Part shown: positions 1-64,000 of the stretch, piece after piece
Layout: the number at the start of each line of letters is the position of its first letter
Numbering within the stretch: the stretch's first letter is position 1
Assembly (NCBI GenBank): GCA_963818475.1
Contig: CAWFSF010000005.1
Span: 352,001-416,000, forward strand
Origin: Nitrospirota bacterium
GTDB lineage: Bacteria; Nitrospirota; UBA9217
Length of the DNA stretch: 64,000 bases
Direction of reading: 5' to 3'
Notes under the pieces: generated by a model
The model's input: the letters and a program-made list of their open reading frames with translations, nothing else
What the model was told of the DNA's origin: nothing
Databases searched by the model: none
Translations under genes and position numbers: made by a program

Positions 1-75
1 GCCGAGCTTGATGCCGTGTTTCTGCAGGCCGAAAAGATACTCGATGGTTTCCTGGTATGCGCCGTGAGAAGACAT
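1..75 (-). CDS. folC: 5' end of folylpolyglutamate/dihydrofolate synthase (runs off window)
   Basis: Manual translation MSSHGAYQETIEYLFGLQKHGIKLG matches the typical FolC N-terminus (Y..L..L...GIKLG). Confidence 0.75.
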   Translation of the reverse strand, partial: MSSHGAYQETIEYLFGLQKHGIKLG

Positions 76-150
76 ATCGGTCCTAACCTGATCCTCCGAT
101 TGAGCTGCCTGCTGCTGGGGAGCCACGGAAAAGCGTCCCCGGCCCGCTCC

Positions 151-1053
151 TCAGGGCTGGGCAGAGGGGGTGGGAGAAGTAGCCGCCGGCTCCTGCGGCG
201 CAGGCTTTTCCGCTGCGGCGGCAGGCGCCGGCGGCGCATCCTTCAGCTTCATAACGAACGGGATCAGCTCCGTCGTTGATAAGGCACTGAACCGTTTCCT
301 GCTGTAACTCACCCTGCCGGCCTGCTCTATCCGGCTGAACAGCGTCTGCAGTTCGCCGGAGGTCAGGCTTCCCGACACTTCCCGCACGGTATCGGTAAAG
401 CGTAATTTCCTGAGCCCGGCGTGGCCCTTCATTATATCGTTGATGCGCCGCATCGATGACTGATCGTCGGGCGTGATCGTGATCTCCAGAGGCTTCACGG
501 ATGGAACGGGAGCGAGCGCGCTTTCTCCGCCGGGGCCGGTGTTGGAGGCGGGGTTGGAGCCGCTGCCGGGGCAGGGCTCAGAGCGGGCTGGGACGTCGCC
601 GGAGCGGAAACAACGGCAGCGGGAAGCGACCGCTCGATGCTCTCCAGTTCCGGGTCGTGACGGAACGGAACGATGCACAAAGAAATACAGGTACCCGGCG
701 ACGAGGGCCAGGAGAAGTATCCAGAGGGGGCGGTACAGAAGCAGGCGAAGCTTTCCGAAGAACAGGAAGGTTGCCTCCAGGCGCGCGGCCATGCCCTCGG
801 ACGGCGTGATGTCCTTCAGCAGCTGCTTCGTATCAGCGGCAAACCGAAGCGAGTAAAGCTCCGAGGTGCAGACCGGGCAGGCCTTGAGGTGCCGCTCGAC
901 CCTGCGCGCCTGGAACAGGAACAGATGGCCCTGCAGGTATTTCGGCAGCGCTTTCCGGGTCCGCTCGCATTCTTTTTTTGTGTCGCGCACCTGCTCGAGT
1001 CTGGCGCCGCTCGTCTGGTGCAGCGTATCCTGGTCGATCCGTGTCTTCAGCAC
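151..1053 (-). CDS. zf-HC2 (anti-sigma-like) membrane protein
   Basis: C-x7-YL...VERHLKACPVC (HxxxCxxC) motif, then a TM helix and Pro/Ala-rich linker; possible internal compensating indels. Confidence 0.65.
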   Translation of the reverse strand: MLKTRIDQDTLHQTSGARLEQVRDTKKECERTRKALPKYLQGHLFLFQARRVERHLKACPVCTSELYSLRFAADTKQLLKDITPSEGMAARLEATFLFFGKLRLLLYRPLWILLLALVAGYLYFFVHRSVPSRPGTGEHRAVASRCRCFRSGDVPARSEPCPGSGSNPASNTGPGGESALAPVPSVKPLEITITPDDQSSMRRINDIMKGHAGLRKLRFTDTVREVSGSLTSGELQTLFSRIEQAGRVSYSRKRFSALSTTELIPFVMKLKDAPPAPAAAAEKPAPQEPAATSPTPSAQP

Positions 1054-1856
1054 TATACACCCCCTACCTTCACCTGCTCGGCGCGCAGCAGGTCGTCACC
1101 GAGAAAGCGTTTGCCGATCTTTTCGAACCGTGCCGGCGTATCGGTCACAAAATATTTCCGTACGGTGCTTTCCCTGAAGGGCTTTTTCCATTTGAGCTTC
1201 CCGAGCACCTCCGCCACTTCCCTGGCCGTCTCGGTCGCTGAATCGATAAGGGTGATGCCGGGGCCGAGCACCCGGCCGATCACGCCTTTGAGCAGCGGGT
1301 AATGCGTGCAGCCGAGCACCAGCGTGTCGATGCCGGCGGCCTTGAAGGGCTCCAGATAGGTCCTCGCCACGAGCAGAGCCACATCGTTGTCAATCCAGCC
1401 CTCTTCCACGAGCGGAACAAAGAGCGGGCAGGCGAGGCTGTGGACCGTGATGCCGGCGTCGAGCCGGCTGATCGCCTTTTCGTAGGCCCCGCTCGCGATC
1501 GTCGCCTCGGTCCCGATGACGCCGATCCGACCTGCCCTGGTCTCCCTGACCGCCGCCCGGGCGCCGGGCTCCAGCACGCCGATGACCGGCAGCGGGAACT
1601 CCTTCTTCACCGCCTCCAGGCTGATGGCCGACGCCGTGTTGCAGGCAACGACCAGCATCTTGATCTCCTGGGCAAGCAGGAACTGCGTGTTCTCGAAGCT
1701 GTAGCGCGTTACGGTCTCGGCCGAACGGATGCCGTAGGGGACCCGCGCCGTGTCGCCGAGATAGATGATGTTCTCGTCGGGGAGCGCCGCCACGATCTCC
1801 TTCAGCACGGTCAGTCCGCCGATGCCGGAGTCAAATATGCCGATTGCTTTTTGCAT
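1053..1856 (-). CDS. murI: glutamate racemase
   Basis: IGIFDSGIGGLTV, VVACNTAS and LVLGCTHYP motifs; true start MQKAIG at 1856. Confidence 0.97.
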   Translation of the reverse strand: MQKAIGIFDSGIGGLTVLKEIVAALPDENIIYLGDTARVPYGIRSAETVTRYSFENTQFLLAQEIKMLVVACNTASAISLEAVKKEFPLPVIGVLEPGARAAVRETRAGRIGVIGTEATIASGAYEKAISRLDAGITVHSLACPLFVPLVEEGWIDNDVALLVARTYLEPFKAAGIDTLVLGCTHYPLLKGVIGRVLGPGITLIDSATETAREVAEVLGKLKWKKPFRESTVRKYFVTDTPARFEKIGKRFLGDDLLRAEQVKVGGV

Positions 1857-1944
1857 GATAGTAAATCTTTTCTCGCAGATGCGCAGAGTGCGCAGAGTTT
1901 TTGGATCTGAAGCAATTACGAACCTGGACAAACCGGAACCAAAA

Positions 1945-2077
1945 GGCGTTTCTCGCAAAGGCGCAAAGCGACGCAAAGGAAACCTTGAGTCAAAATCTTT
2001 TCTGCTGGTTTTAAACCAAAAGCAAGCCGTGCCTTTAGGATTTTCTTTGCGACCTTTGCGCCTTTGCGAGAGACGCC
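1945..2077. repeat. MITE-like palindromic element, copy 1
   Basis: Arms tctcgcaaaggcgcaaag / ctttgcgcctttgcgaga; arms and spacer shared with 6045-6168. Confidence 0.85.
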
Positions 2078-2112
2078 CTTGACTCTGCATTGTTATTTCT
2101 GCCCCGAGATCG

Positions 2113-2700
2113 CTACTGCTTCACCAGGTCCATCCGCTTCGTGAACTTCCTCGAAAGCTCGATATGCCCGGCCAGCGTTTGGACCTCTCTGCCGTCGACC
2201 AGGAACCGGACCTGCCTGATCTCTTCAAAGTTCTGCGACAGCGTGTTCACCATCGCATACAGGGCGATCAGCTCTTCCCAGACCGAGGCCCGCACTTCGC
2301 GCTGTTCCACCGGCGCAAGGTCGATGTAGCCCGTGCCGGCCGCATCGAGATAGACGCCCCGGAGCCGCAGGTCCTTCAGCACCGGGGCCTGGCTCCCGGC
2401 CGGGTCCGCGAACAGGGCGGCCAGGGCCTCGCGGGCCAAAGACTGCGTATCAGGCTGCCGCGTGATCGGCGCCTGGACCGCGGCAAGCAGGCCGTCAGCA
2501 GGGACCGAGAGGGTGATCACGAGCGGTTCATTCAGCTGCGACGCCGCGGCAGCGGGCTGCTGCGCTGCGCCGGCCGCCGGAGGGGCGGCCCGCATCCGCC
2601 ACCAGAGGAACGCCGCCGACACAAGCACGGCCACCAGGACCAGTGCCACGATCGGCAGCAGCCGGTTGCCCGGCATTCTCCTATCGATCCTCTCGGACAT
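2113..2700 (-). CDS. GerMN domain protein
   Basis: N-terminal TM; C-terminal VNTL..NF.EI.QVRFLVDG....TLAGH motif; sits between amidase and murI. Confidence 0.85.
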   Translation of the reverse strand: MSERIDRRMPGNRLLPIVALVLVAVLVSAAFLWWRMRAAPPAAGAAQQPAAAASQLNEPLVITLSVPADGLLAAVQAPITRQPDTQSLAREALAALFADPAGSQAPVLKDLRLRGVYLDAAGTGYIDLAPVEQREVRASVWEELIALYAMVNTLSQNFEEIRQVRFLVDGREVQTLAGHIELSRKFTKRMDLVKQ

Positions 2701-3722
2701 ACGACGCTATCCCCTCCGCCACCGTCTCGGCGACCCACGACCGGTCCTGCCCCATGCCGACCTCCACGACCACGGCCGCGGCATCGACCGCCTTGAGCCC
2801 GGCGAGCGGCGCCTGCACCGGCTCGCCGCCCGGCATGCCGAGCAGCACGCGCCAGCCGCCGGCCGAGATCGCCGCTTGCTTTGGTGTGCGCGGCCTGCTG
2901 ACTTCCCCAGAGGCGCTCCTGCTGCTCGTTGCCTGCGTCAAAATCGAGAAAGGTCTTGTTCGCCGTGGACGCGGCCGCAAGGGAGCCCTCGTCGGGGTCC
3001 ATGATATAGACCCGGGTTCCGGCGCCTGACGCCGCATGAATGCTCACGAACAGCACGGCGCCTGCCGCATTGGCGGCCCCTGCCCGGTCGTCGAGCGAGA
3101 GCGTCTGGTCCCGCTCCCTGGTCAGGGTGACGGCCAGATCGGCGTTCTTCTTCAGCAGCTGCCGTTTGATCGCCTCGGCGATCTCGAGCGTCATGGCCTT
3201 TTCCTGCCCCTGGGCGGTCACGATGCCGGCGTCCTTGCCGCCTCCGTGGCCGGGGTCGAGCATACGATCAGTTTTCGGCGCTCCGCCTGCGCCGCCGGAG
3301 CAGCCGAAGCAACAGCGCCCTTCATGACATCAAGCACGATCCGGTCCGGACCGCGCAGCACGAAATCCTTGACCTCGCCGGCGGCCGCGTCAAGCTGCAC
3401 CACGATCGTCGTGCGGCTCTTCCTCCTGGCGCACCTCCATGGTTTTCACGACCCCGTCCCGCACCGCAGGCATCGTAGCCGTGACCGAAAGGGGACCGTT
3501 GTAGGCGGAGAGCGTGACGCTTCGTCCATTGTCGCTTTTCATCACGACATAGGGTGCGGCCGCCTCGATCTCGAACACGATGCGGGTGAAGGCGGCATAG
3601 GAAAAGAACCGCACGTTCTTGACCGTCAGGCCTTTTTCGGAGGACAGCGCGTCGGCGCCCGGCGCCAGCAGCAAAACAGCTATGAACAGAGGGCAAAATG
3701 TTTCCGCATACGAGTGCGGCAT
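2681..3722 (-). CDS. N-acetylmuramoyl-L-alanine amidase (AMIN + Amidase_3), frameshifted
   Basis: Fragments FTRIVFEI, PDRIVLDV, LDPGHGG, LTRERD...LDDRAGAAN, FVSIHA and AVVVEVG lie in different frames. Confidence 0.85.
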
Positions 3723-4078
3723 AGTAACATATCAAAAAGATTTGTGCAAGAAAAAGCCTTTATATAACCGCTGGTAAGCGCATTTTTACCACCAATTTTG
3801 TTGGCCGCGCACACGCTATCGGGGACCGGTTATCGCACGGAGCCGCAGGTAAGATCCGGTAAAAACTGTAAAGGACGGTTAGCAACATAAGCCACATAAA
3901 TAAAGCAAGAAGCACGTGCGTGTTCTTTTTTGAGAATTCTGTGCATTTTGTGGCTCAACTATTCTTTTCTTTTCGCCTTGCTCGACCCACTCTCTCTCCG
4001 TGTCTCCGTGGTAAATTGTGACCCGTTTCGAGTGCATAAATTTGCTTTCCCGCCGCCCCTATGTTAAGCTACGCGACC

Positions 4079-6011
4079 ATGAATGCCGTGAAAATATTCG
4101 GGCCCTCCGGGACCGTGGCGCAGGCCATGCACGCGGCCTACGAACACCGGCCGCAGCAGCTGCAGATGGCCGAAGCGGTGGAGACGGCGCTTGCCGCGAA
4201 GACGCACCTCATTGTCGAGGCAGGCACCGGCGTCGGCAAAAGCCTGGCCTACCTCGTGCCCCTGGTCCAGTGGACGCGCGACGAGGGCTGCCGCGCCGTG
4301 GTCGCGACCTATACCAAGGCGCTGCAGCAGCAGCTCGTGCAGAAGGACCTGCCGTTCCTCAAGACGGTGCTCGGCGATTTCCGCTACGCGCTCTGCGTGG
4401 GCGGCGAGAACTACCTCTGCCTCCGCCGCTTCGACCAGCTCCGCATGGGCGACCTCTATGAGCAGAACGAGCGGGAAGCGCTGAACCGGCTGTTCACCTG
4501 GTCCACCATGACCCGCACCGGCCTCAGGAGCGAGCTCGACGTCGAGCCTGGCTACGCGCTCTGGGCCAAGGTCTGCCGCCAGGCGGACCTCTGCTTCGGC
4601 AAGGACTGCTCCTTCAACCGGGACTGCTACTACCTGAAGGCCAAAGTGATCGAGCAGCAGGCGCAGATCCTGGTCGCGAACCACCATCTGTTCTTCGCCG
4701 ACATGGCCACGGGCGGCAACGTGCTTCCGCAATACCGGGCCGTGGTCTTCGACGAGGCGCACCAGGTCGAGGACGTGGCCACCGACTACCTCGGCATGGA
4801 GATCACGAACTACTCGGTCCGCTATCTCCTCGATACGCTGCTGAGCCAGCGCACGCGCAAGGGCCTGCTGACGCGCCTCACCATCCAGAACGCCGAGGTG
4901 CAGGTGCTGCGCGGCATGGTGGAAGGGCTGCGCGTCATTGCGGACAACTTCTTCCTGAACCTCCACCCCCTGCTGCACAAGGAGCCCGCTCTGCGCATCA
5001 GGCAGCGCTACATCGTCCCGGACATCCTGAGCGTCCCCTCTCAGCGAACTGAAAGACGCGCTTCTTTCGCTCGAGGTCGACACCCACGAAGAAGAGCTGG
5101 AGGTCAAGGCCTTTGCGAACCGCGCCCAGTCCATGGCAGCCGCGGTCAGGATCAACCTGGAGCAGTCAGCCGAGGGCTTCGTGTACTGGGCCGAGCGGGA
5201 GAACATGCGCTACCGCCTCGTGGCCTCGCCCATCGACGTGGCGGCAACGCTCCGGGACAATCTCTTCGGCAAGACCGAGACCATCGTGCTCACCTCGGCA
5301 ACGCTCTCGGCAGCAGGAAGCTTCACCTATATCAAGAACCGCCTCGGCCTGGACGCGCCGACGGAACTGCTGCTCGACTCGCCCTTTGATTTTGAGAAGC
5401 AGGCGCTCTTGTACATCGCTCCGAACCTCGACGACCAGCAGGCAAGCGGGTACCAGGAGCGGTTCGACGCGGAACTGCATGCCGTGCTCACGATCACCCG
5501 GGGCAGGACCCTCGTGCTGTTCACGAGCTACGGCCAGCTCCGGAAGAGCGCCGAGACCATGCGGCGCGAGTTCCCGGACCTCGGCATCCTCTGCCAGGGA
5601 GAGATGCCGGCCTATCGCCTGGTCGAACAGTTCAAGGCGGTCCAAAACGTCGTGCTCTTCGGCACCGCGTCCTTCTGGCAGGGCATCGACATCCCCGGGG
5701 ATGCGCTCCAGTGCGTGGTGATCGCCAAGCTCCCCTTCGCCGTGCCCGACGAACCGATCATCGAGGCCCGGATGGAGCGGCTCAAGAACCCCTTCCGGGA
5801 ATTCCAGATCCCGCAGGCGACCCTGCTCTTCCGCCAGGGCTTCGGCAGGCTCATCCGCACCAGGACCGATCGGGGAGCCGTGGCCGTGCTCGATTCGCGC
5901 ATCATGACCAAGAACTACGGCAGGTCCTTTTTAAAGTCCATCCCGAAGTGCAGGATCACCGATGAGCGGGAGGAGTTCCGGAAGTTCTTTGAAGGGTTGC
6001 GGAAGAAGTAA
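4079..6011 (+). CDS. DinG/YoaA family ATP-dependent helicase, frameshift near 5040
   Basis: EAGTGVGKS, VVFDEAH, LTSATL, FWQGID and QGFGRLIR motifs across two ORFs. Confidence 0.93.
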
Positions 6012-6044
6012 TGGGGCAACCGTTTTCAAAACGGCAAGAGGTTT

Positions 6045-6168
6045 TCTCGCAAAGGCGCAAAGGTCGCAAAGAGAACCTTGAGTCTAACTTTTCTGCTGAT
6101 TTTAAACCAAAAGCAAACCGTTCTTTAAGATTTTCTTGGCGCCCTTTGCGAGCCTTGCGAGAGACGCC
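6045..6168. repeat. MITE-like palindromic element, copy 2
   Basis: Same arms and spacer (aaccttgagtc...ttttaaaccaaaagcaa) as 1945-2077; right arm also at 30339-30376. Confidence 0.85.
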
Positions 6169-6213
6169 TTTTCGTTCATGCTTTCTATTCCAGGTTTCTG
6201 CTAAACTCAATAT

Positions 6214-8674
6214 ATGGAGACTGACCGTAACAGCGACCGCGCCATTTTGCGGCTCATCTTCGCAGCCTCGCTCGCCTGCCTTTCCTACGAACTGGCGCTC
6301 ATGCGCATCTTCTCCATCTCTCTCTGGTATCACTTCGCGTTCATGGTCATCAGCATCGCCATGCTCGGCATCGCAGCCAGCGGCACAGCCCTCGCCCTGT
6401 TCCCGGGCATGAAAGACATCCGCAGGGTAGCGCTCTATAGCTTTCTGCTCGCAGCCGCCATCCCCGCGTCCTATCTGCTCGCCAATGCCGTGCCCTTTGA
6501 CCCCGCCAGGCTTTCCTGGGACTGGACGCAGCTCTTTGCGGTGAGCCTCTACTACCTCATCCTCTGTGTCCCCTTCTTCTGCTTCGGGCTGATCGTATCC
6601 ACTGCCTACGCAACGATGCAGCGCGCTGCGAACGCGATCTACGCCTCGGACCTTGCCGGCGCAGGAGCCGGTGCGCTCGCCATGGTCTGGCTCCTTTCCA
6701 AAGGCGGTCCCGAGATGAGCGTGTTCATCAGCTCCACGCTGCTGCTGACCGGGCTCCTTTATTGGGCTGGCTGGAAAATGCGTGCGCTTGCCGTCGTTCT
6801 GATCGCAATGAATCTGGCTGTCCTCTTTCTGCATCCGGCCGTTATCAAGCCCAGGATCTCGCCCTATAAGCCCTTTGCGCTCGCTTTGCAGTTCCCCGAT
6901 GCAAAGCTGCTCGGCACAGCGTACAGCCCTTATGCGCGCGTCGACCTCTTTACCAGCCCTGCTGTCAGGTTTGCGCCAGGCCTGAGCTTTACCTACCTCG
7001 ACCCGCTTCCGAACCAGACAGGCATCGCCATTGACGCAGGCGAGATCCATGCCATGACCGATGAATCGGATACTGACAGGCTCGCGTTCATCCAGTCCCT
7101 CCCCTCAAGCCTTGCCTATCGTCTAGCCCGAAAGCAGGACGTGCTCGATCATCGAACCGCGGGCCGGCCTCAGTGTACTCTTGGCGCGGCAATTCGGCGC
7201 ACAGAACATCGTTGCCATCGATTCGAACCCCCTTGTCATAGACGTTGTGCGCGCCTATGGCGTGAAGTATGGTTCGCGCCTGTACGATGCGAAGACCTTC
7301 GACCGGACTTGCGCGTACAAAGCTTGCCTCATCGACGACAAAATTCGATCTGATCGATCTGTCGATCATGGGTTCGCTGCCCTCTGCGTCCTTCGGCTTT
7401 TCCGAGGATTACCGCTTCACGAGCGAAGCCTTTATGCAGTATCTGTCCCATCTCAAGCCTGACGGTATCCTCTCGATTAATTGCTACATCATTCCGCCGC
7501 CGAGAACAGAACTGCGCCTGCTTGCGACGCTGGCCCGGGCTGCGGAAGCGTCCGGCATCGGCGATTTTTTCAGAACACGTTGCCGCCATCCGGAGCTGGG
7601 ACACGCTCACCATGCTCGTAAAAAGATCCGCGATTCAGCTCAAAAGATGTTCGATCGATCAAGACCTTCGCAGCCGAAAAGCGGTTCGACCTGGTGTATG
7701 TTCCCGGCATCAAACCCGAAGAGAGCAACCGGCATATCAAGATGCCGGACAATGATTATGCTCTTGCCTTCAAGCGCCTGATCAACAAGGAGAGCAGGAA
7801 CCGCTTCATGGACGACTACCTCTTCGATATCCGGCCGGTCTCCGATGAAAAACCTTTTTTTCATTATTACCTGAAGATCGAGAACCTGCGGAAGACCTAT
7901 CGCATGATGGGAGAGAAATGGCAGTACTTCATTGAAGAGGGATTCCTCCTTCCGGTCCTCCTCGTACAGGTGCTCGTCGTCAGCTTGGTACTTATCCTTC
8001 TTCCGCTCCTGAAACTGAAACAACACGAGACAACTCAGGCTGAACAGAATCCGTTCCGGGGTCTTTCTTATTTCGCCTTGCTCGGCATTGCCTATCTGTT
8101 CATCGAGATCGCTTTGATCCAGAAAATGGTCCTGGGCCTCGAAAATCCGTCCTTCGCTGCAAGCACGGTCATTGCCTCGGTCCTGATCTGCTCGGGTATC
8201 GGCAGTGCGCTCAGCCTGCGCATCAAGGCGCTCCTGAACTCCCGCGTCCTTCTTATTCTTGCAGGCGTGGTCATTGCCACGAGCCTCCTGCTGCCGACGG
8301 TCATCGCATTCATGGGCCGGTTTTCCCTGCCAATGAAGATCGTGCTCTCCTTTATTACGGTCATGCCCGCAGGCATTCTCATGGGCATTCCTTTTCCGCT
8401 TGGCATCGCGGTCCTCAATAAAACTTCTCCACTGCTCATCCCCTGGGCTTGGGCGGTGAACGGCTGCTTCTCGGTGCTCGCCCCGATCCTCGCAGTCATG
8501 CTCGCCTTGAGTGTGGGATATCAATGCGTTCTGCTTGCGGGCGGAGCGGCGTACTTTCTTGCTTTTTGGGTGACCCGGCAGAATGATCGCATTGGTTTGA
8601 ACGCAGATCGGGATCGCACCATGATGGCGATTAACGGTTCATCTGCAGTTAGTCTTATCCGGAAAGAACGGTAG
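6214..8674 (+). CDS. membrane protein with spermidine-synthase-like SAM domain, frameshifted
   Basis: Multi-TM N-terminus (YELALMRIFS...WYHFAFMVIS), FDLI...YRFTSEAF..YL.HLKPDG, DEKPFF, PWAWAVNGCFSV in successive frames. Confidence 0.8.
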
Positions 8675-8678
8675 GTAC

Positions 8679-9173
8679 ATGGACATCCTTTATTTGGCTG
8701 ATCGCCGGGAAGTAACTCCGACTCTTGCCGGCTGGATATACAACGAGTGGTCCTATCTGTATCCAGAGATGACGCGGAACGATGTCTTAAACTTTTTGCA
8801 TGAGAGGAGCAATAAGGAAAAACTCCCGCTTACGCTCGTGGCCTTCGAAGCAGGAGAACCTATAGGCACGGCATCGCTGAGGACATTTGACATGGAAACG
8901 AGAAGAGATCTGCCGCACTGGCTTTCCAGCCTCTATGTCACCAAACCATGGAGGAGAAAGGGTATCGGCTCAAGTTTGGTGGGGGCTGTGGAGAAAAAGG
9001 CCGCCGAATTAAACATAGGCAAACTGTTTCTTTTCACAACTGATGCAGCTCTTCCCGGGCGCTTCTATTCAGGTTTAGGCTGGACTGTGAAGGAAACAAC
9101 AACGTATCACTCATATCCGGTTATAATTATGGAGAAAGATCTTCATCACGAAGCGATCGTGAGCATCGAATGA
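8679..9173 (+). CDS. GNAT family N-acetyltransferase
   Basis: LYV.KPWRRKGIGSSLV acetyl-CoA motif; FYSGLGW. Confidence 0.9.
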   Translation: MDILYLADRREVTPTLAGWIYNEWSYLYPEMTRNDVLNFLHERSNKEKLPLTLVAFEAGEPIGTASLRTFDMETRRDLPHWLSSLYVTKPWRRKGIGSSLVGAVEKKAAELNIGKLFLFTTDAALPGRFYSGLGWTVKETTTYHSYPVIIMEKDLHHEAIVSIE

Positions 9174-9186
9174 AAGACTGCAGTTT

Positions 9187-9305
9187 GTCGGTCGGGTAGA
9201 GCAAGACGAAAACCGACGTCCCTGTTGTATATGCTTGTTGCTGAGGTCGTTGTGCTTATTATAAACAGAGCTAGTGTTGGGTTTTTCTCGCTCTACCCAA
9301 CCTAC
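9187..9305. repeat. inverted REP pair (REPIN-like, GTAG type)
   Basis: gtcggtcgggtagagcaagacgaaaaccgac (9187-9217) and the reverse complement of gtaggttgggtagagcgagaaaaacccaac (9276-9305). Confidence 0.7.
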
Positions 9306-9325
9306 GAGTGAGAAGGAGAACGGAT

Positions 9326-9736
9326 ATGCCAATGCTTAAATTTTCCGATATCAAAGTCAAGGCTGTCATTGTCGGGGTCATTGCGGACAACGCAGGGACC
9401 TTGCTTCTTATGGCGCTCCTGGCTGCCGCGCTTAAGTCAAGAGGCCTTTCCGTGGACGAGGTCATGAGCCGGATGAAGAGCACGAACGGTCTGCTGCTGG
9501 GACTCATCCTCGGCCTTGGCTGCACCGTTCTGGGCGGGTTCTTCGCCGGAAAAATTGCCGGCAGGGCAGAGGTCCTGCACGGAGTGCTGGTCGCAATCGC
9601 CGGAATGGCCATGGCGCTGATCTTCCGGGAAAGCGGCACCCCGCTCTGGTTCGACGTCGCAGGTCTCGTTGGTATGCTTCTGGCAGGAATGGCCGGGGGG
9701 CATTTGGCGCAAAAGCACCGCGCACTGCTGAAGTAA
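9326..9736 (+). CDS. small four-TM membrane protein
   Basis: Hydrophobic helices; RBS aggag upstream. Confidence 0.7.
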   Translation: MPMLKFSDIKVKAVIVGVIADNAGTLLLMALLAAALKSRGLSVDEVMSRMKSTNGLLLGLILGLGCTVLGGFFAGKIAGRAEVLHGVLVAIAGMAMALIFRESGTPLWFDVAGLVGMLLAGMAGGHLAQKHRALLK

Positions 9737-9785
9737 CTCAAGATAAATCGTTTTACCACAGGCACAGAGGGCCGGTCTCGAACAA

Positions 9786-10340
9786 TCAATACGTGCTGCC
9801 ACCTGCGCCGCTTTCCGATTCTTCGCTCATACCGCCTGCCGCGCTCCCGTAAAACGCATTGGCAAAGGCCTGCTTGATGCTCTTATGAGCGTAGTTCTCG
9901 AGCGTGCTCAGTTTGTTTGCCACCTTTCCAACATCGACGCCCAGGTCCTGCGCCAGCTGGCCCCAATCCTCCGTTTTTTGCCGCATGTTCGAGACCTTGG
10001 TGATGTTCGCTTCGGTGGCTCCTCCGGGCATCTCGGCGGCGAAGACGAGCATCGCTGCCACGTCCCCATACAGTTGCTTGTTGCTTCCGATCGCGGCGGT
10101 GGCACCGACCAGGCTGGATACCTTGTCGCTGTTGACCCTGAATGTATCCATCAGCTGCTTCGCAATGATCCTGCCACCCTGAGGCAGGCTCGCGTCGGAG
10201 TTGAGCATGGCGATCTCTGCATTAAGTCTTGCCAGGTCCTTCTGTGTCGGTGTTGATGTTGCTGTCAGAAGGCCGCTCAGGAAGACCAGCGTGACCGCAA
10301 CGACTGCCAGAATCAGCATTGCATGGGTAATCTTTTTCAT
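9786..10340 (-). CDS. secreted hypothetical protein
   Basis: Signal peptide; WGQLAQDLGV motif; RBS aggagg. Confidence 0.7.
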   Translation of the reverse strand: MKKITHAMLILAVVAVTLVFLSGLLTATSTPTQKDLARLNAEIAMLNSDASLPQGGRIIAKQLMDTFRVNSDKVSSLVGATAAIGSNKQLYGDVAAMLVFAAEMPGGATEANITKVSNMRQKTEDWGQLAQDLGVDVGKVANKLSTLENYAHKSIKQAFANAFYGSAAGGMSEESESGAGGSTY

Positions 10341-10441
10341 GACAGAACCCTCCTTTTTCTCTTATGCAGGTCGTCCCGCTCGCTCTTTTTAAAACAGCGT
10401 CGCATCGCAAATTTTGTTGTCTCTCTATCCAAAGTCGAGCA

Positions 10442-11552
10442 TCACCGCAGCGCAGGCCGGTGTGTATTCAGAAACCATCGGTCGAGCAATACATGCCGCG
10501 AGAACCAGCGGCTTTCCATGAGCCTGCGGCTTATGAACCGTTTCATTGCCTGAGGCACTATCCCGGGAGTCGCGCGGCCTTTTCCGAAACGCCCGGCTAA
10601 CAGGGACGGATATCGTAAAAGCCTGCTGCGTTGATAATCCCCGGCAGCGGACAAGAATGACCTCCGCCGCTGTCAAGGCCGACTCTACTGCCGGCCGGAT
10701 CCCCTCCCCGCTTTTTGGATATGCCAGTCCGGCTGCATCTCCGATGAGCATCACGCCGTCATCGACCATGGTTTGCGATGCGCCGTTGTACAGCAGGTAG
10801 GCATGCCCCCTGAAGTTTGCGGGAGTATTCTCCGGGATCCTCTTCGTTTCTTTCAGATAACCGACGAACGACCGCACCTGCTCCGCAATGTTATGCTGTC
10901 TTCGCGGCCAAGCCCGATATTGAGAAAATTCCCTTTTCGTACACACCAGCGCATACCCCTTCAGGTCCTCGTAAAAATAAAGCTCGGGAGTGTCTCCCGC
11001 CACGGCGCACTCGCGCTGCTGAGACTCGTCCATCTCAAATTCCACTTCCTGGGCGATCACTGCTGATCCGTTTCGCTCCCGACCCCCCCTGAGGGATCGT
11101 GCAACGGGGCAGAAATGACCTCCTGCGCCGATCACCAGCGGGGTCTTCATGTCATCATTGACGATCCAGACGCCTTTTTCCCGCTCCATGGTCTTGAGCG
11201 GCTCCCCGAGCCGTAGACGCGCACCGGAGCGCTTGAGAAGATAGTGATCAAATTCAGAACGGCGGATGCCGTAGCTGATCGTGCGTCCATACCGGGTGAC
11301 GATCCCGGCTCCTCCGATCATGCCGGTCCTGAATCCGCTGATCTGCTGCAGCACCCGTCCGCGGGAATACTCGTCCTTGTCCAGATGCAGGAGGTCTGTG
11401 GTCGCGGGCGTGATCCAGCCTGCGCAGACCTTGTCCCGCGGGAACGTGCTCTTATCGAGGACCACTACGTCCAGGCCGCTGGTTCTCAGTTTCCAGGCAA
11501 GCGTGGAGCCTGCAGGCCCGCCGCCGACGATGAGGACGTCACAGGAGTCCAT
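10442..11552 (-). CDS. FAD-dependent oxidoreductase, geranylgeranyl-reductase-like, frameshifted
   Basis: [36 protein letters not shown] motifs. Confidence 0.88.
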
Positions 11553-12824
11553 GTTCCCTCCGGGAGCGGCCGGTCTCTGCATACAGACGGGGCCCGTGTC
11601 CAGGGCAGGTCGTTCTTGTTCGGACGCGCAAAGACCACCTGGAAGAGCTGAAGGTCCCCGGCAGTAAAGGACGCAATGGACCCGGCGAGATAGAGCCTCC
11701 AGGACCGTATGAACTTCTGATCGTACATCGTGCCGATCCGGTCCTTCGCCTGTTCAAATCTTGTCCAGCCAGTGCTCGCAGCGTTTTCGCATAATGCAGC
11801 CGGAGGTTTTCAACATCGAGGATGGAAAACCCGGAAGGCTCGAATATCTCCATCATCTCCCGCAGGGTCGGCATATAGGAGCCGGGGAAGATATGCCGTT
11901 CTATCCAGGGATTCATGGGTTCCGCCTTGTTTCGTCCTATGGAGTGGATAAGCCCTCTCCCGTTCTCCTTCAGCGAGCGTCCTATGATCTTGCCGAGCTC
12001 CCGGTAATAGCGGGTGCCCACGTGTTCCAGCATTCCGATCGACACGAAGACGTCGAATCTGCCCGATATGTTCCGGTAATCGTCCTCGACAAATTCCACC
12101 GCGGTCGTCCAGCCCTTCCGCCTTCGCCCGTTCACGGGCGCTGACGACCTGCTGATGAGAAATATTATAGGCCTTGACCTTGACGCCGTAATTCCTGGCC
12201 ATGTGCAAGCGCAAGGGTCCCCCATCCGCACCCTGCTTCCACGACCGTTTCCCCGGGCTTGAGCATCAGCTTTTTGCAGACATGGTCCATCTTGGCGAGT
12301 CTGGGCCTCTTCCAGGGTAGCGGAGGGCGTCCTGGAAATAGGCGCACGTATACTGCATTTTTTCATCAAGCCAGAGCCGGTAAAAGTCGTTGCCGATATC
12401 ATAGTGATCGTGAATGTTTTCTTTCGATCCGCTCAGGGTGTTCGAGCGGGGCCGGTTGAAGAACGTCGTTCTCTATGCGTTGACGAAACCGGCCTTGGGT
12501 GCCTTCGCCATGCACCTGAACAGGGAGTCCATGATCTCGGCCAGGTCCCCTTCTACCTCGATGCTTCCTTCGCTGTAAGACGTCTCCGAAGTGAAGTTCA
12601 GGATGGACGAATAAGTGCAGCAGTGTTTTTCGATCGCGGATACGAACCGTGCCGACCGATTTTCCCTTTGCCGGACAGACCTTGCTGCCGTTCCCTATGA
12701 CCATGGTGACAGGGGGGTCGCCTAAGAGCGCCATTTGTCTGCGGATCATCTTCTTCTCAATATCGATCAGTCTGTCAAACGGGAAAATGCTGCCAAGGCC
12801 TTTGGTGTCAGCTGATTCATCCAT
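11539..12824 (-). CDS. cyclopropane-fatty-acyl-phospholipid synthase family methyltransferase, frameshifted
   Basis: [51 protein letters not shown] and WRLYLAGS across frames. Confidence 0.9.
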
Positions 12825-13060
12825 GTTTCTCTCCCTTACGCGAAGGATCAGAAGTTCTATGCAATTTCGTACCTAGTGGGAAGCGCCTCATCGCATAAAT
12901 ACAAATATAATACGCATTTATGCCTTGTCAACTCCGTATGCCTCATAACTGCAACATTCTGGAGCTGGTATACTCACAGAGTAGTGTTTTTGCCTCTATC
13001 ATCTGATGTAAGCTGCGGGTCGTGCAAAACGCCATCCTCAGAAAGAAGGTCAGGAGGACG

Positions 13061-14236
13061 ATGAAACACAATGCCTCCGCGACGTTGGCCAGGAATATGA
13101 TGCTTGAATTTGCCAAACAGACCGGGCTTGAACCGGCCAGGGAAGTGCCGCAACGCTACTTATGGACCGACGCTTTTGCCGTTTGCAACTTCCTGGAGCT
13201 TTATCGTCAAACGAGTGACGAGCACTACAGGGAACTCGCCCTCCGCCTCGTCGACCAGGTCCATGAGGTTCTCGGACGGCACCGTGACGATGACCCGCGA
13301 ACCGGCTGGATCAGCGGTCTCGATGAGGAGGAGGGCGCACTGCACCCCACGCGAGGCGGGTTGCGGATCGGCAAGGGAATGAACGAGCGCAAGCCCGATG
13401 ATCCTTATGACGAACAGCTGGAATGGGACCGGGACGGACAGTACTATCATTACCTGACGAAGTGGATGCACGCTCTCAACCGGGTGAGCCGGGCAACGGG
13501 AGCTCCTACCTGCCAGGGATGGGCGATCGAGCTCGCGAAGACAGCACATGCCAGGTTTACCTACAATCCTCCGGCCGGCGGACGGAAACGCCTGTACTGG
13601 AAAATGAGCATCGATCTCTCGCGTCCGCTGGTACCATCGATGGGGCATCACGATCCGCTCGACGGACTCATCACGTACCTCCAGCTCCAGACGACTGCGC
13701 CAACCGCTTCTGAGAGATCCGCACGACCCGACCTCAGCGCCGAGATACGGGATATGGCAGATATGTGCGAAGGGAAAAGGTGGGAAACAGATGACGCCCT
13801 TGGTATTGGCGAGCTCCTGAGCGCTACCTGCAAGCTGGCGCAATTGATGTTCATCGAAGGTCTTGAGCAGGCCGGCCTTCTGAACGCTCTCCTGGATTCT
13901 GCCCTGATAAGTTTACAGGCCTATGCAAGCAGCGACCCCTTAAAGCTTCCTGCCCGATACCGGCTCGCATTTCGCGAGCTGGGATTATCCATAGGATTAC
14001 ACGGGATCGAGAAAATGCCGGAATTGCTCGAACAAGCTCCGCAGAACATCACCGGGAAACATACGCTGCATTCGCTCATCGAACGCCTGATGCAGTATAC
14101 CGTGCTCAGTGACCGTATCGAAACGTTTTGGCTCGACCCTTCAAACAACCGGGGAAGCGGATGGACAGCGCATCGTGATATCAACAGGGTCATGCTGGCA
14201 ACCAGCCTGGCCCCCGACGGGTATCTCTCCCTGTGA
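13061..14236 (+). CDS. conserved hypothetical protein (possible alpha/alpha-toroid fold)
   Basis: Long ORF with RYLWTDAFAV, DRDGQYYHYLTKWMHAL, RLAFRELGL and HRDINRVMLATSL blocks. Confidence 0.75.
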   Translation: MKHNASATLARNMMLEFAKQTGLEPAREVPQRYLWTDAFAVCNFLELYRQTSDEHYRELALRLVDQVHEVLGRHRDDDPRTGWISGLDEEEGALHPTRGGLRIGKGMNERKPDDPYDEQLEWDRDGQYYHYLTKWMHALNRVSRATGAPTCQGWAIELAKTAHARFTYNPPAGGRKRLYWKMSIDLSRPLVPSMGHHDPLDGLITYLQLQTTAPTASERSARPDLSAEIRDMADMCEGKRWETDDALGIGELLSATCKLAQLMFIEGLEQAGLLNALLDSALISLQAYASSDPLKLPARYRLAFRELGLSIGLHGIEKMPELLEQAPQNITGKHTLHSLIERLMQYTVLSDRIETFWLDPSNNRGSGWTAHRDINRVMLATSLAPDGYLSL

Positions 14237-14266
14237 CAGGTCAGTGATTTTATTTGCTTTTAACTC

Positions 14267-14445
14267 GGTTCCCATGCGAAAATTTAGCCAGGCGACCGAG
14301 TCCGAGGGTGAAGCATTTCGGACTGTCTGAGCCCGCAGGGCGAGTTTCCGAAATGTACCGAGGACGACTGAGCATGGCGTAAAGAATTATCGCCGGGTGC
14401 CCTTCTTTGGGTCACCTTTATTGGGCACGCAACAAAGGTGACAAG
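14267..14445 (+). repeat. structured dispersed repeat, module R1 alone
   Basis: Near-identical to 31295-31473 (-), 36945-37088 (+) and 38296-38435 (+). Confidence 0.92.
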
Positions 14446-14554
14446 AAGTGTATGCCATGTTTCTGGAAGAGCATTTTTTCGCAGGCGGCCCAAGCGATCA
14501 GCTGCCTTAAAAAACACCCTGATCCGCCCACACAAATGTCTGAAGCCTTATTTC

Positions 14555-15280
14555 TTATTTTTGAATCTCCCCCACCATCGGCACAAAGGCCACCGGGCTT
14601 AACTGTTGAACGTCCAGTTCGCCTTTTCTCTTGGTCGCCAGCGTCAGCGTCTGGAAATAGAGCGTGCTGCCGAGCGGCACGATGAGCTTGCCGCCCTCCT
14701 TGAGCTGCTTGATGAGCGGAGGCGGGATATGGTTTGCCGCTGCCGTGATGATGATGGCGTCAAAGGGGCCATACTCTTCCCACCCGAAATACCCGTCGCC
14801 ATACTTCACCTTCACGTTCCCATGGCCCATATCAGCGAGCACCTTCGCAGCCCTGTCAACCAGGGTCTTCCTGATCTCGATGGTATAGACGTCCTTCACG
14901 ATCCGGGAAAGCACTGCAGCCTGATAGCCCGAGCCGGTCCCGATCTCCAGGACCCGGTCTCCGGGCTTGAGCTGCAAAGCTTCGGTCATGAGCGCCACCA
15001 CATAGGGCTGGGATATGGTCTGGCCCTCGCCGATCGGCAGGGGATGGTCGGCGTATGCCTTGTCTTGATAGGAGGCATTCACGAACAGATGCCTTGGTAC
15101 CGTGCCCATGACGCCGAGGACGACAGGGTCCTTCACTCCTCTGGCTTTGATATCATGCTCGACCATCTGAGCCCGCTTGAGCGCATACTTGTCCGCGGCA
15201 GCAGACAGGGCCGGTGAAAGCAAGAGGATGATAAGGGTATATACCGGAAGCAGGAATGCGGTTTTCAGGTGTTCGCTCAT
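14555..15280 (-). CDS. pcm: protein-L-isoaspartate O-methyltransferase with signal peptide
   Basis: [45 protein letters not shown]. Confidence 0.95.
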
Positions 15281-15918
15281 CGGACTCCTTGCCTCCTCTG
15301 GATGCATCCGGCAAAGGCGATGAAAAAGAGGGACGCTTTTTTGCGGTAAAATAAAAAGTAAAAAAAGCACACAAAGCTATCGTCTTTCACGATCAAATGA
15401 TCTTAAGCGATTGTGTTTTTCAGATCATTACGTCTCTACGTTACACACTTCATTGTCGCCGAACTGACAATCATCAGGAAGCACGGTCTGCTCGCCATGT
15501 CCTTTTATCCGCCCCTTGATGGACTGGATCGCGCCCGGCTCCGCATGGAGAATCTCCGGAATGGACGGTGCCGGCTCGCGTGATTCATCTGACTCGTCTC
15601 TGAATGCCCTCACTTCGTAGGCCTCGGTCAGCGTTTCACGTACCGCAGGTTTTCTTTTTCTTTTTAGCGCCCCTTTCATTGCCCTCGCCTCCTTTCTGTG
15701 CGACTCTCTCTTTCTTTAAGTATAGCACCGCCAGGGTCCCCTCTACCGATATCGTCAGCAAAAACGCCTGTCCGATACCCGGCACCGCACACCCGGGCCT
15801 ATCACCGAATTTTGCACTGACTTTGTCCGTTCCCTATGATATACTCCGACCTGTATTTGCAGAAGGCCCGCACTGCAGAAGCCGGGACACTCCACCACAA
15901 ATGGCAGGAGACCTCGTT

Positions 15919-16608
15919 ATGAATCAGAAAAAAATATTGATTTCCGAAGACTTGCAGCCCATGCTGCTGCAACAACAAGATGTTTTTTCCCGGTCGGATA
16001 TCGCTTTCTTTCCTGTTACTTCAAATGACGAGATCCTGAAGATCCATTTTCTGGAAAAGGTCAATCTCATCGTGACCAGGCTCAACATGCCGGGTCTCCG
16101 AACCGAAGAACTCTTCACCATCATCAGACAGACCCCGGACCTCCAGCACGTTTCCATTCTTATGCTCCACGATGACACGATCAGCCAGCGTGAACTGAGC
16201 AGGCAGTGCAGATGCAATGCGATCATGATCATGCCGGTTGCAGCAGACGCCCTGCACCGAAAAACGCAGGAACTCCTGAACGTCCCCGCCCGGCAGACCT
16301 ATCGCGTTGTCCTCAATGTGGCGGTTGACGGGATGTTCGGAAACAAGCCCTTCATGTGCCGCATGGAGAACATCAGCGCTACGGGCATGCTCATCAAGAC
16401 AGAGCAGAAGTTCGAAACGGGCATGACGATCTCCTGTTCGTTTTACCTCCCTGACGGCACCCGCGTCAGCACTCGTGGCGAGTTCGTGAGGACGGTCGCC
16501 CAGCATGGGCAGCAGGTCGAAAACCTCTATGGGATAAAATTCACGGACACCCTGTTTGAGGACAAAAAAGCGATCGAGCGGTTCGTTGCGAAATCGATGG
16601 CGAATTGA
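15919..16608 (+). CDS. receiver-like domain + PilZ domain protein
   Basis: Degenerate REC N-terminus; RQTYR and NISATG PilZ motifs. Confidence 0.85.
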   Translation: MNQKKILISEDLQPMLLQQQDVFSRSDIAFFPVTSNDEILKIHFLEKVNLIVTRLNMPGLRTEELFTIIRQTPDLQHVSILMLHDDTISQRELSRQCRCNAIMIMPVAADALHRKTQELLNVPARQTYRVVLNVAVDGMFGNKPFMCRMENISATGMLIKTEQKFETGMTISCSFYLPDGTRVSTRGEFVRTVAQHGQQVENLYGIKFTDTLFEDKKAIERFVAKSMAN

Positions 16609-16814
16609 TGCAGTTATTGCGAATTGCGAAGGTTAATATGGCCCCTCCCGGAAGCTGAGGGTATTGGGAGAGTGGGAGCTGCTGAGACTTGGCAAGAATT
16701 ACTTCGTTCGTATTACATTGAACCAGGGCAACTGTCAGTACCCTGCCTTGGAAAACTTTCCGCCTTACTTCTTTTTAGGTGCAGATCAAATTCGGCCCAA
16801 ACTAGCTAAATTAT

Positions 16815-16908
16815 TTAGCCACAGAAAGCACAGAAGGCACAAGAAAAGTTTGAATTCGCTGTTCGGGTTTCCGCTTTCCTTTGTGCTCTTTGTGATTTAT
16901 GTGGCTAA
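16815..16908. repeat. palindromic intergenic repeat
   Basis: ttagccacagaaagcacagaaggcacaag...ttgtgctctttgtgatttatgtggctaa; related arms near 3890-4015 and 44563-44591. Confidence 0.7.
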
Positions 16909-16958
16909 TCTGTTTTCCGGTGCGTACGGGTCTGGTTCAACACAGCTTACATCGATGC

Positions 16959-17339
16959 TTAATGCGCGCACCCGCCGTCTTTGCCGTGGCCCCCGCAGCA
17001 CGACCGGACCGAGTATACCGACAGGGCCTTCGAGGTGAAGAGACCCATATTCTCGTCGATCGTAGCTCCCTCTGCGCGGTACACCGTGATACCCATCTGG
17101 TTCAGCTTTGTAAGAGCGCCCGCCCCTATGCCGCCTACGACGATAACGTCGATACTCTGATTGTCCAGCGCCTTCATGGGGCTGCAGGCGCCGTGCGCAT
17201 GGTGCTGGTCGCCGTTGCTGATCGTTGAAACGCCGTTCGTGTCAGTGTCGACGACCACGAACTTCGGAGCGGACCCGAAGTGGTTGAACACCGTGCTTTT
17301 GAGCCCTTCATCGTTCTGTACCGGAAAGCAGATCTTCAT
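16959..17339 (-). CDS. NifB/NifX family (FeMo-co binding domain) protein
   Basis: HFGSAPKFVVVD, HGACSP, IVVGGIGAGA; Cys/His-rich tail. Confidence 0.88.
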   Translation of the reverse strand: MKICFPVQNDEGLKSTVFNHFGSAPKFVVVDTDTNGVSTISNGDQHHAHGACSPMKALDNQSIDVIVVGGIGAGALTKLNQMGITVYRAEGATIDENMGLFTSKALSVYSVRSCCGGHGKDGGCAH

Positions 17340-17380
17340 GGTATATCCTCCTTAGTGGATGGCTGTAAATAATAAGTTAA

Positions 17381-17662
17381 TCAATCTTCATACACGATGG
17401 CCTTGCCCCGGGCAAGGGCCGTCACGACCTTCTTTCGCGCAGCCGACAGTATCCGCTGCACCGTGCCTCTCGACACCCTCATCTTCACACCGGCTTCCTC
17501 CTGCGTCAGGTCGTCGAGGTCGCAGAGCTTCATGGCCTCCAGTTCATCCCGCGACAGGGAGATCTGCTCCACCTCGGACATGGGTATGCCCGTGGGTTTG
17601 AACGCTTTGCCTTTGAAGCTGCACTTGCAGTGGCGCGGTTTTTTCTTCCTGGGGCTCACCAT
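17381..17662 (-). CDS. DUF134 family DNA-binding protein
   Basis: FKPTGIP, DELEAMKLCD, QEEAG.KM.VSRGTVQRIL..ARKKV. Confidence 0.9.
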   Translation of the reverse strand: MVSPRKKKPRHCKCSFKGKAFKPTGIPMSEVEQISLSRDELEAMKLCDLDDLTQEEAGVKMRVSRGTVQRILSAARKKVVTALARGKAIVYED

Positions 17663-17875
17663 GCCTCCTACTGATCTGTGTATATGCACAATAGCCTAAC
17701 AGGCGCATCCTCGCTTGTCAAGAGGATTGTCGTGCAACACGTGCTTTTCGCCCTTATTTTATGCGGATCAGAACGCTGTTTTACTTTTGATTGTCAACGG
17801 AGCAGTACGTAGGAGAGAGCCCGGGGGATTATAGAATGTCCCCATCTGTTTCCGACGCCCGGGCCCGTTAGACGG

Positions 17876-19373
17876 TCAAGGAGCGGAGATCGTGTGGATC
17901 GTGTTTATGCTAATAGTTCCCGACCCGGCTTTTCCTTTGAAGGAGGCTCTTATGGTAGCGCTTCCCGCTTGGTCGCCGCCAATGACGCGGCCCGCCTGGG
18001 CCTGGTCGATCTCCGCGATACTCGTGTCGGATGTTTCCCAGTCCACTGTTCCAGTGAGGTCCTGTGTGGTCCCGTCCGAATAGCTGCCGATGGCCCCAAA
18101 CCGCGCTGTCTCGCCCACCATGATCATCGCGCTCTCCGGCATGATCGTAATGGAAATAAGCTCACGCCTGACCTTGAGCCTGGCGCTTCCGCGCTTCGTT
18201 CCGAGCGAGGCCGATATCGTCACGGCTCCTGCCACGTTGCCTGCAACGGCGCGGCCGGTGGCGTCAACGACCGCAACCTTGGCATTGGAGGAGCTCCAGA
18301 CCGCAGACGAGGTGATGTCCTTGACCGTCTTGTCCGAGAACTTTCCCATTGCCGTGAACTGCTGGACCGCACCATTCACGATCGATCTTGAGGCAGGCGT
18401 CACTACGATGGACAGGATGTCTCGGCTGACGTTGAGCACGGTCGACCCGGTCATATCACCGATCGCGGCCGAGATAGTGGCCGCTCCAAGCTCTGCTCCT
18501 GCGGCGATCCCGGACAGGTCGATCTTCGCGACGTTGACATCGGACGAACTCCACGTTGCGAACCAGGTGATATCTTTTTCGATATTGTCCGGATAATGCG
18601 CAACGCCGGCAAATTGCAGGGAGGCCCCCTTGGTGATCGTCGGTGAAGCCGGCGCGACCGTTATTGATACGAGTTCCTCCCGCGCGTCCCGCTGCAGGTT
18701 CCAGCGGATCCAGTCGTTGAGCGTGGCCTTCGGATCGAAATCCTGCGGCAGCGATACGCCCTCCTGCGTTGAAACAGAAACCTGCTGCAAGGCCTGGACG
18801 CTGACGGGCCGGACCTCCGCAAGCGCGCTTGTCTGGCCAACGGTCTGGGGCGCTTCCCTCGCCGCAATCACGGCCGGAACAACGCCTTCGTACACGTTGA
18901 TCGTAGTGCTCGCGTCATTCCTCCGCATCCACACGGTAGACAGTTTCTTTTGCGGCGACGAGGCCGGTACTGGTGATCACCTCCACATAGGAGTCGGGCG
19001 TTGCGCGCTTTTTTATCTTCGCCCATAACTTGCCATTGTGGAGAAACGCCTGCAAGTACAGTATGCCCGTCCGGTGCTCGAACTGCAGCATCCGCATCGT
19101 GAGGCGCGAGTTTTCCGACAGTCTCAAGGAGCCTCCGTCGGGCAAGCGGAGCTCAAGCCTGGAATTCTCCTGCACTTCCACCCGATCGTTCTTTGCGATG
19201 CTGTCGTTCTTCCTGATCAAGCGTCCTGCAGGCGTTTCATCGGTAAAGACGCGGACGGTTCCCTCGACCTGTGTCGCAACAGCTACTCCGTCCGGCACGA
19301 CTACTTCGGATGCCACGTTTACGATCAGCATTACAATGACCAATGCAAGAACAAGAGAAAATAAATGCTTCAT
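17876..19373 (-). CDS. FecR domain + three bacterial Ig-like (Big_2) repeats, frameshift near 18925
   Basis: FecR-like N-half (SRLELRLPDGGSLRLSENS); repeats of SITV.P...QF.A.G.YSD...DIT....W.SS. Confidence 0.85.
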
Positions 19374-19445
19374 GCAGATACTATCCTTTCTCCGATGCGC
19401 GAAAACATTGCCGAAATTCAGGAAATCCTGGTAATGCGCATTGCC

Positions 19446-19769
19446 CTAAATTCGGATATACTTTCGCACCTTGACTTCCAGTAGATTAACAAGCTCTGGC
19501 TGCATTCGGTCGTAAATATCGGGAATATCCAAGCACACCAATCGTTTATTTTTCAGAAGTTCCCGATACTTTTTAGCTATTTTGTTTCTATGGCTATTCT
19601 CCATAACAAAAACCATGTCGGCCCACTCGATCAGATCACCCGATAGCGGTGTGGCGGCATCTGTGTTGGTGCCTGCGCCGATAGCCTGAACGCCAGGGTA
19701 CTTCGAGAATACCGCCTCGGCGGTTGGGCTTCGCAGTCGATTTTCGCTGCACACGAACAACAAGTTCAC
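19446..19769 (-). CDS. low-molecular-weight phosphotyrosine phosphatase-like protein
   Basis: LFVCSENRLRSPTAE P-loop; EWAD; LDIPD. Confidence 0.9.
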   Translation of the reverse strand: MNLLFVCSENRLRSPTAEAVFSKYPGVQAIGAGTNTDAATPLSGDLIEWADMVFVMENSHRNKIAKKYRELLKNKRLVCLDIPDIYDRMQPELVNLLEVKVRKYIRI

Positions 19770-20002
19770 GGTTTTCTATCCTCGGATGATGAGTCTGCAG
19801 AATAATTACCTTCAAAACATCTACGCGCCAGGCTTTGCTTAACTCGATTAAACATCTGCGACATCTCGCGATGATCGCCAGGTGAGGATAAGGCCGTTCT
19901 TCTAGCTCAGAATTGTTGCATTACTATTCTTATCTGCTTCAGTGGAATTACATCACTGCCCTCAAGGTATTAAAATGAGCCTTTTTAGAGGTTTTCCTAC
20001 AG

Positions 20003-20049
20003 GTTCAACGACGAGTTCACACGCCGCGGCGTGGAATGAGTTGTTGTCC
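20003..20049 (-). other. attC-like site (short)
   Basis: Minus strand GGACAAC...ttccacgccgcggcgtgtgaactcgtc-GTTGAAC; homologous to 28045-28101. Confidence 0.75.
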
Positions 20050-20358
20050 TCTATGATTTGCTATGTTCCTTTCTTTGTCCCAGTCAAATCAGATATGATT
20101 CAAATATTTACATTGTAAAGATAATATAATGACTAGTCAAATTGTATTATGGATGAGGAGTTGAAGAAAGGTTTGGATGAATCATTTCGGTATCGGGCTC
20201 AGGTACAACCGCCGATAATATGGACAAGTTGGTTCCGAAGGCGAATTCGCATGAGCTACTGGAAACGGTGGCATGAGCTGAGGAAACGTATCGCCCCCGC
20301 TACCCGATTGGAATAGTATCGCCGTTTAGAGGTACTCAACGAACTGCGCAAACAACTT

Positions 20359-21027
20359 CTACTCATCAGAGTTCGACTCTTTTTCATACTTCTTACATGT
20401 AATCTCAATCTTGTTCGCCAGGTCATGTAATTGTTTTTTTCGAAGGGTCTTTATCAGTTCTTTCAAGTTCATGTTTGATTCGATCGTCGGATTGATCCAG
20501 GTTAAACATATTTTGTCTGCGATGTATCCCATTGCTTTTGGGCTGACCACATCTTCCAGCTTTGTGTATTTCTCTAATACCGGTCGTATATACTCATCAG
20601 CGTATATTTCATCCAATTCGCCCCCGCCCAATTTCAAACCGCCATGACCGTCTGGATATACAAGGAGACTTGCCGCAGTCTTATCCTGCTTTTTAATTGC
20701 TAAAAACTTTATGTGATCTAGAACATCATAATTGATTGGCATAACGCAATCTGTATCGTGTTTAATTTTATCGTCCTTATTAATAATGTTTACAAGAAAT
20801 TCAAATTCTGTCTTATTAGAAAATCCGAAGCTTTCGGGAAACACCAGATCGCAGCACTCCCTGCATCGAACTCCCTTCTTGATGGAAATGCCATAGAGTC
20901 CGTTAAATTGGGATTTTTTTAAGGGCAAGGTTAATGGCGTTTCAGCAAAGACGGAAAATGCAAAAAAAACAGCAACAATAAAAGTTACTATCCGCGTGAC
21001 TAAGCACATTTGACACCTCATTTTCAT
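20359..21027 (-). CDS. secreted hypothetical protein (cassette gene)
   Basis: AT-rich ORF with signal peptide; GTTGGTG core site 8 nt upstream of ATG. Confidence 0.7.
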   Translation of the reverse strand: MKMRCQMCLVTRIVTFIVAVFFAFSVFAETPLTLPLKKSQFNGLYGISIKKGVRCRECCDLVFPESFGFSNKTEFEFLVNIINKDDKIKHDTDCVMPINYDVLDHIKFLAIKKQDKTAASLLVYPDGHGGLKLGGGELDEIYADEYIRPVLEKYTKLEDVVSPKAMGYIADKICLTWINPTIESNMNLKELIKTLRKKQLHDLANKIEITCKKYEKESNSDE

Positions 21028-21416
21028 TATCAGGACACCAACGCGCCGGTGTCGCTGTCGCAGGCTATATTACGCCTTCTTTTAGTGAACGTTGTGCTGA
21101 ATATGCCTTTATTGACTCGGCAATCAAACCAGCAATCTTATCAAGGGCAGCCGCATCAATGGTGGGCAGCTGTTTCGTAGTTGACGAAATACGGAAATCC
21201 ACTATGACAGTCGGCAAGTGGGCGTTCTTGAGAATATAGTCTTTGCCCCTCCATAATTCGATACAGGTAAAGGCAGACCCGATCTTAAGCTTCGCGGAAT
21301 CACACAGAGGCCCTACAAGCGGAAGAGCCCTTACTCTGATCAGCATTCTCTTTAACGCCATGCCCCGAATAGACCCGTCTTTTTCTTTCACTCGACGGCG
21401 CTGTGGCCGGAAATAG

Positions 21417-21950
21417 TTATGGCGCCGCAAAATTATTATCCGATTTGACGATGTTTCTTTTGTCCTTGAATTTCGCGTAAGACAACCACATCAAAAGTGC
21501 CGACACAATGGTAAACGTCCAGTAATCAACAGGCATATTCAAGAACCATTGCTTATGCCAGGGTATCTTATTCTGGGAAAAATTATTAATTCCAAAGGCC
21601 GGGTTTAATACAAACCAGAGAAAGTCCTCTATGATCCAGAAGAGCATGAGTGCTGCGATTATTCTGGCTTCTGTCCTCAGTGACCAATAGAGATCGATAA
21701 ATACTCCGAGATGAAATACGAGAAACATAAAGCTGAACACCCACGCGTGATACCCGGTCATTGGCCTGCCACCCCAGAATATATCAAGCAGCCAGTGATT
21801 CTCGATCCTCCATGTTGGGAGGCTGGAAGCCCACCCTGCGGCGCCTTCAATTTGAATCTCTACTTCTGAGAAAAAAAATGCCGTCACGACGATCCACGAA
21901 AGGAGAAGCGCCAGCTCAACTTGCCATGATTTTTGTTTTATTTCCATCAT
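21417..21950 (-). CDS. membrane hypothetical protein
   Basis: EIQIEG..GWA..LPTWR, TGYH and EDFLWFVLNP blocks; stop overlaps CCATAAC. Confidence 0.8.
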   Translation of the reverse strand: MMEIKQKSWQVELALLLSWIVVTAFFFSEVEIQIEGAAGWASSLPTWRIENHWLLDIFWGGRPMTGYHAWVFSFMFLVFHLGVFIDLYWSLRTEARIIAALMLFWIIEDFLWFVLNPAFGINNFSQNKIPWHKQWFLNMPVDYWTFTIVSALLMWLSYAKFKDKRNIVKSDNNFAAP

Positions 21951-21953
21951 GTC

Positions 21954-23009
21954 CTACTTCGTAACCATAGTAATGATCTCATCAAGCTTTTGGAACGTTT
22001 CAGTGTTGCCGTTCTGTTTATACCGACTGATATTGTTCTGAAACGTATCAACATCAAAAAGAAATGATTTTATTCCATCAGGGGAAAAATCATCGAGATG
22101 TCTTCCATATCCGCATTTTTCAATATACGCCGCATTAACATATTGCTCAAATTGTCCTTTTACCGGCACGCTGCACACAGGTTTTTTTAAATAAACGGCC
22201 TCGCTCAGAAGGGAAAAGCCTCCATTGGAGATTACCGCCTTTGCTGAAGCGAGGTCCTCAATGAACCCGTCTTCGCTGAATTTTTTTAAAATGACATTCT
22301 TACGAATTTCGCTTTTATTAAATCCATAAACGATAAATGGTATATTCGGGATCTGGTTCAGTACCTGAATGATATTGTTCTGGCTCGACGAAGTTTGATA
22401 AACAAGTATATGCTCTCCTGATCTACTGGTTGCATTGAGTATTTTCTCTCTGAGAATAGGAGGGATGAGCGAAGTGTTTTTTTTCTTTGCCTGAGCCTTA
22501 AAGAACGAGGTGATCAAATAATAATCAGCATTGGGCACTTTCGCCTTAATAATGTTTCTGGCAATTTGATAACTATTCCTCTCTGATGTAGGGATCGGAA
22601 AATCAAGTTTGCAGCGGTTTACCGCTTGTATATTATCTATGCTGATCAGGGGTATTTTATTAAGCTTAGCAAAAAAGAATGTAAAAGAGTCAAAATCGGA
22701 GATCACCAGGTCCGGCTTGAACTCTTTATGAACCAGCCGATACTTGTGGAGATTGGCAATCAGGTCCTTCGGCCCATTTTTCAGCAACAGCGATGCGGTA
22801 CGATATTTTGAAACGCTTCCATTCCTGTAAGCAAGATGAAATCCTTTTATTTCATAAACCCTGTCAGGAAAGCGCTCTTTCATGAACACGTATGCCCTGT
22901 CGCTCGTTGCTATCCTCACATCGTGTTTCTTTAGCAGGTGAGATATTATTACATTGCTGCGAGTGGCATGTCCCATGCCCTCGCTTGGCAACCCATATAG
23001 AATTTTCAA
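21954..23009 (-). CDS. GT-B glycosyltransferase (MJ1255/VC2487-like)
   Basis: KILYG...EGMGHATRS, ISDFD, NGGFSLLSEA, GQFEQYVNA. Confidence 0.88.
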   Translation of the reverse strand: MKILYGLPSEGMGHATRSNVIISHLLKKHDVRIATSDRAYVFMKERFPDRVYEIKGFHLAYRNGSVSKYRTASLLLKNGPKDLIANLHKYRLVHKEFKPDLVISDFDSFTFFFAKLNKIPLISIDNIQAVNRCKLDFPIPTSERNSYQIARNIIKAKVPNADYYLITSFFKAQAKKKNTSLIPPILREKILNATSRSGEHILVYQTSSSQNNIIQVLNQIPNIPFIVYGFNKSEIRKNVILKKFSEDGFIEDLASAKAVISNGGFSLLSEAVYLKKPVCSVPVKGQFEQYVNAAYIEKCGYGRHLDDFSPDGIKSFLFDVDTFQNNISRYKQNGNTETFQKLDEIITMVTK

Positions 23010-23025
23010 TTGTTTCTCCTTTTAC

Positions 23026-23081
23026 CGATAACGACGAGTGTGGCCGGAGTGTAATCGATCTGCCCAAACGATTGGTTGGGA
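23026..23081 (-). other. attC-like site
   Basis: Minus strand TCCCAAC...ccacactcgtc-GTTATCG immediately before the RBS and start of the glycosyltransferase. Confidence 0.7.
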
Positions 23082-23203
23082 AATACTTTTCATTCCTCTC
23101 CATGTCTGCTGTCAAGGACTGACCCCTCAGCCCCCTATTATTATGTATGCTCGTCCCTGCCCCCCCTAAAATCAAGCGTAAATATTTGTCCCCCGATTCC
23201 TCC

Positions 23204-24766
23204 CTATTTGCCCGGTGCCAACTCCTCCGGCGCCTTTTGGGTGAGAATGTGCCAGTTAGGGCGACGCCAGCTTTTTCGGAACTGCTCCAGCGTGGATTCT
23301 ACAGCTCGCATCTCCTTCTCAAAGCCGTCCAGAAAGAGCACAAAATCGGTCTGAGCGTCTCCGCCCCCGTATTGTTCATCGAATTGGCGCACCATACCGT
23401 TCGGGGTACTCACCTTTCTCCCCATTATCTCAGATAGGGGAAATCTTACTCCTTTCATCCCCGGCGCGGGCTCGTAGGTCTTGTACACTAATTCCGAACA
23501 GACCAGGGAAGAGTCGGTCTCGAAGTCAAAGTTGAAGTCATAAGGACGCCCGCTATAGTGAAAGGTCCGCAGGATAGCTGCGGCCTTTTCCTGTTTTGCA
23601 AGTCTAGGCCTGAGCACCCCTATGGAATCGGAGGCACCGGAATGTTCAAGAGAGGTGAATGATACCCCCTCGGAGATCGCCTCCAGAATGCAGGGCGCAT
23701 GCCCGTTCTCCAATGGGGTCGTGCCGGCAGCGTAAGCTTCTGGATAGCGCTGTTTCAGAAGTGTTTCCAGATCGCCGTCGGCGATCCCCTGGCCCTTTAC
23801 CCATGCTATCGTCTCCGGGTCGGAAAAGTAGGTTCGCCGCTCCTCGGGCGTGCCTACATACATGGCCGCATGGGTCCAAAAGCCAGGAAGTCCCATGTTG
23901 GACAGATACCATTCGTGCCGTTCAAAGAGGATATCGCCGGGCTGCAGCCGATTCCGCAATGAGTTGATCTGGTCGCCGGAGACAAGGTGCGTCCCTTTGC
24001 GGTGCACCTTCGTATCCCCCATCCATTGCGAGACGTTCTTTTGCAGGGGAAACCAGGTCGCAAAGCCGGCCTTCTGCACAACGGCCAGGGCATTCTTAAG
24101 GGTCATGATATGGCCTTTTTCCTTGCCCATCTTCCAGATGATCTTGCTGTCTTCGTCAATAGTCGTGCGAAGTTCCTCAGATACATCTTCTGTTGCGAAG
24201 CTCTTGCTAATTACCTGGAGTGCTGAAAATTCAGTTGCGGCAGCGACATTGAGGAAACGGAACTTGAAACGGCTAAAGTTGCCAACGGTGATGCCCAGCT
24301 CAGGGACAGCCTCGTCCAGGATTATATTTAGGGTGCGGTTCTTGTCTGACAGGTCAATGAATTCCAGAGCATACCTGTAGCTAGCCAGGAAAGAGGCGTG
24401 ATTTAGGGCAAAGGAAACGTTACGTCGATATTTGTCCTGGAACAAGTTGAAATCTTGCCACTCACTTCGGACAGTATCCAAGGCGGCCAAGCTAGCCAGC
24501 ACGGAACTCCACGTGTTCCAGATGGCCAACTTATCCTGCCGCGTCAAAAGGTCCTTTTCCCCATTCTTTTTCTGGCTGAAGAGGTCCGGCCGTGAACGGG
24601 CGAAATCGACAGCCCTCTGAAGTCCGGCACGGGCGATTCCAACGGCACGGCCGGCCTCCGTGATGCGGTTCTGAAAATCTGCATCAGTCGAGGCATCGGC
24701 AATGGATGCCATGTTAATACAGATAAGTGCGGCAAAGACTAGCATTGACCTGACAGTATGGTTCAT
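23204..24766 (-). CDS. permuted papain-like NlpC/P60 (YiiX/YebB-like) protein, secreted
   Basis: LQPGDIL, GFWTHAAMYVG, EAISEGV, GRPYDFNFD and LVCSELVY (His precedes Cys). Confidence 0.88.
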   Translation of the reverse strand: MNHTVRSMLVFAALICINMASIADASTDADFQNRITEAGRAVGIARAGLQRAVDFARSRPDLFSQKKNGEKDLLTRQDKLAIWNTWSSVLASLAALDTVRSEWQDFNLFQDKYRRNVSFALNHASFLASYRYALEFIDLSDKNRTLNIILDEAVPELGITVGNFSRFKFRFLNVAAATEFSALQVISKSFATEDVSEELRTTIDEDSKIIWKMGKEKGHIMTLKNALAVVQKAGFATWFPLQKNVSQWMGDTKVHRKGTHLVSGDQINSLRNRLQPGDILFERHEWYLSNMGLPGFWTHAAMYVGTPEERRTYFSDPETIAWVKGQGIADGDLETLLKQRYPEAYAAGTTPLENGHAPCILEAISEGVSFTSLEHSGASDSIGVLRPRLAKQEKAAAILRTFHYSGRPYDFNFDFETDSSLVCSELVYKTYEPAPGMKGVRFPLSEIMGRKVSTPNGMVRQFDEQYGGGDAQTDFVLFLDGFEKEMRAVESTLEQFRKSWRRPNWHILTQKAPEELAPGK

Positions 24767-25055
24767 ACACTCCTCTAAATTGGTTAATTCTCGTTTTAAT
24801 CATTCAACATACAGGTTCCACTGGACAGCATGACAGTTGACCTGTATGAATTCGCTTTGTCCGAATCCCCCCGCAAGCTACATATTACCTTACTTTTACT
24901 TGACCTTTAATTATTAATCCTAAGCCAAAACAATAATAATTTGGCTAATTGTTTGAGACAAAGCGGCTTCTGTAAAGTTTAAGCCAAGAAGACCTGTGAT
25001 ACCCACAATAATACACGTGGCTCACTTGCGACTTCTTCAGATCGGTGATTTTGTC

Positions 25056-25110
25056 GGCTAACGACGCGGTCACTCGCCGCTTTTTGGCGAGTCGATGTGG
25101 ACGCGCTTAC
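25056..25110 (-). other. attC-like site with degenerate R'' box
   Basis: Minus strand cgcgtccacatcgactcgccaaaaagcggcgagtgaccgcgtc-GTTAGCC hairpin directly after a stop codon. Confidence 0.7.
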
Positions 25111-25697
25111 GCTTTCCTTTTTTCCCTTAGAGGCTTTTCCTCGAAATAAGTAGGCGCATTTATCTCGATCCCCATTTTGGGAGCGATCTTGTTTACCAGG
25201 TCCATTGCTCTCGCAAGTGACATCGCGCCAAACTCGCTCCAACCCAGGTACTCGATCCACCCGTCCTTGTATTCAAGCAATATCGCATAGTTGGTTGATT
25301 CATAATCGTTACGACCGACCGTAATACGCGTGAACTGATCAAAACCATCCGACTTGGTCGTGTCCGAGAACAGGGTCTTCTCATGCAGGATTACCAGCCT
25401 TTTGATGAAATCGATTTCAAGGGATCTGCTGGTAGTAAAGCTCCAGATGGCCGAGTAGGTAAAGGCCATAGCCAGTATATAAATAAAAATGCGGATGAAC
25501 AGGGGGACATCTTGCCGATGGGTCATGTGCCACGCGAGAAAGCATAAGAGACCTGCAAAAGGGGTCGTGCCGAATCCCCAAAGCCGTGAGCGGAACAGAA
25601 AGCGCAGGCGGGCATCACTGCTTTCCTTGAGGACCATGACTGGCGGGACAACCCGGATTTTCTTTGTCCATTTCTTGTCCACAGCGCCTTTTGCCAT
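25107..25697 (-). CDS. two-TM hypothetical protein (PH-like C-terminus possible)
   Basis: Two TM helices then a beta-rich domain; adjacent to upstream gene. Confidence 0.65.
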   Translation of the reverse strand: MAKGAVDKKWTKKIRVVPPVMVLKESSDARLRFLFRSRLWGFGTTPFAGLLCFLAWHMTHRQDVPLFIRIFIYILAMAFTYSAIWSFTTSRSLEIDFIKRLVILHEKTLFSDTTKSDGFDQFTRITVGRNDYESTNYAILLEYKDGWIEYLGWSEFGAMSLARAMDLVNKIAPKMGIEINAPTYFEEKPLREKRKA

Positions 25698-25698
25698 G

Positions 25699-26244
25699 CT
25701 ATGCCGTCCTCGCCTTGGAGATGATGTCATAAACGTCCCGGGCATTCTCGATCATTTCGAACTGCGGCGCCGGAGTCTGGCCGAAGGGCAGGTTCTGCAT
25801 CCAGGAGGAGTAAGGATTTTCAGCGCTAAAGGAGATCGTGCCTTTCCGGTTCTCCGCCTCGATCAGCGTGAGGCCTCTTAAGAGGGAAAGGTCCGAAGAT
25901 TGGATTTTCCGGTTGAAGAGCCCCGTGATGATGATCACGCGTTTGTCCGTCACCCCATAGTACGTTGTCTCCCTGATCTTCGCATCCACAATAAAACGGC
26001 CGAACAGCATCATAAGCCCGACCAGCACGAAGGGAATGCCCCAGATGATCATCAGGACCGGGCCTCCTGTCCTGATAACGATTGTTTCCCAGACGATTGC
26101 GAAGCCCGCCCATAAGATGCTGAACGGTATGAGAACAAAGTCAAATTTGCGGAACAGGATGCCTTTCTGGGGACATCCTGCCCAGAGAAGCCTTTCATCA
26201 GAATCCAGTTCACGCTGCACTGCCTGTTCTGTTTCATGGTTCAT
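25699..26244 (-). CDS. membrane protein with bacterial PH domain
   Basis: ERLLWAG.P, two TM helices, T.YGVTDKRVII motif. Confidence 0.8.
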   Translation of the reverse strand: MNHETEQAVQRELDSDERLLWAGCPQKGILFRKFDFVLIPFSILWAGFAIVWETIVIRTGGPVLMIIWGIPFVLVGLMMLFGRFIVDAKIRETTYYGVTDKRVIIITGLFNRKIQSSDLSLLRGLTLIEAENRKGTISFSAENPYSSWMQNLPFGQTPAPQFEMIENARDVYDIISKARTA

Positions 26245-26350
26245 TATCTTAAGGCCTCCGTGCTGAATAGCTGATTATCAACAGCAGCCTTGCCAAAATG
26301 ACGATACCGTTTTGTATTTTAGAATCTTGTGTTTGCTTTATGCTCTTTCC

Positions 26351-26408
26351 TCATAACGCCGCCGTGAGGAGTGAGATTTTCGCGACTCACTCGACGCGCA
26401 GGTTGGCA
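26351..26408 (-). other. attC-like site
   Basis: Minus strand TGCCAAC-ctgcgcgtcgagtgagtcgcgaaaatctcactcctcacggcggc-GTTATGA, 15 nt after a stop codon. Confidence 0.8.
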
Positions 26409-26423
26409 TGGAATGGCAGATGT

Positions 26424-28034
26424 TCAATAACCACTTATCCATTGGCAATTTTTACTGAAATAGTCTTGAATAATGCAATATTCAGAAGTAGGATGTTGAA
26501 GCGGTTGAGAATATAATTCAATATATTTACTTTTACCATCAGCGATCCCTAATCCAACCATGTCACGTTCGAACATAAGGTATTCGACTATAGCGCGTTC
26601 ATCTTGACTCGATCCGTACTGCGTCGCAATTATCTTTGCATTATTTTTATCGATTGGTTGAATGCGAATGTCAGCGGGATGAAAGCTTATATCTTCTACT
26701 CGGATATACTTTCGGTTCTTATCCTGCAAATATAGATGCCATTCGGGCACGGCTGTTCCGAAAGGCCAAATGTTGATCGCAACATCCTGCAACCCATCAT
26801 TATTAAAGTCGGTAATAATTCGCACAATGTGCCCATAATCATCGTCTGCACTTAATTCTCGTACATCTGCAATAAAGTCTTCAAAGGGCTCAGAGATCGT
26901 CCCTTCCGGCAAAGTCCCGTTCTGGGCCTGAAGCTGTCTCAGTTTTTTAATTTTAGCTATGATCTTTGATCGAGATTCGGACGATAGTCTAAAATTGATG
27001 CCCCACTTGTAACGTTGAATTGCGTCTTCAACTTTATCCATTTCAGAATACAGGTCACCCAAAGTAAGGTTAGCCGACCAACGTCGTTCACCATCGGAGG
27101 TAGAATCAATTTTGATGCCAGCCTTTAAATATGCGTCCGCCTTATCGAAATATTCTTTTCCTTTTTTGTAATATGCATAACCCAGGTGATAGCTAATTTC
27201 AGGATTAGCAGACACATTAAGGCCAGGAATTTTTGTAAGTTCAGCAGCCTGTTCCCATAGTGCAATAGCTTTTTGAGACTGCTCTTTACCAAGAAGTGCT
27301 AGAGCAGCAGCGTTCATTTTATATGACTCGGCGAGATCGATCTGCTCATAGGTATGGCCGGTCCACCTGTAATATTGATTAAACTGGCCGAACGCATCCT
27401 TCTTTCCATAAATCGCTATTCCTGGGTATTTATCTTTCACGGGGTAAAAATACGCGGCATAGCCGCCTGGATCAGATATCAAAGACTTGCACTTGTTGTC
27501 TTCTTCTAAATAGACAGTCATTAGACGTTCTTTATTAACAACTCTCTCCATGATAATTAAACGTATTTTGCGGCCATTTTCCCAAAAAGTATATATCAAA
27601 TCGGGTCTAGTATATACTTTATTGCAATCAATATTAAAAGTGGGATTCTCTACCGTTTCTGAATTAGAGGTTGATTGTCTTTTTTTGAGAACTTCAGTTC
27701 GGTTTTTATAAGCGTCTTTTAGGCAGCCAATATTGTTTTTTTCGTTGCTGCAGTGGTCTCGCGCCCTTAGCCAGGAGAGCTGATCTTTTTTTAATTGGGT
27801 CTGTTCGGCAAAAGATAAGTCAGATAAAAGACTCTTATAAATTGACGCCATCACTACATCAGCTTCTGCAAGTTGCCGAACAGTACAAATCGTTTTCTCA
27901 GTTGCAGATGAAGCATGCGCGCAATCAAAACTTGCCTTGAAATTTTCTTTATTTACTGTTTCAGAGAATGCACTTGATATGGTCGCTGTAAAAAGGATTG
28001 AGAGAGCGATAAACATTAATACACAGAGTCTCAT
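26424..28034 (-). CDS. secreted LprI-like (lysozyme inhibitor) domain + TPR protein
   Basis: ASFDC..A.S.TEKTIC...QLSWLRARDHC...CLKDAYKNR; TPR-like helices in the middle. Confidence 0.85.
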   Translation of the reverse strand: MRLCVLMFIALSILFTATISSAFSETVNKENFKASFDCAHASSATEKTICTVRQLAEADVVMASIYKSLLSDLSFAEQTQLKKDQLSWLRARDHCSNEKNNIGCLKDAYKNRTEVLKKRQSTSNSETVENPTFNIDCNKVYTRPDLIYTFWENGRKIRLIIMERVVNKERLMTVYLEEDNKCKSLISDPGGYAAYFYPVKDKYPGIAIYGKKDAFGQFNQYYRWTGHTYEQIDLAESYKMNAAALALLGKEQSQKAIALWEQAAELTKIPGLNVSANPEISYHLGYAYYKKGKEYFDKADAYLKAGIKIDSTSDGERRWSANLTLGDLYSEMDKVEDAIQRYKWGINFRLSSESRSKIIAKIKKLRQLQAQNGTLPEGTISEPFEDFIADVRELSADDDYGHIVRIITDFNNDGLQDVAINIWPFGTAVPEWHLYLQDKNRKYIRVEDISFHPADIRIQPIDKNNAKIIATQYGSSQDERAIVEYLMFERDMVGLGIADGKSKYIELYSQPLQHPTSEYCIIQDYFSKNCQWISGY

Positions 28035-28044
28035 TTTTCTCTCC

Positions 28045-28101
28045 GACTAACGATGAGTTCACACGACGCGAAGCGAATCGGCGTGGAACAACATGTTGGA
28101 A
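28045..28101 (-). other. attC-like site
   Basis: Minus strand TTCCAAC-atgttgttccacgccgattcgcttcgcgtcgtgtgaactcatc-GTTAGTC followed by RBS and ATG. Confidence 0.85.
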
Positions 28102-28130
28102 CACTATGGCCAGGATTTAAAGCACGCGGC

Positions 28131-29054
28131 TTATTGGCAGTCCGCTATGGATTGTCTGGTTAAAGGCCGCAGCGGCATTGTTAGTTCTTTTCGCATCCCT
28201 ATAATCGTGTTGTTTACATATATATCATTGACAGCCCAGTCCGCGACGTCGTTATAGCACGACTCTATTTCCTCCCGGAATTTCTTCGCATCTTCCGCCG
28301 CCCACACCTCGAACTTCGCATCTTTGCTTGAACATGTAAAAATCCTGCAAAATATTTCGGTATTGTCCGTTAGTGAAATGAGTCTGACCTGGACTTCTAG
28401 CTGCACGTAAAGATCGGGCCGCACCTTACCCCAACCTGAGAGCGTTAACTTCCTGACATCGATTTCATTCACCGAACTGATGCCACTCGATTTAAATTGA
28501 CGGTAATCCGGTTTCTCGCCTTCGATTGTAGGTCCAGCTTCATATATGATAGTAAACGGAAATGATTTTAGTTCGGACAATCGAGATACAAACTTCTCAT
28601 GAATATTTTCTTGCATTCGAAGTGTTGCAAGAGCATCCTTGACCTTTACCTCCCGCGCTGTAACAGTTTCCGCAGCGTCAGCAGTAATCGCGCCACCCAC
28701 GCTGCCGACGATGGCGCCTACCGGTGCTAACGCGAGACCGGCAAATGGAAGGAGGAGACAGTAAGGATCACCGCATTCCTGCATGGCTTCAAATGACATT
28801 GCAAATGGTGTAAGAGCACCAACCTTGGCCCCATCTTTAGCCCCTTCTTCAGCGCCTTTCGACGGTGTTTTCACTTCTACACGTGGAACATCTCGTGCTC
28901 CAGTTACGCCGATCAATCCGAGTTTCGTTTTTAATTCGCCAATCTCCTGCGAGTTCATTGTTTCTGGTCTGCGATGCGTCGCACATCCGCTGCTCAATAA
29001 CAAAAACAACGATACGATTATACTGACTTTCCGAATTATTAACGTCTTCTCCAT
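28131..29054 (-). CDS. lipoprotein, hypothetical
   Basis: Lipobox LSSGC; glycine-zipper-like middle segment. Confidence 0.78.
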   Translation of the reverse strand: MEKTLIIRKVSIIVSLFLLLSSGCATHRRPETMNSQEIGELKTKLGLIGVTGARDVPRVEVKTPSKGAEEGAKDGAKVGALTPFAMSFEAMQECGDPYCLLLPFAGLALAPVGAIVGSVGGAITADAAETVTAREVKVKDALATLRMQENIHEKFVSRLSELKSFPFTIIYEAGPTIEGEKPDYRQFKSSGISSVNEIDVRKLTLSGWGKVRPDLYVQLEVQVRLISLTDNTEIFCRIFTCSSKDAKFEVWAAEDAKKFREEIESCYNDVADWAVNDIYVNNTIIGMRKELTMPLRPLTRQSIADCQ

Positions 29055-29069
29055 GATTTCAGCATCTCT

Positions 29070-29392
29070 CTAAAACCAGCGATTTTACCATACTTCACGA
29101 ACCAAAGCTGCTTCTCGGGATTCCACCTTCCTCCTGCAGTTTTGGCTTGCAGGCGAGCCGGCATGTCGTCAGCTTTGATGCGAACAGGCACCAGCGCTTC
29201 CGCATATCGCGGAGGCGGCGGCTTCCAGTCAGTTTTTTCGACGAGCAAGTTCGACCGTCTTCAGCCGCTGCCGTGAGCTCAGCATCATACCTGAAACGAA
29301 CACAGAGCAGAGAGTCGCCGTACTTTTCCGTACTTTTCCGCCAGTCTCTTGGTGCCGCGCTGCCCTGGTTTGAGGATCAGCCGTGTTTTCAT
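29070..29392 (-). pseudogene. disrupted hypothetical gene (MKTRLILKPGQRGTK...GGRWNPEKQLW)
   Basis: Coherent protein pieces in several frames; 10-bp tandem duplication ccgtactttt at about 29318-29337. Confidence 0.55.
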
Positions 29393-29550
29393 CAGAGCCG
29401 CCGTGAACAACATTCCTGTTCATATAATTATGCACGGCACGGTGAACAACTTTAGCATCGTTCCTTGTTTTTCGCAACACAGAACTGAGCGAAAACGATA
29501 CTGACCAATCCCCTGCAGCATCGTAATAACACAGGCATCATCATTGCGAT

Positions 29551-30039
29551 TCATCGATACTTCCTCACCACCGCGGTCACGACCCCGGCGATCTTGAGCT
29601 CCACCTTCGGCCTGATCGGCTGATATTTGGGGTTCGCCGGCAGCAGGACCACGTCCTCTCCCCGCTTCCTCAGGTACTTCATGGTCCACTGGCCGTCAAC
29701 TTCGGCGATCACGATGTCGCCGCTCTTCGCCACCTGCCCCTTGTCCACGATCACCATGTCGCCCGGCATGATGCCGGCGCCGGTCATGGAATCGCCCGAG
29801 ACCTTGATCAGGAAGCTCGCTTCGCGGTTCTGGATCAAGAGGTCGTCGAGGGAGATATTGTCTGCAAGGGATTCTTCGGCAGGGCTCGGGAACCCGGCCT
29901 CGATGGTGCCGAGCATTTGGAGCGGTGCGGCATGCGACAGGGGAATGAGCCTGAATTTCACGTCTTGCTCCAGAACATCGGGATCTATGAGCGTTCCGAT
30001 ACCTGGCAGGAGCTGCTTTTCCTTCTCATGAGTAAGCAT
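29551..30039 (-). CDS. UmuD/LexA-like S24 peptidase without DNA-binding HTH
   Basis: EAGFPSP cleavage site, VSGDSM catalytic Ser, TMKY catalytic Lys; no umuC adjacent. Confidence 0.9.
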   Translation of the reverse strand: MLTHEKEKQLLPGIGTLIDPDVLEQDVKFRLIPLSHAAPLQMLGTIEAGFPSPAEESLADNISLDDLLIQNREASFLIKVSGDSMTGAGIMPGDMVIVDKGQVAKSGDIVIAEVDGQWTMKYLRKRGEDVVLLPANPKYQPIRPKVELKIAGVVTAVVRKYR

Positions 30040-30045
30040 GCCCCC

Positions 30046-30074
30046 AGTATAGGTGAACATATGTTCACTGTCAA
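30046..30074 (-). promoter_or_regulatory. sigma70 promoter with palindromic operator (candidate SOS box) in the spacer
   Basis: TTGACA-N17-TATACT; spacer holds the perfect palindrome GTGAACATATGTTCAC (30053-30068). Confidence 0.85.
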
Positions 30075-30403
30075 GGCGGATTAAAGGACCAGGTATGTTT
30101 CTCGCAATGGTCTCAGACCACGATGAGCTCGCAAAGGGAACCTTGAACCAAAAGATTGGGTTCTTTCGCATGCTAGTTAATGAAGCAGATTTTAGAAAAA
30201 CCTTTCAGGAGAAATGGAGAAGGATGGTGAAATGGGGGATTAACTCTTATTAAAAGGCTGTTACCCCTTTTCTCCCACTTCCCCCTTTCTCCTCTTAAGG
30301 TTCTTGATCTAAATTTCGATTTTCATGTGGTTTAAGCTTTTCTTGGCGACCTTTCCGAGCTTGGCGAGAGACGCCTCAGGGTTTTGGTTTGTCCGGGTTA
30401 GTC

Positions 30404-31204
30404 TCACCCGATCTGAAAGCAGCGCATCGAGATCGATCCGTGCTGAAACCCCTCATGGATGAACGTGATCGGCTCGCCCTTTTCCTGGAGCGCGATGGCG
30501 TAGATCATCGGCAGATAGTGGTCCAGCGTCGGCACTGCCAGAGCAGCGGCTTTTCCATTGCCCAGGTACTGGATGAGGCCGCGATGCTCTCCGCGAAGCA
30601 AATGCTGTTTGACCTGCTCATCGAACTCCTGCGCCCACGCATAGGGCGCCGCATCGATGTTCTCGAAATCAATATGCCTGAGATTATGCACGATGTTGCC
30701 GCTCCCGATGATCAAGACGCCCCGGTCCCGCAATCTCGCCCAGCTCGGCAGCCAGATCGTAATGATACTGCAGCGGTTTCGGATGCCAGTCATTGAATGA
30801 ATAATCGAGGCTCATCTCGAAGACCGGGATATCGGCGTCAGGATAGATATGTTTGAGGATCGCCCAGGACGCATGGTCCAGCCCCCAGTTGCGGTCGCAG
30901 CCCACCTTCGCTTTGTGCACAACGCTCGGTCGCAAATTCCGCTTCAGCAGGAGAGCCCGGACTCGGATAGGTCTCTTCGTAGAGCTCTTCGGGGAATCCG
31001 TAAAAATCATAGATCATGCGAGGCTTGTCAGCGCAGGTGACGAAGGTGCCGTTCGTGAGCCAGTGAGCGGAGACGACCATGATCGCTTTGGGTTTCGGCA
31101 GGCTGCTTCCCGAGTGCGGCAAGACTTCGCGTGAAGGTATTATCCAGCACGATATTCATCGGCGACCCGTGACCGATGAAGAGGACTGGCATTTTCATGG
31201 TCAT
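30404..31204 (-). CDS. DODA/LigB-type extradiol dioxygenase (YgiD-like), frameshifted
   Basis: LFIGHGSPMN, VSAHWLT, WGLDHASW, IIGSGNIVHNL, PTLDHYLP. Confidence 0.9.
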
Positions 31205-31294
31205 AATTTCTCCTTTTTACTTTCTGGTCTTATGACTTTTGTATGGTCGTTAAATTGTCTATGGGTTTATTTATACCATACAGTGGCTTTACTC

Positions 31295-31710
31295 CTTGTC
31301 ACCTTTCTTGCGTGCCCAAGAAAGGTGACCCAAAGAAGGGCACCCGGCGAAAATTCTTTACGCCATGCTCGGTCGTCCTCGGTACATTTCGGAAACTCGC
31401 CCTTCGGGCTCAGACAGTCCGAAATGCTTCACCCTCGGACTCGGTCGCCTGGCTAAATTTTCGCATGGGAACCAAACAACAAGCTCCGCTTCTAATCCTT
31501 ACCCAACCCCGCACGTCCCCGGAGCGGACCTATGAGATTTTTGGGCACCAGTCTTGGCCTAAGGAAGCGTCCCGCAGGGCGAACGCGCACTGTCTGAGGC
31601 CGACCTGTCCCGACAAAGTCGGGGAGGCCGAGTTTGCGCGGTCGAGCGGACGTGGCCTTAGACGGGTCAAAAATTTCATTAAGGACGCGAAGGGGATGTG
31701 CAAAAAAAAC
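31295..31710 (-). repeat. composite structured repeat (R1+R2), full copy
   Basis: Reverse complement of 36677-37088 over most of its length. Confidence 0.92.
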
Positions 31711-31776
31711 ATACCTCATTCTTTTTAGGATGCAACCAGAATAAAAACGGTAACATCAGGCCCGGAAGACCCGTAT

Positions 31777-32977
31777 TTACCGTATCCGCACTCTGCCGCC
31801 GTCATGCACGGCGTCATCAGGGTGGGTGATGACGACCTGTCCTTCAGTAAGTCCCGGACCGGATCTCCGCGACCAAGCCATTGCGCTGGCCGACCTCAAC
31901 ACTGCGCTGACGGGCGGTCTTCTGTTCGACCGTGAATACCGCCCAGCCTTCACCTTTCCGGAACAGGGCGCTTGCCGGGACCTGAAGTACGTCAGCTCCC
32001 TCCCAGACAATAAAGATCGCGTCAAGCCGGTATCCGTCCCCGAGCCCCTGCCATCCCTCTGCAGGCGAGGTGAGGTCGGCGATCACGAGGACCCGCTGCT
32101 CCTCCACGCCGAGGCTCGAAACCTTCGTGAACCCGGCAGGCTCCACGACCCGCACGTTCCCGCTAAGGGGCTTGTCGCCGCCCCAGCGCTCGAAAAGCAC
32201 CGGCGTTCCCTTTCTGAGCTTCACCGCATCGGCTGAGAGGACCTCGATCTTGACCTCAAGGCTGCGCGGATCTCCCACATCAAGGAGCGGATCGCCTGCG
32301 TTCACCACGCCCTCGCTCTCGCGGTGAAGCTTGAGGACCCTTCCGCCCACAGGGGCCCTGACCATGACGGCCTTTTCTCCCGTGGCACTCTGTTCTGCTG
32401 CAGAAAACCGGAGCGCGCTTTGCGCCCGCTCCAGGTCCGCCCTGGCAGCGGTCACGGCAGCTTCAGAAGAGAGGCGGTTCGCTTCCGCTTTTTTGCTCTC
32501 TGCCATAGCTTGATCCAGTTCGTCCTGCGCTATATAGCCGCCGGTGGCCAGTTTTTTCATGCGCATTTCGCGCTCGCGGGCGTAGTCCGCGTCGGCTGAA
32601 GCGGCCCGTGCTTTTTCTTTTGCCGCATCAAGCGCTGCCTCTGCAGCCGCGATCGCCGAACCCGCCTCTGCCCTGCTCCGGGGATCAAGGACTGTGGAGC
32701 GGAGCGGTTCAAGCATGGCGACCAGCTGCCCCTTGCGCACGACATCGCCTGCATGCAGGTCGATGCGCTTCAGGTACCCGGCCACGGGCGAGGAAACGAC
32801 GAACCGGTCCTTCACCCGCGTCCGTCCCTCTTCCTCCACCGTAACGCGGAGCGGCCCGCGTTTCGCCGTCACGACCTCGACAGGAACCGGCTTGGGCATA
32901 AATCCGTAGACCAGGCCGAGCACGACGACTGCCGCGACGGTGATGACCAAAACCCTTCTTCTTATCTCCGCTTTCAT
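31777..32977 (-). CDS. HlyD/RND periplasmic adaptor subunit, frameshift near 3' end
   Basis: N-terminal TM, VSSPVAG lipoyl half, coiled coil, KVSSLGVEEQRV, VPASALF. Confidence 0.92.
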
Positions 32978-33016
32978 GATCACCTCTGAGTCACCGTGTC
33001 AAACGCAGTCTTTTTT

Positions 33017-33127
33017 GCCGCGAATTAACACGAATTTTCACGAATGACTGCCTAAAAGAACCTGATTTTAGCTTTTGAATTATGTTTGTCTGTTTTACCT
33101 TCGCGTCCATTCGCGTACATTCGCGGC
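33017..33127. repeat. palindromic intergenic repeat
   Basis: gccgcgaattaacacgaattttcacgaat...ttcgcgtccattcgcgtacattcgcggc. Confidence 0.75.
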
Positions 33128-33169
33128 TGATTCGCTTCGAATTTTCCCATTCCGCAATCCGCAATCAAA

Positions 33170-35533
33170 TCACTCCCTCGTCTTGAGCACCGCGACCAGA
33201 TCGAGGTGGTCCAATCGGTGGCGCACGATCAGACCGGAGAGGGACGCCGAGGCCAGCACCACCGCCGCGCCCAGGGCATAGGTCTGGTTTTCGAGCACCA
33301 CCGGCACCCGGAAGAGGTCCGACTCCACAGCGGTCACGATGTAGGCGCAAAGCGCGCGGCCAAGGGCGAACCCCAGCGGCAGGGCCGTCAGGGTAAGGGC
33401 CCCGAGCTCGCCCAGAAAGATATAGGAGATCTCGCCGCGCGTATACCCCAGCACGCGCAGGCTAGCGAGCTCGCGGCTCCGCTCGGAGAGGGATATCCGG
33501 GCGCTGTTGTACACAACACCGAAGGCGATGGTGCCGGAGAGGATCGTGGCGATGAGGGTGAAAAAGAGCATGGATTCGGCCTGCGTTTCGTAGAAATTCC
33601 TGATCTCATCCATCCGCACCGCGGTCCCCGCCACGCGCGGCATCTCGACCAGCTTCCGGTATACCGCGGGCTGCTCCCGGCTGTCCACGGTCAGGTAGGC
33701 GCCGGACACGAGGTCGCCCTCGCGCATCAGGCGGTTGAGCGCGCTCCGGTCCATGTAGCCCATGACGCCGATATACTGCTTTACCAGGGAGACCACCGGG
33801 ACCTGGCGCACGGGACGGTTCCCCTCCAGCACCTCGACGGTCAGCTGGTCACCGACCTTGATGCCGAGCATATCGGCCAGATAATCGGTCAGCACGATCC
33901 CGGATGGCGGGAGCTCGATGGGCTTGAGCCTGGTATCGAGGAGATAGTGGAGCCTGGTGCCGGGCTCGAAGCTCTGGATAATGGTCCGGTAGGTACGGTG
34001 ACCATACCGGAACCGCGCCGGCACGGTCCGGAAAGGCTCGACGTGCTCCACGCCGAAAAGCCCCTTCAGCTCGTGGATCGTCCTTCGCGCCGCAGGCTCG
34101 ATATAGGTGATCGTCATGTCCTCGCGCTGGGCCTGCCGGAACTGCACGTCGACCATGAAATCGACGGAGTCGTTGAAAAATCTGGCAGAGATCATGACCG
34201 CGCAGCTAAAGGATATGCCGACCACGGTCAGCAGGGCCTTGAACGGCTTTCGCTCGATGTTCCGGAGAACGATGCGCGTGGGCTGCGAGAGGACCTTCTC
34301 CAGGCCGATCTTTTCGAGAGTTGTTTTCTTGTAGCTCATCGGCGGCTCTGGCCGCATGGCCTGGGCCGGCGGAAGGAGCGCAGCCTGGCGCACTGCGCGA
34401 AGCGTGCCCAGAAGGGCCGAGCCCGCGGTGATCACGACGGCGGCAACAGCCACCGAGGGCCTGAGCTCGAAGTCGAAATAGGGAAAGCGGTAGAAATCCA
34501 TGTAGATCCCGCCGAGCCCCCTTCCGAGCCACACGCCGGCTGCAATGCCGGATGCGACGCCGATAAGGACGATAAAAAGCACGAGCTTCGTGTAATGCAC
34601 GCCCACGTCGAAGTTGCTGTAACCGACGGCTTTGAGCGCGGCGATCTGCTCGCGCTGCGTGCTCACCGTGCGGCTGATGACCACGTTCAAAAGAAAGGCG
34701 GCGACGCCGATAAAGATGGCCGGAAAGATCTCGGCGAAGCGCTCGAGCTGCCGGAACTCTTCGGTCAGGAACCGGTGGGACATCTGGTCCTTCCTGCCGA
34801 CCGCCCCGAACCCTCCGTAGCGGTCGAGGACCGCGTCGAGCCGGGTAATCACCTCGTCGATCTTTGCTCCCGGCGTAAGTGTAAGCACCACATCGTTAAA
34901 GGCCCCGTCCATGTCGTAGGCCGTGCCGAGCGCCTCGCGGCTCATCCAGAGAATGCCGTAGCGTTTGAAGTCCGGGCTGATGCCGCCCGGCTTTACCTGG
35001 AGAACGAATTCCGGCGAAAGCGCGATGCCGGTGATGACCAGGGTCTTCCAGCGGCCGTTGATCACCGCTCCAAAGGAATCACCGGGCTTGAACCCATGGG
35101 CCTGGGCAAAAGCATCGGAGACGACCACCTCGTTGTCCTTCGCGGAATCCACCATCCTGCCGGTCTTCAGATAGAGCCGGTTCAGGAGCGGGTTCCTGTT
35201 GTTCGGAACCGACATGAGCTTGGCCGTGACCGGCTCGTTGAACCCCTCGATGTCGAGCTTCACATCGGCTGCCACGCGCGTCTCCACCAGGTCCACGCCG
35301 GGGATCTCGCTGATGCGTTCTCTCAGGCTTTCGGGCGCGCGCTTCAGCGATCCGAAGACCTCGGCAAAGGCGAAGTCGCGGTAGAAGGCATCGCGCGTTT
35401 TATTGAGCGAATGCATGACGCTGATGAACATGACGAAGGTGGCCACGCCGCTCACGATCACGAGCACGATCGCCAGTGCCTGGCCCTTCATCAGCCAGAG
35501 GTCGCGCCAGAGTTTTATGTCGAGAGCCCTCAT
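33170..35533 (-). CDS. ABC transporter permease (duplicated MacB/FtsX type)
   Basis: KLWRDL, QREQIAALKAVGY and ERSRELASLRVLGY; 787 aa. Confidence 0.93.
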   Translation of the reverse strand: MRALDIKLWRDLWLMKGQALAIVLVIVSGVATFVMFISVMHSLNKTRDAFYRDFAFAEVFGSLKRAPESLRERISEIPGVDLVETRVAADVKLDIEGFNEPVTAKLMSVPNNRNPLLNRLYLKTGRMVDSAKDNEVVVSDAFAQAHGFKPGDSFGAVINGRWKTLVITGIALSPEFVLQVKPGGISPDFKRYGILWMSREALGTAYDMDGAFNDVVLTLTPGAKIDEVITRLDAVLDRYGGFGAVGRKDQMSHRFLTEEFRQLERFAEIFPAIFIGVAAFLLNVVISRTVSTQREQIAALKAVGYSNFDVGVHYTKLVLFIVLIGVASGIAAGVWLGRGLGGIYMDFYRFPYFDFELRPSVAVAAVVITAGSALLGTLRAVRQAALLPPAQAMRPEPPMSYKKTTLEKIGLEKVLSQPTRIVLRNIERKPFKALLTVVGISFSCAVMISARFFNDSVDFMVDVQFRQAQREDMTITYIEPAARRTIHELKGLFGVEHVEPFRTVPARFRYGHRTYRTIIQSFEPGTRLHYLLDTRLKPIELPPSGIVLTDYLADMLGIKVGDQLTVEVLEGNRPVRQVPVVSLVKQYIGVMGYMDRSALNRLMREGDLVSGAYLTVDSREQPAVYRKLVEMPRVAGTAVRMDEIRNFYETQAESMLFFTLIATILSGTIAFGVVYNSARISLSERSRELASLRVLGYTRGEISYIFLGELGALTLTALPLGFALGRALCAYIVTAVESDLFRVPVVLENQTYALGAAVVLASASLSGLIVRHRLDHLDLVAVLKTRE

Positions 35534-35539
35534 AGATTC

Positions 35540-35702
35540 ATTTCGGATTGCGGATTGCGGATTTCGGATTTCGGATTAAATACCACAGCACTCAACTATT
35601 CACTTCTTTTCACTTCATTTCGGATTAAAATGCAGCCGTACGGTACGCGAAGGTTCATGCCGTTGTCCTTCATTCCGCAATCCGCAATCCGAAATCCGCA
35701 AT
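35540..35702. repeat. inverted tandem heptamer repeat
   Basis: (ATTKCGG)n at 35540-35577 and complementary (CCGMAAT)n at 35672-35702; short copy at 33149-33165. Confidence 0.85.
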
Positions 35703-35706
35703 AGAA

Positions 35707-36459
35707 TCACCATCTCAGCTCACCCGGCGGTTTCCTGACCGAGTTCCTGGAGACTTCGGCAATAAGGCCGTTGCGCAGATGTACCACCCGGTCGGCCATG
35801 CCCGCGATGTCCACGTTGTGCGTGATGATGACCGTGGCGGTCCCCAGCTCGCGGTTCACCCGCTCCAGGGCTTCGAGCACGACCACGCCGGTCTGGGAAT
35901 CGAGCGCGCCGGTCGGCTCGTCGCAGAGCAGGACCTCGGGGTTCTTCGAGATCGCCCGGGCAATGGCGATGCGCTGCTGCTCGCCGCCTGAAAGCTGGGC
36001 CGGGAAATGATCGAGCCGCTCGGCAAGGCCCACGAGTCCGAGGGCATCTTCGGGCCTCATCGGGTTCCGCGCGATCTCTGTCACTACTGCAACATTTTCC
36101 CGCGCCGTGAGGCTCGGAATGAGATTATAGAACTGGAACACGAACCCCACATGAAAGCGGCGGTATTCGGTAAGCTCTTTCTCCGTGGCCCGCGTCAGGT
36201 CCCTTCCGCAATAGGTCACCCGGCCTCCGCTCGCCGTGTCGAGCCCGCCGAGGATGTTCAGGAGCGTTGACTTGCCGCTGCCCGAGGGGCCGAGCAGCAC
36301 GACCAGCTCGCCTGCGGAAAGCTCCAGGTCGATGCCGCGCAGGGCCTGGACCTTGATCTCCCCCATAGCGTATATCTTGGTCAGCCCCTGCACCTGAAAA
36401 ACCGGGTATTCAGGCCCCGTTTTTTTTTGAACAGCTTCCCGCGTTGATGATCCGTTCAT
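35707..36459 (-). CDS. ABC transporter ATP-binding protein
   Basis: [30 protein letters not shown]. Confidence 0.96.
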
Positions 36460-36676
36460 GCGACCTCGTATATTCCTATGTTAAGTATACCTGAAAATAT
36501 GATTTGATCGGGAGACGGGAAACGGCGTGAGCAGGTCTTTACGCGGGTGAACCTATGAAAATCTTTGACACGGAAGAGGCGGATTAACCTCGGATAAAAG
36601 CAAAGAGATTTGAGGGGAAAATGAGAGCACGCAAGAAAGGGTGACAAGGGGATAGATGGCGGTGAAAAAAAAATAC

Positions 36677-37088
36677 TTTTTTTTGCATATCCCCTTCGTG
36701 GCCTGAATGAATTTCTTGACCCGTCTAAGGCCACGTCCGCTCGCCCGGTGATAAAGCACCCTCTCCTTTTTCCCTCTCCCCTCGAGGGAGAGGGCTGGGG
36801 TGAGGGGCGGTTTTAGTGCTTCGGCCTCAAACAGTGCACGTTCGCCCTGCGGGACGCTCCCTTAGGCCAAGACGGGTGCCCAAGAAATTCATAGGGCCGC
36901 TCCGGGAATATGCGGGGTTTGGGTGGGTCAGACCCTCAGAGCAGTCCCATGCGGAAATTTAGCCAGGCGACCGAGTCCGAGGGTGAAGCATTTCGGACTG
37001 TCTGAGCCCGAAAAGCGAGTTTCCGAAATGTACCGAGGACGACCGAGCATGGCGTGAAGAATTTTCGCCGGGTGCCCTTCTTGGGCAC
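36677..37088 (+). repeat. composite structured repeat (R2+R1) carrying a nested REP
   Basis: Matches 31295-31710 inverted; nested ccctctcccctcgagggagaggg...gtgagggg at about 36758-36807, also seen at 44647-44695. Confidence 0.92.
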
Positions 37089-37114
37089 TCTCTATCTCCT
37101 ACGCGCCCCGAGCC

Positions 37115-37705
37115 TCAGCCCCTCTTCCGATACCGGAAACAATCAACAACATGGTCGTTGACCATGCCGACAGCCTGCATGAAGGCATAGCAGATGGTCG
37201 GTCCGACGAACTTGAAGCCCCTTTTTTTGAGTTCTTTGCTCATGGCCTCGGCCTCAGGTGTCGTTACGGGTATCGCTGCAAGACGTTGGCATGCGTGGCG
37301 GATCTGCTTTCCGCCCACGAAGCGCCAGAGATACGCATCCAGCGAGCCGAACTCCTTCTGGACCTCCAGGACCAGCCTGGCGTTGATTATGGCGGCATCG
37401 ATCTTTAGCCGGTTGCGAATGATACCTTCATTCTTCAGCAGCCGCTGCGCGTCCCGGGTCGTGAACCGCGCCACGACCGCGGGGTCGAAACCCTTGAAGG
37501 CCTTGCGATAGTTCTCGCGCTTCTTGAGCACCGTTGACCAGGACAACCCGGCCTGCGCGCCCTCCAGCACGAGGAACTCGAAGAGCTTCCGGTCGTCGTG
37601 GAGCGGCACGCCCCATTCCTCGTCATGATAGGCGATCATCAGCGGATCGTCGGACGTCCATGAGCACCGTTTGACATTTTTCTTCATGGTAACAGTTTCC
37701 ATCAT
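37115..37705 (-). CDS. tag: DNA-3-methyladenine glycosylase I
   Basis: RCSW, YHDEEWG, LEGAQAGLSW, IIRNRLKI, GFKFVGPTICYAFMQAVGMVNDH..DC. Confidence 0.96.
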   Translation of the reverse strand: MMETVTMKKNVKRCSWTSDDPLMIAYHDEEWGVPLHDDRKLFEFLVLEGAQAGLSWSTVLKKRENYRKAFKGFDPAVVARFTTRDAQRLLKNEGIIRNRLKIDAAIINARLVLEVQKEFGSLDAYLWRFVGGKQIRHACQRLAAIPVTTPEAEAMSKELKKRGFKFVGPTICYAFMQAVGMVNDHVVDCFRYRKRG

Positions 37706-38173
37706 TCGCTGCTTATTCCTCGGCCCGTTTATTCAAGTGCCAGAAATTCCTCCGGAGTCAACACCGGGTGCCGATCAGCCCGGTAATCCGCCTTGTTCCT
37801 GGTGATCAGACAGTCGGCCCGGACATGGAGCGCTGAATAATACTGCACCGCGTCCTCGAAGTCCTTGAAGGTAGAGGCGAGTGAAAGGTCGATTGCCTTT
37901 CACCGGCATTTCTCCGCAAGATGCTTCCGATATCCCGCTCGCAGCTGCGCGGCATCCTGCTTGCCCGATAACACGCCCGAGACCTCGTACAGGACCGGCG
38001 ATTCCCTCGCCTCCTAGTGTGACGTACATATTATATATTTATATACGTTTCATATCAAATTCTTCTCGAACGTAAATAGACAAAACCGGAGAGGATTTCA
38101 CCTCGGCACGTCACCGCTCAAACGCTGCGCAACGGGTTGCACAACTCAACTTTCCAATAGGGGTCTTCCAGAA

Positions 38174-38435
38174 ATTTTTTTTGCACATCCCCTTCGCGGT
38201 CTGAACACTCGCGGAGTGCAGGCGAAATTTTGGACCCAAAAATTTCGTAGGCCGCTCCAGGGACGTGCGGGGTTTGGGTAAGGATTTTAAATTGTTTCCC
38301 GTGTGGAATTTAGCCAGGCGACCGAGTCCGAGGGTGAAGCATTTCGGACTGTTTGAGCCCGCAGGGCGAGTTTCCGAAATGTACCGAGGGCGATCAAGCA
38401 TTGCGTTAAGAATTTTCTCCGGGTGCCATTCTTGG
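38174..38435 (+). repeat. composite structured repeat, internally shortened copy
   Basis: Retains both R2 ends (ttgcacatccccttcgcg; ccgctcc...gcggggtttgggtaagga) and most of R1. Confidence 0.88.
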
Positions 38436-38623
38436 GGGGTATGGGAGTAGGTATGATCCAGGTCGTATTTTTCTTTATTTTAGAACAGCATAATAGGTAT
38501 AGGGAGAACAGCTCCATTCTCCCCTTTGCTGATCCTGATGGAAAGGAATGCAGATCGGACCGGATGTGCAGGCAAACCATTGATGAGGCCGTCTCACCAG
38601 GCGGTCGCAGGAAAGGGGGAGAT

Positions 38624-39007
38624 ATGAACAGAATTGCCGGATTGTTCATCAAGGCAGCAGTGATCTATGGCGTCGCTGGGTTGACACTGGGGGTGTACAT
38701 GGGCGCAACGCAGCAGCTCTCGCTCATGTCCGTGCATTCCCATCTGAGCCTGCTCGGGTGGGTGACTCTCGGTCTGTGCGCAATGTACTATCAGCTGGTC
38801 CCCGGGGCCGCGACAACAGCGCTGGCAAGGGTCCATTTCTGGACAGCCAATATCGGCCTGATTGTACTCGCCCTGAGCCTCGTGCTGAAGGCCCAGGGTG
38901 TTTCAGCAGCCGAGGCAGGAGCGGGAATCGGTTCCGTGGTCTCCCTTGCCGCGCTGGCGATCTTCGCGGTCATCGTGTTCCGCACGGCGGGAACGAAGGC
39001 GGCCTGA
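38624..39007 (+). CDS. four-TM membrane protein with conserved His (HSHLSLLGW)
   Basis: G..LGVYMG, VHSHLSLLGW and HFWTANIG resemble heme-copper oxidase subunit I fragments. Confidence 0.75.
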   Translation: MNRIAGLFIKAAVIYGVAGLTLGVYMGATQQLSLMSVHSHLSLLGWVTLGLCAMYYQLVPGAATTALARVHFWTANIGLIVLALSLVLKAQGVSAAEAGAGIGSVVSLAALAIFAVIVFRTAGTKAA

Positions 39008-39248
39008 TGGCCTCTGGAACGAAGAACCGATGCAACCATTCAGGTCGGAGAGGCGATCTCTCCGGCCTTTGATTTTGGCTTTTTGAAATAAAGGAAACAT
39101 GATGGATACTGACAAAAGTACCGCCAAAGGCAAGCGCGGCGTGGACTTCCCATTCGCATTTCGCATCGCTAATAAGATCGCCCCCCCTCTTCTCACTTCT
39201 GCAAAACATCTGCATCCCTGATCCCTGCAAAATCAGCACGTTACTCTT

Positions 39249-39264
39249 TGGCATGACTGATGCA
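39249..39264 (+). promoter_or_regulatory. sigma54 (-24/-12) promoter candidate
   Basis: TGGCAT-GACTG-ATGCA with canonical GG-N10-GC spacing, 40 nt upstream of ATG. Confidence 0.6.
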
Positions 39265-39303
39265 GTTACCAAGGCAAGACAGAACGAAAAGGAGGACACG
39301 AAA

Positions 39304-39609
39304 ATGAAAAGCGCGAATGATAAAACAGGAATGAAGATCGGGGCATTGGTCGGCGGGCTGGTGTTTGCAGTATTCGGGATCGTGCCGGGCTTCTACTTCG
39401 GGTCCTACGGGACGTTGCTCCTTCTCCACAAGCTGATGGGTACCGTGGAGCCGACACTCTTCGTGCGGGCAGCAGTGATCTGCGGGAGCCTGATCGGAAT
39501 CGCCTCTGCAGCGGTGGTGAGCCTGGTTATCGGGGGCCTTGCCGGCATGGCGCTGGGATATGTCGTATCAGCTCCGGCAGCAATGCGGCAGGCTGCGCCA
39601 AAAGCATAG
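39304..39609 (+). CDS. small Gly-rich membrane protein
   Basis: RBS aggagg; FGIVPGFYFGSYG; followed by a terminator. Confidence 0.75.
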   Translation: MKSANDKTGMKIGALVGGLVFAVFGIVPGFYFGSYGTLLLLHKLMGTVEPTLFVRAAVICGSLIGIASAAVVSLVIGGLAGMALGYVVSAPAAMRQAAPKA

Positions 39610-39644
39610 GATCGCGGAACTCAAAAACCGGTGCATCGATAAAT

Positions 39645-39671
39645 AAGGCGGTGAGAGATCACTGCCTTTTC
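39645..39671 (+). terminator. intrinsic terminator
   Basis: aaggcggtga-gaga-tcactgcctt-tt. Confidence 0.7.
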
Positions 39672-39782
39672 TGTTTGGCAATGATGAAACCTGCTCCGAA
39701 GTTCCCGTTTATCGTCAAGTAGTAAGTCCAGTTCGGACAAAACGGCCCCAAAGTTCTTCAACGATAAGGGACAGAATCTTTT

Positions 39783-40724
39783 TCACAAATTATCGTAAGA
39801 ATTGACACCATTGCCTCTTCTTTTCAACTCATTGCTGTAACGTAATCCAACTGAGGCTGCATTATCCTTCAGCCACACCGACAACTTCGTCTTCCCAGTT
39901 GGCTGCGATTCCGTGTAAAGAAGGTCAGCCATGAGCCCTCGGATCTCATCGTATGTAATCGTAACATCATGCTGGAGCATACCGACAAACTTGCCGAGCA
40001 AATAGCCCTTGATCGGCGGTACCTGAATGATCGGCCTTCGTTTGCCTATCGCCTTTCCTATCTCTCGTGCCAGCTCACGATAAGTGAATGTCTCCGGACC
40101 AATGGCATCGATTATGACATTTTCCGTTTTTTTACCCTGCTCTACTGCCAGTTCTGCGAGATCATCAACAAAGATAGGCTGCAGTCGATACTTTCCGTCA
40201 CCGAAAACACCGAAGACCGGGAACCTTCTCAGGAACCAGGCGATATTATTGATCAGAATATCTTCTTTGCCGAATAAGACTGCCGGTCGCAGTATCGAAT
40301 AGGACAGCCCTGATTCGATTATCGCTTTTTCCAGTTTGGCTTTTCCGCTGAAATATTCGAACGGTGAGTCGAGCGAAGGATTGGTAATGCTGACATGAAC
40401 AATGCGTTTGATGCCGGCCTGTTTTGCAGCATCGAACAGTTTCAGGCTATTCTCCACTGCCTGTGCATACGAGAAGTTCCGGTGATTGAATCTCACCCAA
40501 TAATTGTTATACAGAACTGAAGCGCCGGTCAGCGACTCGATCAGTTTTTGTGGATTGTTGAAATTGTAAGGATAGGCAGTGACCCTGCCCTGAAAAGGGT
40601 TCTCACGATCGAATGAATTTGTCAGCGTCCGAACGGTATACCCGGCAGCGAGCAGACGTTCTGTTATGTATTTGCCTGAAAAGCCGTATGCGCCGGTGAC
40701 CACGTGTATCGTCTGGGATTCCAT
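39783..40724 (-). CDS. NAD(P)-binding SDR / NDUFA9-like epimerase
   Basis: VTGAYGFSG, YFSGK, ILRPAVLFG, QPIFVDD. Confidence 0.9.
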   Translation of the reverse strand: MESQTIHVVTGAYGFSGKYITERLLAAGYTVRTLTNSFDRENPFQGRVTAYPYNFNNPQKLIESLTGASVLYNNYWVRFNHRNFSYAQAVENSLKLFDAAKQAGIKRIVHVSITNPSLDSPFEYFSGKAKLEKAIIESGLSYSILRPAVLFGKEDILINNIAWFLRRFPVFGVFGDGKYRLQPIFVDDLAELAVEQGKKTENVIIDAIGPETFTYRELAREIGKAIGKRRPIIQVPPIKGYLLGKFVGMLQHDVTITYDEIRGLMADLLYTESQPTGKTKLSVWLKDNAASVGLRYSNELKRRGNGVNSYDNL

Positions 40725-40741
40725 AGCACCCTCCGCTTTCG

Positions 40742-41266
40742 TTACTTTTTCTTCCCAAGTCCGAGGAAGTTCCGTTTTAGGTCTTCCAGGGTCAGCAGCA
40801 TGCCGACAAGCTGATCCATGGTGGAAATGAAATCCTCAAGTTTTTTCAGCCTTTCGACTGCAAAAGCCGTTTCTGCGCTCTTCACCTTCTTGTGAACTTC
40901 TTCGCCCTTTTTTCGGAGTCCGCCGATGGACCCGAGGGCCTGATCAAACTCCTTCTTTTCACGCTCCTTCAACACTCCCCTGATGATCTTCCAGAAGTCT
41001 GTTTCGGCCTCGTAGAAATCCTTCCGATCTCCCTTTACCCAGACTTGCCGGACCATGTTCCACCGTTCCAAAGCACGGATGTTAATGCTCACATTGCCCT
41101 TGCTGATGGAGATACTTTCCGCCATTTCGTCGAGGGTCAGAGACTTCGGAGAGAGATAGAGCAGGCCGTACAGCTGGCCCATGATCTTGCTGAACCCCCA
41201 AAAAGCCGTAATCCTGCCCATAGTTTCCATGGTGCCGTGCTGAAGTTCATGAACGTGATCCGTCAT
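40742..41266 (-). CDS. GbsR/MarR family transcriptional regulator
   Basis: WGFSKIMGQLYGLLY, ISKGNVS, GDRKDFYEAETD.W. Confidence 0.9.
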   Translation of the reverse strand: MTDHVHELQHGTMETMGRITAFWGFSKIMGQLYGLLYLSPKSLTLDEMAESISISKGNVSINIRALERWNMVRQVWVKGDRKDFYEAETDFWKIIRGVLKEREKKEFDQALGSIGGLRKKGEEVHKKVKSAETAFAVERLKKLEDFISTMDQLVGMLLTLEDLKRNFLGLGKKK

Positions 41267-41610
41267 GCTGCCTCCTTTTTTGCACATCTGTTACTTCCTT
41301 GCCTTTGAACTTGCGGAGAGCTCGCCAGGTCCCATGAGGCCCTCCTTGCTTTTTGTACGTTTAGAACTTTCTAAACATACTATACTTACGATATATCTAC
41401 TTGTCAAGGGAGAAATTATCAAGGCGTCGTAGGCGTAAATAGAAATGGCCGAAGAGTTTTTCTCTTCGGCCATGAACATTCAAGAAGTGAGCAACCGGTG
41501 CAAACAATGACTTACAGGAATTTTAAATGTTGCAATTGTCAAAATACAAGACGTGTCTATAGATCCCCTTCCCGCACCTTTACGCGGCAATGTCCTCAAG
41601 GATCTCGGGC

Positions 41611-42039
41611 TCAACGAGCTTGGCGAGGAGCGTGAGCGAGTCCTCCCACCCGAGATAACAGGCATCGACCGGGATGGCGGCGGGAATGCCCTCCTGCACG
41701 ATGTCTCACCTCGGTCCCGACCGAGACCTTCCTGAGCTGCACCGTCGTCACCATCTCGCCTGCCAGGCCGGGATCGTCGAACCGGTCCGTGTACACCAGC
41801 CGCTCGTTCGGGACCAGTTCGATAAACTCACCGTGGAACGAATGGCTCTTGCCCGTCGTGAAGTTGGTGAACGACATCCGATAGGACCCGCCCTTTTTCG
41901 GGTCAAGCTGGTGGACCTTTCCCGTGAATCCGTCGGGCGGCAGCCATTTGGCCATGGCATCTGCATCGAGGAACGCGCGATACACCCGCTCAGGCGCGGC
42001 GCGCAGCACGCGATGAAGTTTCACAGTACCTGTAGTCAT
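41611..42039 (-). CDS. SRPBCC (AHSA1/START) family protein; 3' end frameshifted
   Basis: LHRVLRAAPERVYRAF, KWLPP.GF, ELVPNERLVYTD.FDDP. Confidence 0.88.
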   Translation of the reverse strand: MTTGTVKLHRVLRAAPERVYRAFLDADAMAKWLPPDGFTGKVHQLDPKKGGSYRMSFTNFTTGKSHSFHGEFIELVPNERLVYTDRFDDPGLAGEMVTTVQLRKVSVGTEVRHRAGGHSRRHPGRCLLSRVGGLAHAPRQAR

Positions 42040-42108
42040 GGATTACCTCCTTCCACTGTCTATCTATTATTTTCCTGAAAAGGAAAAACCGGGCGTGCAC
42101 AGAGAACT

Positions 42109-42195
42109 ATCCTTCGGCAGCCCGGCTTTCTTTTCCTGCGAAAAGATCCGTTACTTTCCGCTCCCTCTTCACAGAGGGTTTGGCTTTATCGGGAC
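42109..42195 (-). promoter_or_regulatory. c-di-GMP-I (GEMM-I) riboswitch with overlapping terminator (42084-42125)
   Basis: Minus strand GCCAAACCctct-GTGA-agagGGAGCGGAAAGt...GGATC...AGCCGGGCTGCCGAA, then gcccgg-ttttt. Confidence 0.8.
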
Positions 42196-42222
42196 AAGCT
42201 GATAGTCACTACTCTGCGCTTT

Positions 42223-42393
42223 CTATGCGGCCTTTGCCTTGCGGATATACTTCTCGGGATTATCCATGAACAGCTCCTTGTCGCTTTCGTCGCAGAAGTA
42301 ATAGGTATGTCCCTTGTACTCGGACTTTATCTCATCAGTTTTCACATTCATGCCGCATACAGAACATTTCTCCGCTTTTTTCAGATCGGTCAT
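42223..42393 (-). CDS. YHS domain protein
   Basis: CSVCGM...YKGHTYYFC....KELF..NPEKY. Confidence 0.85.
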   Translation of the reverse strand: MTDLKKAEKCSVCGMNVKTDEIKSEYKGHTYYFCDESDKELFMDNPEKYIRKAKAA

Positions 42394-42709
42394 GATTCTA
42401 TCTCCTTTCATACATTCGCATTCCGTGCTCATGCTCAATTCATCAGCACCGCACGGAAGCGGGCTTTGTTCGACATCATCCGGTCCTCATATAAAAATTA
42501 TAGACAGGGACCACTACGTCGTCAAGGTGGTCGAAAGTCTGAGAAAACAGGTTAGTGAGGGCAATACGAAAAAGGGAGGATGACCTTAACTCTTACTTCC
42601 CGTTCTGCAATTAAAACGCTAAGCCGGAATCAAGGAGGAAATATCCCGGTCGGAAGCGGAATCCCGGCAGGCGAATTTTTAGGTATAATTCTAACGAAGG
42701 AGGAGAGAC

Positions 42710-43304
42710 ATGAGAAAAATAATCGTTTTATCAATGATTACATTAGATGGAGTAATGCAAGCACCTGGTGGACCTGAGGAAGATACATCAGGCGGTTTCA
42801 AATATGGCGGTTGGGTTGCACCTTATTTTGACGAAGTTTCTGGTAAGGTCATGGAAAAACAGATGAAACCTGCAGATCTTCTTTTGGGCAGAAAAACATT
42901 TGAGATTTTTGCCGACTACTGGCCAGAGCATGAAAATGATTGGCCAGGTATCAATGATGTCACAAAATACGTCATGTCCAAGACCATGAAAAAGTCAGAT
43001 TGGAAAAACTCAGTTTTCCTCAAAAGCCTGGCAGATATCAAAAAGCTCAAAAATTCAAAAGGTTCTGACATTCAAGTTCACGGCAGTGGTGAGCTCATTC
43101 AGCTGCTACTTAAGAATGATTTAGTGGACGAACTCTGGCTCAAAATTTTCCCGTTGACTCTTGGTAAAGGAAAAAAGTTGTTTGACAATGGCACGATTCC
43201 GGCAGCATTTACATTAATAGAGAGTTCTGGTTACACCAAGTGGAGTGATTATTGCCAATTACAAGCGAGCTGGAAAAGTCAAGACAGGTACTGTTGGAGC
43301 TTAA
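42710..43304 (+). CDS. dihydrofolate reductase family (RibD C-terminal) protein, frameshift near 43230
   Basis: ITLDGVMQAPGGPEED, LLLGRKTFE, GSGELIQ, LGKGKKLF; true C-terminus YKRAGKVKTGTVGA in another frame. Confidence 0.9.
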
Positions 43305-43325
43305 GGCGGCTAACCTGTTATAATC

Positions 43326-43393
43326 CCCCAGATAAGCTGATATCTTCACCAAGAAGCTTTGGGGACATTGTATACATGCGTTTCATCAGGTCT
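43326..43393. repeat. ~70 bp dispersed hairpin repeat, copy 1
   Basis: ccccagataagctgata.cttcaccaaga.gctttggggacat..tatacatgc..tttcatcaggtct shared with 52144-52214. Confidence 0.85.
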
Positions 43394-43511
43394 GCATTGT
43401 GCAACGGTAGCAATAACAGCAGAGGCTTCGTGGCTTATGCACCGATCGATCTTTTGGAATTCTCTCGGCTTCTCCCTTGTAACGTACTCCTCTTTATGAC
43501 ATAATCGGCCT

Positions 43512-44393
43512 GTGAATAAGGACCTTTCAGCGATCCGCAGGCTCGTCGGTGTGGTCACGAAGGAACAGCTTCGGTATGTAGACTGTTTTGTGTCCGAAGA
43601 AGTCGCGCTGTTCATGCCGATGGGAGGCCCCTGCTACTACGCGCTTACGCCCGAGCACTCCCATCCTGCCTACATGTTCGTGCTTAATTTTACAGACCGG
43701 ATGTCCGTCAAGATCGATGGGAAAACAATACCCGACAGGCCGGGCAAGGTCTTCGCCTTGTCGCCTGACATCCCGCACCAGGAGCTGCCCCTGGACTCGC
43801 CTCCGCGGTATATCTGCGCGATGATCGACAGGATGTTTTTCGAAAAACAGTACCGGAGCTGCGCAGCAAAGACGCCGGCAATCTATCGCGGCGCTTTCTT
43901 CGACGCCGGGGAAGGGCTTCCCCTTCTGCTCAAGCGGTTCATGACCGAGGCGGAAAGCGGAATACCCGGAGGGAAAGCCGTACTCGCGGCACTGGGCGTC
44001 GAGATATGCCATTCGCTCATCAGGACCATCATCAGGACACCTGCAATGAAAAGCCGTGTGGAAGAGCGCGTCGAGATCGGCCGCGCGATCGAGCATATCC
44101 ACTCGAACCTCGATGACAAGCTCATCGTCGAAGACATGGCTGCTGTCGCCCGCTTGTCAGCGTCGCACTTTGCCCGTGTCTTCAAAAAGGAAACGGGCAA
44201 GGCGCCCATGGAATATGTAAGCGAGCTCCGCCTGGAGCGCGCGAAAAAGATGCTCCTTGCCGGAGACCGGTCCATTACCGAGATCGCCGTTCTCTGCGGA
44301 TTCGGCACCCCGTCCTACCTCTCCGCCTGTTTCCAGAAGCAATACCGGATGACGCCGTCAGAGTACCGGCGGATGCCTGGGAAAGCCCGCTAA
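43512..44393 (+). CDS. AraC family transcriptional regulator
   Basis: Cupin-like N-terminus (HSHP); LSASHFARVFK..TG, ITEIA..CGF..PSY. Confidence 0.93.
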   Translation: MNKDLSAIRRLVGVVTKEQLRYVDCFVSEEVALFMPMGGPCYYALTPEHSHPAYMFVLNFTDRMSVKIDGKTIPDRPGKVFALSPDIPHQELPLDSPPRYICAMIDRMFFEKQYRSCAAKTPAIYRGAFFDAGEGLPLLLKRFMTEAESGIPGGKAVLAALGVEICHSLIRTIIRTPAMKSRVEERVEIGRAIEHIHSNLDDKLIVEDMAAVARLSASHFARVFKKETGKAPMEYVSELRLERAKKMLLAGDRSITEIAVLCGFGTPSYLSACFQKQYRMTPSEYRRMPGKAR

Positions 44394-44759
44394 CAGTCGA
44401 ATCTCTAAAAAAGAACATCGAATATTGAAAGCCGGATCTTCGGATTTGCCCTATCATGCTCATCAACAGGATACAGGGGCGAATTTTCAGTCACCATATT
44501 ATGTTCTGTTTCTGTCAATCACAAAAGATCACGTCTTTGCTGTGCTAATAATTCATTGCCGTCCTCCGTGCCTCTGTGTCTCCGTGGTGAAACTGCTTTT
44601 TTAAACTTTACTAATACAAACGCATTTAGATTCATTACCGCTTTCTCCCCTCTCCTTTATCCTCTCCCCAGCGGGGAGAGGGCTGGGTGAGGGGGATTCA
44701 TTCGGGATGTAACAATTATTAATTCGTTTGCATTATATGCTTAATACGAAAGGCGATCT

Positions 44760-45710
44760 ATGAGCGGGTCAAAAAATACGGGATATAAAACATATGCAGC
44801 AGCTCCATTCATGATGATAGTGCTCTATGTACTCGCGGCGGCTTTCTTCTGGCTTCTCTTCAAAGACAAGGCCACGGTCATCTTCTTTGTCATCCTGGCG
44901 GTTATCTTCATCTCGTCCATGAGCCTCTATGCCGTAGTACCGATCAAATTCAAGAACAAGGTTCGGATATCGACCATATTCCTGATCAGCCCGCTGCTCT
45001 TCGGATTGGCCTGCATAGTGGGACGACAGAACTTTCAAATTGAGGGGTTCTTTTTCTATCTCTTGACCGGAACCTTTGGCGGAGTGATGATCCATTTCAC
45101 CGTGGGCAAGATCTTCGGGCCTCTTTTGACGGGGCGGACCTGGTGCAGTTGGGGCTGCTGGACGCTTATGATACTGGATCTGCTGCCCTTTAAGAAGAGC
45201 GACGGCTGGAGGCAGGGAAACATCACCCTGTTGAAATACATCCACCTGGTCCTGTCCCTGGCATTGGTCGTAGTCATGGTCTTTATTTTCAAATACACGC
45301 TCCATGACCCGAATCAAGCGCCGGACCAACCCGGTCTTATGAAAGCGATGTACTGGTTTATCATTGGCAATGTCTTCTATTATGCATCCGCTATCGCAAT
45401 GGCAATTTCATTAAAAGACAATCGGGCATTCTGCAAATACCTCTGCCCGGTGTCCGTGCCGCTGAAGTTCGCCAACCTGTTCTCGATCCTCAGGATCAAA
45501 GGGAATAAGAAAAAATGCGCTCGCTGCAGCACCTGCGTGGGTCAATGTCCATTTAATATCGATATCCCCAGATACATCGAACTGGGGACCCGCATCAAGT
45601 CGTCGGAGTGTGTGATGTGTATGAGGTGCGTTGCGGTCTGTCCGGAAGGCGCGCTTTGTGCTTCTATGGGTTTTGATGTAGTGACCGAGGATTATTTGAA
45701 AAGGTGTTAA
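44760..45710 (+). CDS. membrane 4Fe-4S binding protein (NapH/MauN-like)
   Basis: GRTWCSWGC, RAFCKYLCP and two CxxCxxCxxxCP motifs. Confidence 0.9.
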   Translation: MSGSKNTGYKTYAAAPFMMIVLYVLAAAFFWLLFKDKATVIFFVILAVIFISSMSLYAVVPIKFKNKVRISTIFLISPLLFGLACIVGRQNFQIEGFFFYLLTGTFGGVMIHFTVGKIFGPLLTGRTWCSWGCWTLMILDLLPFKKSDGWRQGNITLLKYIHLVLSLALVVVMVFIFKYTLHDPNQAPDQPGLMKAMYWFIIGNVFYYASAIAMAISLKDNRAFCKYLCPVSVPLKFANLFSILRIKGNKKKCARCSTCVGQCPFNIDIPRYIELGTRIKSSECVMCMRCVAVCPEGALCASMGFDVVTEDYLKRC

Positions 45711-45865
45711 TGCGTTTAATCAAAAGCTTTGGGGAAAATTTAGTCGGAACAAAGATGGTGAGGAAGTAGCGTATAAACCGGTGGCGTGCTGATCTACGCA
45801 ACCTGCACCACCGAGCCGGAGGAGAATGAGCACGTGATCGCCAATGACGGCGGTGAACCATTAAT

Positions 45866-47262
45866 TGTCAAATGTCAGGACATCGGTTACCCGATTCTAA
45901 TGGTCCCATATATCAAGACATCGGTTACCCGAGTCTGATAGTTTGCTCAACTGGTAGTAAATCGTCCGGCATTAGGTACTCAAAAGTATCGACGATGTCA
46001 TTTCCTAGATAGAGCTGCACAGCATGTAGATTCGTTACAATCTGTGCCCTGACATAAGAGTATATGAGGTCTCTTGATACCTCGAAACGTTCTCCAAAGA
46101 TATCAAGCTGCCGATTGCTCCGGATGAACCGTACGAGAGATACATTTCCATCCGGGATGAAGCTAAGATCCGGCATCTTGCTATTCGACCTCACGGTTAT
46201 TGGCGCAAAGCCGTGGGCCAGTTTCATTTCATGAGCCGTTTTCCCTTTGAGGCAGCTGTATCGGTGATGCTTGTTGTGAAACCGTTGAAAATTCTTGTTC
46301 TGCTGTTTCAGCACAGCATAGCTTGAGAACCATTGCCGACGAAAGAACCGTTTGTCGTAGGTGTCATTGAAACGTTCCACAACGCCGTTACGCCATGGTT
46401 CTCCGATCGGGATGAATACCGGATGGACACCGTAACTCAGACAAAGCCGTATGACCATCCCCATGGACCTGGGATGCCGGTTGCTGCCCCGGAAGTTCAG
46501 CGCGTTGTCCATCTGCAGGTAATCAGGGATGCCCACGGTCTTCCAACAGCGCAAAAGGCCTTGGCAGACGTGGGAATCCTGTTTCGTTCTTTGAGCCTCG
46601 GTGTAGACTTCATGGCTGAACAGATCAATGACATTCAGCGCATAGAATCTGCCGTCATCTTTAATGTAGCGCGGCCCCACCAGGTCCATCTGGTGGATGT
46701 TGTTGCATCCCAAGGCTTCGGTGAAGTACGGGTATTCGACCCCTTTGGGCGCATAAGCTGTTTTTTTTAACGAGCCCTTCGCGTTTCAACACCCGGTTTA
46801 TCGTGCTGTCCGAGGGAAACGGCAACCCTTGCTTCTTAAGCTCCCATTTTATGGAGGAAACTCCAATTTGGGCATAAGGGGCATCCACCAAGTTTTGTCT
46901 GGTCGAAAGAATACGCTCTTTCGACTTCTCGTCGATTTCTGAGGGCTTTGTTTTGGGAGCGCGAGATTGCTCTTTGTACCAGTCGGGTCCGCCGGTTCGA
47001 TATCGTATCAGCCATTTGAAGAACCACTTTTTGGATCGGTTCAGGCTGGTATAAACATCCTTTGGCGATTCGCCTCCCTGGATGTGTCGGCTAATAGCTG
47101 CCTGTCTGAGTTCTTCTTCCATAGAGGCTCTCCTTCTTGATTCAGATTAGGAGAGCATGATAGCATCAAACAGCATTAAGGAAACTGACATCCTAATTTA
47201 AATGGATTTCGGGTAACCGATGTCTTGACATATCCGGGTAACCGATGTCCTGAAACTTGTCA
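45866..47262 (-). mobile_element. insertion sequence, IS481-like (HTH + rve DDE transposase, CDS 45925-47122 split at an A8 run)
   Basis: TG...CA ends; two GACATCGGTTACCCG motifs at each end in inverted orientation; ATTAAT duplicated at 45860-45865 and 47263-47268; HQMD, QMDN, NGVVERFN. Confidence 0.92.
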
Positions 47263-47293
47263 ATTAATAACTAAGTTTACAATGTACCAGATA

Positions 47294-48064
47294 CTAATCG
47301 GGGAATGCAATACCGGACAAGCGACCGCATGCTGCAAGATACTTTTCCTGGACAGCCGGGTCCGCGGCAGCCGGGTGAAAGCTCCGGGGTTGTTGATGAG
47401 AGAAATATCTTCCCGAGACCAAGGCTTCCTTGTCCCGGCTCACTGCGAGCCAGACCTGCGTCCTCGATCCCTCCTCGATGCTGTGCGGCGCTCCCGGTCC
47501 TCCCATCTTCGTGGCCACCCAGCCGGGATCCACTGCATTGGACAATACATCGGGCCATTTCCGGGCAGCGGCAAAAGCAAGGATGACGTTGTGCAGCTTC
47601 GATTCGGCGTAGGCGCTCGACTCCTGCCATGGCCGGCTGCTCCAGGTCAGGTCGTTCAACGTGGCATCGCCGCTTCGATGCAGGCCCGAGCTCGTGTAGA
47701 TCAGGCGTTTCGGCCTCCTGATCAGGCAGGTCAGGATATAGGAGGCCAGGGAGTTCACGGCAAAGATCTGCGGCAGGCCATCAACGGTCCGGTTGCCATG
47801 AGGATCGCGATAGATGCCGGCATTATGGATCACGGCATCGATCGGTCCCAGCTCGTTCACCTGGTCCGCAAGGGACTTCGTCTCCGCGATGCTCGCAAGA
47901 TCGCCGATAACGGCGGTCAACGCGCCCGTGACTTTGGAAAGCGCCGCGTTCGCCCGCTGTCGGCTCCGGCCATGCAGCACGACCTGGTGGCCCTGTGCGA
48001 CCAGCAGCTGAGCTTCCATGAGGCCGATACCGTCAGCAGAGCCTGTGATGAATATTCTTGCCAT
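47294..48064 (-). CDS. short-chain dehydrogenase/reductase
   Basis: ITGSADGIG, HNAG, YAESK, VDPGWVATKM. Confidence 0.93.
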   Translation of the reverse strand: MARIFITGSADGIGLMEAQLLVAQGHQVVLHGRSRQRANAALSKVTGALTAVIGDLASIAETKSLADQVNELGPIDAVIHNAGIYRDPHGNRTVDGLPQIFAVNSLASYILTCLIRRPKRLIYTSSGLHRSGDATLNDLTWSSRPWQESSAYAESKLHNVILAFAAARKWPDVLSNAVDPGWVATKMGGPGAPHSIEEGSRTQVWLAVSRDKEALVSGRYFSHQQPRSFHPAAADPAVQEKYLAACGRLSGIAFPD

Positions 48065-48225
48065 CGAGTTTTCTTCGAGATTCCCCCGCCGTCTTCATAT
48101 AGCGCAGGCAAAAGACCGGAGCATCTTCGGGACAATCGCCGCGACAGCCACGGTCCGGGGCACGTGCAACGCCGGATCGCGGTGCAACGAGTCAGGCAAG
48201 CTTTCGCTTTGATCGAGCTTTTGGC

Positions 48226-48672
48226 TTAGCCTTCGCCTTGGATTTGAGCTTGGCTGCTTTTTCGTTTCTTCGGCGCATGCCAATTAAAGGGGATGGGCTG
48301 AAGCATACTCACGCGGTTGCCCTCCGGGTCGATGAACGACACATATTGACCGACGTTCGGGATTTCCATGGGTTCGCCCAGCACATTCCCCCCCGCGGCT
48401 TGCACTTTCTTGATCGATTTCTTGATATCATCAACTGCGATAACGATGGACGGATATTGCGCGGGCCAATCGGGTTTTCTCGGGTAAAAACCGCCGTTGA
48501 TCCTTCCTGGTTTTTTGGGGCCTTTCTCGCCGGTTTCCGTGGTGGCTGCAGTAACATAATTACCCATCTCCTCGCCAAGCATCCGCGTCTGCCAGCCAAA
48601 AGCAGATTTATAGAACTTCGCCATACGCACCCGATCGTCGAATGGCATCTCAAAGTGTACAACGGGATCCAT
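48226..48672 (-). CDS. VOC/glyoxalase family protein
   Basis: VVHFEMP, FY..AFGW, INGG, VDDI, F.DPEGN. Confidence 0.9.
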   Translation of the reverse strand: MDPVVHFEMPFDDRVRMAKFYKSAFGWQTRMLGEEMGNYVTAATTETGEKGPKKPGRINGGFYPRKPDWPAQYPSIVIAVDDIKKSIKKVQAAGGNVLGEPMEIPNVGQYVSFIDPEGNRVSMLQPIPFNWHAPKKRKSSQAQIQGEG

Positions 48673-48728
48673 ACTGTATCCTCCTTGACTATGATGACGG
48701 TGCCTTTAAATGGGTGACCCTATGAGGT

Positions 48729-48899
48729 TCATAATTTGAGGTAGTCGAGCAATCTATACATTATGATTGCAGGCCAAACTATTGCCTTGAGAAAGCCCAA
48801 CACCCCTCCCCAGAAAGAAGTTGAATGCTGAATGAAATATACTGCCGCGCCGACGAATGCCAGACCGTAAATACCTCCACATGATTTTTCGTCTTTCAT
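48729..48899 (-). CDS. 56-aa membrane protein (not in ORF track)
   Basis: MKDEKSCGGIYGLAFVGAAVYFIQHSTSFWGGVLGFLKAIVWPAIIMYRLLDYLKL with RBS aaggag. Confidence 0.75.
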   Translation of the reverse strand: MKDEKSCGGIYGLAFVGAAVYFIQHSTSFWGGVLGFLKAIVWPAIIMYRLLDYLKL

Positions 48900-48970
48900 A
48901 TGTTCTCCTTAACTATAGTATAGTGAAAGTCGTGCCTGAAGAGGTTTCGTGCGTGGAACAGGGATGAATC

Positions 48971-49402
48971 TCAGTATGTTTTCCCCGGCTCAGGCGGACA
49001 AAAATTCACGTTATCGTAATAAGGATAGATGTGGAAGTTAGGGGCGGGCTTCTCGTTTATCTCATAACCATGCTTCCGGAAGGCCGATTTCAGTGCACCC
49101 TGCTGTTCACTGCCGAGTGAGGTGTATAGGCGGTCCAGTTTTTCCTGAGAACGATACGTGCATTGGGCTTCAAGCAACCCGGTGCGCACGTCTGCGGGCA
49201 GCGCTGCATCGGTCAAAACCGCCTCAAGGTCCCCTGACGTGCACAACATTCTATAAAGGGTTTGATCCTGACTGCCGAAAAAATAGGTATTGCAGTCCTT
49301 TGAGACGAGAAACGTCTTTGCGCAGCCGGTGAAGAGCAATGATGCCGATATCATTACCAGCAGCTTCCGGAGTGAAGTCATATGAAGAGCGGTATTCGTC
49401 AT
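48971..49402 (-). CDS. lipoprotein, hypothetical
   Basis: Lipobox FTGC; several Cys; start uncertain. Confidence 0.7.
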   Translation of the reverse strand: MTNTALHMTSLRKLLVMISASLLFTGCAKTFLVSKDCNTYFFGSQDQTLYRMLCTSGDLEAVLTDAALPADVRTGLLEAQCTYRSQEKLDRLYTSLGSEQQGALKSAFRKHGYEINEKPAPNFHIYPYYDNVNFCPPEPGKTY

Positions 49403-49453
49403 AGATTGTTTAGGTTTGCCACGGTCTGCGTGAAACATCAATACCTACCGTCC

Positions 49454-49777
49454 TTATGAATCGACGAGACGGAAGCCGGCGTTCTTCCATCCTTCGACAC
49501 CGCCGCCCAGGACCTTGGCATTCGGAAATCCCTGCGCCAGATATTCCGCTGCCCGACCGGCAGCGCTCGCTTCTTTCTGTCAGGCTCAGTAGAAGATGAT
49601 TTCCTGGTCTCGGGACAGGGAGGGCAACCGCGCCTTGAAGTCCTGCAGCGAGATCGCGGCCTCAAGGTGCGTTTTCCCGAACTTTTCCACGTCCTCGTAC
49701 GCGCATACCAGAAGGGCCTCTCCGGACGTCACCTTCTTGCGCGCCTCTTCTGCCGATATTCTTATTGGCTCGGTCAT
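49454..49777 (-). CDS. rhodanese-like protein, candidate selenoprotein with two in-frame TGA
   Basis: IIFY-TGA-A-TGA-QKEASAAGRAAEYLAQGFPNAKVLGGGVEGWKNAG completes the rhodanese fold; hairpin at 49547-49565. Confidence 0.8.
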
Positions 49778-49968
49778 GGCGGGCCTCCCATCGGTGGATA
49801 GGCTGTGAATGAATAAAGGATAGCATAGACCAGAGGGAGATGCATGGGGAGTGATCTCAAAAGCGGCGGGAGGGCATGAAATGAAGAATCGGCAGGATAA
49901 CCTGTTTTCCCTGTTAGAACTTGTTCTTCTTTTAGAAGAATCTTCAATTTCCGCTTTGTTCTTTTCAT

Positions 49969-50022
49969 AAAAAAGGCCGGCAGAGATAATTTCTCCGCCG
50001 ACCTCGCTGTTTCAGTTCCTCG
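49969..50022. repeat. degenerate direct copy of the groEL terminator region
   Basis: ccggcagagata.t.tctc.gccg.cct..tgtttcagttcctcg matches 57818-57870. Confidence 0.8.
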
Positions 50023-50129
50023 CCTGCACCCAGCGATACGAGTGCTCGCCGCGAGTGCAGGTGTGAAAGAAAACTTTTTATTCTTGATAAAGGAATCTAA
50101 AGACTTCGCCATCGTCCGCGGGCAGCTAT

Positions 50130-50312
50130 TTATCGTCCTGAGATTTTCTTCCACCTCTCCAGTTTCCGCGAAGGAACGAAATCGTTGACAAATTGATTCG
50201 CCTCTTCGAGCCAGTTCAGCTTTGCCTCGGGTGACGCGTCTTGGAAGTGTTTCAGCGCCTCTGGCGATGGACGGAAAACAAAAGGTTTTTTTCGCGGGTC
50301 CCGGCTGATCAT
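50130..50312 (-). CDS. small hypothetical partner of the nucleotidyltransferase
   Basis: ATGA overlap with upstream gene; SPEAKLNWLEEAN. Confidence 0.7.
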   Translation of the reverse strand: MISRDPRKKPFVFRPSPEALKHFQDASPEAKLNWLEEANQFVNDFVPSRKLERWKKISGR

Positions 50313-50806
50313 TTCGTTTCCTCCGCCTGCTCCAGCGACTCGATTGCCTCGATATCCGCGATGTCCTGCGGTCTGTTTGCCGCTTTTTTGAGTCTCTTCA
50401 AATGCGCCAGCGAAACAACGGGTATGGAGATTCCTTTCGCCGTAACGCGCACAAGCTCATTCATGATCTCTCCGAAGGGGATCTTTTCCTCGATAAATAC
50501 ATCGATCAAGGTCATCGGCTGCCCCGGGTCAACGAACGAGAACACCTCCATGCCCTTATCCCGCTTCCATTGGATCCGTGCGGCCGGATCGAGCAAATCC
50601 ACGGCTTTCACGGGATTTCGCGGGACGTAGCCCAGTTCACCCATGGCTTGAACAAAGCGTTCCAGGTTGTCCGGCTCCAGATCAACGATCAGATCAAGGT
50701 CGGCAGTGAACCTGACCACGCCATGAAGCACCAGCGCGACGCCGCCTGCGACGGCGTACCGTATGCTGTTTTTCTGAAGCACGCTGAAAACATTTTCATA
50801 ATACAT
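50309..50806 (-). CDS. minimal nucleotidyltransferase-fold protein
   Basis: VAGGVALVLHG..RFTADLDL; LKKAANRPQDIADI. Confidence 0.85.
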   Translation of the reverse strand: MYYENVFSVLQKNSIRYAVAGGVALVLHGVVRFTADLDLIVDLEPDNLERFVQAMGELGYVPRNPVKAVDLLDPAARIQWKRDKGMEVFSFVDPGQPMTLIDVFIEEKIPFGEIMNELVRVTAKGISIPVVSLAHLKRLKKAANRPQDIADIEAIESLEQAEETK

Positions 50807-51062
50807 TCGGGAGCCCTGTTCTGAGATTGCCTTGCCACATGCCGAAAATAAAACGTCTCAACTTACTGAAAACTTTACTACATATATCCACAAAGGGCAA
50901 GCGAAGAATCGTTCGTGCCTATCGCACAGGCTTTTATCAACTCAAGCAACAGCCCCACAACGGGGACTTTTATGTCTAAAAACGGCAGTTACTCGCGCAA
51001 AAAGCCGCAAAGTACGCTAAGAAAAGTTGGGACTTGAACCCTTTGAGTGAACCCTTTTAGGG

Positions 51063-51932
51063 TCAAGTCGCTTTTGTTGCATTCTCATATTCACGCAACC
51101 ACCGGCTTATCGTCGAACGGTGGACTGCGAGGTGTCGTGCAAGCTGACTTTGATGATAGCCGTACTTCTCTACCGCTTCTATCAGTTTCTTCTTCAGCTT
51201 TCGCTGATCGGCGTTTATCGATTCTGGCAACAGCTTTGACAATGCGGGCCGCGTTGAGTATCGCTGGCTCCGAGGAATCTCGGGGATATCCTGGTGTTTC
51301 CTGAGATGATCCACCAACGTCTCGACAAAGTCATCCTCGCCCAGGAGCGCCTGCCCCCTCACCGCAGTCCAGATCGTTTCTTCCCCGATCCCCCATCTGA
51401 TGAATTGCCGGTACTCGCTTTCCGCTTTTCCACGCTTTCCACTGAACTGCCCGAGCACCCAATCCGTAGTCAGGCAAGGGTGGGACTTCGCTTGGCCCGC
51501 TGTGGCCAGATAACTGGACCACTTCCAGGACTCCGGTCCTTCAACCATCCTGGCTCGCACTGGATTCAGGACAACATAGCGGCATACTTCCAGAAGATGG
51601 CTGTCTTTCTGGATCAGTATCGCCTTGTAGCGACCTTGAAACAAGTGTCCGTTCCTGCCGTGATATTTGTTGAAGAGCTGCGTGTAGACACCGTTGAGCT
51701 GCCGCATGCCAAGGGACAGATTGCCTTCGGGAGTCTCGATGAGAAGATGGTAATGGTTGGTCATGAGGCAATAGGCGTGACAGTTCCAATTGTACCGTTT
51801 ATTGACGTGCTGGAGAGTATTCAAAAAAACTTCCCGGTCATGATCATCCTTAAAGACAGGCTTCTTCTCATTCCCGCGGGAAGTGACATGGTAGACTGCA
51901 CCTGCGTATTCTATGCGGAGAGGGCGTGACAT
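51063..51932 (-). CDS. Y1 HUH transposase (RAYT/IS200-like) with C-terminal HTH
   Basis: YHVTSRGN, AYCLMTNHYHLL, GHLFQGRY, YVVLNPVRA, WKWSSY; inverted repeats at 51051-51081 and 51963-51992. Confidence 0.92.
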   Translation of the reverse strand: MSRPLRIEYAGAVYHVTSRGNEKKPVFKDDHDREVFLNTLQHVNKRYNWNCHAYCLMTNHYHLLIETPEGNLSLGMRQLNGVYTQLFNKYHGRNGHLFQGRYKAILIQKDSHLLEVCRYVVLNPVRARMVEGPESWKWSSYLATAGQAKSHPCLTTDWVLGQFSGKRGKAESEYRQFIRWGIGEETIWTAVRGQALLGEDDFVETLVDHLRKHQDIPEIPRSQRYSTRPALSKLLPESINADQRKLKKKLIEAVEKYGYHQSQLARHLAVHRSTISRWLREYENATKAT

Positions 51933-52143
51933 GGGGTGAGCTTAGCAGAAAAAAGGACGTATTGCAACAAAAGAGACCTGACCCTAAAGGGTCCCTGGAA
52001 CCTTAGTGTCCACGTCCCCTATGTATCCTAAAAGTCCGGAGAATCATTTCCAGCCTTTTCTTTTTGTTCTCTTTGTCGGCTGCGACTGCCTCTCGCTATG
52101 AATCAGAACAAAAGCATACATAGAAACAACGTCCCCAAGTCTG

Positions 52144-52214
52144 CCCCAGATAAGCTGATAACTTCACCAAGACGCTTTGGGGACATCCTATACATGCTTT
52201 CTTTCATCAGGTCT
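52144..52214. repeat. ~70 bp dispersed hairpin repeat, copy 2
   Basis: Matches 43326-43393. Confidence 0.85.
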
Positions 52215-52274
52215 AGCAAAGCAACCATAGAAACAATTTCCCTATCGTGCCCTACTGTCTCCCTTGGTTGTATT

Positions 52275-53828
52275 TCACTCTGCTGTATTTTCGGTATTTT
52301 GCGGAAAAACTTCTCGTTGATCATAACGATACCGATCTAACTTTCTCAAGTCTCGTGCTAGTGGTTGTTTTGGACTCGACATGAACTCTTTTACACTAGG
52401 AGCTTTCCTAAATCCCGTATAGAAGGCGTAATCAAGCATATATGCTTCATACTTCTCACCTGCAGTTGTAGGTGTTATGCCTGGATGTAAAATATGAATG
52501 AATCGTAGATCGCTTACTTTTTTAATTAATTTATATCGTTCATCCGAGCTATCAAGTTTAACAAGAAAAGCGTTACGCTTAATTTCCTTTAGGCAATAAT
52601 CCTTTATGTCATTGACAATATCTATAACGAGCGTTGCCGCCTCGGCTACATCATCTGACACATAATTTTCTTTCTCCGTTAAAGAATCAGCGGCGGCCAT
52701 GTTTATATCCATTACCGCAACATTAGTACGTCCGGCTGCAAGTGCTTTTGTAATTGCATTATTAAAAATATAGAGAGCATCTCGTGGAACGCCAGCTGCA
52801 ACCCATACGAGTCTTGAAAGAGCCGCTTTTCCGGCTATGCTCGCTATGCTAGGAATTCCAACATATTTCACATAGCTATCAAGTATCAAATGCAAGTGAT
52901 TAAGTGCTTCACCTGGATTGACTAAGTTATAATCAAGTCGTATTACCTGAGCATCGCCGGGGGTCTGAAGTCCTTCATTTGTTTGTTCATGTAAAAGCGT
53001 TGTTAGGTTTTCAATGGACGTAATTTTTAAATAAATGCTGTTCCCTCGTGCGAACGAATAGATTGTTGATAAAAAATAGGGTTGAATCGTTGGATGTAAC
53101 AGGTGAAGATCATCCAAAAATAAATAAAAATGTCCAAACTTGCGCACGAATGGCAAAAAATCGCGTGCAAAAATAGGTAATTTTTGATTAATTTCTCTTT
53201 TTGTAAGTTGTTCTCCCTTGTTTTCAAGAGCAATAATAATATCTTTGAGCCGTTGTATCCGATTCACATCAGCTTCTGAGTACTCCGAAATTGCATCAAC
53301 TATTTCATAAAGAACCTGAGGAATAACTAATAGATCATCTCTCCCGCTGTATTGCTGGAGAGCGATCCAGGCAAAAGGTCTCTTCTCGCGTTTAGCTTGA
53401 TGACATGCATAAAGTACCAAACTTGATTTCCCTGCGCCGCGTCGGCCAAAAACTACGTGGTTAGCTTCGCTGTATATCCGTCGCTCCTCACCTCCTAAAA
53501 ATGGAATGAATTTTTTGTGAAAATCGGAGTCGAGTGTTGCTTTGCCGACAGTAAGCGATTCTGACAGTATACGTTGAAGAAGTTGAATCTCATTAGATTT
53601 GAGCCACGATTTTGGTATGACTGTCTTCAAGAATACGTGCTCTGAATATTTATTGTTCGACCCCATCTCATTACGAATAAGTGAAAGAGCATTTGTATAA
53701 ATCTCGTTGATATGCCCTACGTGGATTGCTAAAAAATCTTCGCCTGCCTTGTCAATTATTTGCCAGTTAGGGGTAGTAATGTTGCACACAGCAGCAAAAC
53801 GATTAATAAACTGTTTGGCTTGATCCAT
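52275..53828 (-). CDS. P-loop NTPase (STAND/ORC-CDC6-like), possible defence component
   Basis: Walker A GRRGAGKS, Walker B YLFLDD, GVPRDAL; AT-rich. Confidence 0.85.
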   Translation of the reverse strand: MDQAKQFINRFAAVCNITTPNWQIIDKAGEDFLAIHVGHINEIYTNALSLIRNEMGSNNKYSEHVFLKTVIPKSWLKSNEIQLLQRILSESLTVGKATLDSDFHKKFIPFLGGEERRIYSEANHVVFGRRGAGKSSLVLYACHQAKREKRPFAWIALQQYSGRDDLLVIPQVLYEIVDAISEYSEADVNRIQRLKDIIIALENKGEQLTKREINQKLPIFARDFLPFVRKFGHFYLFLDDLHLLHPTIQPYFLSTIYSFARGNSIYLKITSIENLTTLLHEQTNEGLQTPGDAQVIRLDYNLVNPGEALNHLHLILDSYVKYVGIPSIASIAGKAALSRLVWVAAGVPRDALYIFNNAITKALAAGRTNVAVMDINMAAADSLTEKENYVSDDVAEAATLVIDIVNDIKDYCLKEIKRNAFLVKLDSSDERYKLIKKVSDLRFIHILHPGITPTTAGEKYEAYMLDYAFYTGFRKAPSVKEFMSSPKQPLARDLRKLDRYRYDQREVFPQNTENTAE

Positions 53829-54322
53829 TATGAGATTGCTCCTAGTGTTATCAAATAATTGCGCGCTACCTGGTGGAATCTTCGCGCTTCTGAAACGTAT
53901 GTGTGGCTTGTGAGTTCTAATGCCTGTTCAGATACCGTATGGTCGTAATCGGCAAGATTTCGATCAGCTCTAAATTTAATGAGAAAATCTTCCCATGTCG
54001 ATTTATCTGGAAAGTTATTTGGTAATTCACCGATCTTTTTATGGTCAGTAGGCTCTGTATTGTAATAACCGCTGGACTTGAGCCTAACTGCTCGGCTCAT
54101 ACAGTAAGTACTATAATAGCCTCGTGAGACTCTTTGCCGCCAGCTTGATTGACCTGCAGCCGACTCTGCAAATAGTAGATGTGAGCGGCTAAGATTGACT
54201 AATTGCTGGACGTTTTCATTTATAGCAGCTTGTATTTTTCCCAGTTCCCCAGCGTCCAGAATGGATTCAAGGCACCTCATTGTTTTTTGCAGATTGATAT
54301 TTAAAAGGTGATTATCGTCCAT
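53828..54322 (-). CDS. HEPN domain protein
   Basis: VSRGYYSTY, DHKKIG and RNLADYDH motifs; TAATG overlap with the NTPase. Confidence 0.75.
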   Translation of the reverse strand: MDDNHLLNINLQKTMRCLESILDAGELGKIQAAINENVQQLVNLSRSHLLFAESAAGQSSWRQRVSRGYYSTYCMSRAVRLKSSGYYNTEPTDHKKIGELPNNFPDKSTWEDFLIKFRADRNLADYDHTVSEQALELTSHTYVSEARRFHQVARNYLITLGAIS

Positions 54323-54741
54323 TGGAGTATTCCATTCATATTACTGCAGATTTTTATTTAAACTTATTATTCCACACAGCTTGCTGCGTGGTCACCTTAT
54401 AGAGGGAAGAGTAAGAGAAACCGCTGGTTTCTCAGTTGAACAATTTTCATTTATACCCTGTCAGCTTGCTGCAGGTATTGATTCGAAAGAACTATATCAT
54501 AATATAGGCTGATTGAGAATATAAAATAGGGTTGACAAGGACTGTAAAAGTATGTACCTCGAAACACAGGGGCTTAATGATATATAACGTTGTGTCCTAA
54601 GTGAACTATTACTGCCTATATCGATAAGTCAATTTCAGACACCCCAATGATCGGTCCATCGGCCTTAAGCATTGACGAACGCATCCATAAAAAACTCCAT
54701 AAAGTTCCTCGTAGGACACAACGTACCAAAGTGCTCTCCAG

Positions 54742-55236
54742 TCACTTAAATTTATCGGCTTCAGCAAGAATGGCGCTTAAGAACTCTGTTTCTGCTGTTT
54801 GTAGGCCAGCGAGAGCACTTTCCATCTCTTTAACCACTATGTTTTTGTCATCAGCAGACGCAATATTAAAACCTTTACCAGACATAGAAGATAGTAACGC
54901 ACGGTAAGAAAAAACCTTATCAAGGAACGGCCTCACTTGAGGGAAATACATATTCACCTGCAAAAGCGTTTTGTCGTAAGCTTTTCCCTCATCACGATTA
55001 TCATTACTCATCTTTAGGAGAGCTGATCCGGGTATTTTCCCTTTAAAATAGGTCAATGCGTTTTCATGATGTATATTCATCATTCGACAATACCGGTGTG
55101 CGCTTATATAAAGCTCTGCTGCATTATTGCGCATGAGCAAACGCTTTTCTTTTTTTGCAGCCAATTTATGAGCAAGTGTGGCGGATACCACACCACTCAT
55201 CAAAATAGTCAATACAGGAAATATCCATGAGTTCAT
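54742..55236 (-). CDS. hypothetical protein with N-terminal TM helix
   Basis: RBS gagga; TM then helical domain; AT-rich. Confidence 0.65.
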   Translation of the reverse strand: MNSWIFPVLTILMSGVVSATLAHKLAAKKEKRLLMRNNAAELYISAHRYCRMMNIHHENALTYFKGKIPGSALLKMSNDNRDEGKAYDKTLLQVNMYFPQVRPFLDKVFSYRALLSSMSGKGFNIASADDKNIVVKEMESALAGLQTAETEFLSAILAEADKFK

Positions 55237-55408
55237 ATGTTATCCTCGATATACCTTGGAAGTGTATCCTATACTTTGCGAACGTTGTTTCTTTCTAGGC
55301 TTTCTCAAGTCCTACTGCTCAGTAAAGGGGAAGCAACCTTAGACACAATGTCATATTTGTTCATAATGCACTAAATTCATCAAGGTCCCAAGGAGCTCCC
55401 CTTAATGA

Positions 55409-57249
55409 TCATTTTCCTTGATGATCCACAACTCTTTTCAGTGCCAGACGAATACGCTGTCTATCTATAAATACCTTTGAAACGACTACATTCAAGCCCT
55501 GTCCTCTGACGACATTTTTTTCAAAATCAGCATACTCAAAACCTCCCAGAATCATTTCTTCTTTTGGAATATGCCCTGTTAGCCCTTCTGGAAGGCTGAC
55601 ACTAACAAAATTTGGCGTGACTGCCTGAACGATGGCACTCAATTCTTTTCCTTTTGGAAGCCGCTTATGAATTTTTGGCCAAGGATTCTGTTCCAAGCGA
55701 CGGATGCTGCCTTTAATGATCCTGCGCTCAACAGACCGTTCGTATATCATGATTTTTTTCCGGCCATTTAAAATATCGTTTGCTTCAGACTCATCTGAAC
55801 CGAGCCAATCCACTTCATGCTTCGGTATAAATATTTCGATATTGTCGCAATAATCCCCTACATAGTTAGAACCAGTGACACCCACTATATCGACTTCGAT
55901 GACATCATTAACCTTAGGCAGCTTTTCCGACTTCCAAGGATCTTCATCAGGGAATCGAAGTGATAGACTCAGTTTACTTTGATTTTTATCTATTGTTTGC
56001 ACTCTGAATTGGTATGTAGATCCAATATGCAAAACATCGCTGCACTTAGCTATTGATCGCCACGAACATTCATTTTTATAAATGACTGCATTTAATCCCT
56101 GCACGTCAACAAGTGTTGCACTTTGAGATATGTCTAGTACGACCCCTTTTACAAAGCTGCCCTCCTTTATAGAAAGAGCCGTTAGCTTTTCTTCAAAACT
56201 ATTATCAGAAGAGAGCTTATTCCTGCGTAAAAGAGATATTTCAAACACCTTACCATTCTTAATATTATCCGAACTCTTGATGCTAATCTTATTTGTCTTG
56301 ATTAACGTCAGCCTTACATCACCGTCAATTGCCGAGATAAGCCTTTCAGAAAAATCATGTGCCTCAGGGTACGCGATTACATATATAGAGTCGCAGCCCT
56401 GTCTCAATTTGACGTTTATTGCCTGCAAGTAAGGAGTAACTCCTAATTCCTCAGCTTTTTTGGTTTTTGCCAGCAGACAATGCCTGCGCGAACTTCAGAA
56501 CTGAGATACTCAAGGCACATTTCTTCGCCAATCTCTCGGTTCGCCAACTTGACTAAATATTCTACAAACAATAGAATTTCATTAGTTTTGTCTACTCCAA
56601 TAATATCATCGTAAAGCGTTGCGCCTAATAAATTTAGCTCTTCTAAAAATATAGTAAGAAATATTCCGTTATCATCCAGCCTGATGAGCTTCACAATAAG
56701 ATCAGCCACACTCTTGTTTTTCTCGATTTCGGGATTGAGAAAATATCGTTGAAAGATTGGGCGTGCGTGTTTGCCAAGCTTATCTGCGAGATTCCGGAGA
56801 ATTGTAAGATCAATCGCTGTTTGGGCATATGGCTCTAAATATGCTCGTAAATCAGCACAAACTACATGTGGTAGTGCAACTCTGGTGGCTGCCAATATAT
56901 TCCGAGTTTGATCATTCGTTTCTTCAAGACGCAATATCAATGTACCGTCCTGCAAAAATGTAGGATCAGAAATAGATGTTACCCACTTAATCTTAATTTT
57001 CGTGTCTGCCATGGATGGCATGAAAGGCTTAACATGTTTCTTAAGAAATTCTGTCGCAGTATATCCGACTTCGGAGGCTAAATACTCTTTTGAACCCCAT
57101 TTAAAAAGCAAAAATAATGGTTTAAAGATGAGTGCCTTTAACTTTTCCGCTCGATCTGGATCATGAATGACGAGCAATAGAGCTACCAGAAGGACGCCGG
57201 GTAGCCCATATGATAATATAATTTTCATAATTTCCTTTGCGACTTCCAT
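55409..57249 (-). CDS. membrane-anchored protein with unknown domain and three S1 RNA-binding repeats (frameshift near 56480)
   Basis: Reads through as LLAKTKKAEELGVTPYLQAIN in the alternate frame; S1 signatures (G.V..I...ATLVD, LSLSLR...DPW, IRRLEQNPW, RIRLALK). Confidence 0.75.
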
Positions 57250-57476
57250 TACTTCCTCCTAGTTGCTGCTTGGTCTATGCACTCTGGAAGATTACAATAG
57301 AAAATCAGGCCAGGCTCCTTAACAATCAAAGCCCCCATGTTTTCCCAGTTCATAACTTGAGAACACGATTCACATGTTAGTTTTCCTTGGTCCATCTTTT
57401 CGGATAGATGGTATTTTTGTAGTATATCCCGTAGGTCTCTATCTCTTACGGCAGACACTTCTACTTTTTCTCGCAT
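57249..57476 (-). CDS. small Cys4 (CxxC...CxxxxC) putative metal-binding protein
   Basis: LTCESC...FYCNLPEC; RBS aggag; TAATG overlap with the S1 gene. Confidence 0.78.
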   Translation of the reverse strand: MREKVEVSAVRDRDLRDILQKYHLSEKMDQGKLTCESCSQVMNWENMGALIVKEPGLIFYCNLPECIDQAATRRK

Positions 57477-57817
57477 AAGCTATTATCTCCTTTCATAAAC
57501 TAGTAGCAGAGGCAGTAGGGCCAGGCCAAAATTTGAAATACAAAGGGACGTTGTTGTTGAAATTGCGTCGTGCGAATCTAACAGAACTGAATGGATCTTC
57601 GGCATGGTGCTGAATGCACTCAACAATTTGTTGCATGATTGTAACTGATTTACTGTTCTCCGTCACCTGTCAGAAGTGACAGGTACCCGTTTTTCTAATA
57701 AAAACTTCCTTGGGAGCACTACTGTTGTTAGGACCGTGGTCCCAACTGCACCCGCGCAGTCCGGACTAACTTTGAGCCGTTAATGCTTTTGATGCTGTTC
57801 ATCCCGATCAGGTTCAG

Positions 57818-57849
57818 AAAAAAACCGGCAGAGATAGTATCTCTGCCGG
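57818..57849 (-). terminator. groEL intrinsic terminator
   Basis: ccggcagagat-act-atctctgccgg followed by T7 on the minus strand. Confidence 0.85.
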
Positions 57850-57895
57850 CCTTCGTGTTTCAGTTCCTCGTGAAAGGAAACTTCGTTCATGTATC

Positions 57896-59550
<1,655 letters not shown>

Positions 59551-59666
59551 ATAATATTTCCTCCTTGGAAATCTTATTATTTTTTCGCCACGAAGGCGCG
59601 AAGTCACAAAGGGAATCAGGCTTATTGTCCGGCTTTCTCAGCATCTTAGTGTCGCTGGCAGAATTT

Positions 59667-59934
59667 CTAGCCAGGATGCCCAGTACGTCTTCTTCTTTCA
59701 CGATCAGGTACTCGATGTTGTCGATGTTGATCTTGGAACCGGAATAGCGATCGAAGAGGATCTTGTCGCCGACCTTCAGCTGACTTCACTTCCTCGCCGA
59801 CGGCCTCGACCTTGCCCGCTCTGCGGCTTTTCTTTTGCGCTGTCGGGGATGTAGAGACCTCCTGCGGTCTTTTCCAGCTCCTCGGTATAGCTTACAAATA
59901 CCCTGTCCTTCAACGGCTTGAATTTGACGCTCAT
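59667..59934 (-). CDS. groES: co-chaperonin GroES (frameshifted; not in ORF track)
   Basis: Manual translation [14 protein letters not shown]...[17 protein letters not shown]...LKVGDKILF...[13 protein letters not shown]. Confidence 0.95.
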
Positions 59935-59997
59935 CTTGCAACTCCTTTCGTGTAAAATAATTATATCCTCTTGCTTACGCTACTATTCTACCACAAG

Positions 59998-60024
59998 TTA
60001 GCACTCATTGGAAGCGAGTGCTAA
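59998..60024. promoter_or_regulatory. CIRCE operator (HrcA)
   Basis: Perfect TTAGCACTC-N9-GAGTGCTAA upstream of groES. Confidence 0.97.
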
Positions 60025-60051
60025 TATATTGCCTGGCAAGTAAAAAAGCAA
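60023..60051 (-). promoter_or_regulatory. groESL sigma70 promoter
   Basis: TTGCTT-N17-TATATT abutting CIRCE. Confidence 0.7.
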
Positions 60052-60152
60052 ACGCTGATTTTAGGCAAATTATGCTAATTTTAGTTAGTATTTAGCTGTT
60101 TTAGCCAGATTTCTCACATAATGCTGATTTTTAATAACATTATGATAAAAAG

Positions 60153-60184
60153 AAAAAGCAGGGCTAATAAAGCCCTGCTTTTTC
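60153..60184. terminator. intrinsic terminator after the S41 protease gene
   Basis: aaaaagcagggct-aataa-agccctgcttttt. Confidence 0.85.
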
Positions 60185-60209
60185 AATTAGTTACTTATTT
60201 TCTGAACTG

Positions 60210-61610
60210 CTACTCGTTTTTCTTTTTCACTTCTACGGCAGCTTTCTTGGCACGGCACGATTCTTGAAAACATCCTCTGCCTTCGTCGCCGTTTTCAGGA
60301 TCTCGATCGCCTTCTGGATCTGGATGTCGTCCTTCTCGTCCTTGGGCACGACCTCCATGAGCGAAATCATCCTCTCCGCCGCGTGCTCGTGCTTCTTTCT
60401 TCTTTTTCTCTTCCTTCACCGTATCGTTCTTCAGATGCCGGTCAAGGTCCTTCTCCCTGACGACCATGACATGGACCGCCTCGCCGTCCTTCGCTTCCTT
60501 GATCGTCGGCAGTTTCACCTCGAGGTCGGGGGTGATGCCCACATTCTGGATCGAGCGGCCGCTCGGCGTATAATACTTGGCCGTGGTCAGCCGGATGCCG
60601 CGTGCCGTTCTCGAGCGGGAACACGGTCTGGACCGATCCCTTGCCGAAGGTCTGGGTGCCGACGATCAGCGCCCGCTTCGAATCCTGCAGCGCCCCTGCC
60701 ACGATCTCCGACGCGCTCGCGCTGCCGGTGTTCACGAGAATCACGATCGGATAGTCCCGCGGAGTTTCCGTCGCTCGTGGTGAGATAGTCCTTCCGGTCG
60801 CTCTTCTGCCTGCCCTGGAGATAGACGACCAGCTTGTCCTTGGGCAGGAACTGCCGCTCACATCGACCGACGCGTCCAGGATGCCTCCCGGGTTATTGCG
60901 CATGTCGAGGACCAGCTTCTTCATGCCCTTTGCCTCCAGCTCCTTGAGCGCCTTCTCCAGCTCGATCGGCCGTCTGGCCCTGGAACTGGATGATCTTCAC
61001 ATAGCCGATATCGTTGTCCAGCATTTTCGATTTGACGCTCTGCACCTTGATGATGTCGCGGGTGATCTTGAATTCCTTCGGCTTGTCCCATCCTTCGCGC
61101 TGGATCGTGCAGCCGCACCTGCGTGTTCTTGGGGCCGCGCATCTTGTCCACGGCCTGCTCGATCGACAGGTCCTTGGTCCATTCATCGTTGATCTTGACG
61201 ATCTTGTCGCCTGCCAGCAGTCCGGCGCGGTCCCCGGGCGTGCCCTCGATCGGCGCGATGATCGTCAGCATGCGCGTTCTTGATCCCGATCTGGATGCCG
61301 ACGCCCTGGAACTCGCCCTTGATGTCCATGCTCATTTCCTTGAACGCCCGCTCGGCCATATAGGACGAGTGCGGGTCAAGGCTCGACACCATGCCCCGGA
61401 TGGCGCCCTGGATCAGCTCCTTGGAGTCCGGGTCCTCCACGTAGTTGCGCTTGACCAGCTCGAGCGCCTGCGTAAACGCCTTCAGGTCCTCGTACGTATC
61501 GGACTTGGCCTGGACCAGCTTCCTGGCCGATCAGTATGCCGGTCGTAAGCAGGACAGCGCTGCAGCAGCAGACGACGCCGCCAGAACTTCTTTTTGTTGA
61601 TCCTGATCAT
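60210..61610 (-). CDS. S41 carboxy-terminal processing protease, multiply frameshifted
   Basis: LDPHSSY, PDZ GVGIQI, LDMRNNPGG, SASASEIVAGALQD, TFGKGSVQ, GITPD. Confidence 0.93.
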
Positions 61611-61689
61611 GTCATCTTCCTCCGCATCGTTATGCATAGTTTGCCTCCGGAACGGCTGTTCGCGAACGACCGGTCGTGTACCCGGCCGC

Positions 61690-62860
61690 CTAGTTGTTTC
61701 GTCAGCCAGGCCGAGCGGGTCCTGCGCCTCGCCTTTGCGGCGTATCTCGAAATACAGCTTCGGACCCTTTCAGGCTTCCCGTATCGCCCACGCAGGCCCA
61801 CGACCTGACCCTTGCCCACCCGGTCGCCCTTGGCCAGGGCGATCTGGGACAGATTGCCGTAGAGCGAATAAAGACCGGCGGCCATGCTCGATGATGACCA
61901 GCTTTCCGTACCCCTTGTACCAGTCCGCAAAAGCGACCTGCCCGTCGTTGACCGCCCGAACCGTATCGCCCTCGCGCGCTCCGATCTCGATGCCCCGCCG
62001 GAAGACCATGGTCTTGAACTGGGGATGGCGCTGCATCCCGAAGCGCGTCAGCACCTGTCCTTCCACCGGCCAGGGAAACCGGATCCGTGCCGGCGGCCGC
62101 CGCGCTGCGCTCCGCCGGCTGCTTCCGGGCCGTCCTGCCCGTCTTGCTCCTCCTGCTTGATCATGGCCCAGAGGCTGGCCGAGGATTCTTCGAGCTCGCG
62201 CAGCGTCTGTTCGTACACGCCCTTTTTGCTCCTGACCGAGTTGAGGATCACCGCTTTTTCCCTGCGCCGGGCTAGAAGCTCGGCCTTCTGGGCCTCCACG
62301 GCCAGCTTGCGCCGGGAGATCTCCTCTTTCCTGCCCGCGGTCTCGGCCTGGAGAGCGGACAGCCGGTCAAGCGCCATGCCGTACTGGCTGATGACGGCAC
62401 GGTCGCGTTCGGCAATGATGCCGAGGTACTTCATCCGCTTCAGCGCCGTATAAAAGCTGTCCGACGTGAGGATGGCCACGGCATAGCTGTTCCGGCTCAT
62501 CTTGTACAGCGCCCGGATCCGCCGGCCGTAGGTTTGCTGCAGGCCGGCCAGTTCCCGGCTCAGCTCGCTGTTGCTCTTTTCCATTCCCCGCAGGGCGTCC
62601 TCCGCCTCGCGAAGCTTCGCCGGTTGTCGGCAAGCTCCGCGTGTCCCTTGCTGCATGCTCCGGTCAAGCTGGTCCAGTTCTGCCAGGATCGAGCGCTCCT
62701 TGCCGTCGCGCCCGCTTGAGCTCCGTTTTCTTCTCCTGCATCTGGCTGCTTGAGCCGCTGCAGTTCCTTCTTGCTGCGGCCGTCCGCAGCGGACTGTCGG
62801 CCCGGCATACGGAAGAGCTCCCCTGCAGCCAGGCCCAGGGCGACCACGGAAAACGATCAT
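61690..62860 (-). CDS. envC: murein hydrolase activator EnvC family (coiled coil + M23), frameshifted
   Basis: Coiled coil; RRGIEIGA..G..VRAV..G.V.FADWYKGYGKLVIIEHG; downstream of ftsX. Confidence 0.85.
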
Positions 62861-62944
62861 GCTCAAGCGCGCGGGATCGTCATTCGTTCTCGGCCGACCG
62901 ATGACCCTGCATCCCCTCTCCCTGCGGCGTGCCACTGTTCCCGT

Positions 62945-63835
62945 CTATTCCAGGAACTTGCCGACGGACACCAGCCTCCGGCCAATCCGAGCAGGCCGCC
63001 GCCAGCGATCATATAGGCCACCACCGGCAGGGGCAGGAAATCGAGCCCGTCGGCTGCGACAGGAACAGGACCACCTCGTGCGGAAGCGCGTAATAGAGCC
63101 CCGACAGGATGCCGACGGAGAGGGCCGTGCCGAGCATCGCAAGCATCATGCCCTCGATCAGAAACGGCCCCTGGATGAACCCGCGGGTGGCGCCGATCCA
63201 CTGCATCAGCTCGATCTCCTGCCCGCGCGAGTAGAGCGCCAGCCGAACGGAGTTCGAGATGATGAACACGACCGACACGCCGAGCAGCACCGCGAGCGCC
63301 GTGCCGCCGTAGGTGATGAGCTTGAAGCAGGCCCGCCCAGCAGTTCCGCGCCCTGCCTGCCGTAGGACACGTCCTCCACGCCGGGATAGCCGGAGAATTT
63401 GCCCGCCAGCGCTTCGAGACGTCTCGCCATTCGCATAGCTGCGGTCAATGTTCACCTCGAAGGAATCAGGAAGCGGGTTCTCGCCCAGCCCCTCGATGCA
63501 GTGACTCCTGCCCTTCAGCTCTTTTTTGAACAGCGTCCAGGGCCTCGCTCTTTGGACAGATAGGTCACCTTCCGGACGCCCGGCTCCGCCTTCAGCCGGC
63601 TCTGCAGGAAGTCCCTCTCCTGCTCGGTCAGTCCGTCCTTCAGGTATACCGACACCTCCAGCCGTTCGCCCATGACCCGGACCGACGCCTGCAGATTAAT
63701 GAATACCAGCAGAAAGAAGCCGACGATCAGCATGACCATGCTGATCGTGCCGAGGGCCAGAAGGTTCACGAGGCTGTTGGCGCGGAGCCCCCGGAACGCC
63801 TCGGCGATATAGTAGAAGAACCCGTAGCCTTTCAC
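62945..63835 (-). CDS. ftsX: cell division permease FtsX, frameshifted
   Basis: VSVYLKD, NPLPDS, ISNSVRLALYSR..EIELM..IGAT..FI.GPFLIEG. Confidence 0.92.
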
Positions 63836-64000
63836 GGCTCCCCCTTGCGGACCGGTCCTTGCGGGCCCTCGTCCGCGGGCGGGCGGAGGGAAAGCGACCA
63901 TTGCACATGCCGCTTGCCGTCATCGGTCACCCTGCCCCGCTCCATCGTGATGATCCTGCGCTGCATCTTTCTGACCGTTTCCCAGTCGTGCGTGGCAACG
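63832..64000 (-). CDS. ftsE: 3' end of cell division ATPase FtsE (start outside window)
   Basis: VATHDWETVRKMQRRIITMERGRV directly upstream of ftsX; exact stop uncertain. Confidence 0.8.
   Translation of the reverse strand, partial: VATHDWETVRKMQRRIITMERGRVTDDGKRHVQWSLSLRPPADEGPQGPVRKGEP

Follow-up and report, generated by a model that had tools for sequence, protein, structure and literature searches.

A rhodanese gene interrupted by two in-frame TGA codons lies on the minus strand of the window (the whole stretch of 64,000 nucleotides that was analysed) at 49454..49777. On the comparative evidence, this is almost certainly a genuine selenoprotein gene whose TGAs are to be read as selenocysteine (Sec). 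Our main reading, to which we assign a probability of about 0.72, is that the gene is intact and that its product is a C-x-U-type rhodanese selenoprotein of 107 residues and a single domain, in which Cys64 has been replaced by Sec as well, giving Y-U-A-U. We also favor, a little less firmly, a broader proposal: one fixed SECIS element would direct Sec to two UGAs lying 6 nt apart (14- and 20-nt spacers), and the resulting diselenide-capable U-x-U site would have arisen at least three times from C-x-U, so as to be found today in about one fifth of a widespread soil and sediment family.

Reading frame, rhodanese domain and active-site position

The table-11 ORF at this locus (49586..49777, minus strand) stops at a TGA right after ...QEIIFY. 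Past IIFY, the same frame runs through TGA-GCC-TGA (U64-A65-U66) and 41 further codons to a TAA, for a total of 107 aa. A preliminary description of this DNA had given the same ORF end, codons and length, and all were reproduced when the frame was re-read. It had also named a 7-bp stem, cgctgcc-GGTCG-ggcagcg, which was found at 49547-49565 on the minus strand, with the loop beginning, as described, 21 nt past the second TGA and 27 nt past the first. The description was likewise right that the gene is invisible to standard gene callers, which end it at codon 63 as the table-11 ORF does; the family is therefore mis-annotated as a fragment wherever it is present. The features of the locus are as follows.

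49454..49777, minus strand: predicted rhodanese selenoprotein gene, 107 codons plus TAA (49454-49456), ATG at 49775-49777; from the read-through translation.
49586..49588, minus strand: UGA1, codon 64, after the IIFY strand; predicted Sec here, Cys in about half of the orthologues.
49580..49582, minus strand: UGA2, codon 66, the putative family-defining Sec of the C-x-U motif; from comparison with orthologues.
49547..49565, minus strand: predicted SECIS hairpin, with a 7-bp stem (49559-49565 paired with 49547-49553) and the loop GGUCG (49554-49558).
49784..49789, minus strand: Shine-Dalgarno-like GGGAGG, 6 nt 5' of the ATG; from sequence inspection.
49978..50000, minus strand: terminator-like hairpin plus T-run, upstream of the rhodanese gene; from a consensus scan, a pattern match only.

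The GGGAGG falls within a 78-nt upstream stretch that is conserved with another copy of the gene, locus L090, and the terminator-like hairpin upstream suggests that the rhodanese gene is its own transcription unit. The codons downstream of the TGAs are coding-like: in a codon alignment of 81 sequences, entropies at positions 1, 2 and 3 were 0.69, 0.73 and 1.45 past UGA2, and 0.89, 0.66 and 1.59 before UGA1. Selection on the sequence past the UGAs is of the coding type.

A normal rhodanese C-terminus beyond the TGAs, another point of the preliminary description, was confirmed by the Pfam Rhodanese match (PF00581), which spans both TGAs. Residues 9-100 align to positions 2-102 of the 102-position profile (E = 2.3e-9), and the whole protein scores 38 bits, above the gathering cut-off of 22.2. 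AlphaFold2, run on the 81-sequence alignment, returned one confident rhodanese domain (pLDDT 90.4, pTM 0.83), in which a strand (residues 59-63) is followed by a loop (64-66) and a helix (67-81). The top PDB matches, both by fold and by profile, were rhodaneses, including GlpE (1gmx), BH2092 (3o3w/3nhv) and 6mxv; the Foldseek TMq to 1gmx was 0.74, and profile E values to solved rhodaneses ranged from 2e-6 to 3.3e-16. In these alignments, residue 64 is matched by the Cys just past the strand (...fYC... in 6mxv and ...TYC... in 3o3w), which we take to be the catalytic Cys, making residue 64 presumably the canonical catalytic position. A third Cys, at residue 25 (...LVCAYE...), is conserved in 90% or more of the 81 aligned family members and might act as a resolving partner to the Cys/Sec pair of the active site.

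Cys/Sec alternation in homologues and the downstream hairpin

The window's order, which consists of one family, was searched in 64 genomes with an orthologue threshold of E <= 1e-15. An orthologue was found in 18 genomes, at 47-96% identity. Codon 66 is TGA in all 18, and codon 64 is TGA in nine of them, distributed over five genera, and TGT or TGC in the remaining nine. The U-x-U genes are 77-96% identical to one another and keep all conserved residues as well as the hairpin. Because the same codons and hairpin recur in orthologues, the two TGAs and the hairpin are beyond chance.

A one-genome-per-species scan returned 80 loci (71 C-x-U, 8 U-x-U and 1 C-x-C), a count that is biased to C-x-U since one of the two query peptides demanded Cys at position 64. 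This collection overlaps that of the order search, and the counts of the two are not additive. The record titles of the 80 loci name Nitrospirota, Thermodesulfobacteriota, Acidobacteriota, Rokuibacteriota and others, and the family consensus is ...IIFYCAU... vs ...IIFYUAU... here. The preliminary description had proposed judging its reading by whether homologues have Cys or Sec at both positions; they do, with 9 TGA to 9 TGY at codon 64 (n = 18) and 79 TGA to 1 TGC at codon 66 (n = 80). The single TGC belongs to L147 (1970-2287; Deltaproteobacteria bacterium RIFOXYD12_FULL_50_9), which alone of the 80 genome loci is all-Cys (C-S-C); its branch is long (1.23), and the loop of its hairpin region is altered to GGGGU.

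Metagenome contigs were searched with a DNA pattern that is neutral at codon 64, where it allowed TGA, TGC or TGT. At least 120 stretches matched this pattern, and 80 loci among them comprised 15 U-x-U and 65 C-x-U genes. In the same 80 of at least 120, the U-x-U loci are widely diverged in sequence, and a C-terminal GG..W motif (regular expression) is found in 66 loci, 14 of them U-x-U. In a quick maximum-likelihood tree of 81 rows, which left out the motif columns, the duplicate locus L099 and the early-stop locus L153, U-x-U needs five changes, at least three of which are forced by well-supported branches. Given the orthologue and metagenome codons and this tree, both TGAs appear to occupy Cys/Sec-alternating positions, the second an essentially invariant Sec and the first a residue that seems to have switched repeatedly.

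It is very improbable that TGC or TGT was misread or misassembled as TGA at one or both codons. The assembly does have local patches of indel errors, as described below, but the errors seen are indels, not substitutions. Furthermore, the identical TGA-GCC-TGA is present in genomes G084, G076 and G022 and in locus L092, and TGA-x-TGA in five more. The nearest copy, L090, comes from another genus and encodes a protein that is 96% identical; only 401 bp is shared between it and the window, comprising the gene and 78 nt upstream of it, without gaps and at 95.8% identity.

Downstream of the two codons, the stem of the hairpin, 7 bp closed by the loop GGUCG, begins 14 nt from UGA2 and 20 nt from UGA1. 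The hairpin alone (centroid structure) has an energy of -14.8 kcal/mol. The fold energy of an 81-nt stretch is no better than that of shuffles (z = 0.12), so support for the hairpin comes from conservation and covariation and not from energy. The hairpin occupies identical columns, with no gaps, in all aligned sequences. Among the 18 orthologues, 96% of the stem cells pair, compared to 23-63% in controls that slide the partner by 1-3 columns. Of the seven stem pairs, three change on both sides (C-G to U-A and U-A to C-G). The observed covariation is higher than in any of 500 shuffles or any slid control, and RNAalifold arrives at this stem independently. In the 81-sequence set, which spans several phyla, 85% of the cells pair, compared to 22-55% in slid controls. 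Each of the inner 5 bp is kept in 75-81 of the 81 sequences, with 17 double changes at one pair, and the outer two pairs are kept in about half. The covarying columns are synonymous third positions, and third-position entropy is 0.88 in hairpin codons 72-78 vs 1.57 elsewhere downstream, a lowering that indicates selection for the RNA and not for the protein.

The loop, GGUCG in the window, is GGUCG, CGGCG or CGUCG across the 18 orthologues. The part of a 2026 review (PMC13188914) that sets out the bacterial SECIS model gives a loop of 3-9 nt, an upper stem of 4-16 bp, a G in one of the first two loop positions, an energy of <= -7.5 kcal/mol and a UGA-to-loop distance of 16-37 nt. In loop, stem, G, distance (21 and 27 nt) and energy, the hairpin fits the model given there for both UGAs. 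This agreement bears out the SECIS-like hairpin of the preliminary description, which is also the sole conserved structure with covariation. RNAalifold further proposed a second helix, with columns 9-13 paired to 30-34 (5 bp, enclosing both UGAs); it has only one-sided changes, none of them compensatory, and was rejected. No separate covarying structure for UGA1 was found in the alignment or by RNAalifold.

We infer Sec insertion at either codon, the use of one hairpin for both and the resulting chemistry from sequence comparison. SelB with Sec-tRNA(Sec) would bind the single hairpin inside the coding sequence. The hairpin (5-7 bp stem, GGUC[G/A] loop, fixed 14 nt past UGA2) would recode UGA2, as in all members; in U-x-U members, the same hairpin would also recode UGA1, 6 nt further upstream (20-nt spacer), and SelB would have to load a second time before the hairpin enters the ribosome. 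The active-site loop of the product, at the N-terminal end of helix 67-81, would hold two selenols or an Se-Se bond, and C-x-U members would have a thiol/selenol pair or an S-Se bond instead. Such an arrangement of a Se/S pair would suit sulfur/selenium transfer or a redox reaction.

Against this proposal, the UGA1-to-stem spacer of 20 nt is longer than the 14 nt of every C-x-U member, there is no separate structure for UGA1, and the energy of the 81-nt fold does not rise above shuffles. In a competing account, efficient decoding as Sec is confined to UGA2; UGA1 is a slightly harmful nonsense mutation of the Cys codon that mostly terminates translation, and the U-x-U genes are en route to loss. 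A change from TGY to TGA is indeed a single substitution, the hairpin sits at the UGA2 spacing of every C-x-U member, and no extra UGA1 element was found. Bacterial Sec insertion is also reportedly position-sensitive, according to work on E. coli fdhF. Nonetheless, we consider this account quite unlikely. U-x-U is present in 9 of 18 orthologues from 5 genera and in 15 of 80 diverged metagenome loci (80 of at least 120), it arose at least three times by the tree, and the U-x-U genes, 77-96% identical, have kept all conserved residues and the hairpin. Moreover, the UGA1-to-loop distance of 27 nt lies within the 16-37 nt of the SECIS model as outlined in PMC13188914.

If the reading of one hairpin for both codons is true, the U-x-U genes would be a natural demonstration that SelB/SECIS spacing tolerates a 6-nt shift, with rapid reloading within two codons. 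C-x-U and U-x-U genes form matched natural pairs with the same hairpin and spacing, which could probe both the distance tolerance of SelB and the ability of one hairpin to serve two insertions two codons apart. Comparing the pairs would also reveal the contribution of a second selenium at the canonical rhodanese catalytic position.

Selenocysteine machinery, assembly quality and genomic setting

The source genome consists of 7 contigs with a total of 4.66 Mb and is 91% complete. It contains a tRNA-Sec (63.2 bits; anticodon TCA by ARAGORN), a selD above the cut-off (323 bits) with a TGA in its ...CAGU... active-site motif and, on contig 6, adjacent selA and selB genes. The preliminary description had made its reading depend on Sec machinery, and this expectation was borne out in part: tRNA-Sec, selD, selA and selB are all present, but selA and selB are frameshifted in the assembly. 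selA is split over all three frames by about 2 shifts and selB likewise by 7 shifts, and selD changes frame once close to its 3' end. A search of the 7 contigs turned up no further copy of selA or selB.

Elsewhere, the genome has at least two rhodanese genes in which a TGA interrupts the frame at or near the active site. One (G000:C5:72165-72458, minus strand) has the TGA at the canonical catalytic position (...AYUGSG...). The other (G000:C5:496603-496875, plus strand) encodes a multi-domain rhodanese protein with the TGA five residues past a Cys (...YYCAGMTU...).

The frameshifts bear directly on the main reading. If those in selA and selB, and that at the selD 3' end, were real, the organism could not make Sec; selA and selB would be true pseudogenes, both UGAs would terminate and the rhodanese gene would be a relic giving a 63-residue fragment. 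About nine frameshifts in selA and selB together, one in selD and the lack of a second selA or selB in the 7 contigs of a genome that is only 91% complete are in keeping with such a relic. The character of the lesions argues otherwise. Compared to two same-genus genomes, selB has six 1-nt insertions, one 1-nt deletion and no 3n indels. It carries no extra substitutions, being 86% identical to each relative vs 83% between the relatives. Furthermore, ORFs are fragmented over about 11.6 kb of neighboring genes as far as the end of selB, beyond which they are clean, and the fusA/tuf stretch on contig 1, with an essential fusA-like gene, is also split. All 12 of the indels listed against short-read contigs from four runs over the selAB region are single extra letters in the assembly; these contigs measure 83-456 nt in the listed pieces, are 90-100% alike, some of them just 90-95%, give patchy cover and may come from other strains.

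Other genomes point the same way. selB is intact in three of five same-genus genomes; it is fragmented alike in G003, a few-contig genome (9 contigs, 71% complete), whereas the many-contig genomes of the genus have it intact. It is also intact in four of the five other family genomes searched, including G030, which carries a U-x-U gene. In addition, the rhodanese gene, selD and the two other rhodanese genes keep their in-frame TGAs without other damage. Thus, the selA and selB frameshifts are very likely local assembly errors, and we regard a relic as unlikely.

Two stretches of the assembly stand out. G000:C6:1728001-1739600 (L170 1-11600) holds selA, selB and upstream genes with many single-base frameshifts; clean long ORFs resume at L170:11665, and the fragmented stretch looks like an unpolished assembly patch. 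At G000:C1:174716-177125, a tuf copy and the adjoining fusA-like gene are split over three frames. The other tuf copy, at C1:190938-192077, is intact, and the split one appears to be a second patch of likely assembly indels beside a repeated gene. Among the 14 sequencing runs listed for positions 45000-54000 of the window, none shared more than 0.17 of the words and none was RNA.

Genome-wide reassignment of TGA, for example to Trp or Gly and without Sec, is hardly credible, and nothing was found in its favor. TGA is the commonest stop codon, ending 1277 of the 2496 stop-to-stop ORFs with 300 aa or more, so the code has not been reassigned. Moreover, several orthologues themselves end at TGA, and the in-frame TGAs align with Cys, not with Trp or Gly.

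ORF clustering around 83 loci revealed no conserved neighbor; the recurrent clusters are the gene itself and antisense ORFs lying over it. The neighbors in the window are an HTH fragment, a short-chain dehydrogenase (SDR), a glyoxalase-fold protein, an IS200-like Y1 transposase and an AAA/ORC-like ATPase. Since no neighbor is conserved and those in the window are unrelated to each other and rich in mobile elements, the context holds no functional clue. A second segment shared with L090 lies 155 bp off in L090 and 6.1 kb off in the window. With only the 401 bp around the gene shared here and the second segment at a different distance in the two loci, the rhodanese gene appears to behave as a small, mobile, self-contained unit.

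In coordinates, the shared segments are 42678-43351 and 49455-49855 of the window and 2095-2768 and 2923-3323 of L090. The interval between them in the window (43352-49454) holds the HTH fragment, SDR and glyoxalase-fold genes and a putative lipoprotein gene, and it looks like an insertion or rearrangement beside the rhodanese gene. Two genes upstream of the latter, 51063-51932 (minus strand) encodes a protein of 289 aa in which an IS200-like Y1 transposase domain (52.8 bits) is combined with a C-terminal HTH. A 165-aa gene at 50309-50806 (minus strand) has weak, sub-threshold matches to AbiEii/DUF6036-type nucleotidyltransferases and is followed by an overlapping 60-aa ORF (50130-50312, minus strand); the pair may be toxin-antitoxin-like.

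Relation to known rhodaneses and selenoproteins

GlpE (1gmx), BH2092 (3o3w/3nhv) and 6mxv have the same fold as the U-A-U rhodanese, and the position of their catalytic Cys is residue 64 here; unlike it, they are all-Cys enzymes made without recoding. The loop past the catalytic residue also differs from that of solved rhodaneses, with BH2092 having a loop of equal length that reads C-W-G-P-A-C.

Among NCBIfam models, NF041203 (rhodanese_LYCAU, titled "rhodanese-related (seleno)protein") is the best match for all 81 family members, with a best E value of 3.7e-20 among them. The protein encoded in the window scores 46.9 bits, below the equivalog cut-off of 115, and no genome locus reaches that cut-off, the best being 62.8 bits at C6:403001-403267. 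NF041203 describes rhodanese form 3 (CxU), which is likewise a single rhodanese domain with Sec two residues past a Cys after the central strand (...YCAU...), and its C-A-U type of motif after the strand is present here as ...IIFYUAU.... In contrast to NF041203, the Cys is Sec here, and the alignment is confined to the C-terminal half, with residues 40-102 matching profile positions 57-121. Because the scores lie far below 115 bits and no more than this half aligns, we place the ...IIFYC/U-x-U... family as a sister of NF041203, not a member.

Both the CxU form and proteins with more than one Sec have been catalogued. In its sections on these proteins, the 2026 review (PMC13188914) lists rhodanese selenoprotein form 3 (CxU, NF041203) and counts TsoB (UxxxxU) among a small set of multi-Sec proteins. 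TsoB (NF045694, rhodanese/DsbD fusion-like), as far as it is described there, also has a rhodanese-type domain with two close Sec residues, but it is a fusion protein with 4 residues between them. A weak NF045694 match was obtained for 31 of the 81 members (best E 3.4e-6).

A precedent for the motif is a UxU rhodanese-related sulfurtransferase selenoprotein from Olavius algarvensis symbionts, given in the relevant passage of Zhang and Gladyshev (2007; PMC1976440), where UxU arose as "a second Sec evolved." Compared by that text description only, the symbiont form has the same motif and followed the same evolutionary route; that text does not deal with how often UxU arises, with repeated origins or with the service of both codons by one SECIS. 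Full-text literature searches for UxU together with selenocysteine returned no rhodanese paper beyond PMC1976440. The preliminary description had called a UxU active site unusual; this was overstated, given the 2007 account of a UxU rhodanese in that passage of PMC1976440 and the 15 U-x-U genes in 80 metagenome loci (80 of at least 120).

Altogether, the gene is genuine and of a known kind, CxU and UxU rhodanese selenoproteins already being in print, and current knowledge is not overturned. What goes beyond the published accounts that we found is the frequency of U-x-U, about one fifth in 80 of at least 120 metagenome loci, and its repeated origin, together with covariation for a single fixed hairpin and the location of the second Sec at the canonical catalytic position.

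Follow-up and report, generated by a model that had tools for sequence, protein, structure and literature searches.

The locus described here raises the question of whether two overlapping genes, one for a HEPN protein and the other for an ATPase, form a system in their own right, how their products might act together, and whether such a system has already been named. The window referred to below is the whole stretch of DNA analysed, 64 kb in length.

A compact cassette in a variable stretch downstream of groEL

The preliminary description had proposed an AT-rich operon of two overlapping genes, and on both counts it holds: the two open reading frames (ORFs) were recovered on the minus strand (Table 1), base 53828 being common to the HEPN stop codon and the ATPase start codon (TAATG overlap), and the GC content of the pair is 0.40 against 0.53 for the window. 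The cassette is self-contained, about 2.05 kb long and low in GC, and it is intact, unlike the split ORFs of the groEL neighbourhood. An Rfam scan returned no RNA family close to the pair, and scans around it for promoters (23 vs 15.7 +/- 3.8 in shuffles) and terminators (8 vs 5.1 +/- 2.6 in shuffles) each gave a modest excess.

A direct repeat of the groEL terminator region (D2; 49970-50022 and 57818-57870, 53 nt, 83% identical) encloses 7.8 kb of unrelated accessory cargo, which suggests, from the sequence, that the groEL 3' end is an insertion hotspot; the low-GC stretch that starts directly after groEL spans 52000-57900 (GC 0.40). The cargo contains a REP-associated tyrosine transposase (51053-51991; NF047646 above cut-off) with 29-nt inverted repeats on either side, and related transposase ORFs flank the pair on both sides in a Rhodopirellula locus (L003). 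An AbiEii/DUF6036-like nucleotidyltransferase (50309-50806, 165 aa, a match below Pfam cut-offs) was considered as an antitoxin and rejected: it lies 1.5 kb downstream, beyond the transposase, and, since it stands beside no related locus among the matches listed, does not belong to the system. It overlaps a 60-aa ORF, and the two (50130-50806, minus strand) resemble a toxin-antitoxin-type pair in its own right. Another ORF, of 164 aa (54742-55236, minus strand), lies 420 nt upstream of the HEPN gene; it begins with a hydrophobic helix, matches no family and was found beside none of the related loci among the matches listed. Further on (55409-57249, minus strand), an ORF of 268 aa whose N-terminus is hydrophobic is separated by 15 nt from the next, which is 339 aa long, consists of S1 RNA-binding repeats and weakly matches S1CSD-TOTE-1 (E 0.02); the two are possibly one frameshifted gene, another conflict-system candidate. 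From 57896 to 63900, groEL and its housekeeping neighbours are broken into several ORFs, which suggests assembly indel errors. Elsewhere in the window, a c-di-GMP-I-GGC riboswitch (42112-42193, minus strand) scores slightly above the Rfam gathering score.

Table 1. Features of the HEPN-ATPase cassette and the stretch that holds it (window coordinates)
Feature	Position	Strand	Remarks
HEPN gene	53828..54322	-	164 aa; class II (PF05168-like), N-terminal extension of ~35 aa; predicted RNase effector
SRxYY motif, residues 66-70	54113..54127	-	S66, R67, Y69, Y70 invariant
DH, residues 93-94	54041-54046	-	second conserved histidine motif; D93, H94 invariant
R121-N-x-x-D-Y126-x-H128	53939..53962	-	Rx6H candidate catalytic motif, including the conserved tyrosine of class II HEPNs
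ATPase gene	52275..53828	-	517 aa; NTD, ORC/Cdc6-STAND-like AAA+ domain, helical lid, probable winged helix
NTD, residues 1-75	53604..53828	-	alpha-beta-beta-alpha-beta; predicted HEPN-binding module
Walker A GRRGAGKS, residues 128-135	53424..53447	-	G128, R129, R130, G133, K134, S135 fully conserved in ungapped rows
Walker B acidic pair D239-D240	53109..53114	-	invariant in 63/63
GVPRD, residues 346-350, helical lid	52779..52793	-	V347, P348, R349, D350 invariant
Probable winged helix, residues ~396-470	52419..52643	-	helix-strand-helix-hairpin in model; conservation 0.62
Variable stretch, not part of the system	49970..57870	.	just downstream of groEL, between two 53-nt terminator-region copies

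The pair is conserved and mobile

A scan of GTDB confirmed 167 matches, and the best 80 of these gave 78 loci, to which the counts in this section apply unless another collection is named. In a quick tree of 63 rows with near-full-length ORFs, the ATPases form two groups (SH-aLRT 100), L001-L047 and L048-L078. HEPN lies directly upstream in 40 of the 47 loci of the first group and beside none of the 31 ATPases of the second. The two genes overlap by 4 nt in 29 of the 40 paired loci, and such retention, with such overlap, makes a chance pairing untenable; the gene-neighbourhood check that had been proposed for the pair thus comes out in its favour. The seven HEPN-less loci of the first group are all 5'-truncated or fragmentary, and one of them keeps scraps of HEPN and of the ATPase N-terminal domain (NTD). 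The 40 paired loci come from at least 14 named phyla plus three unclassified genomes, the closest GTDB relative among the matches listed being a Nitrospirota MAG (78% ATPase identity), and the GC content of the cassette is more than 3 points under that of its flanks in 39 of the 40 loci measured. Among HEPN homologues on contigs of at least 2.1 kb, 29 of 44 agree exactly in longest-contig size with a member of the 85 nearest ATPase homologues, a coincidence of sizes that backs the pairing indirectly. A natural HEPN-NTD-ATPase fusion of 694 aa (P0099) was also found; it lies on a single 2.8-kb contig and could therefore be an assembly indel.

No third gene recurs with the pair: an all-against-all BLAST of 842 neighbouring ORFs returned housekeeping families only, and TIR, SNF2, Septu and restriction neighbours, considered as components, were set aside as non-recurrent. 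When nine locus pairs were compared by blastn, four were similar across the ~2.05-kb cassette only and three also in the flanks; the window and L001 share 1.85 kb, and L011 and L033 share 1.2 kb within the cassette. Most copies are flanked by housekeeping genes. A credible PADLOC defence gene was present in the two nearest ORFs per side at 6 of the 40 loci (L008, L011, L021, L024, L042 and L046), a count that stands without a background rate and comes from 143 of 144 ORFs, with the matches at L001 and L039 and an HTH match at L024 set aside as non-defence. The linkage of the pair to defence islands is modest.

The pair occurs on one of 72,556 plasmids (NZ_CP051517, L079), beside SIR2, ATP-binding and PIN genes, and the full-length ATPase in none of 50,697 phage records (INPHARED). 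On that plasmid (NZ_CP051517.1, L079 5453-12434), an SOS mutagenesis cassette flanks the pair on one side and SIR2, ATP-binding, KTSC and PIN genes on the other, a region that is likely to be a defence hotspot. Cultured, non-pathogenic carriers include Pseudomonas sp. TH41, Caballeronia ptereochthonis, Rhodoblastus acidophilus and Paraburkholderia aromaticivorans, so that the pair can be cloned and tested at once. In Candidatus Paraburkholderia calva (L045 7243-9175), both genes are frameshifted; the syntenic Caballeronia copy (L028) is intact. All together, the HEPN-ATPase pair is a real, conserved and mobile two-gene system.

The second group consists of stand-alone ORC/Cdc6-like ATPases of ~530 aa from many phyla, without a conserved partner gene among the matches listed; in most of them, 55-60 aa are inserted into the AAA+ domain. 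At L048 (7770-11321), one of them continues in frame into gyrase B-like sequence, which we take to be GyrB, giving 1183 aa; the join stems either from loss of the stop codon or from a chimeric assembly. A solo-type ATPase in a Bradyrhizobium prophage (OP596612.1, L081 882-4040) is split by IS1380 and lies between tRNA-Thr and an integrase.

A class II HEPN with a candidate catalytic site

The HEPN fold proposed for the smaller protein is borne out by homology and by fold evidence, and the motifs are where they had been read (SRGYY at 66-70, DH at 93-94, RNLADYDH at 121-128). The predicted fold is all-helical, and the R121-x6-H128 spacing falls within the Rx4-6H form of the HEPN catalytic motif. 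Residues R121, N122, D125, Y126 and H128 are unchanged in 63 of 63 paired sequences; over 112 distinct homologues, DRN is kept in 111, the tyrosine (Y126) in 107 and the histidine in 105. As to the class, hhalign pairs the protein with class II (PF05168-type) HEPN at 86%, PF05168 itself matches 5 of the 63 members at E<=0.01, the window protein matches PADLOC PDC-M05B at E 2e-5, and the conserved tyrosine is that of PF05168-type HEPNs. The RX4HXY motif that defines class I HepT/MntA (PMC7641770) is absent, the motif here being RNxxDYxH. A single-sequence PDB search gave nothing useful, and a weak match to a Thermus plasmid HEPN (E 0.02) was discarded as lacking an ATPase neighbour. By these sequence criteria, the protein descends from the HEPNs of class II (PF05168) HEPN-MNT toxins and is probably an RNA-cutting toxin, a candidate in a class for which no demonstrated RNase activity was found in the accessible parts of two studies (PMC7641770, PMC11586414).

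An ORC/Cdc6-STAND-type ATPase

The larger protein had been described as a STAND-like P-loop NTPase, and it is indeed of ORC/Cdc6-STAND type: PF24389 matches above cut-off, and the best fold matches of its model are SSO1545, Orc1/Cdc6 and PAB2304. The motifs noted earlier (Walker A GRRGAGKS 128-135, Walker B FLDD 237-240, GVPRD 346-350) are all in place, the last being labelled here as a GxP or sensor-2-like motif on our own assumption. A single P-loop domain is present, and an AAA+ core with intact Walker A and B is followed by a helical lid and a probable C-terminal winged helix. The model aligns up to residue 470-472 with full-length SSO1545 and PAB2304, and the region, conserved to the same degree as the ATPase core, probably corresponds to a wHTH (residues ~396-470) as modelled. 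The protein ends ~40 residues past this winged-helix-like unit, and neither the Pfam scan nor the model shows a C-terminal TPR, LRR or WD40 repeat sensor. No conserved arginine was found at 290-296, ahead of the strand at 294-297 (R297 is 56% conserved); the conserved arginines R261, R339 and R349 could act in trans. PDB searches with the ATPase, single-sequence and profile, gave nothing useful.

The N-terminal domain and its predicted complex with HEPN

The preliminary description overlooked the NTD of the ATPase, which in the model comprises helices 2-15 and 42-58 and strands 22-27, 30-37 and 65-69. It is the fastest-evolving part of the protein, with a column conservation of 0.41 vs 0.59-0.63 in the rest. 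Among the best 80 of 167 matches, it is present in 40 of 40 HEPN-linked loci and in none of the 31 solo-ATPase loci; as this co-occurrence is a single event on the tree, it amounts to an anatomical correlation and not to repeated evidence.

Modelling of the pair as a complex, one of the checks suggested at the outset, predicts a physical association. With two HEPN copies, the full ATPase and paired 63-row alignments, the ipSAE is 0.68, against 0.00 for the best of three controls; 116 of 157 solved complexes attain the ipSAE mark, as do 2 of 215 mismatched pairs, counts that apply only roughly here. At least 92% of contacts are common to the runs, with a partner pLDDT of at least 81. All confident contacts on the ATPase side fall within residues 25-68, that is, in the NTD (the second helix, the loop and strand after it, and the hairpin), and those on the HEPN side (95-98, 106-127 and 136) come from one HEPN copy and take in the motif residues N122, D125, Y126 and D127. 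Solved HEPN-MNT complexes share an interface formed by MNT helix alpha2; in the Legionella complex, HEPN alpha3/alpha4 and the alpha2-beta3 loop take part, the loop as a second site (PMC11586414, as far as its accessible text goes). The NTD elements used in our model correspond to these MNT interface elements, and the complex score may for that reason reflect this likeness; it supports, without demonstrating, the binding of HEPN to the NTD. Inter-chain covariation over the 25 best predicted contacts is weak (mean z 0.56), a value as high being reached by 1.2% of 2000 random sets, with alignments that are the same as those of the model and hence not independent.

Sequence comparison did not detect an MNT ancestry for the NTD. 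None of 146 NTDs carries the GSx10DxD nucleotidyltransferase motif, and hhalign comparisons with 1, 2 and 12 MNTs give probabilities of 0.1-1.3%, which are not significant. In local mode, the NTD-MNT score (12.85) lies above 40 of 40 block-shuffled controls, the reversed alignment giving 13.44; in global mode, 20 of 40 shuffles score as high, and the forced global alignment with 12 MNTs is collinear. Pfam returned 14 single-member matches for 34 NTDs (E 0.007-0.18, noise level), two of them to what we take to be nucleotidyltransferase-fold families (PAP_NTPase 0.076, MdcG 0.18). The NTD profile retrieved designed proteins only from PDB sequences and, from 1.84 billion representatives, 63 matches that are all N-termini or fragments of the same ATPase family; the ESM Atlas gave no usable match as to its identity, and no MNT or KH chain appears in 50 VIA rows or in the Foldseek rows shown, lists that the AAA+ domain fills and that therefore say nothing about the NTD. 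The topology and the predicted binding site are nonetheless consistent with an inactive Pol-beta nucleotidyltransferase, and we think it fairly probable that the NTD descends from the MNT antitoxin with which this HEPN class normally pairs and has lost its catalytic activity; a KH-II-like or an unrelated alpha/beta fold is less probable, the type II KH/DnaA-domain-I-like fold having the same topology. The earlier remark that no nucleotidyltransferase antitoxin or reverse transcriptase is adjacent stands to the extent that neither a reverse transcriptase nor a catalytic MNT recurs beside the pair among the matches listed; it has to be qualified in that the NTD, according to the model, appears to occupy the antitoxin's place.

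Proposed mechanism

We lean, if only somewhat, towards a model in which the NTD keeps HEPN off until, upon infection, it is freed or re-paired by the ATPase, the whole cassette being an ATPase-gated RNase toxin directed against phages or mobile DNA that would act through dormancy or cell death. The two overlapping genes travel together. Their products are predicted to bind through the HEPN helix that bears RNxxDYxH and the NTD, and this contact would keep the RNase off without chemical modification, either by masking the motif or by blocking the active HEPN dimer. The Cdc6/STAND-like ATPase would then serve as the switch, an infection cue altering its nucleotide or oligomeric state and so freeing or re-pairing HEPN. 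Given the kinship to Orc1/Cdc6/TnsC and the conservation of the winged helix, our best guess for the cue is DNA, most likely foreign or replicating and read by the winged helix. Finally, the active HEPN dimer would cleave RNA, probably tRNA, rRNA or mRNA, and halt translation.

Clustering of the NLR type, in which HEPN would be monomeric and inactive when free, the NTD would be a mere tether, and ATPase oligomers formed on infection would pair the HEPNs into active dimers, seems unlikely to us. It draws on the order of the P0099 fusion, which is that of a STAND effector-NTPase-wHTH protein, on the presence of CED-4, plant resistosomes and Avs3 among the structural neighbours of the ATPase, and on the position of the toxin gene, which comes first here, whereas in MNT-HEPN operons the antitoxin is nearly always 5' (PMC3710099, from the part available). 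The predicted presence of motif residues in the interface, however, would fit masking better than display, and no locus among the matches listed has an intact HEPN without the NTD, as would be expected if free HEPN were toxic.

The sparse defence neighbourhood described above, with most copies alone amid housekeeping genes, speaks against a role in defence and for a toxin-antitoxin cassette of stress or addiction, where the ATPase would sense the ATP state or protein turnover and HEPN would give dormancy or stabilise the cassette; the toxin-antitoxin descent of this HEPN and the near-absence of the pair from plasmids and phages point the same way. A conserved ATPase-wHTH portion of 440 aa nevertheless far exceeds what neutralisation would need, and the patchy, low-GC spread over at least 14 phyla, as well as the neighbours at L008, L011, L024 and L079, fit conflict systems better, so that we regard this reading as rather improbable.

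Least probable of all is that the ATPase is itself the effector on invader DNA, as the authors of HINPO (see below) propose for their ATPases in the available part of their preprint (bioRxiv 10.64898/2026.10.19.760177), with HEPN a back-up or a non-catalytic RNA-binding regulator: the 31 sister-clade loci listed with ATPase-wHTH and no HEPN or NTD do imply a function for the ATPase alone, and some MNT-linked HEPNs lack catalytic residues (PMC3710099, in part), but the near-invariant R121, H128, H94 and SRxYY of the paired clade argue for a selected catalytic site.

Comparison with known systems

Several families couple a P-loop ATPase to an N-terminal or adjacent effector, among them Avs and bacterial NACHT proteins, PrrC, RloC and Ava_2192/type-1 BR, the last three being HEPN-ATPase fusions with HEPN under ATPase control, as far as the available sources describe them. 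The cassette ATPase differs from Avs/NLR-like proteins in having no TPR, LRR or WD40 sensor; the ATPases of PrrC and RloC are of ABC type, and BR/Hma need a methylase and a helicase, neither of which recurs near the cassette among the matches listed (again as partially documented). The likeness to Sll1717 (NF047389) and DS-41 (NF053860) is weak: 62/63 and 21/63 members match at E<=0.001, but the window ATPase scores 35 and 16 bits vs cut-offs of 75 and 370, and matches best around Walker A. The part available of PMC3710099 deals with HEPN-ParA dyads and with HEPN-STAND fusions, and not with this pair, and other ORC/Cdc6 or HEPN systems have different partners (PMC10853773, PMC12839542 and PMC13092281, likewise in part).

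With class II HEPN-MNT (PF05168/PF01909; type VII toxin-antitoxin; PDC-M05), the cassette shares the HEPN family, SRxYY/RNxxDY with the conserved tyrosine and, according to the model, a resembling binding geometry. It differs in having no GSx10DxD nucleotidyltransferase (a motif scan of the window and L001-L081 was positive only at L048 and L078, which are solo-ATPase loci), in its partner, a 517-aa ATPase, in the HEPN gene coming first, and in a HEPN that adds a near-invariant histidine (Rx6H) and an N-terminal extension. A precedent for steric silencing of HEPN by an MNT domain is offered by FhepTA, where AMPylation-dead MNT mutants still silence HEPN by preventing dimerisation; FhepTA itself, unlike the cassette, has a class I HEPN (RxxxxHxY), an active MNT and no ATPase (PMC13000451, accessible part).

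The preliminary description could match the pair to no named system. As regards PADLOC 2.0 this is correct: no system was matched, the window ATPase matches no model, and the 63 ATPase members reach at best E 1.7e-4, with at most four members per model. A closely similar architecture has been named, however, in HINPO, which comprises a HEPN of the PA-HEPN1 family, an inactive nucleotidyltransferase-ParA and an ORC-CDC6/STAND ATPase and is predicted only; its authors regard ParA as the chief effector and assign nucleotide sensing to the iNTase (bioRxiv 10.64898/2026.10.19.760177, from the text available). No other close architecture was found in the non-subscription literature, so far as its accessible text extends. 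The two have in common, by their described architecture, a predicted immune role and the order HEPN, fast-evolving N-terminal domain, ORC-CDC6/STAND ATPase, with HEPN upstream and the ATPase downstream. In the cassette, unlike HINPO, ParA is neither fused nor adjacent, the NTD is directly joined to the AAA+ domain, and the position equivalent to the iNTase is predicted to bind HEPN. No ParA lies between HEPN and ATPase, whose genes overlap or are at most 140 nt apart, barring ORF-calling overlaps. The KGGxGK[ST]-type motif, which we take as the pattern for ParA, is absent from ORFs of at least 60 aa in the 78 GTDB loci (best 80 of 167 matches) and in the window from 44001 to 62000; ParA-containing relatives could lie among the matches beyond the best 80. 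Without ParA, the cassette is by definition not a HINPO member, and it probably works like part of HINPO; the available part of the preprint makes no mention of a ParA-less form (bioRxiv 10.64898/2026.10.19.760177).

Tentatively, we suggest that a class II HEPN-MNT pair may have been rebuilt as an NLR-like receptor, in which the MNT, deprived of its catalytic loop and joined to a Cdc6/STAND ATPase-winged helix, would have become an ATP-controlled clamp on the RNase. If so, HINPO would either derive from the cassette, as its minimal core of two genes, or reduce to it; the inactive nucleotidyltransferase, on whose role the cassette bears, would be recast as clamping a toxin and not as sensing nucleotides (bioRxiv 10.64898/2026.10.19.760177, as partly available). 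Whether class II HEPNs are RNases could then be put to a clean test, and the cassette bears on whether they are active toxins (PMC7641770). Should the model hold, it would show a route from a toxin-antitoxin pair to an ATPase-switched immune receptor. ATPase-gated HEPN nucleases in general are already known; what is new here is a ParA-less, HINPO-like, ATPase-gated HEPN pair, a compact and intact two-gene candidate defence system outside PADLOC 2.0 calls, which looks like a putative anti-virus self-destruct module and a simpler cousin of the recently predicted HINPO.
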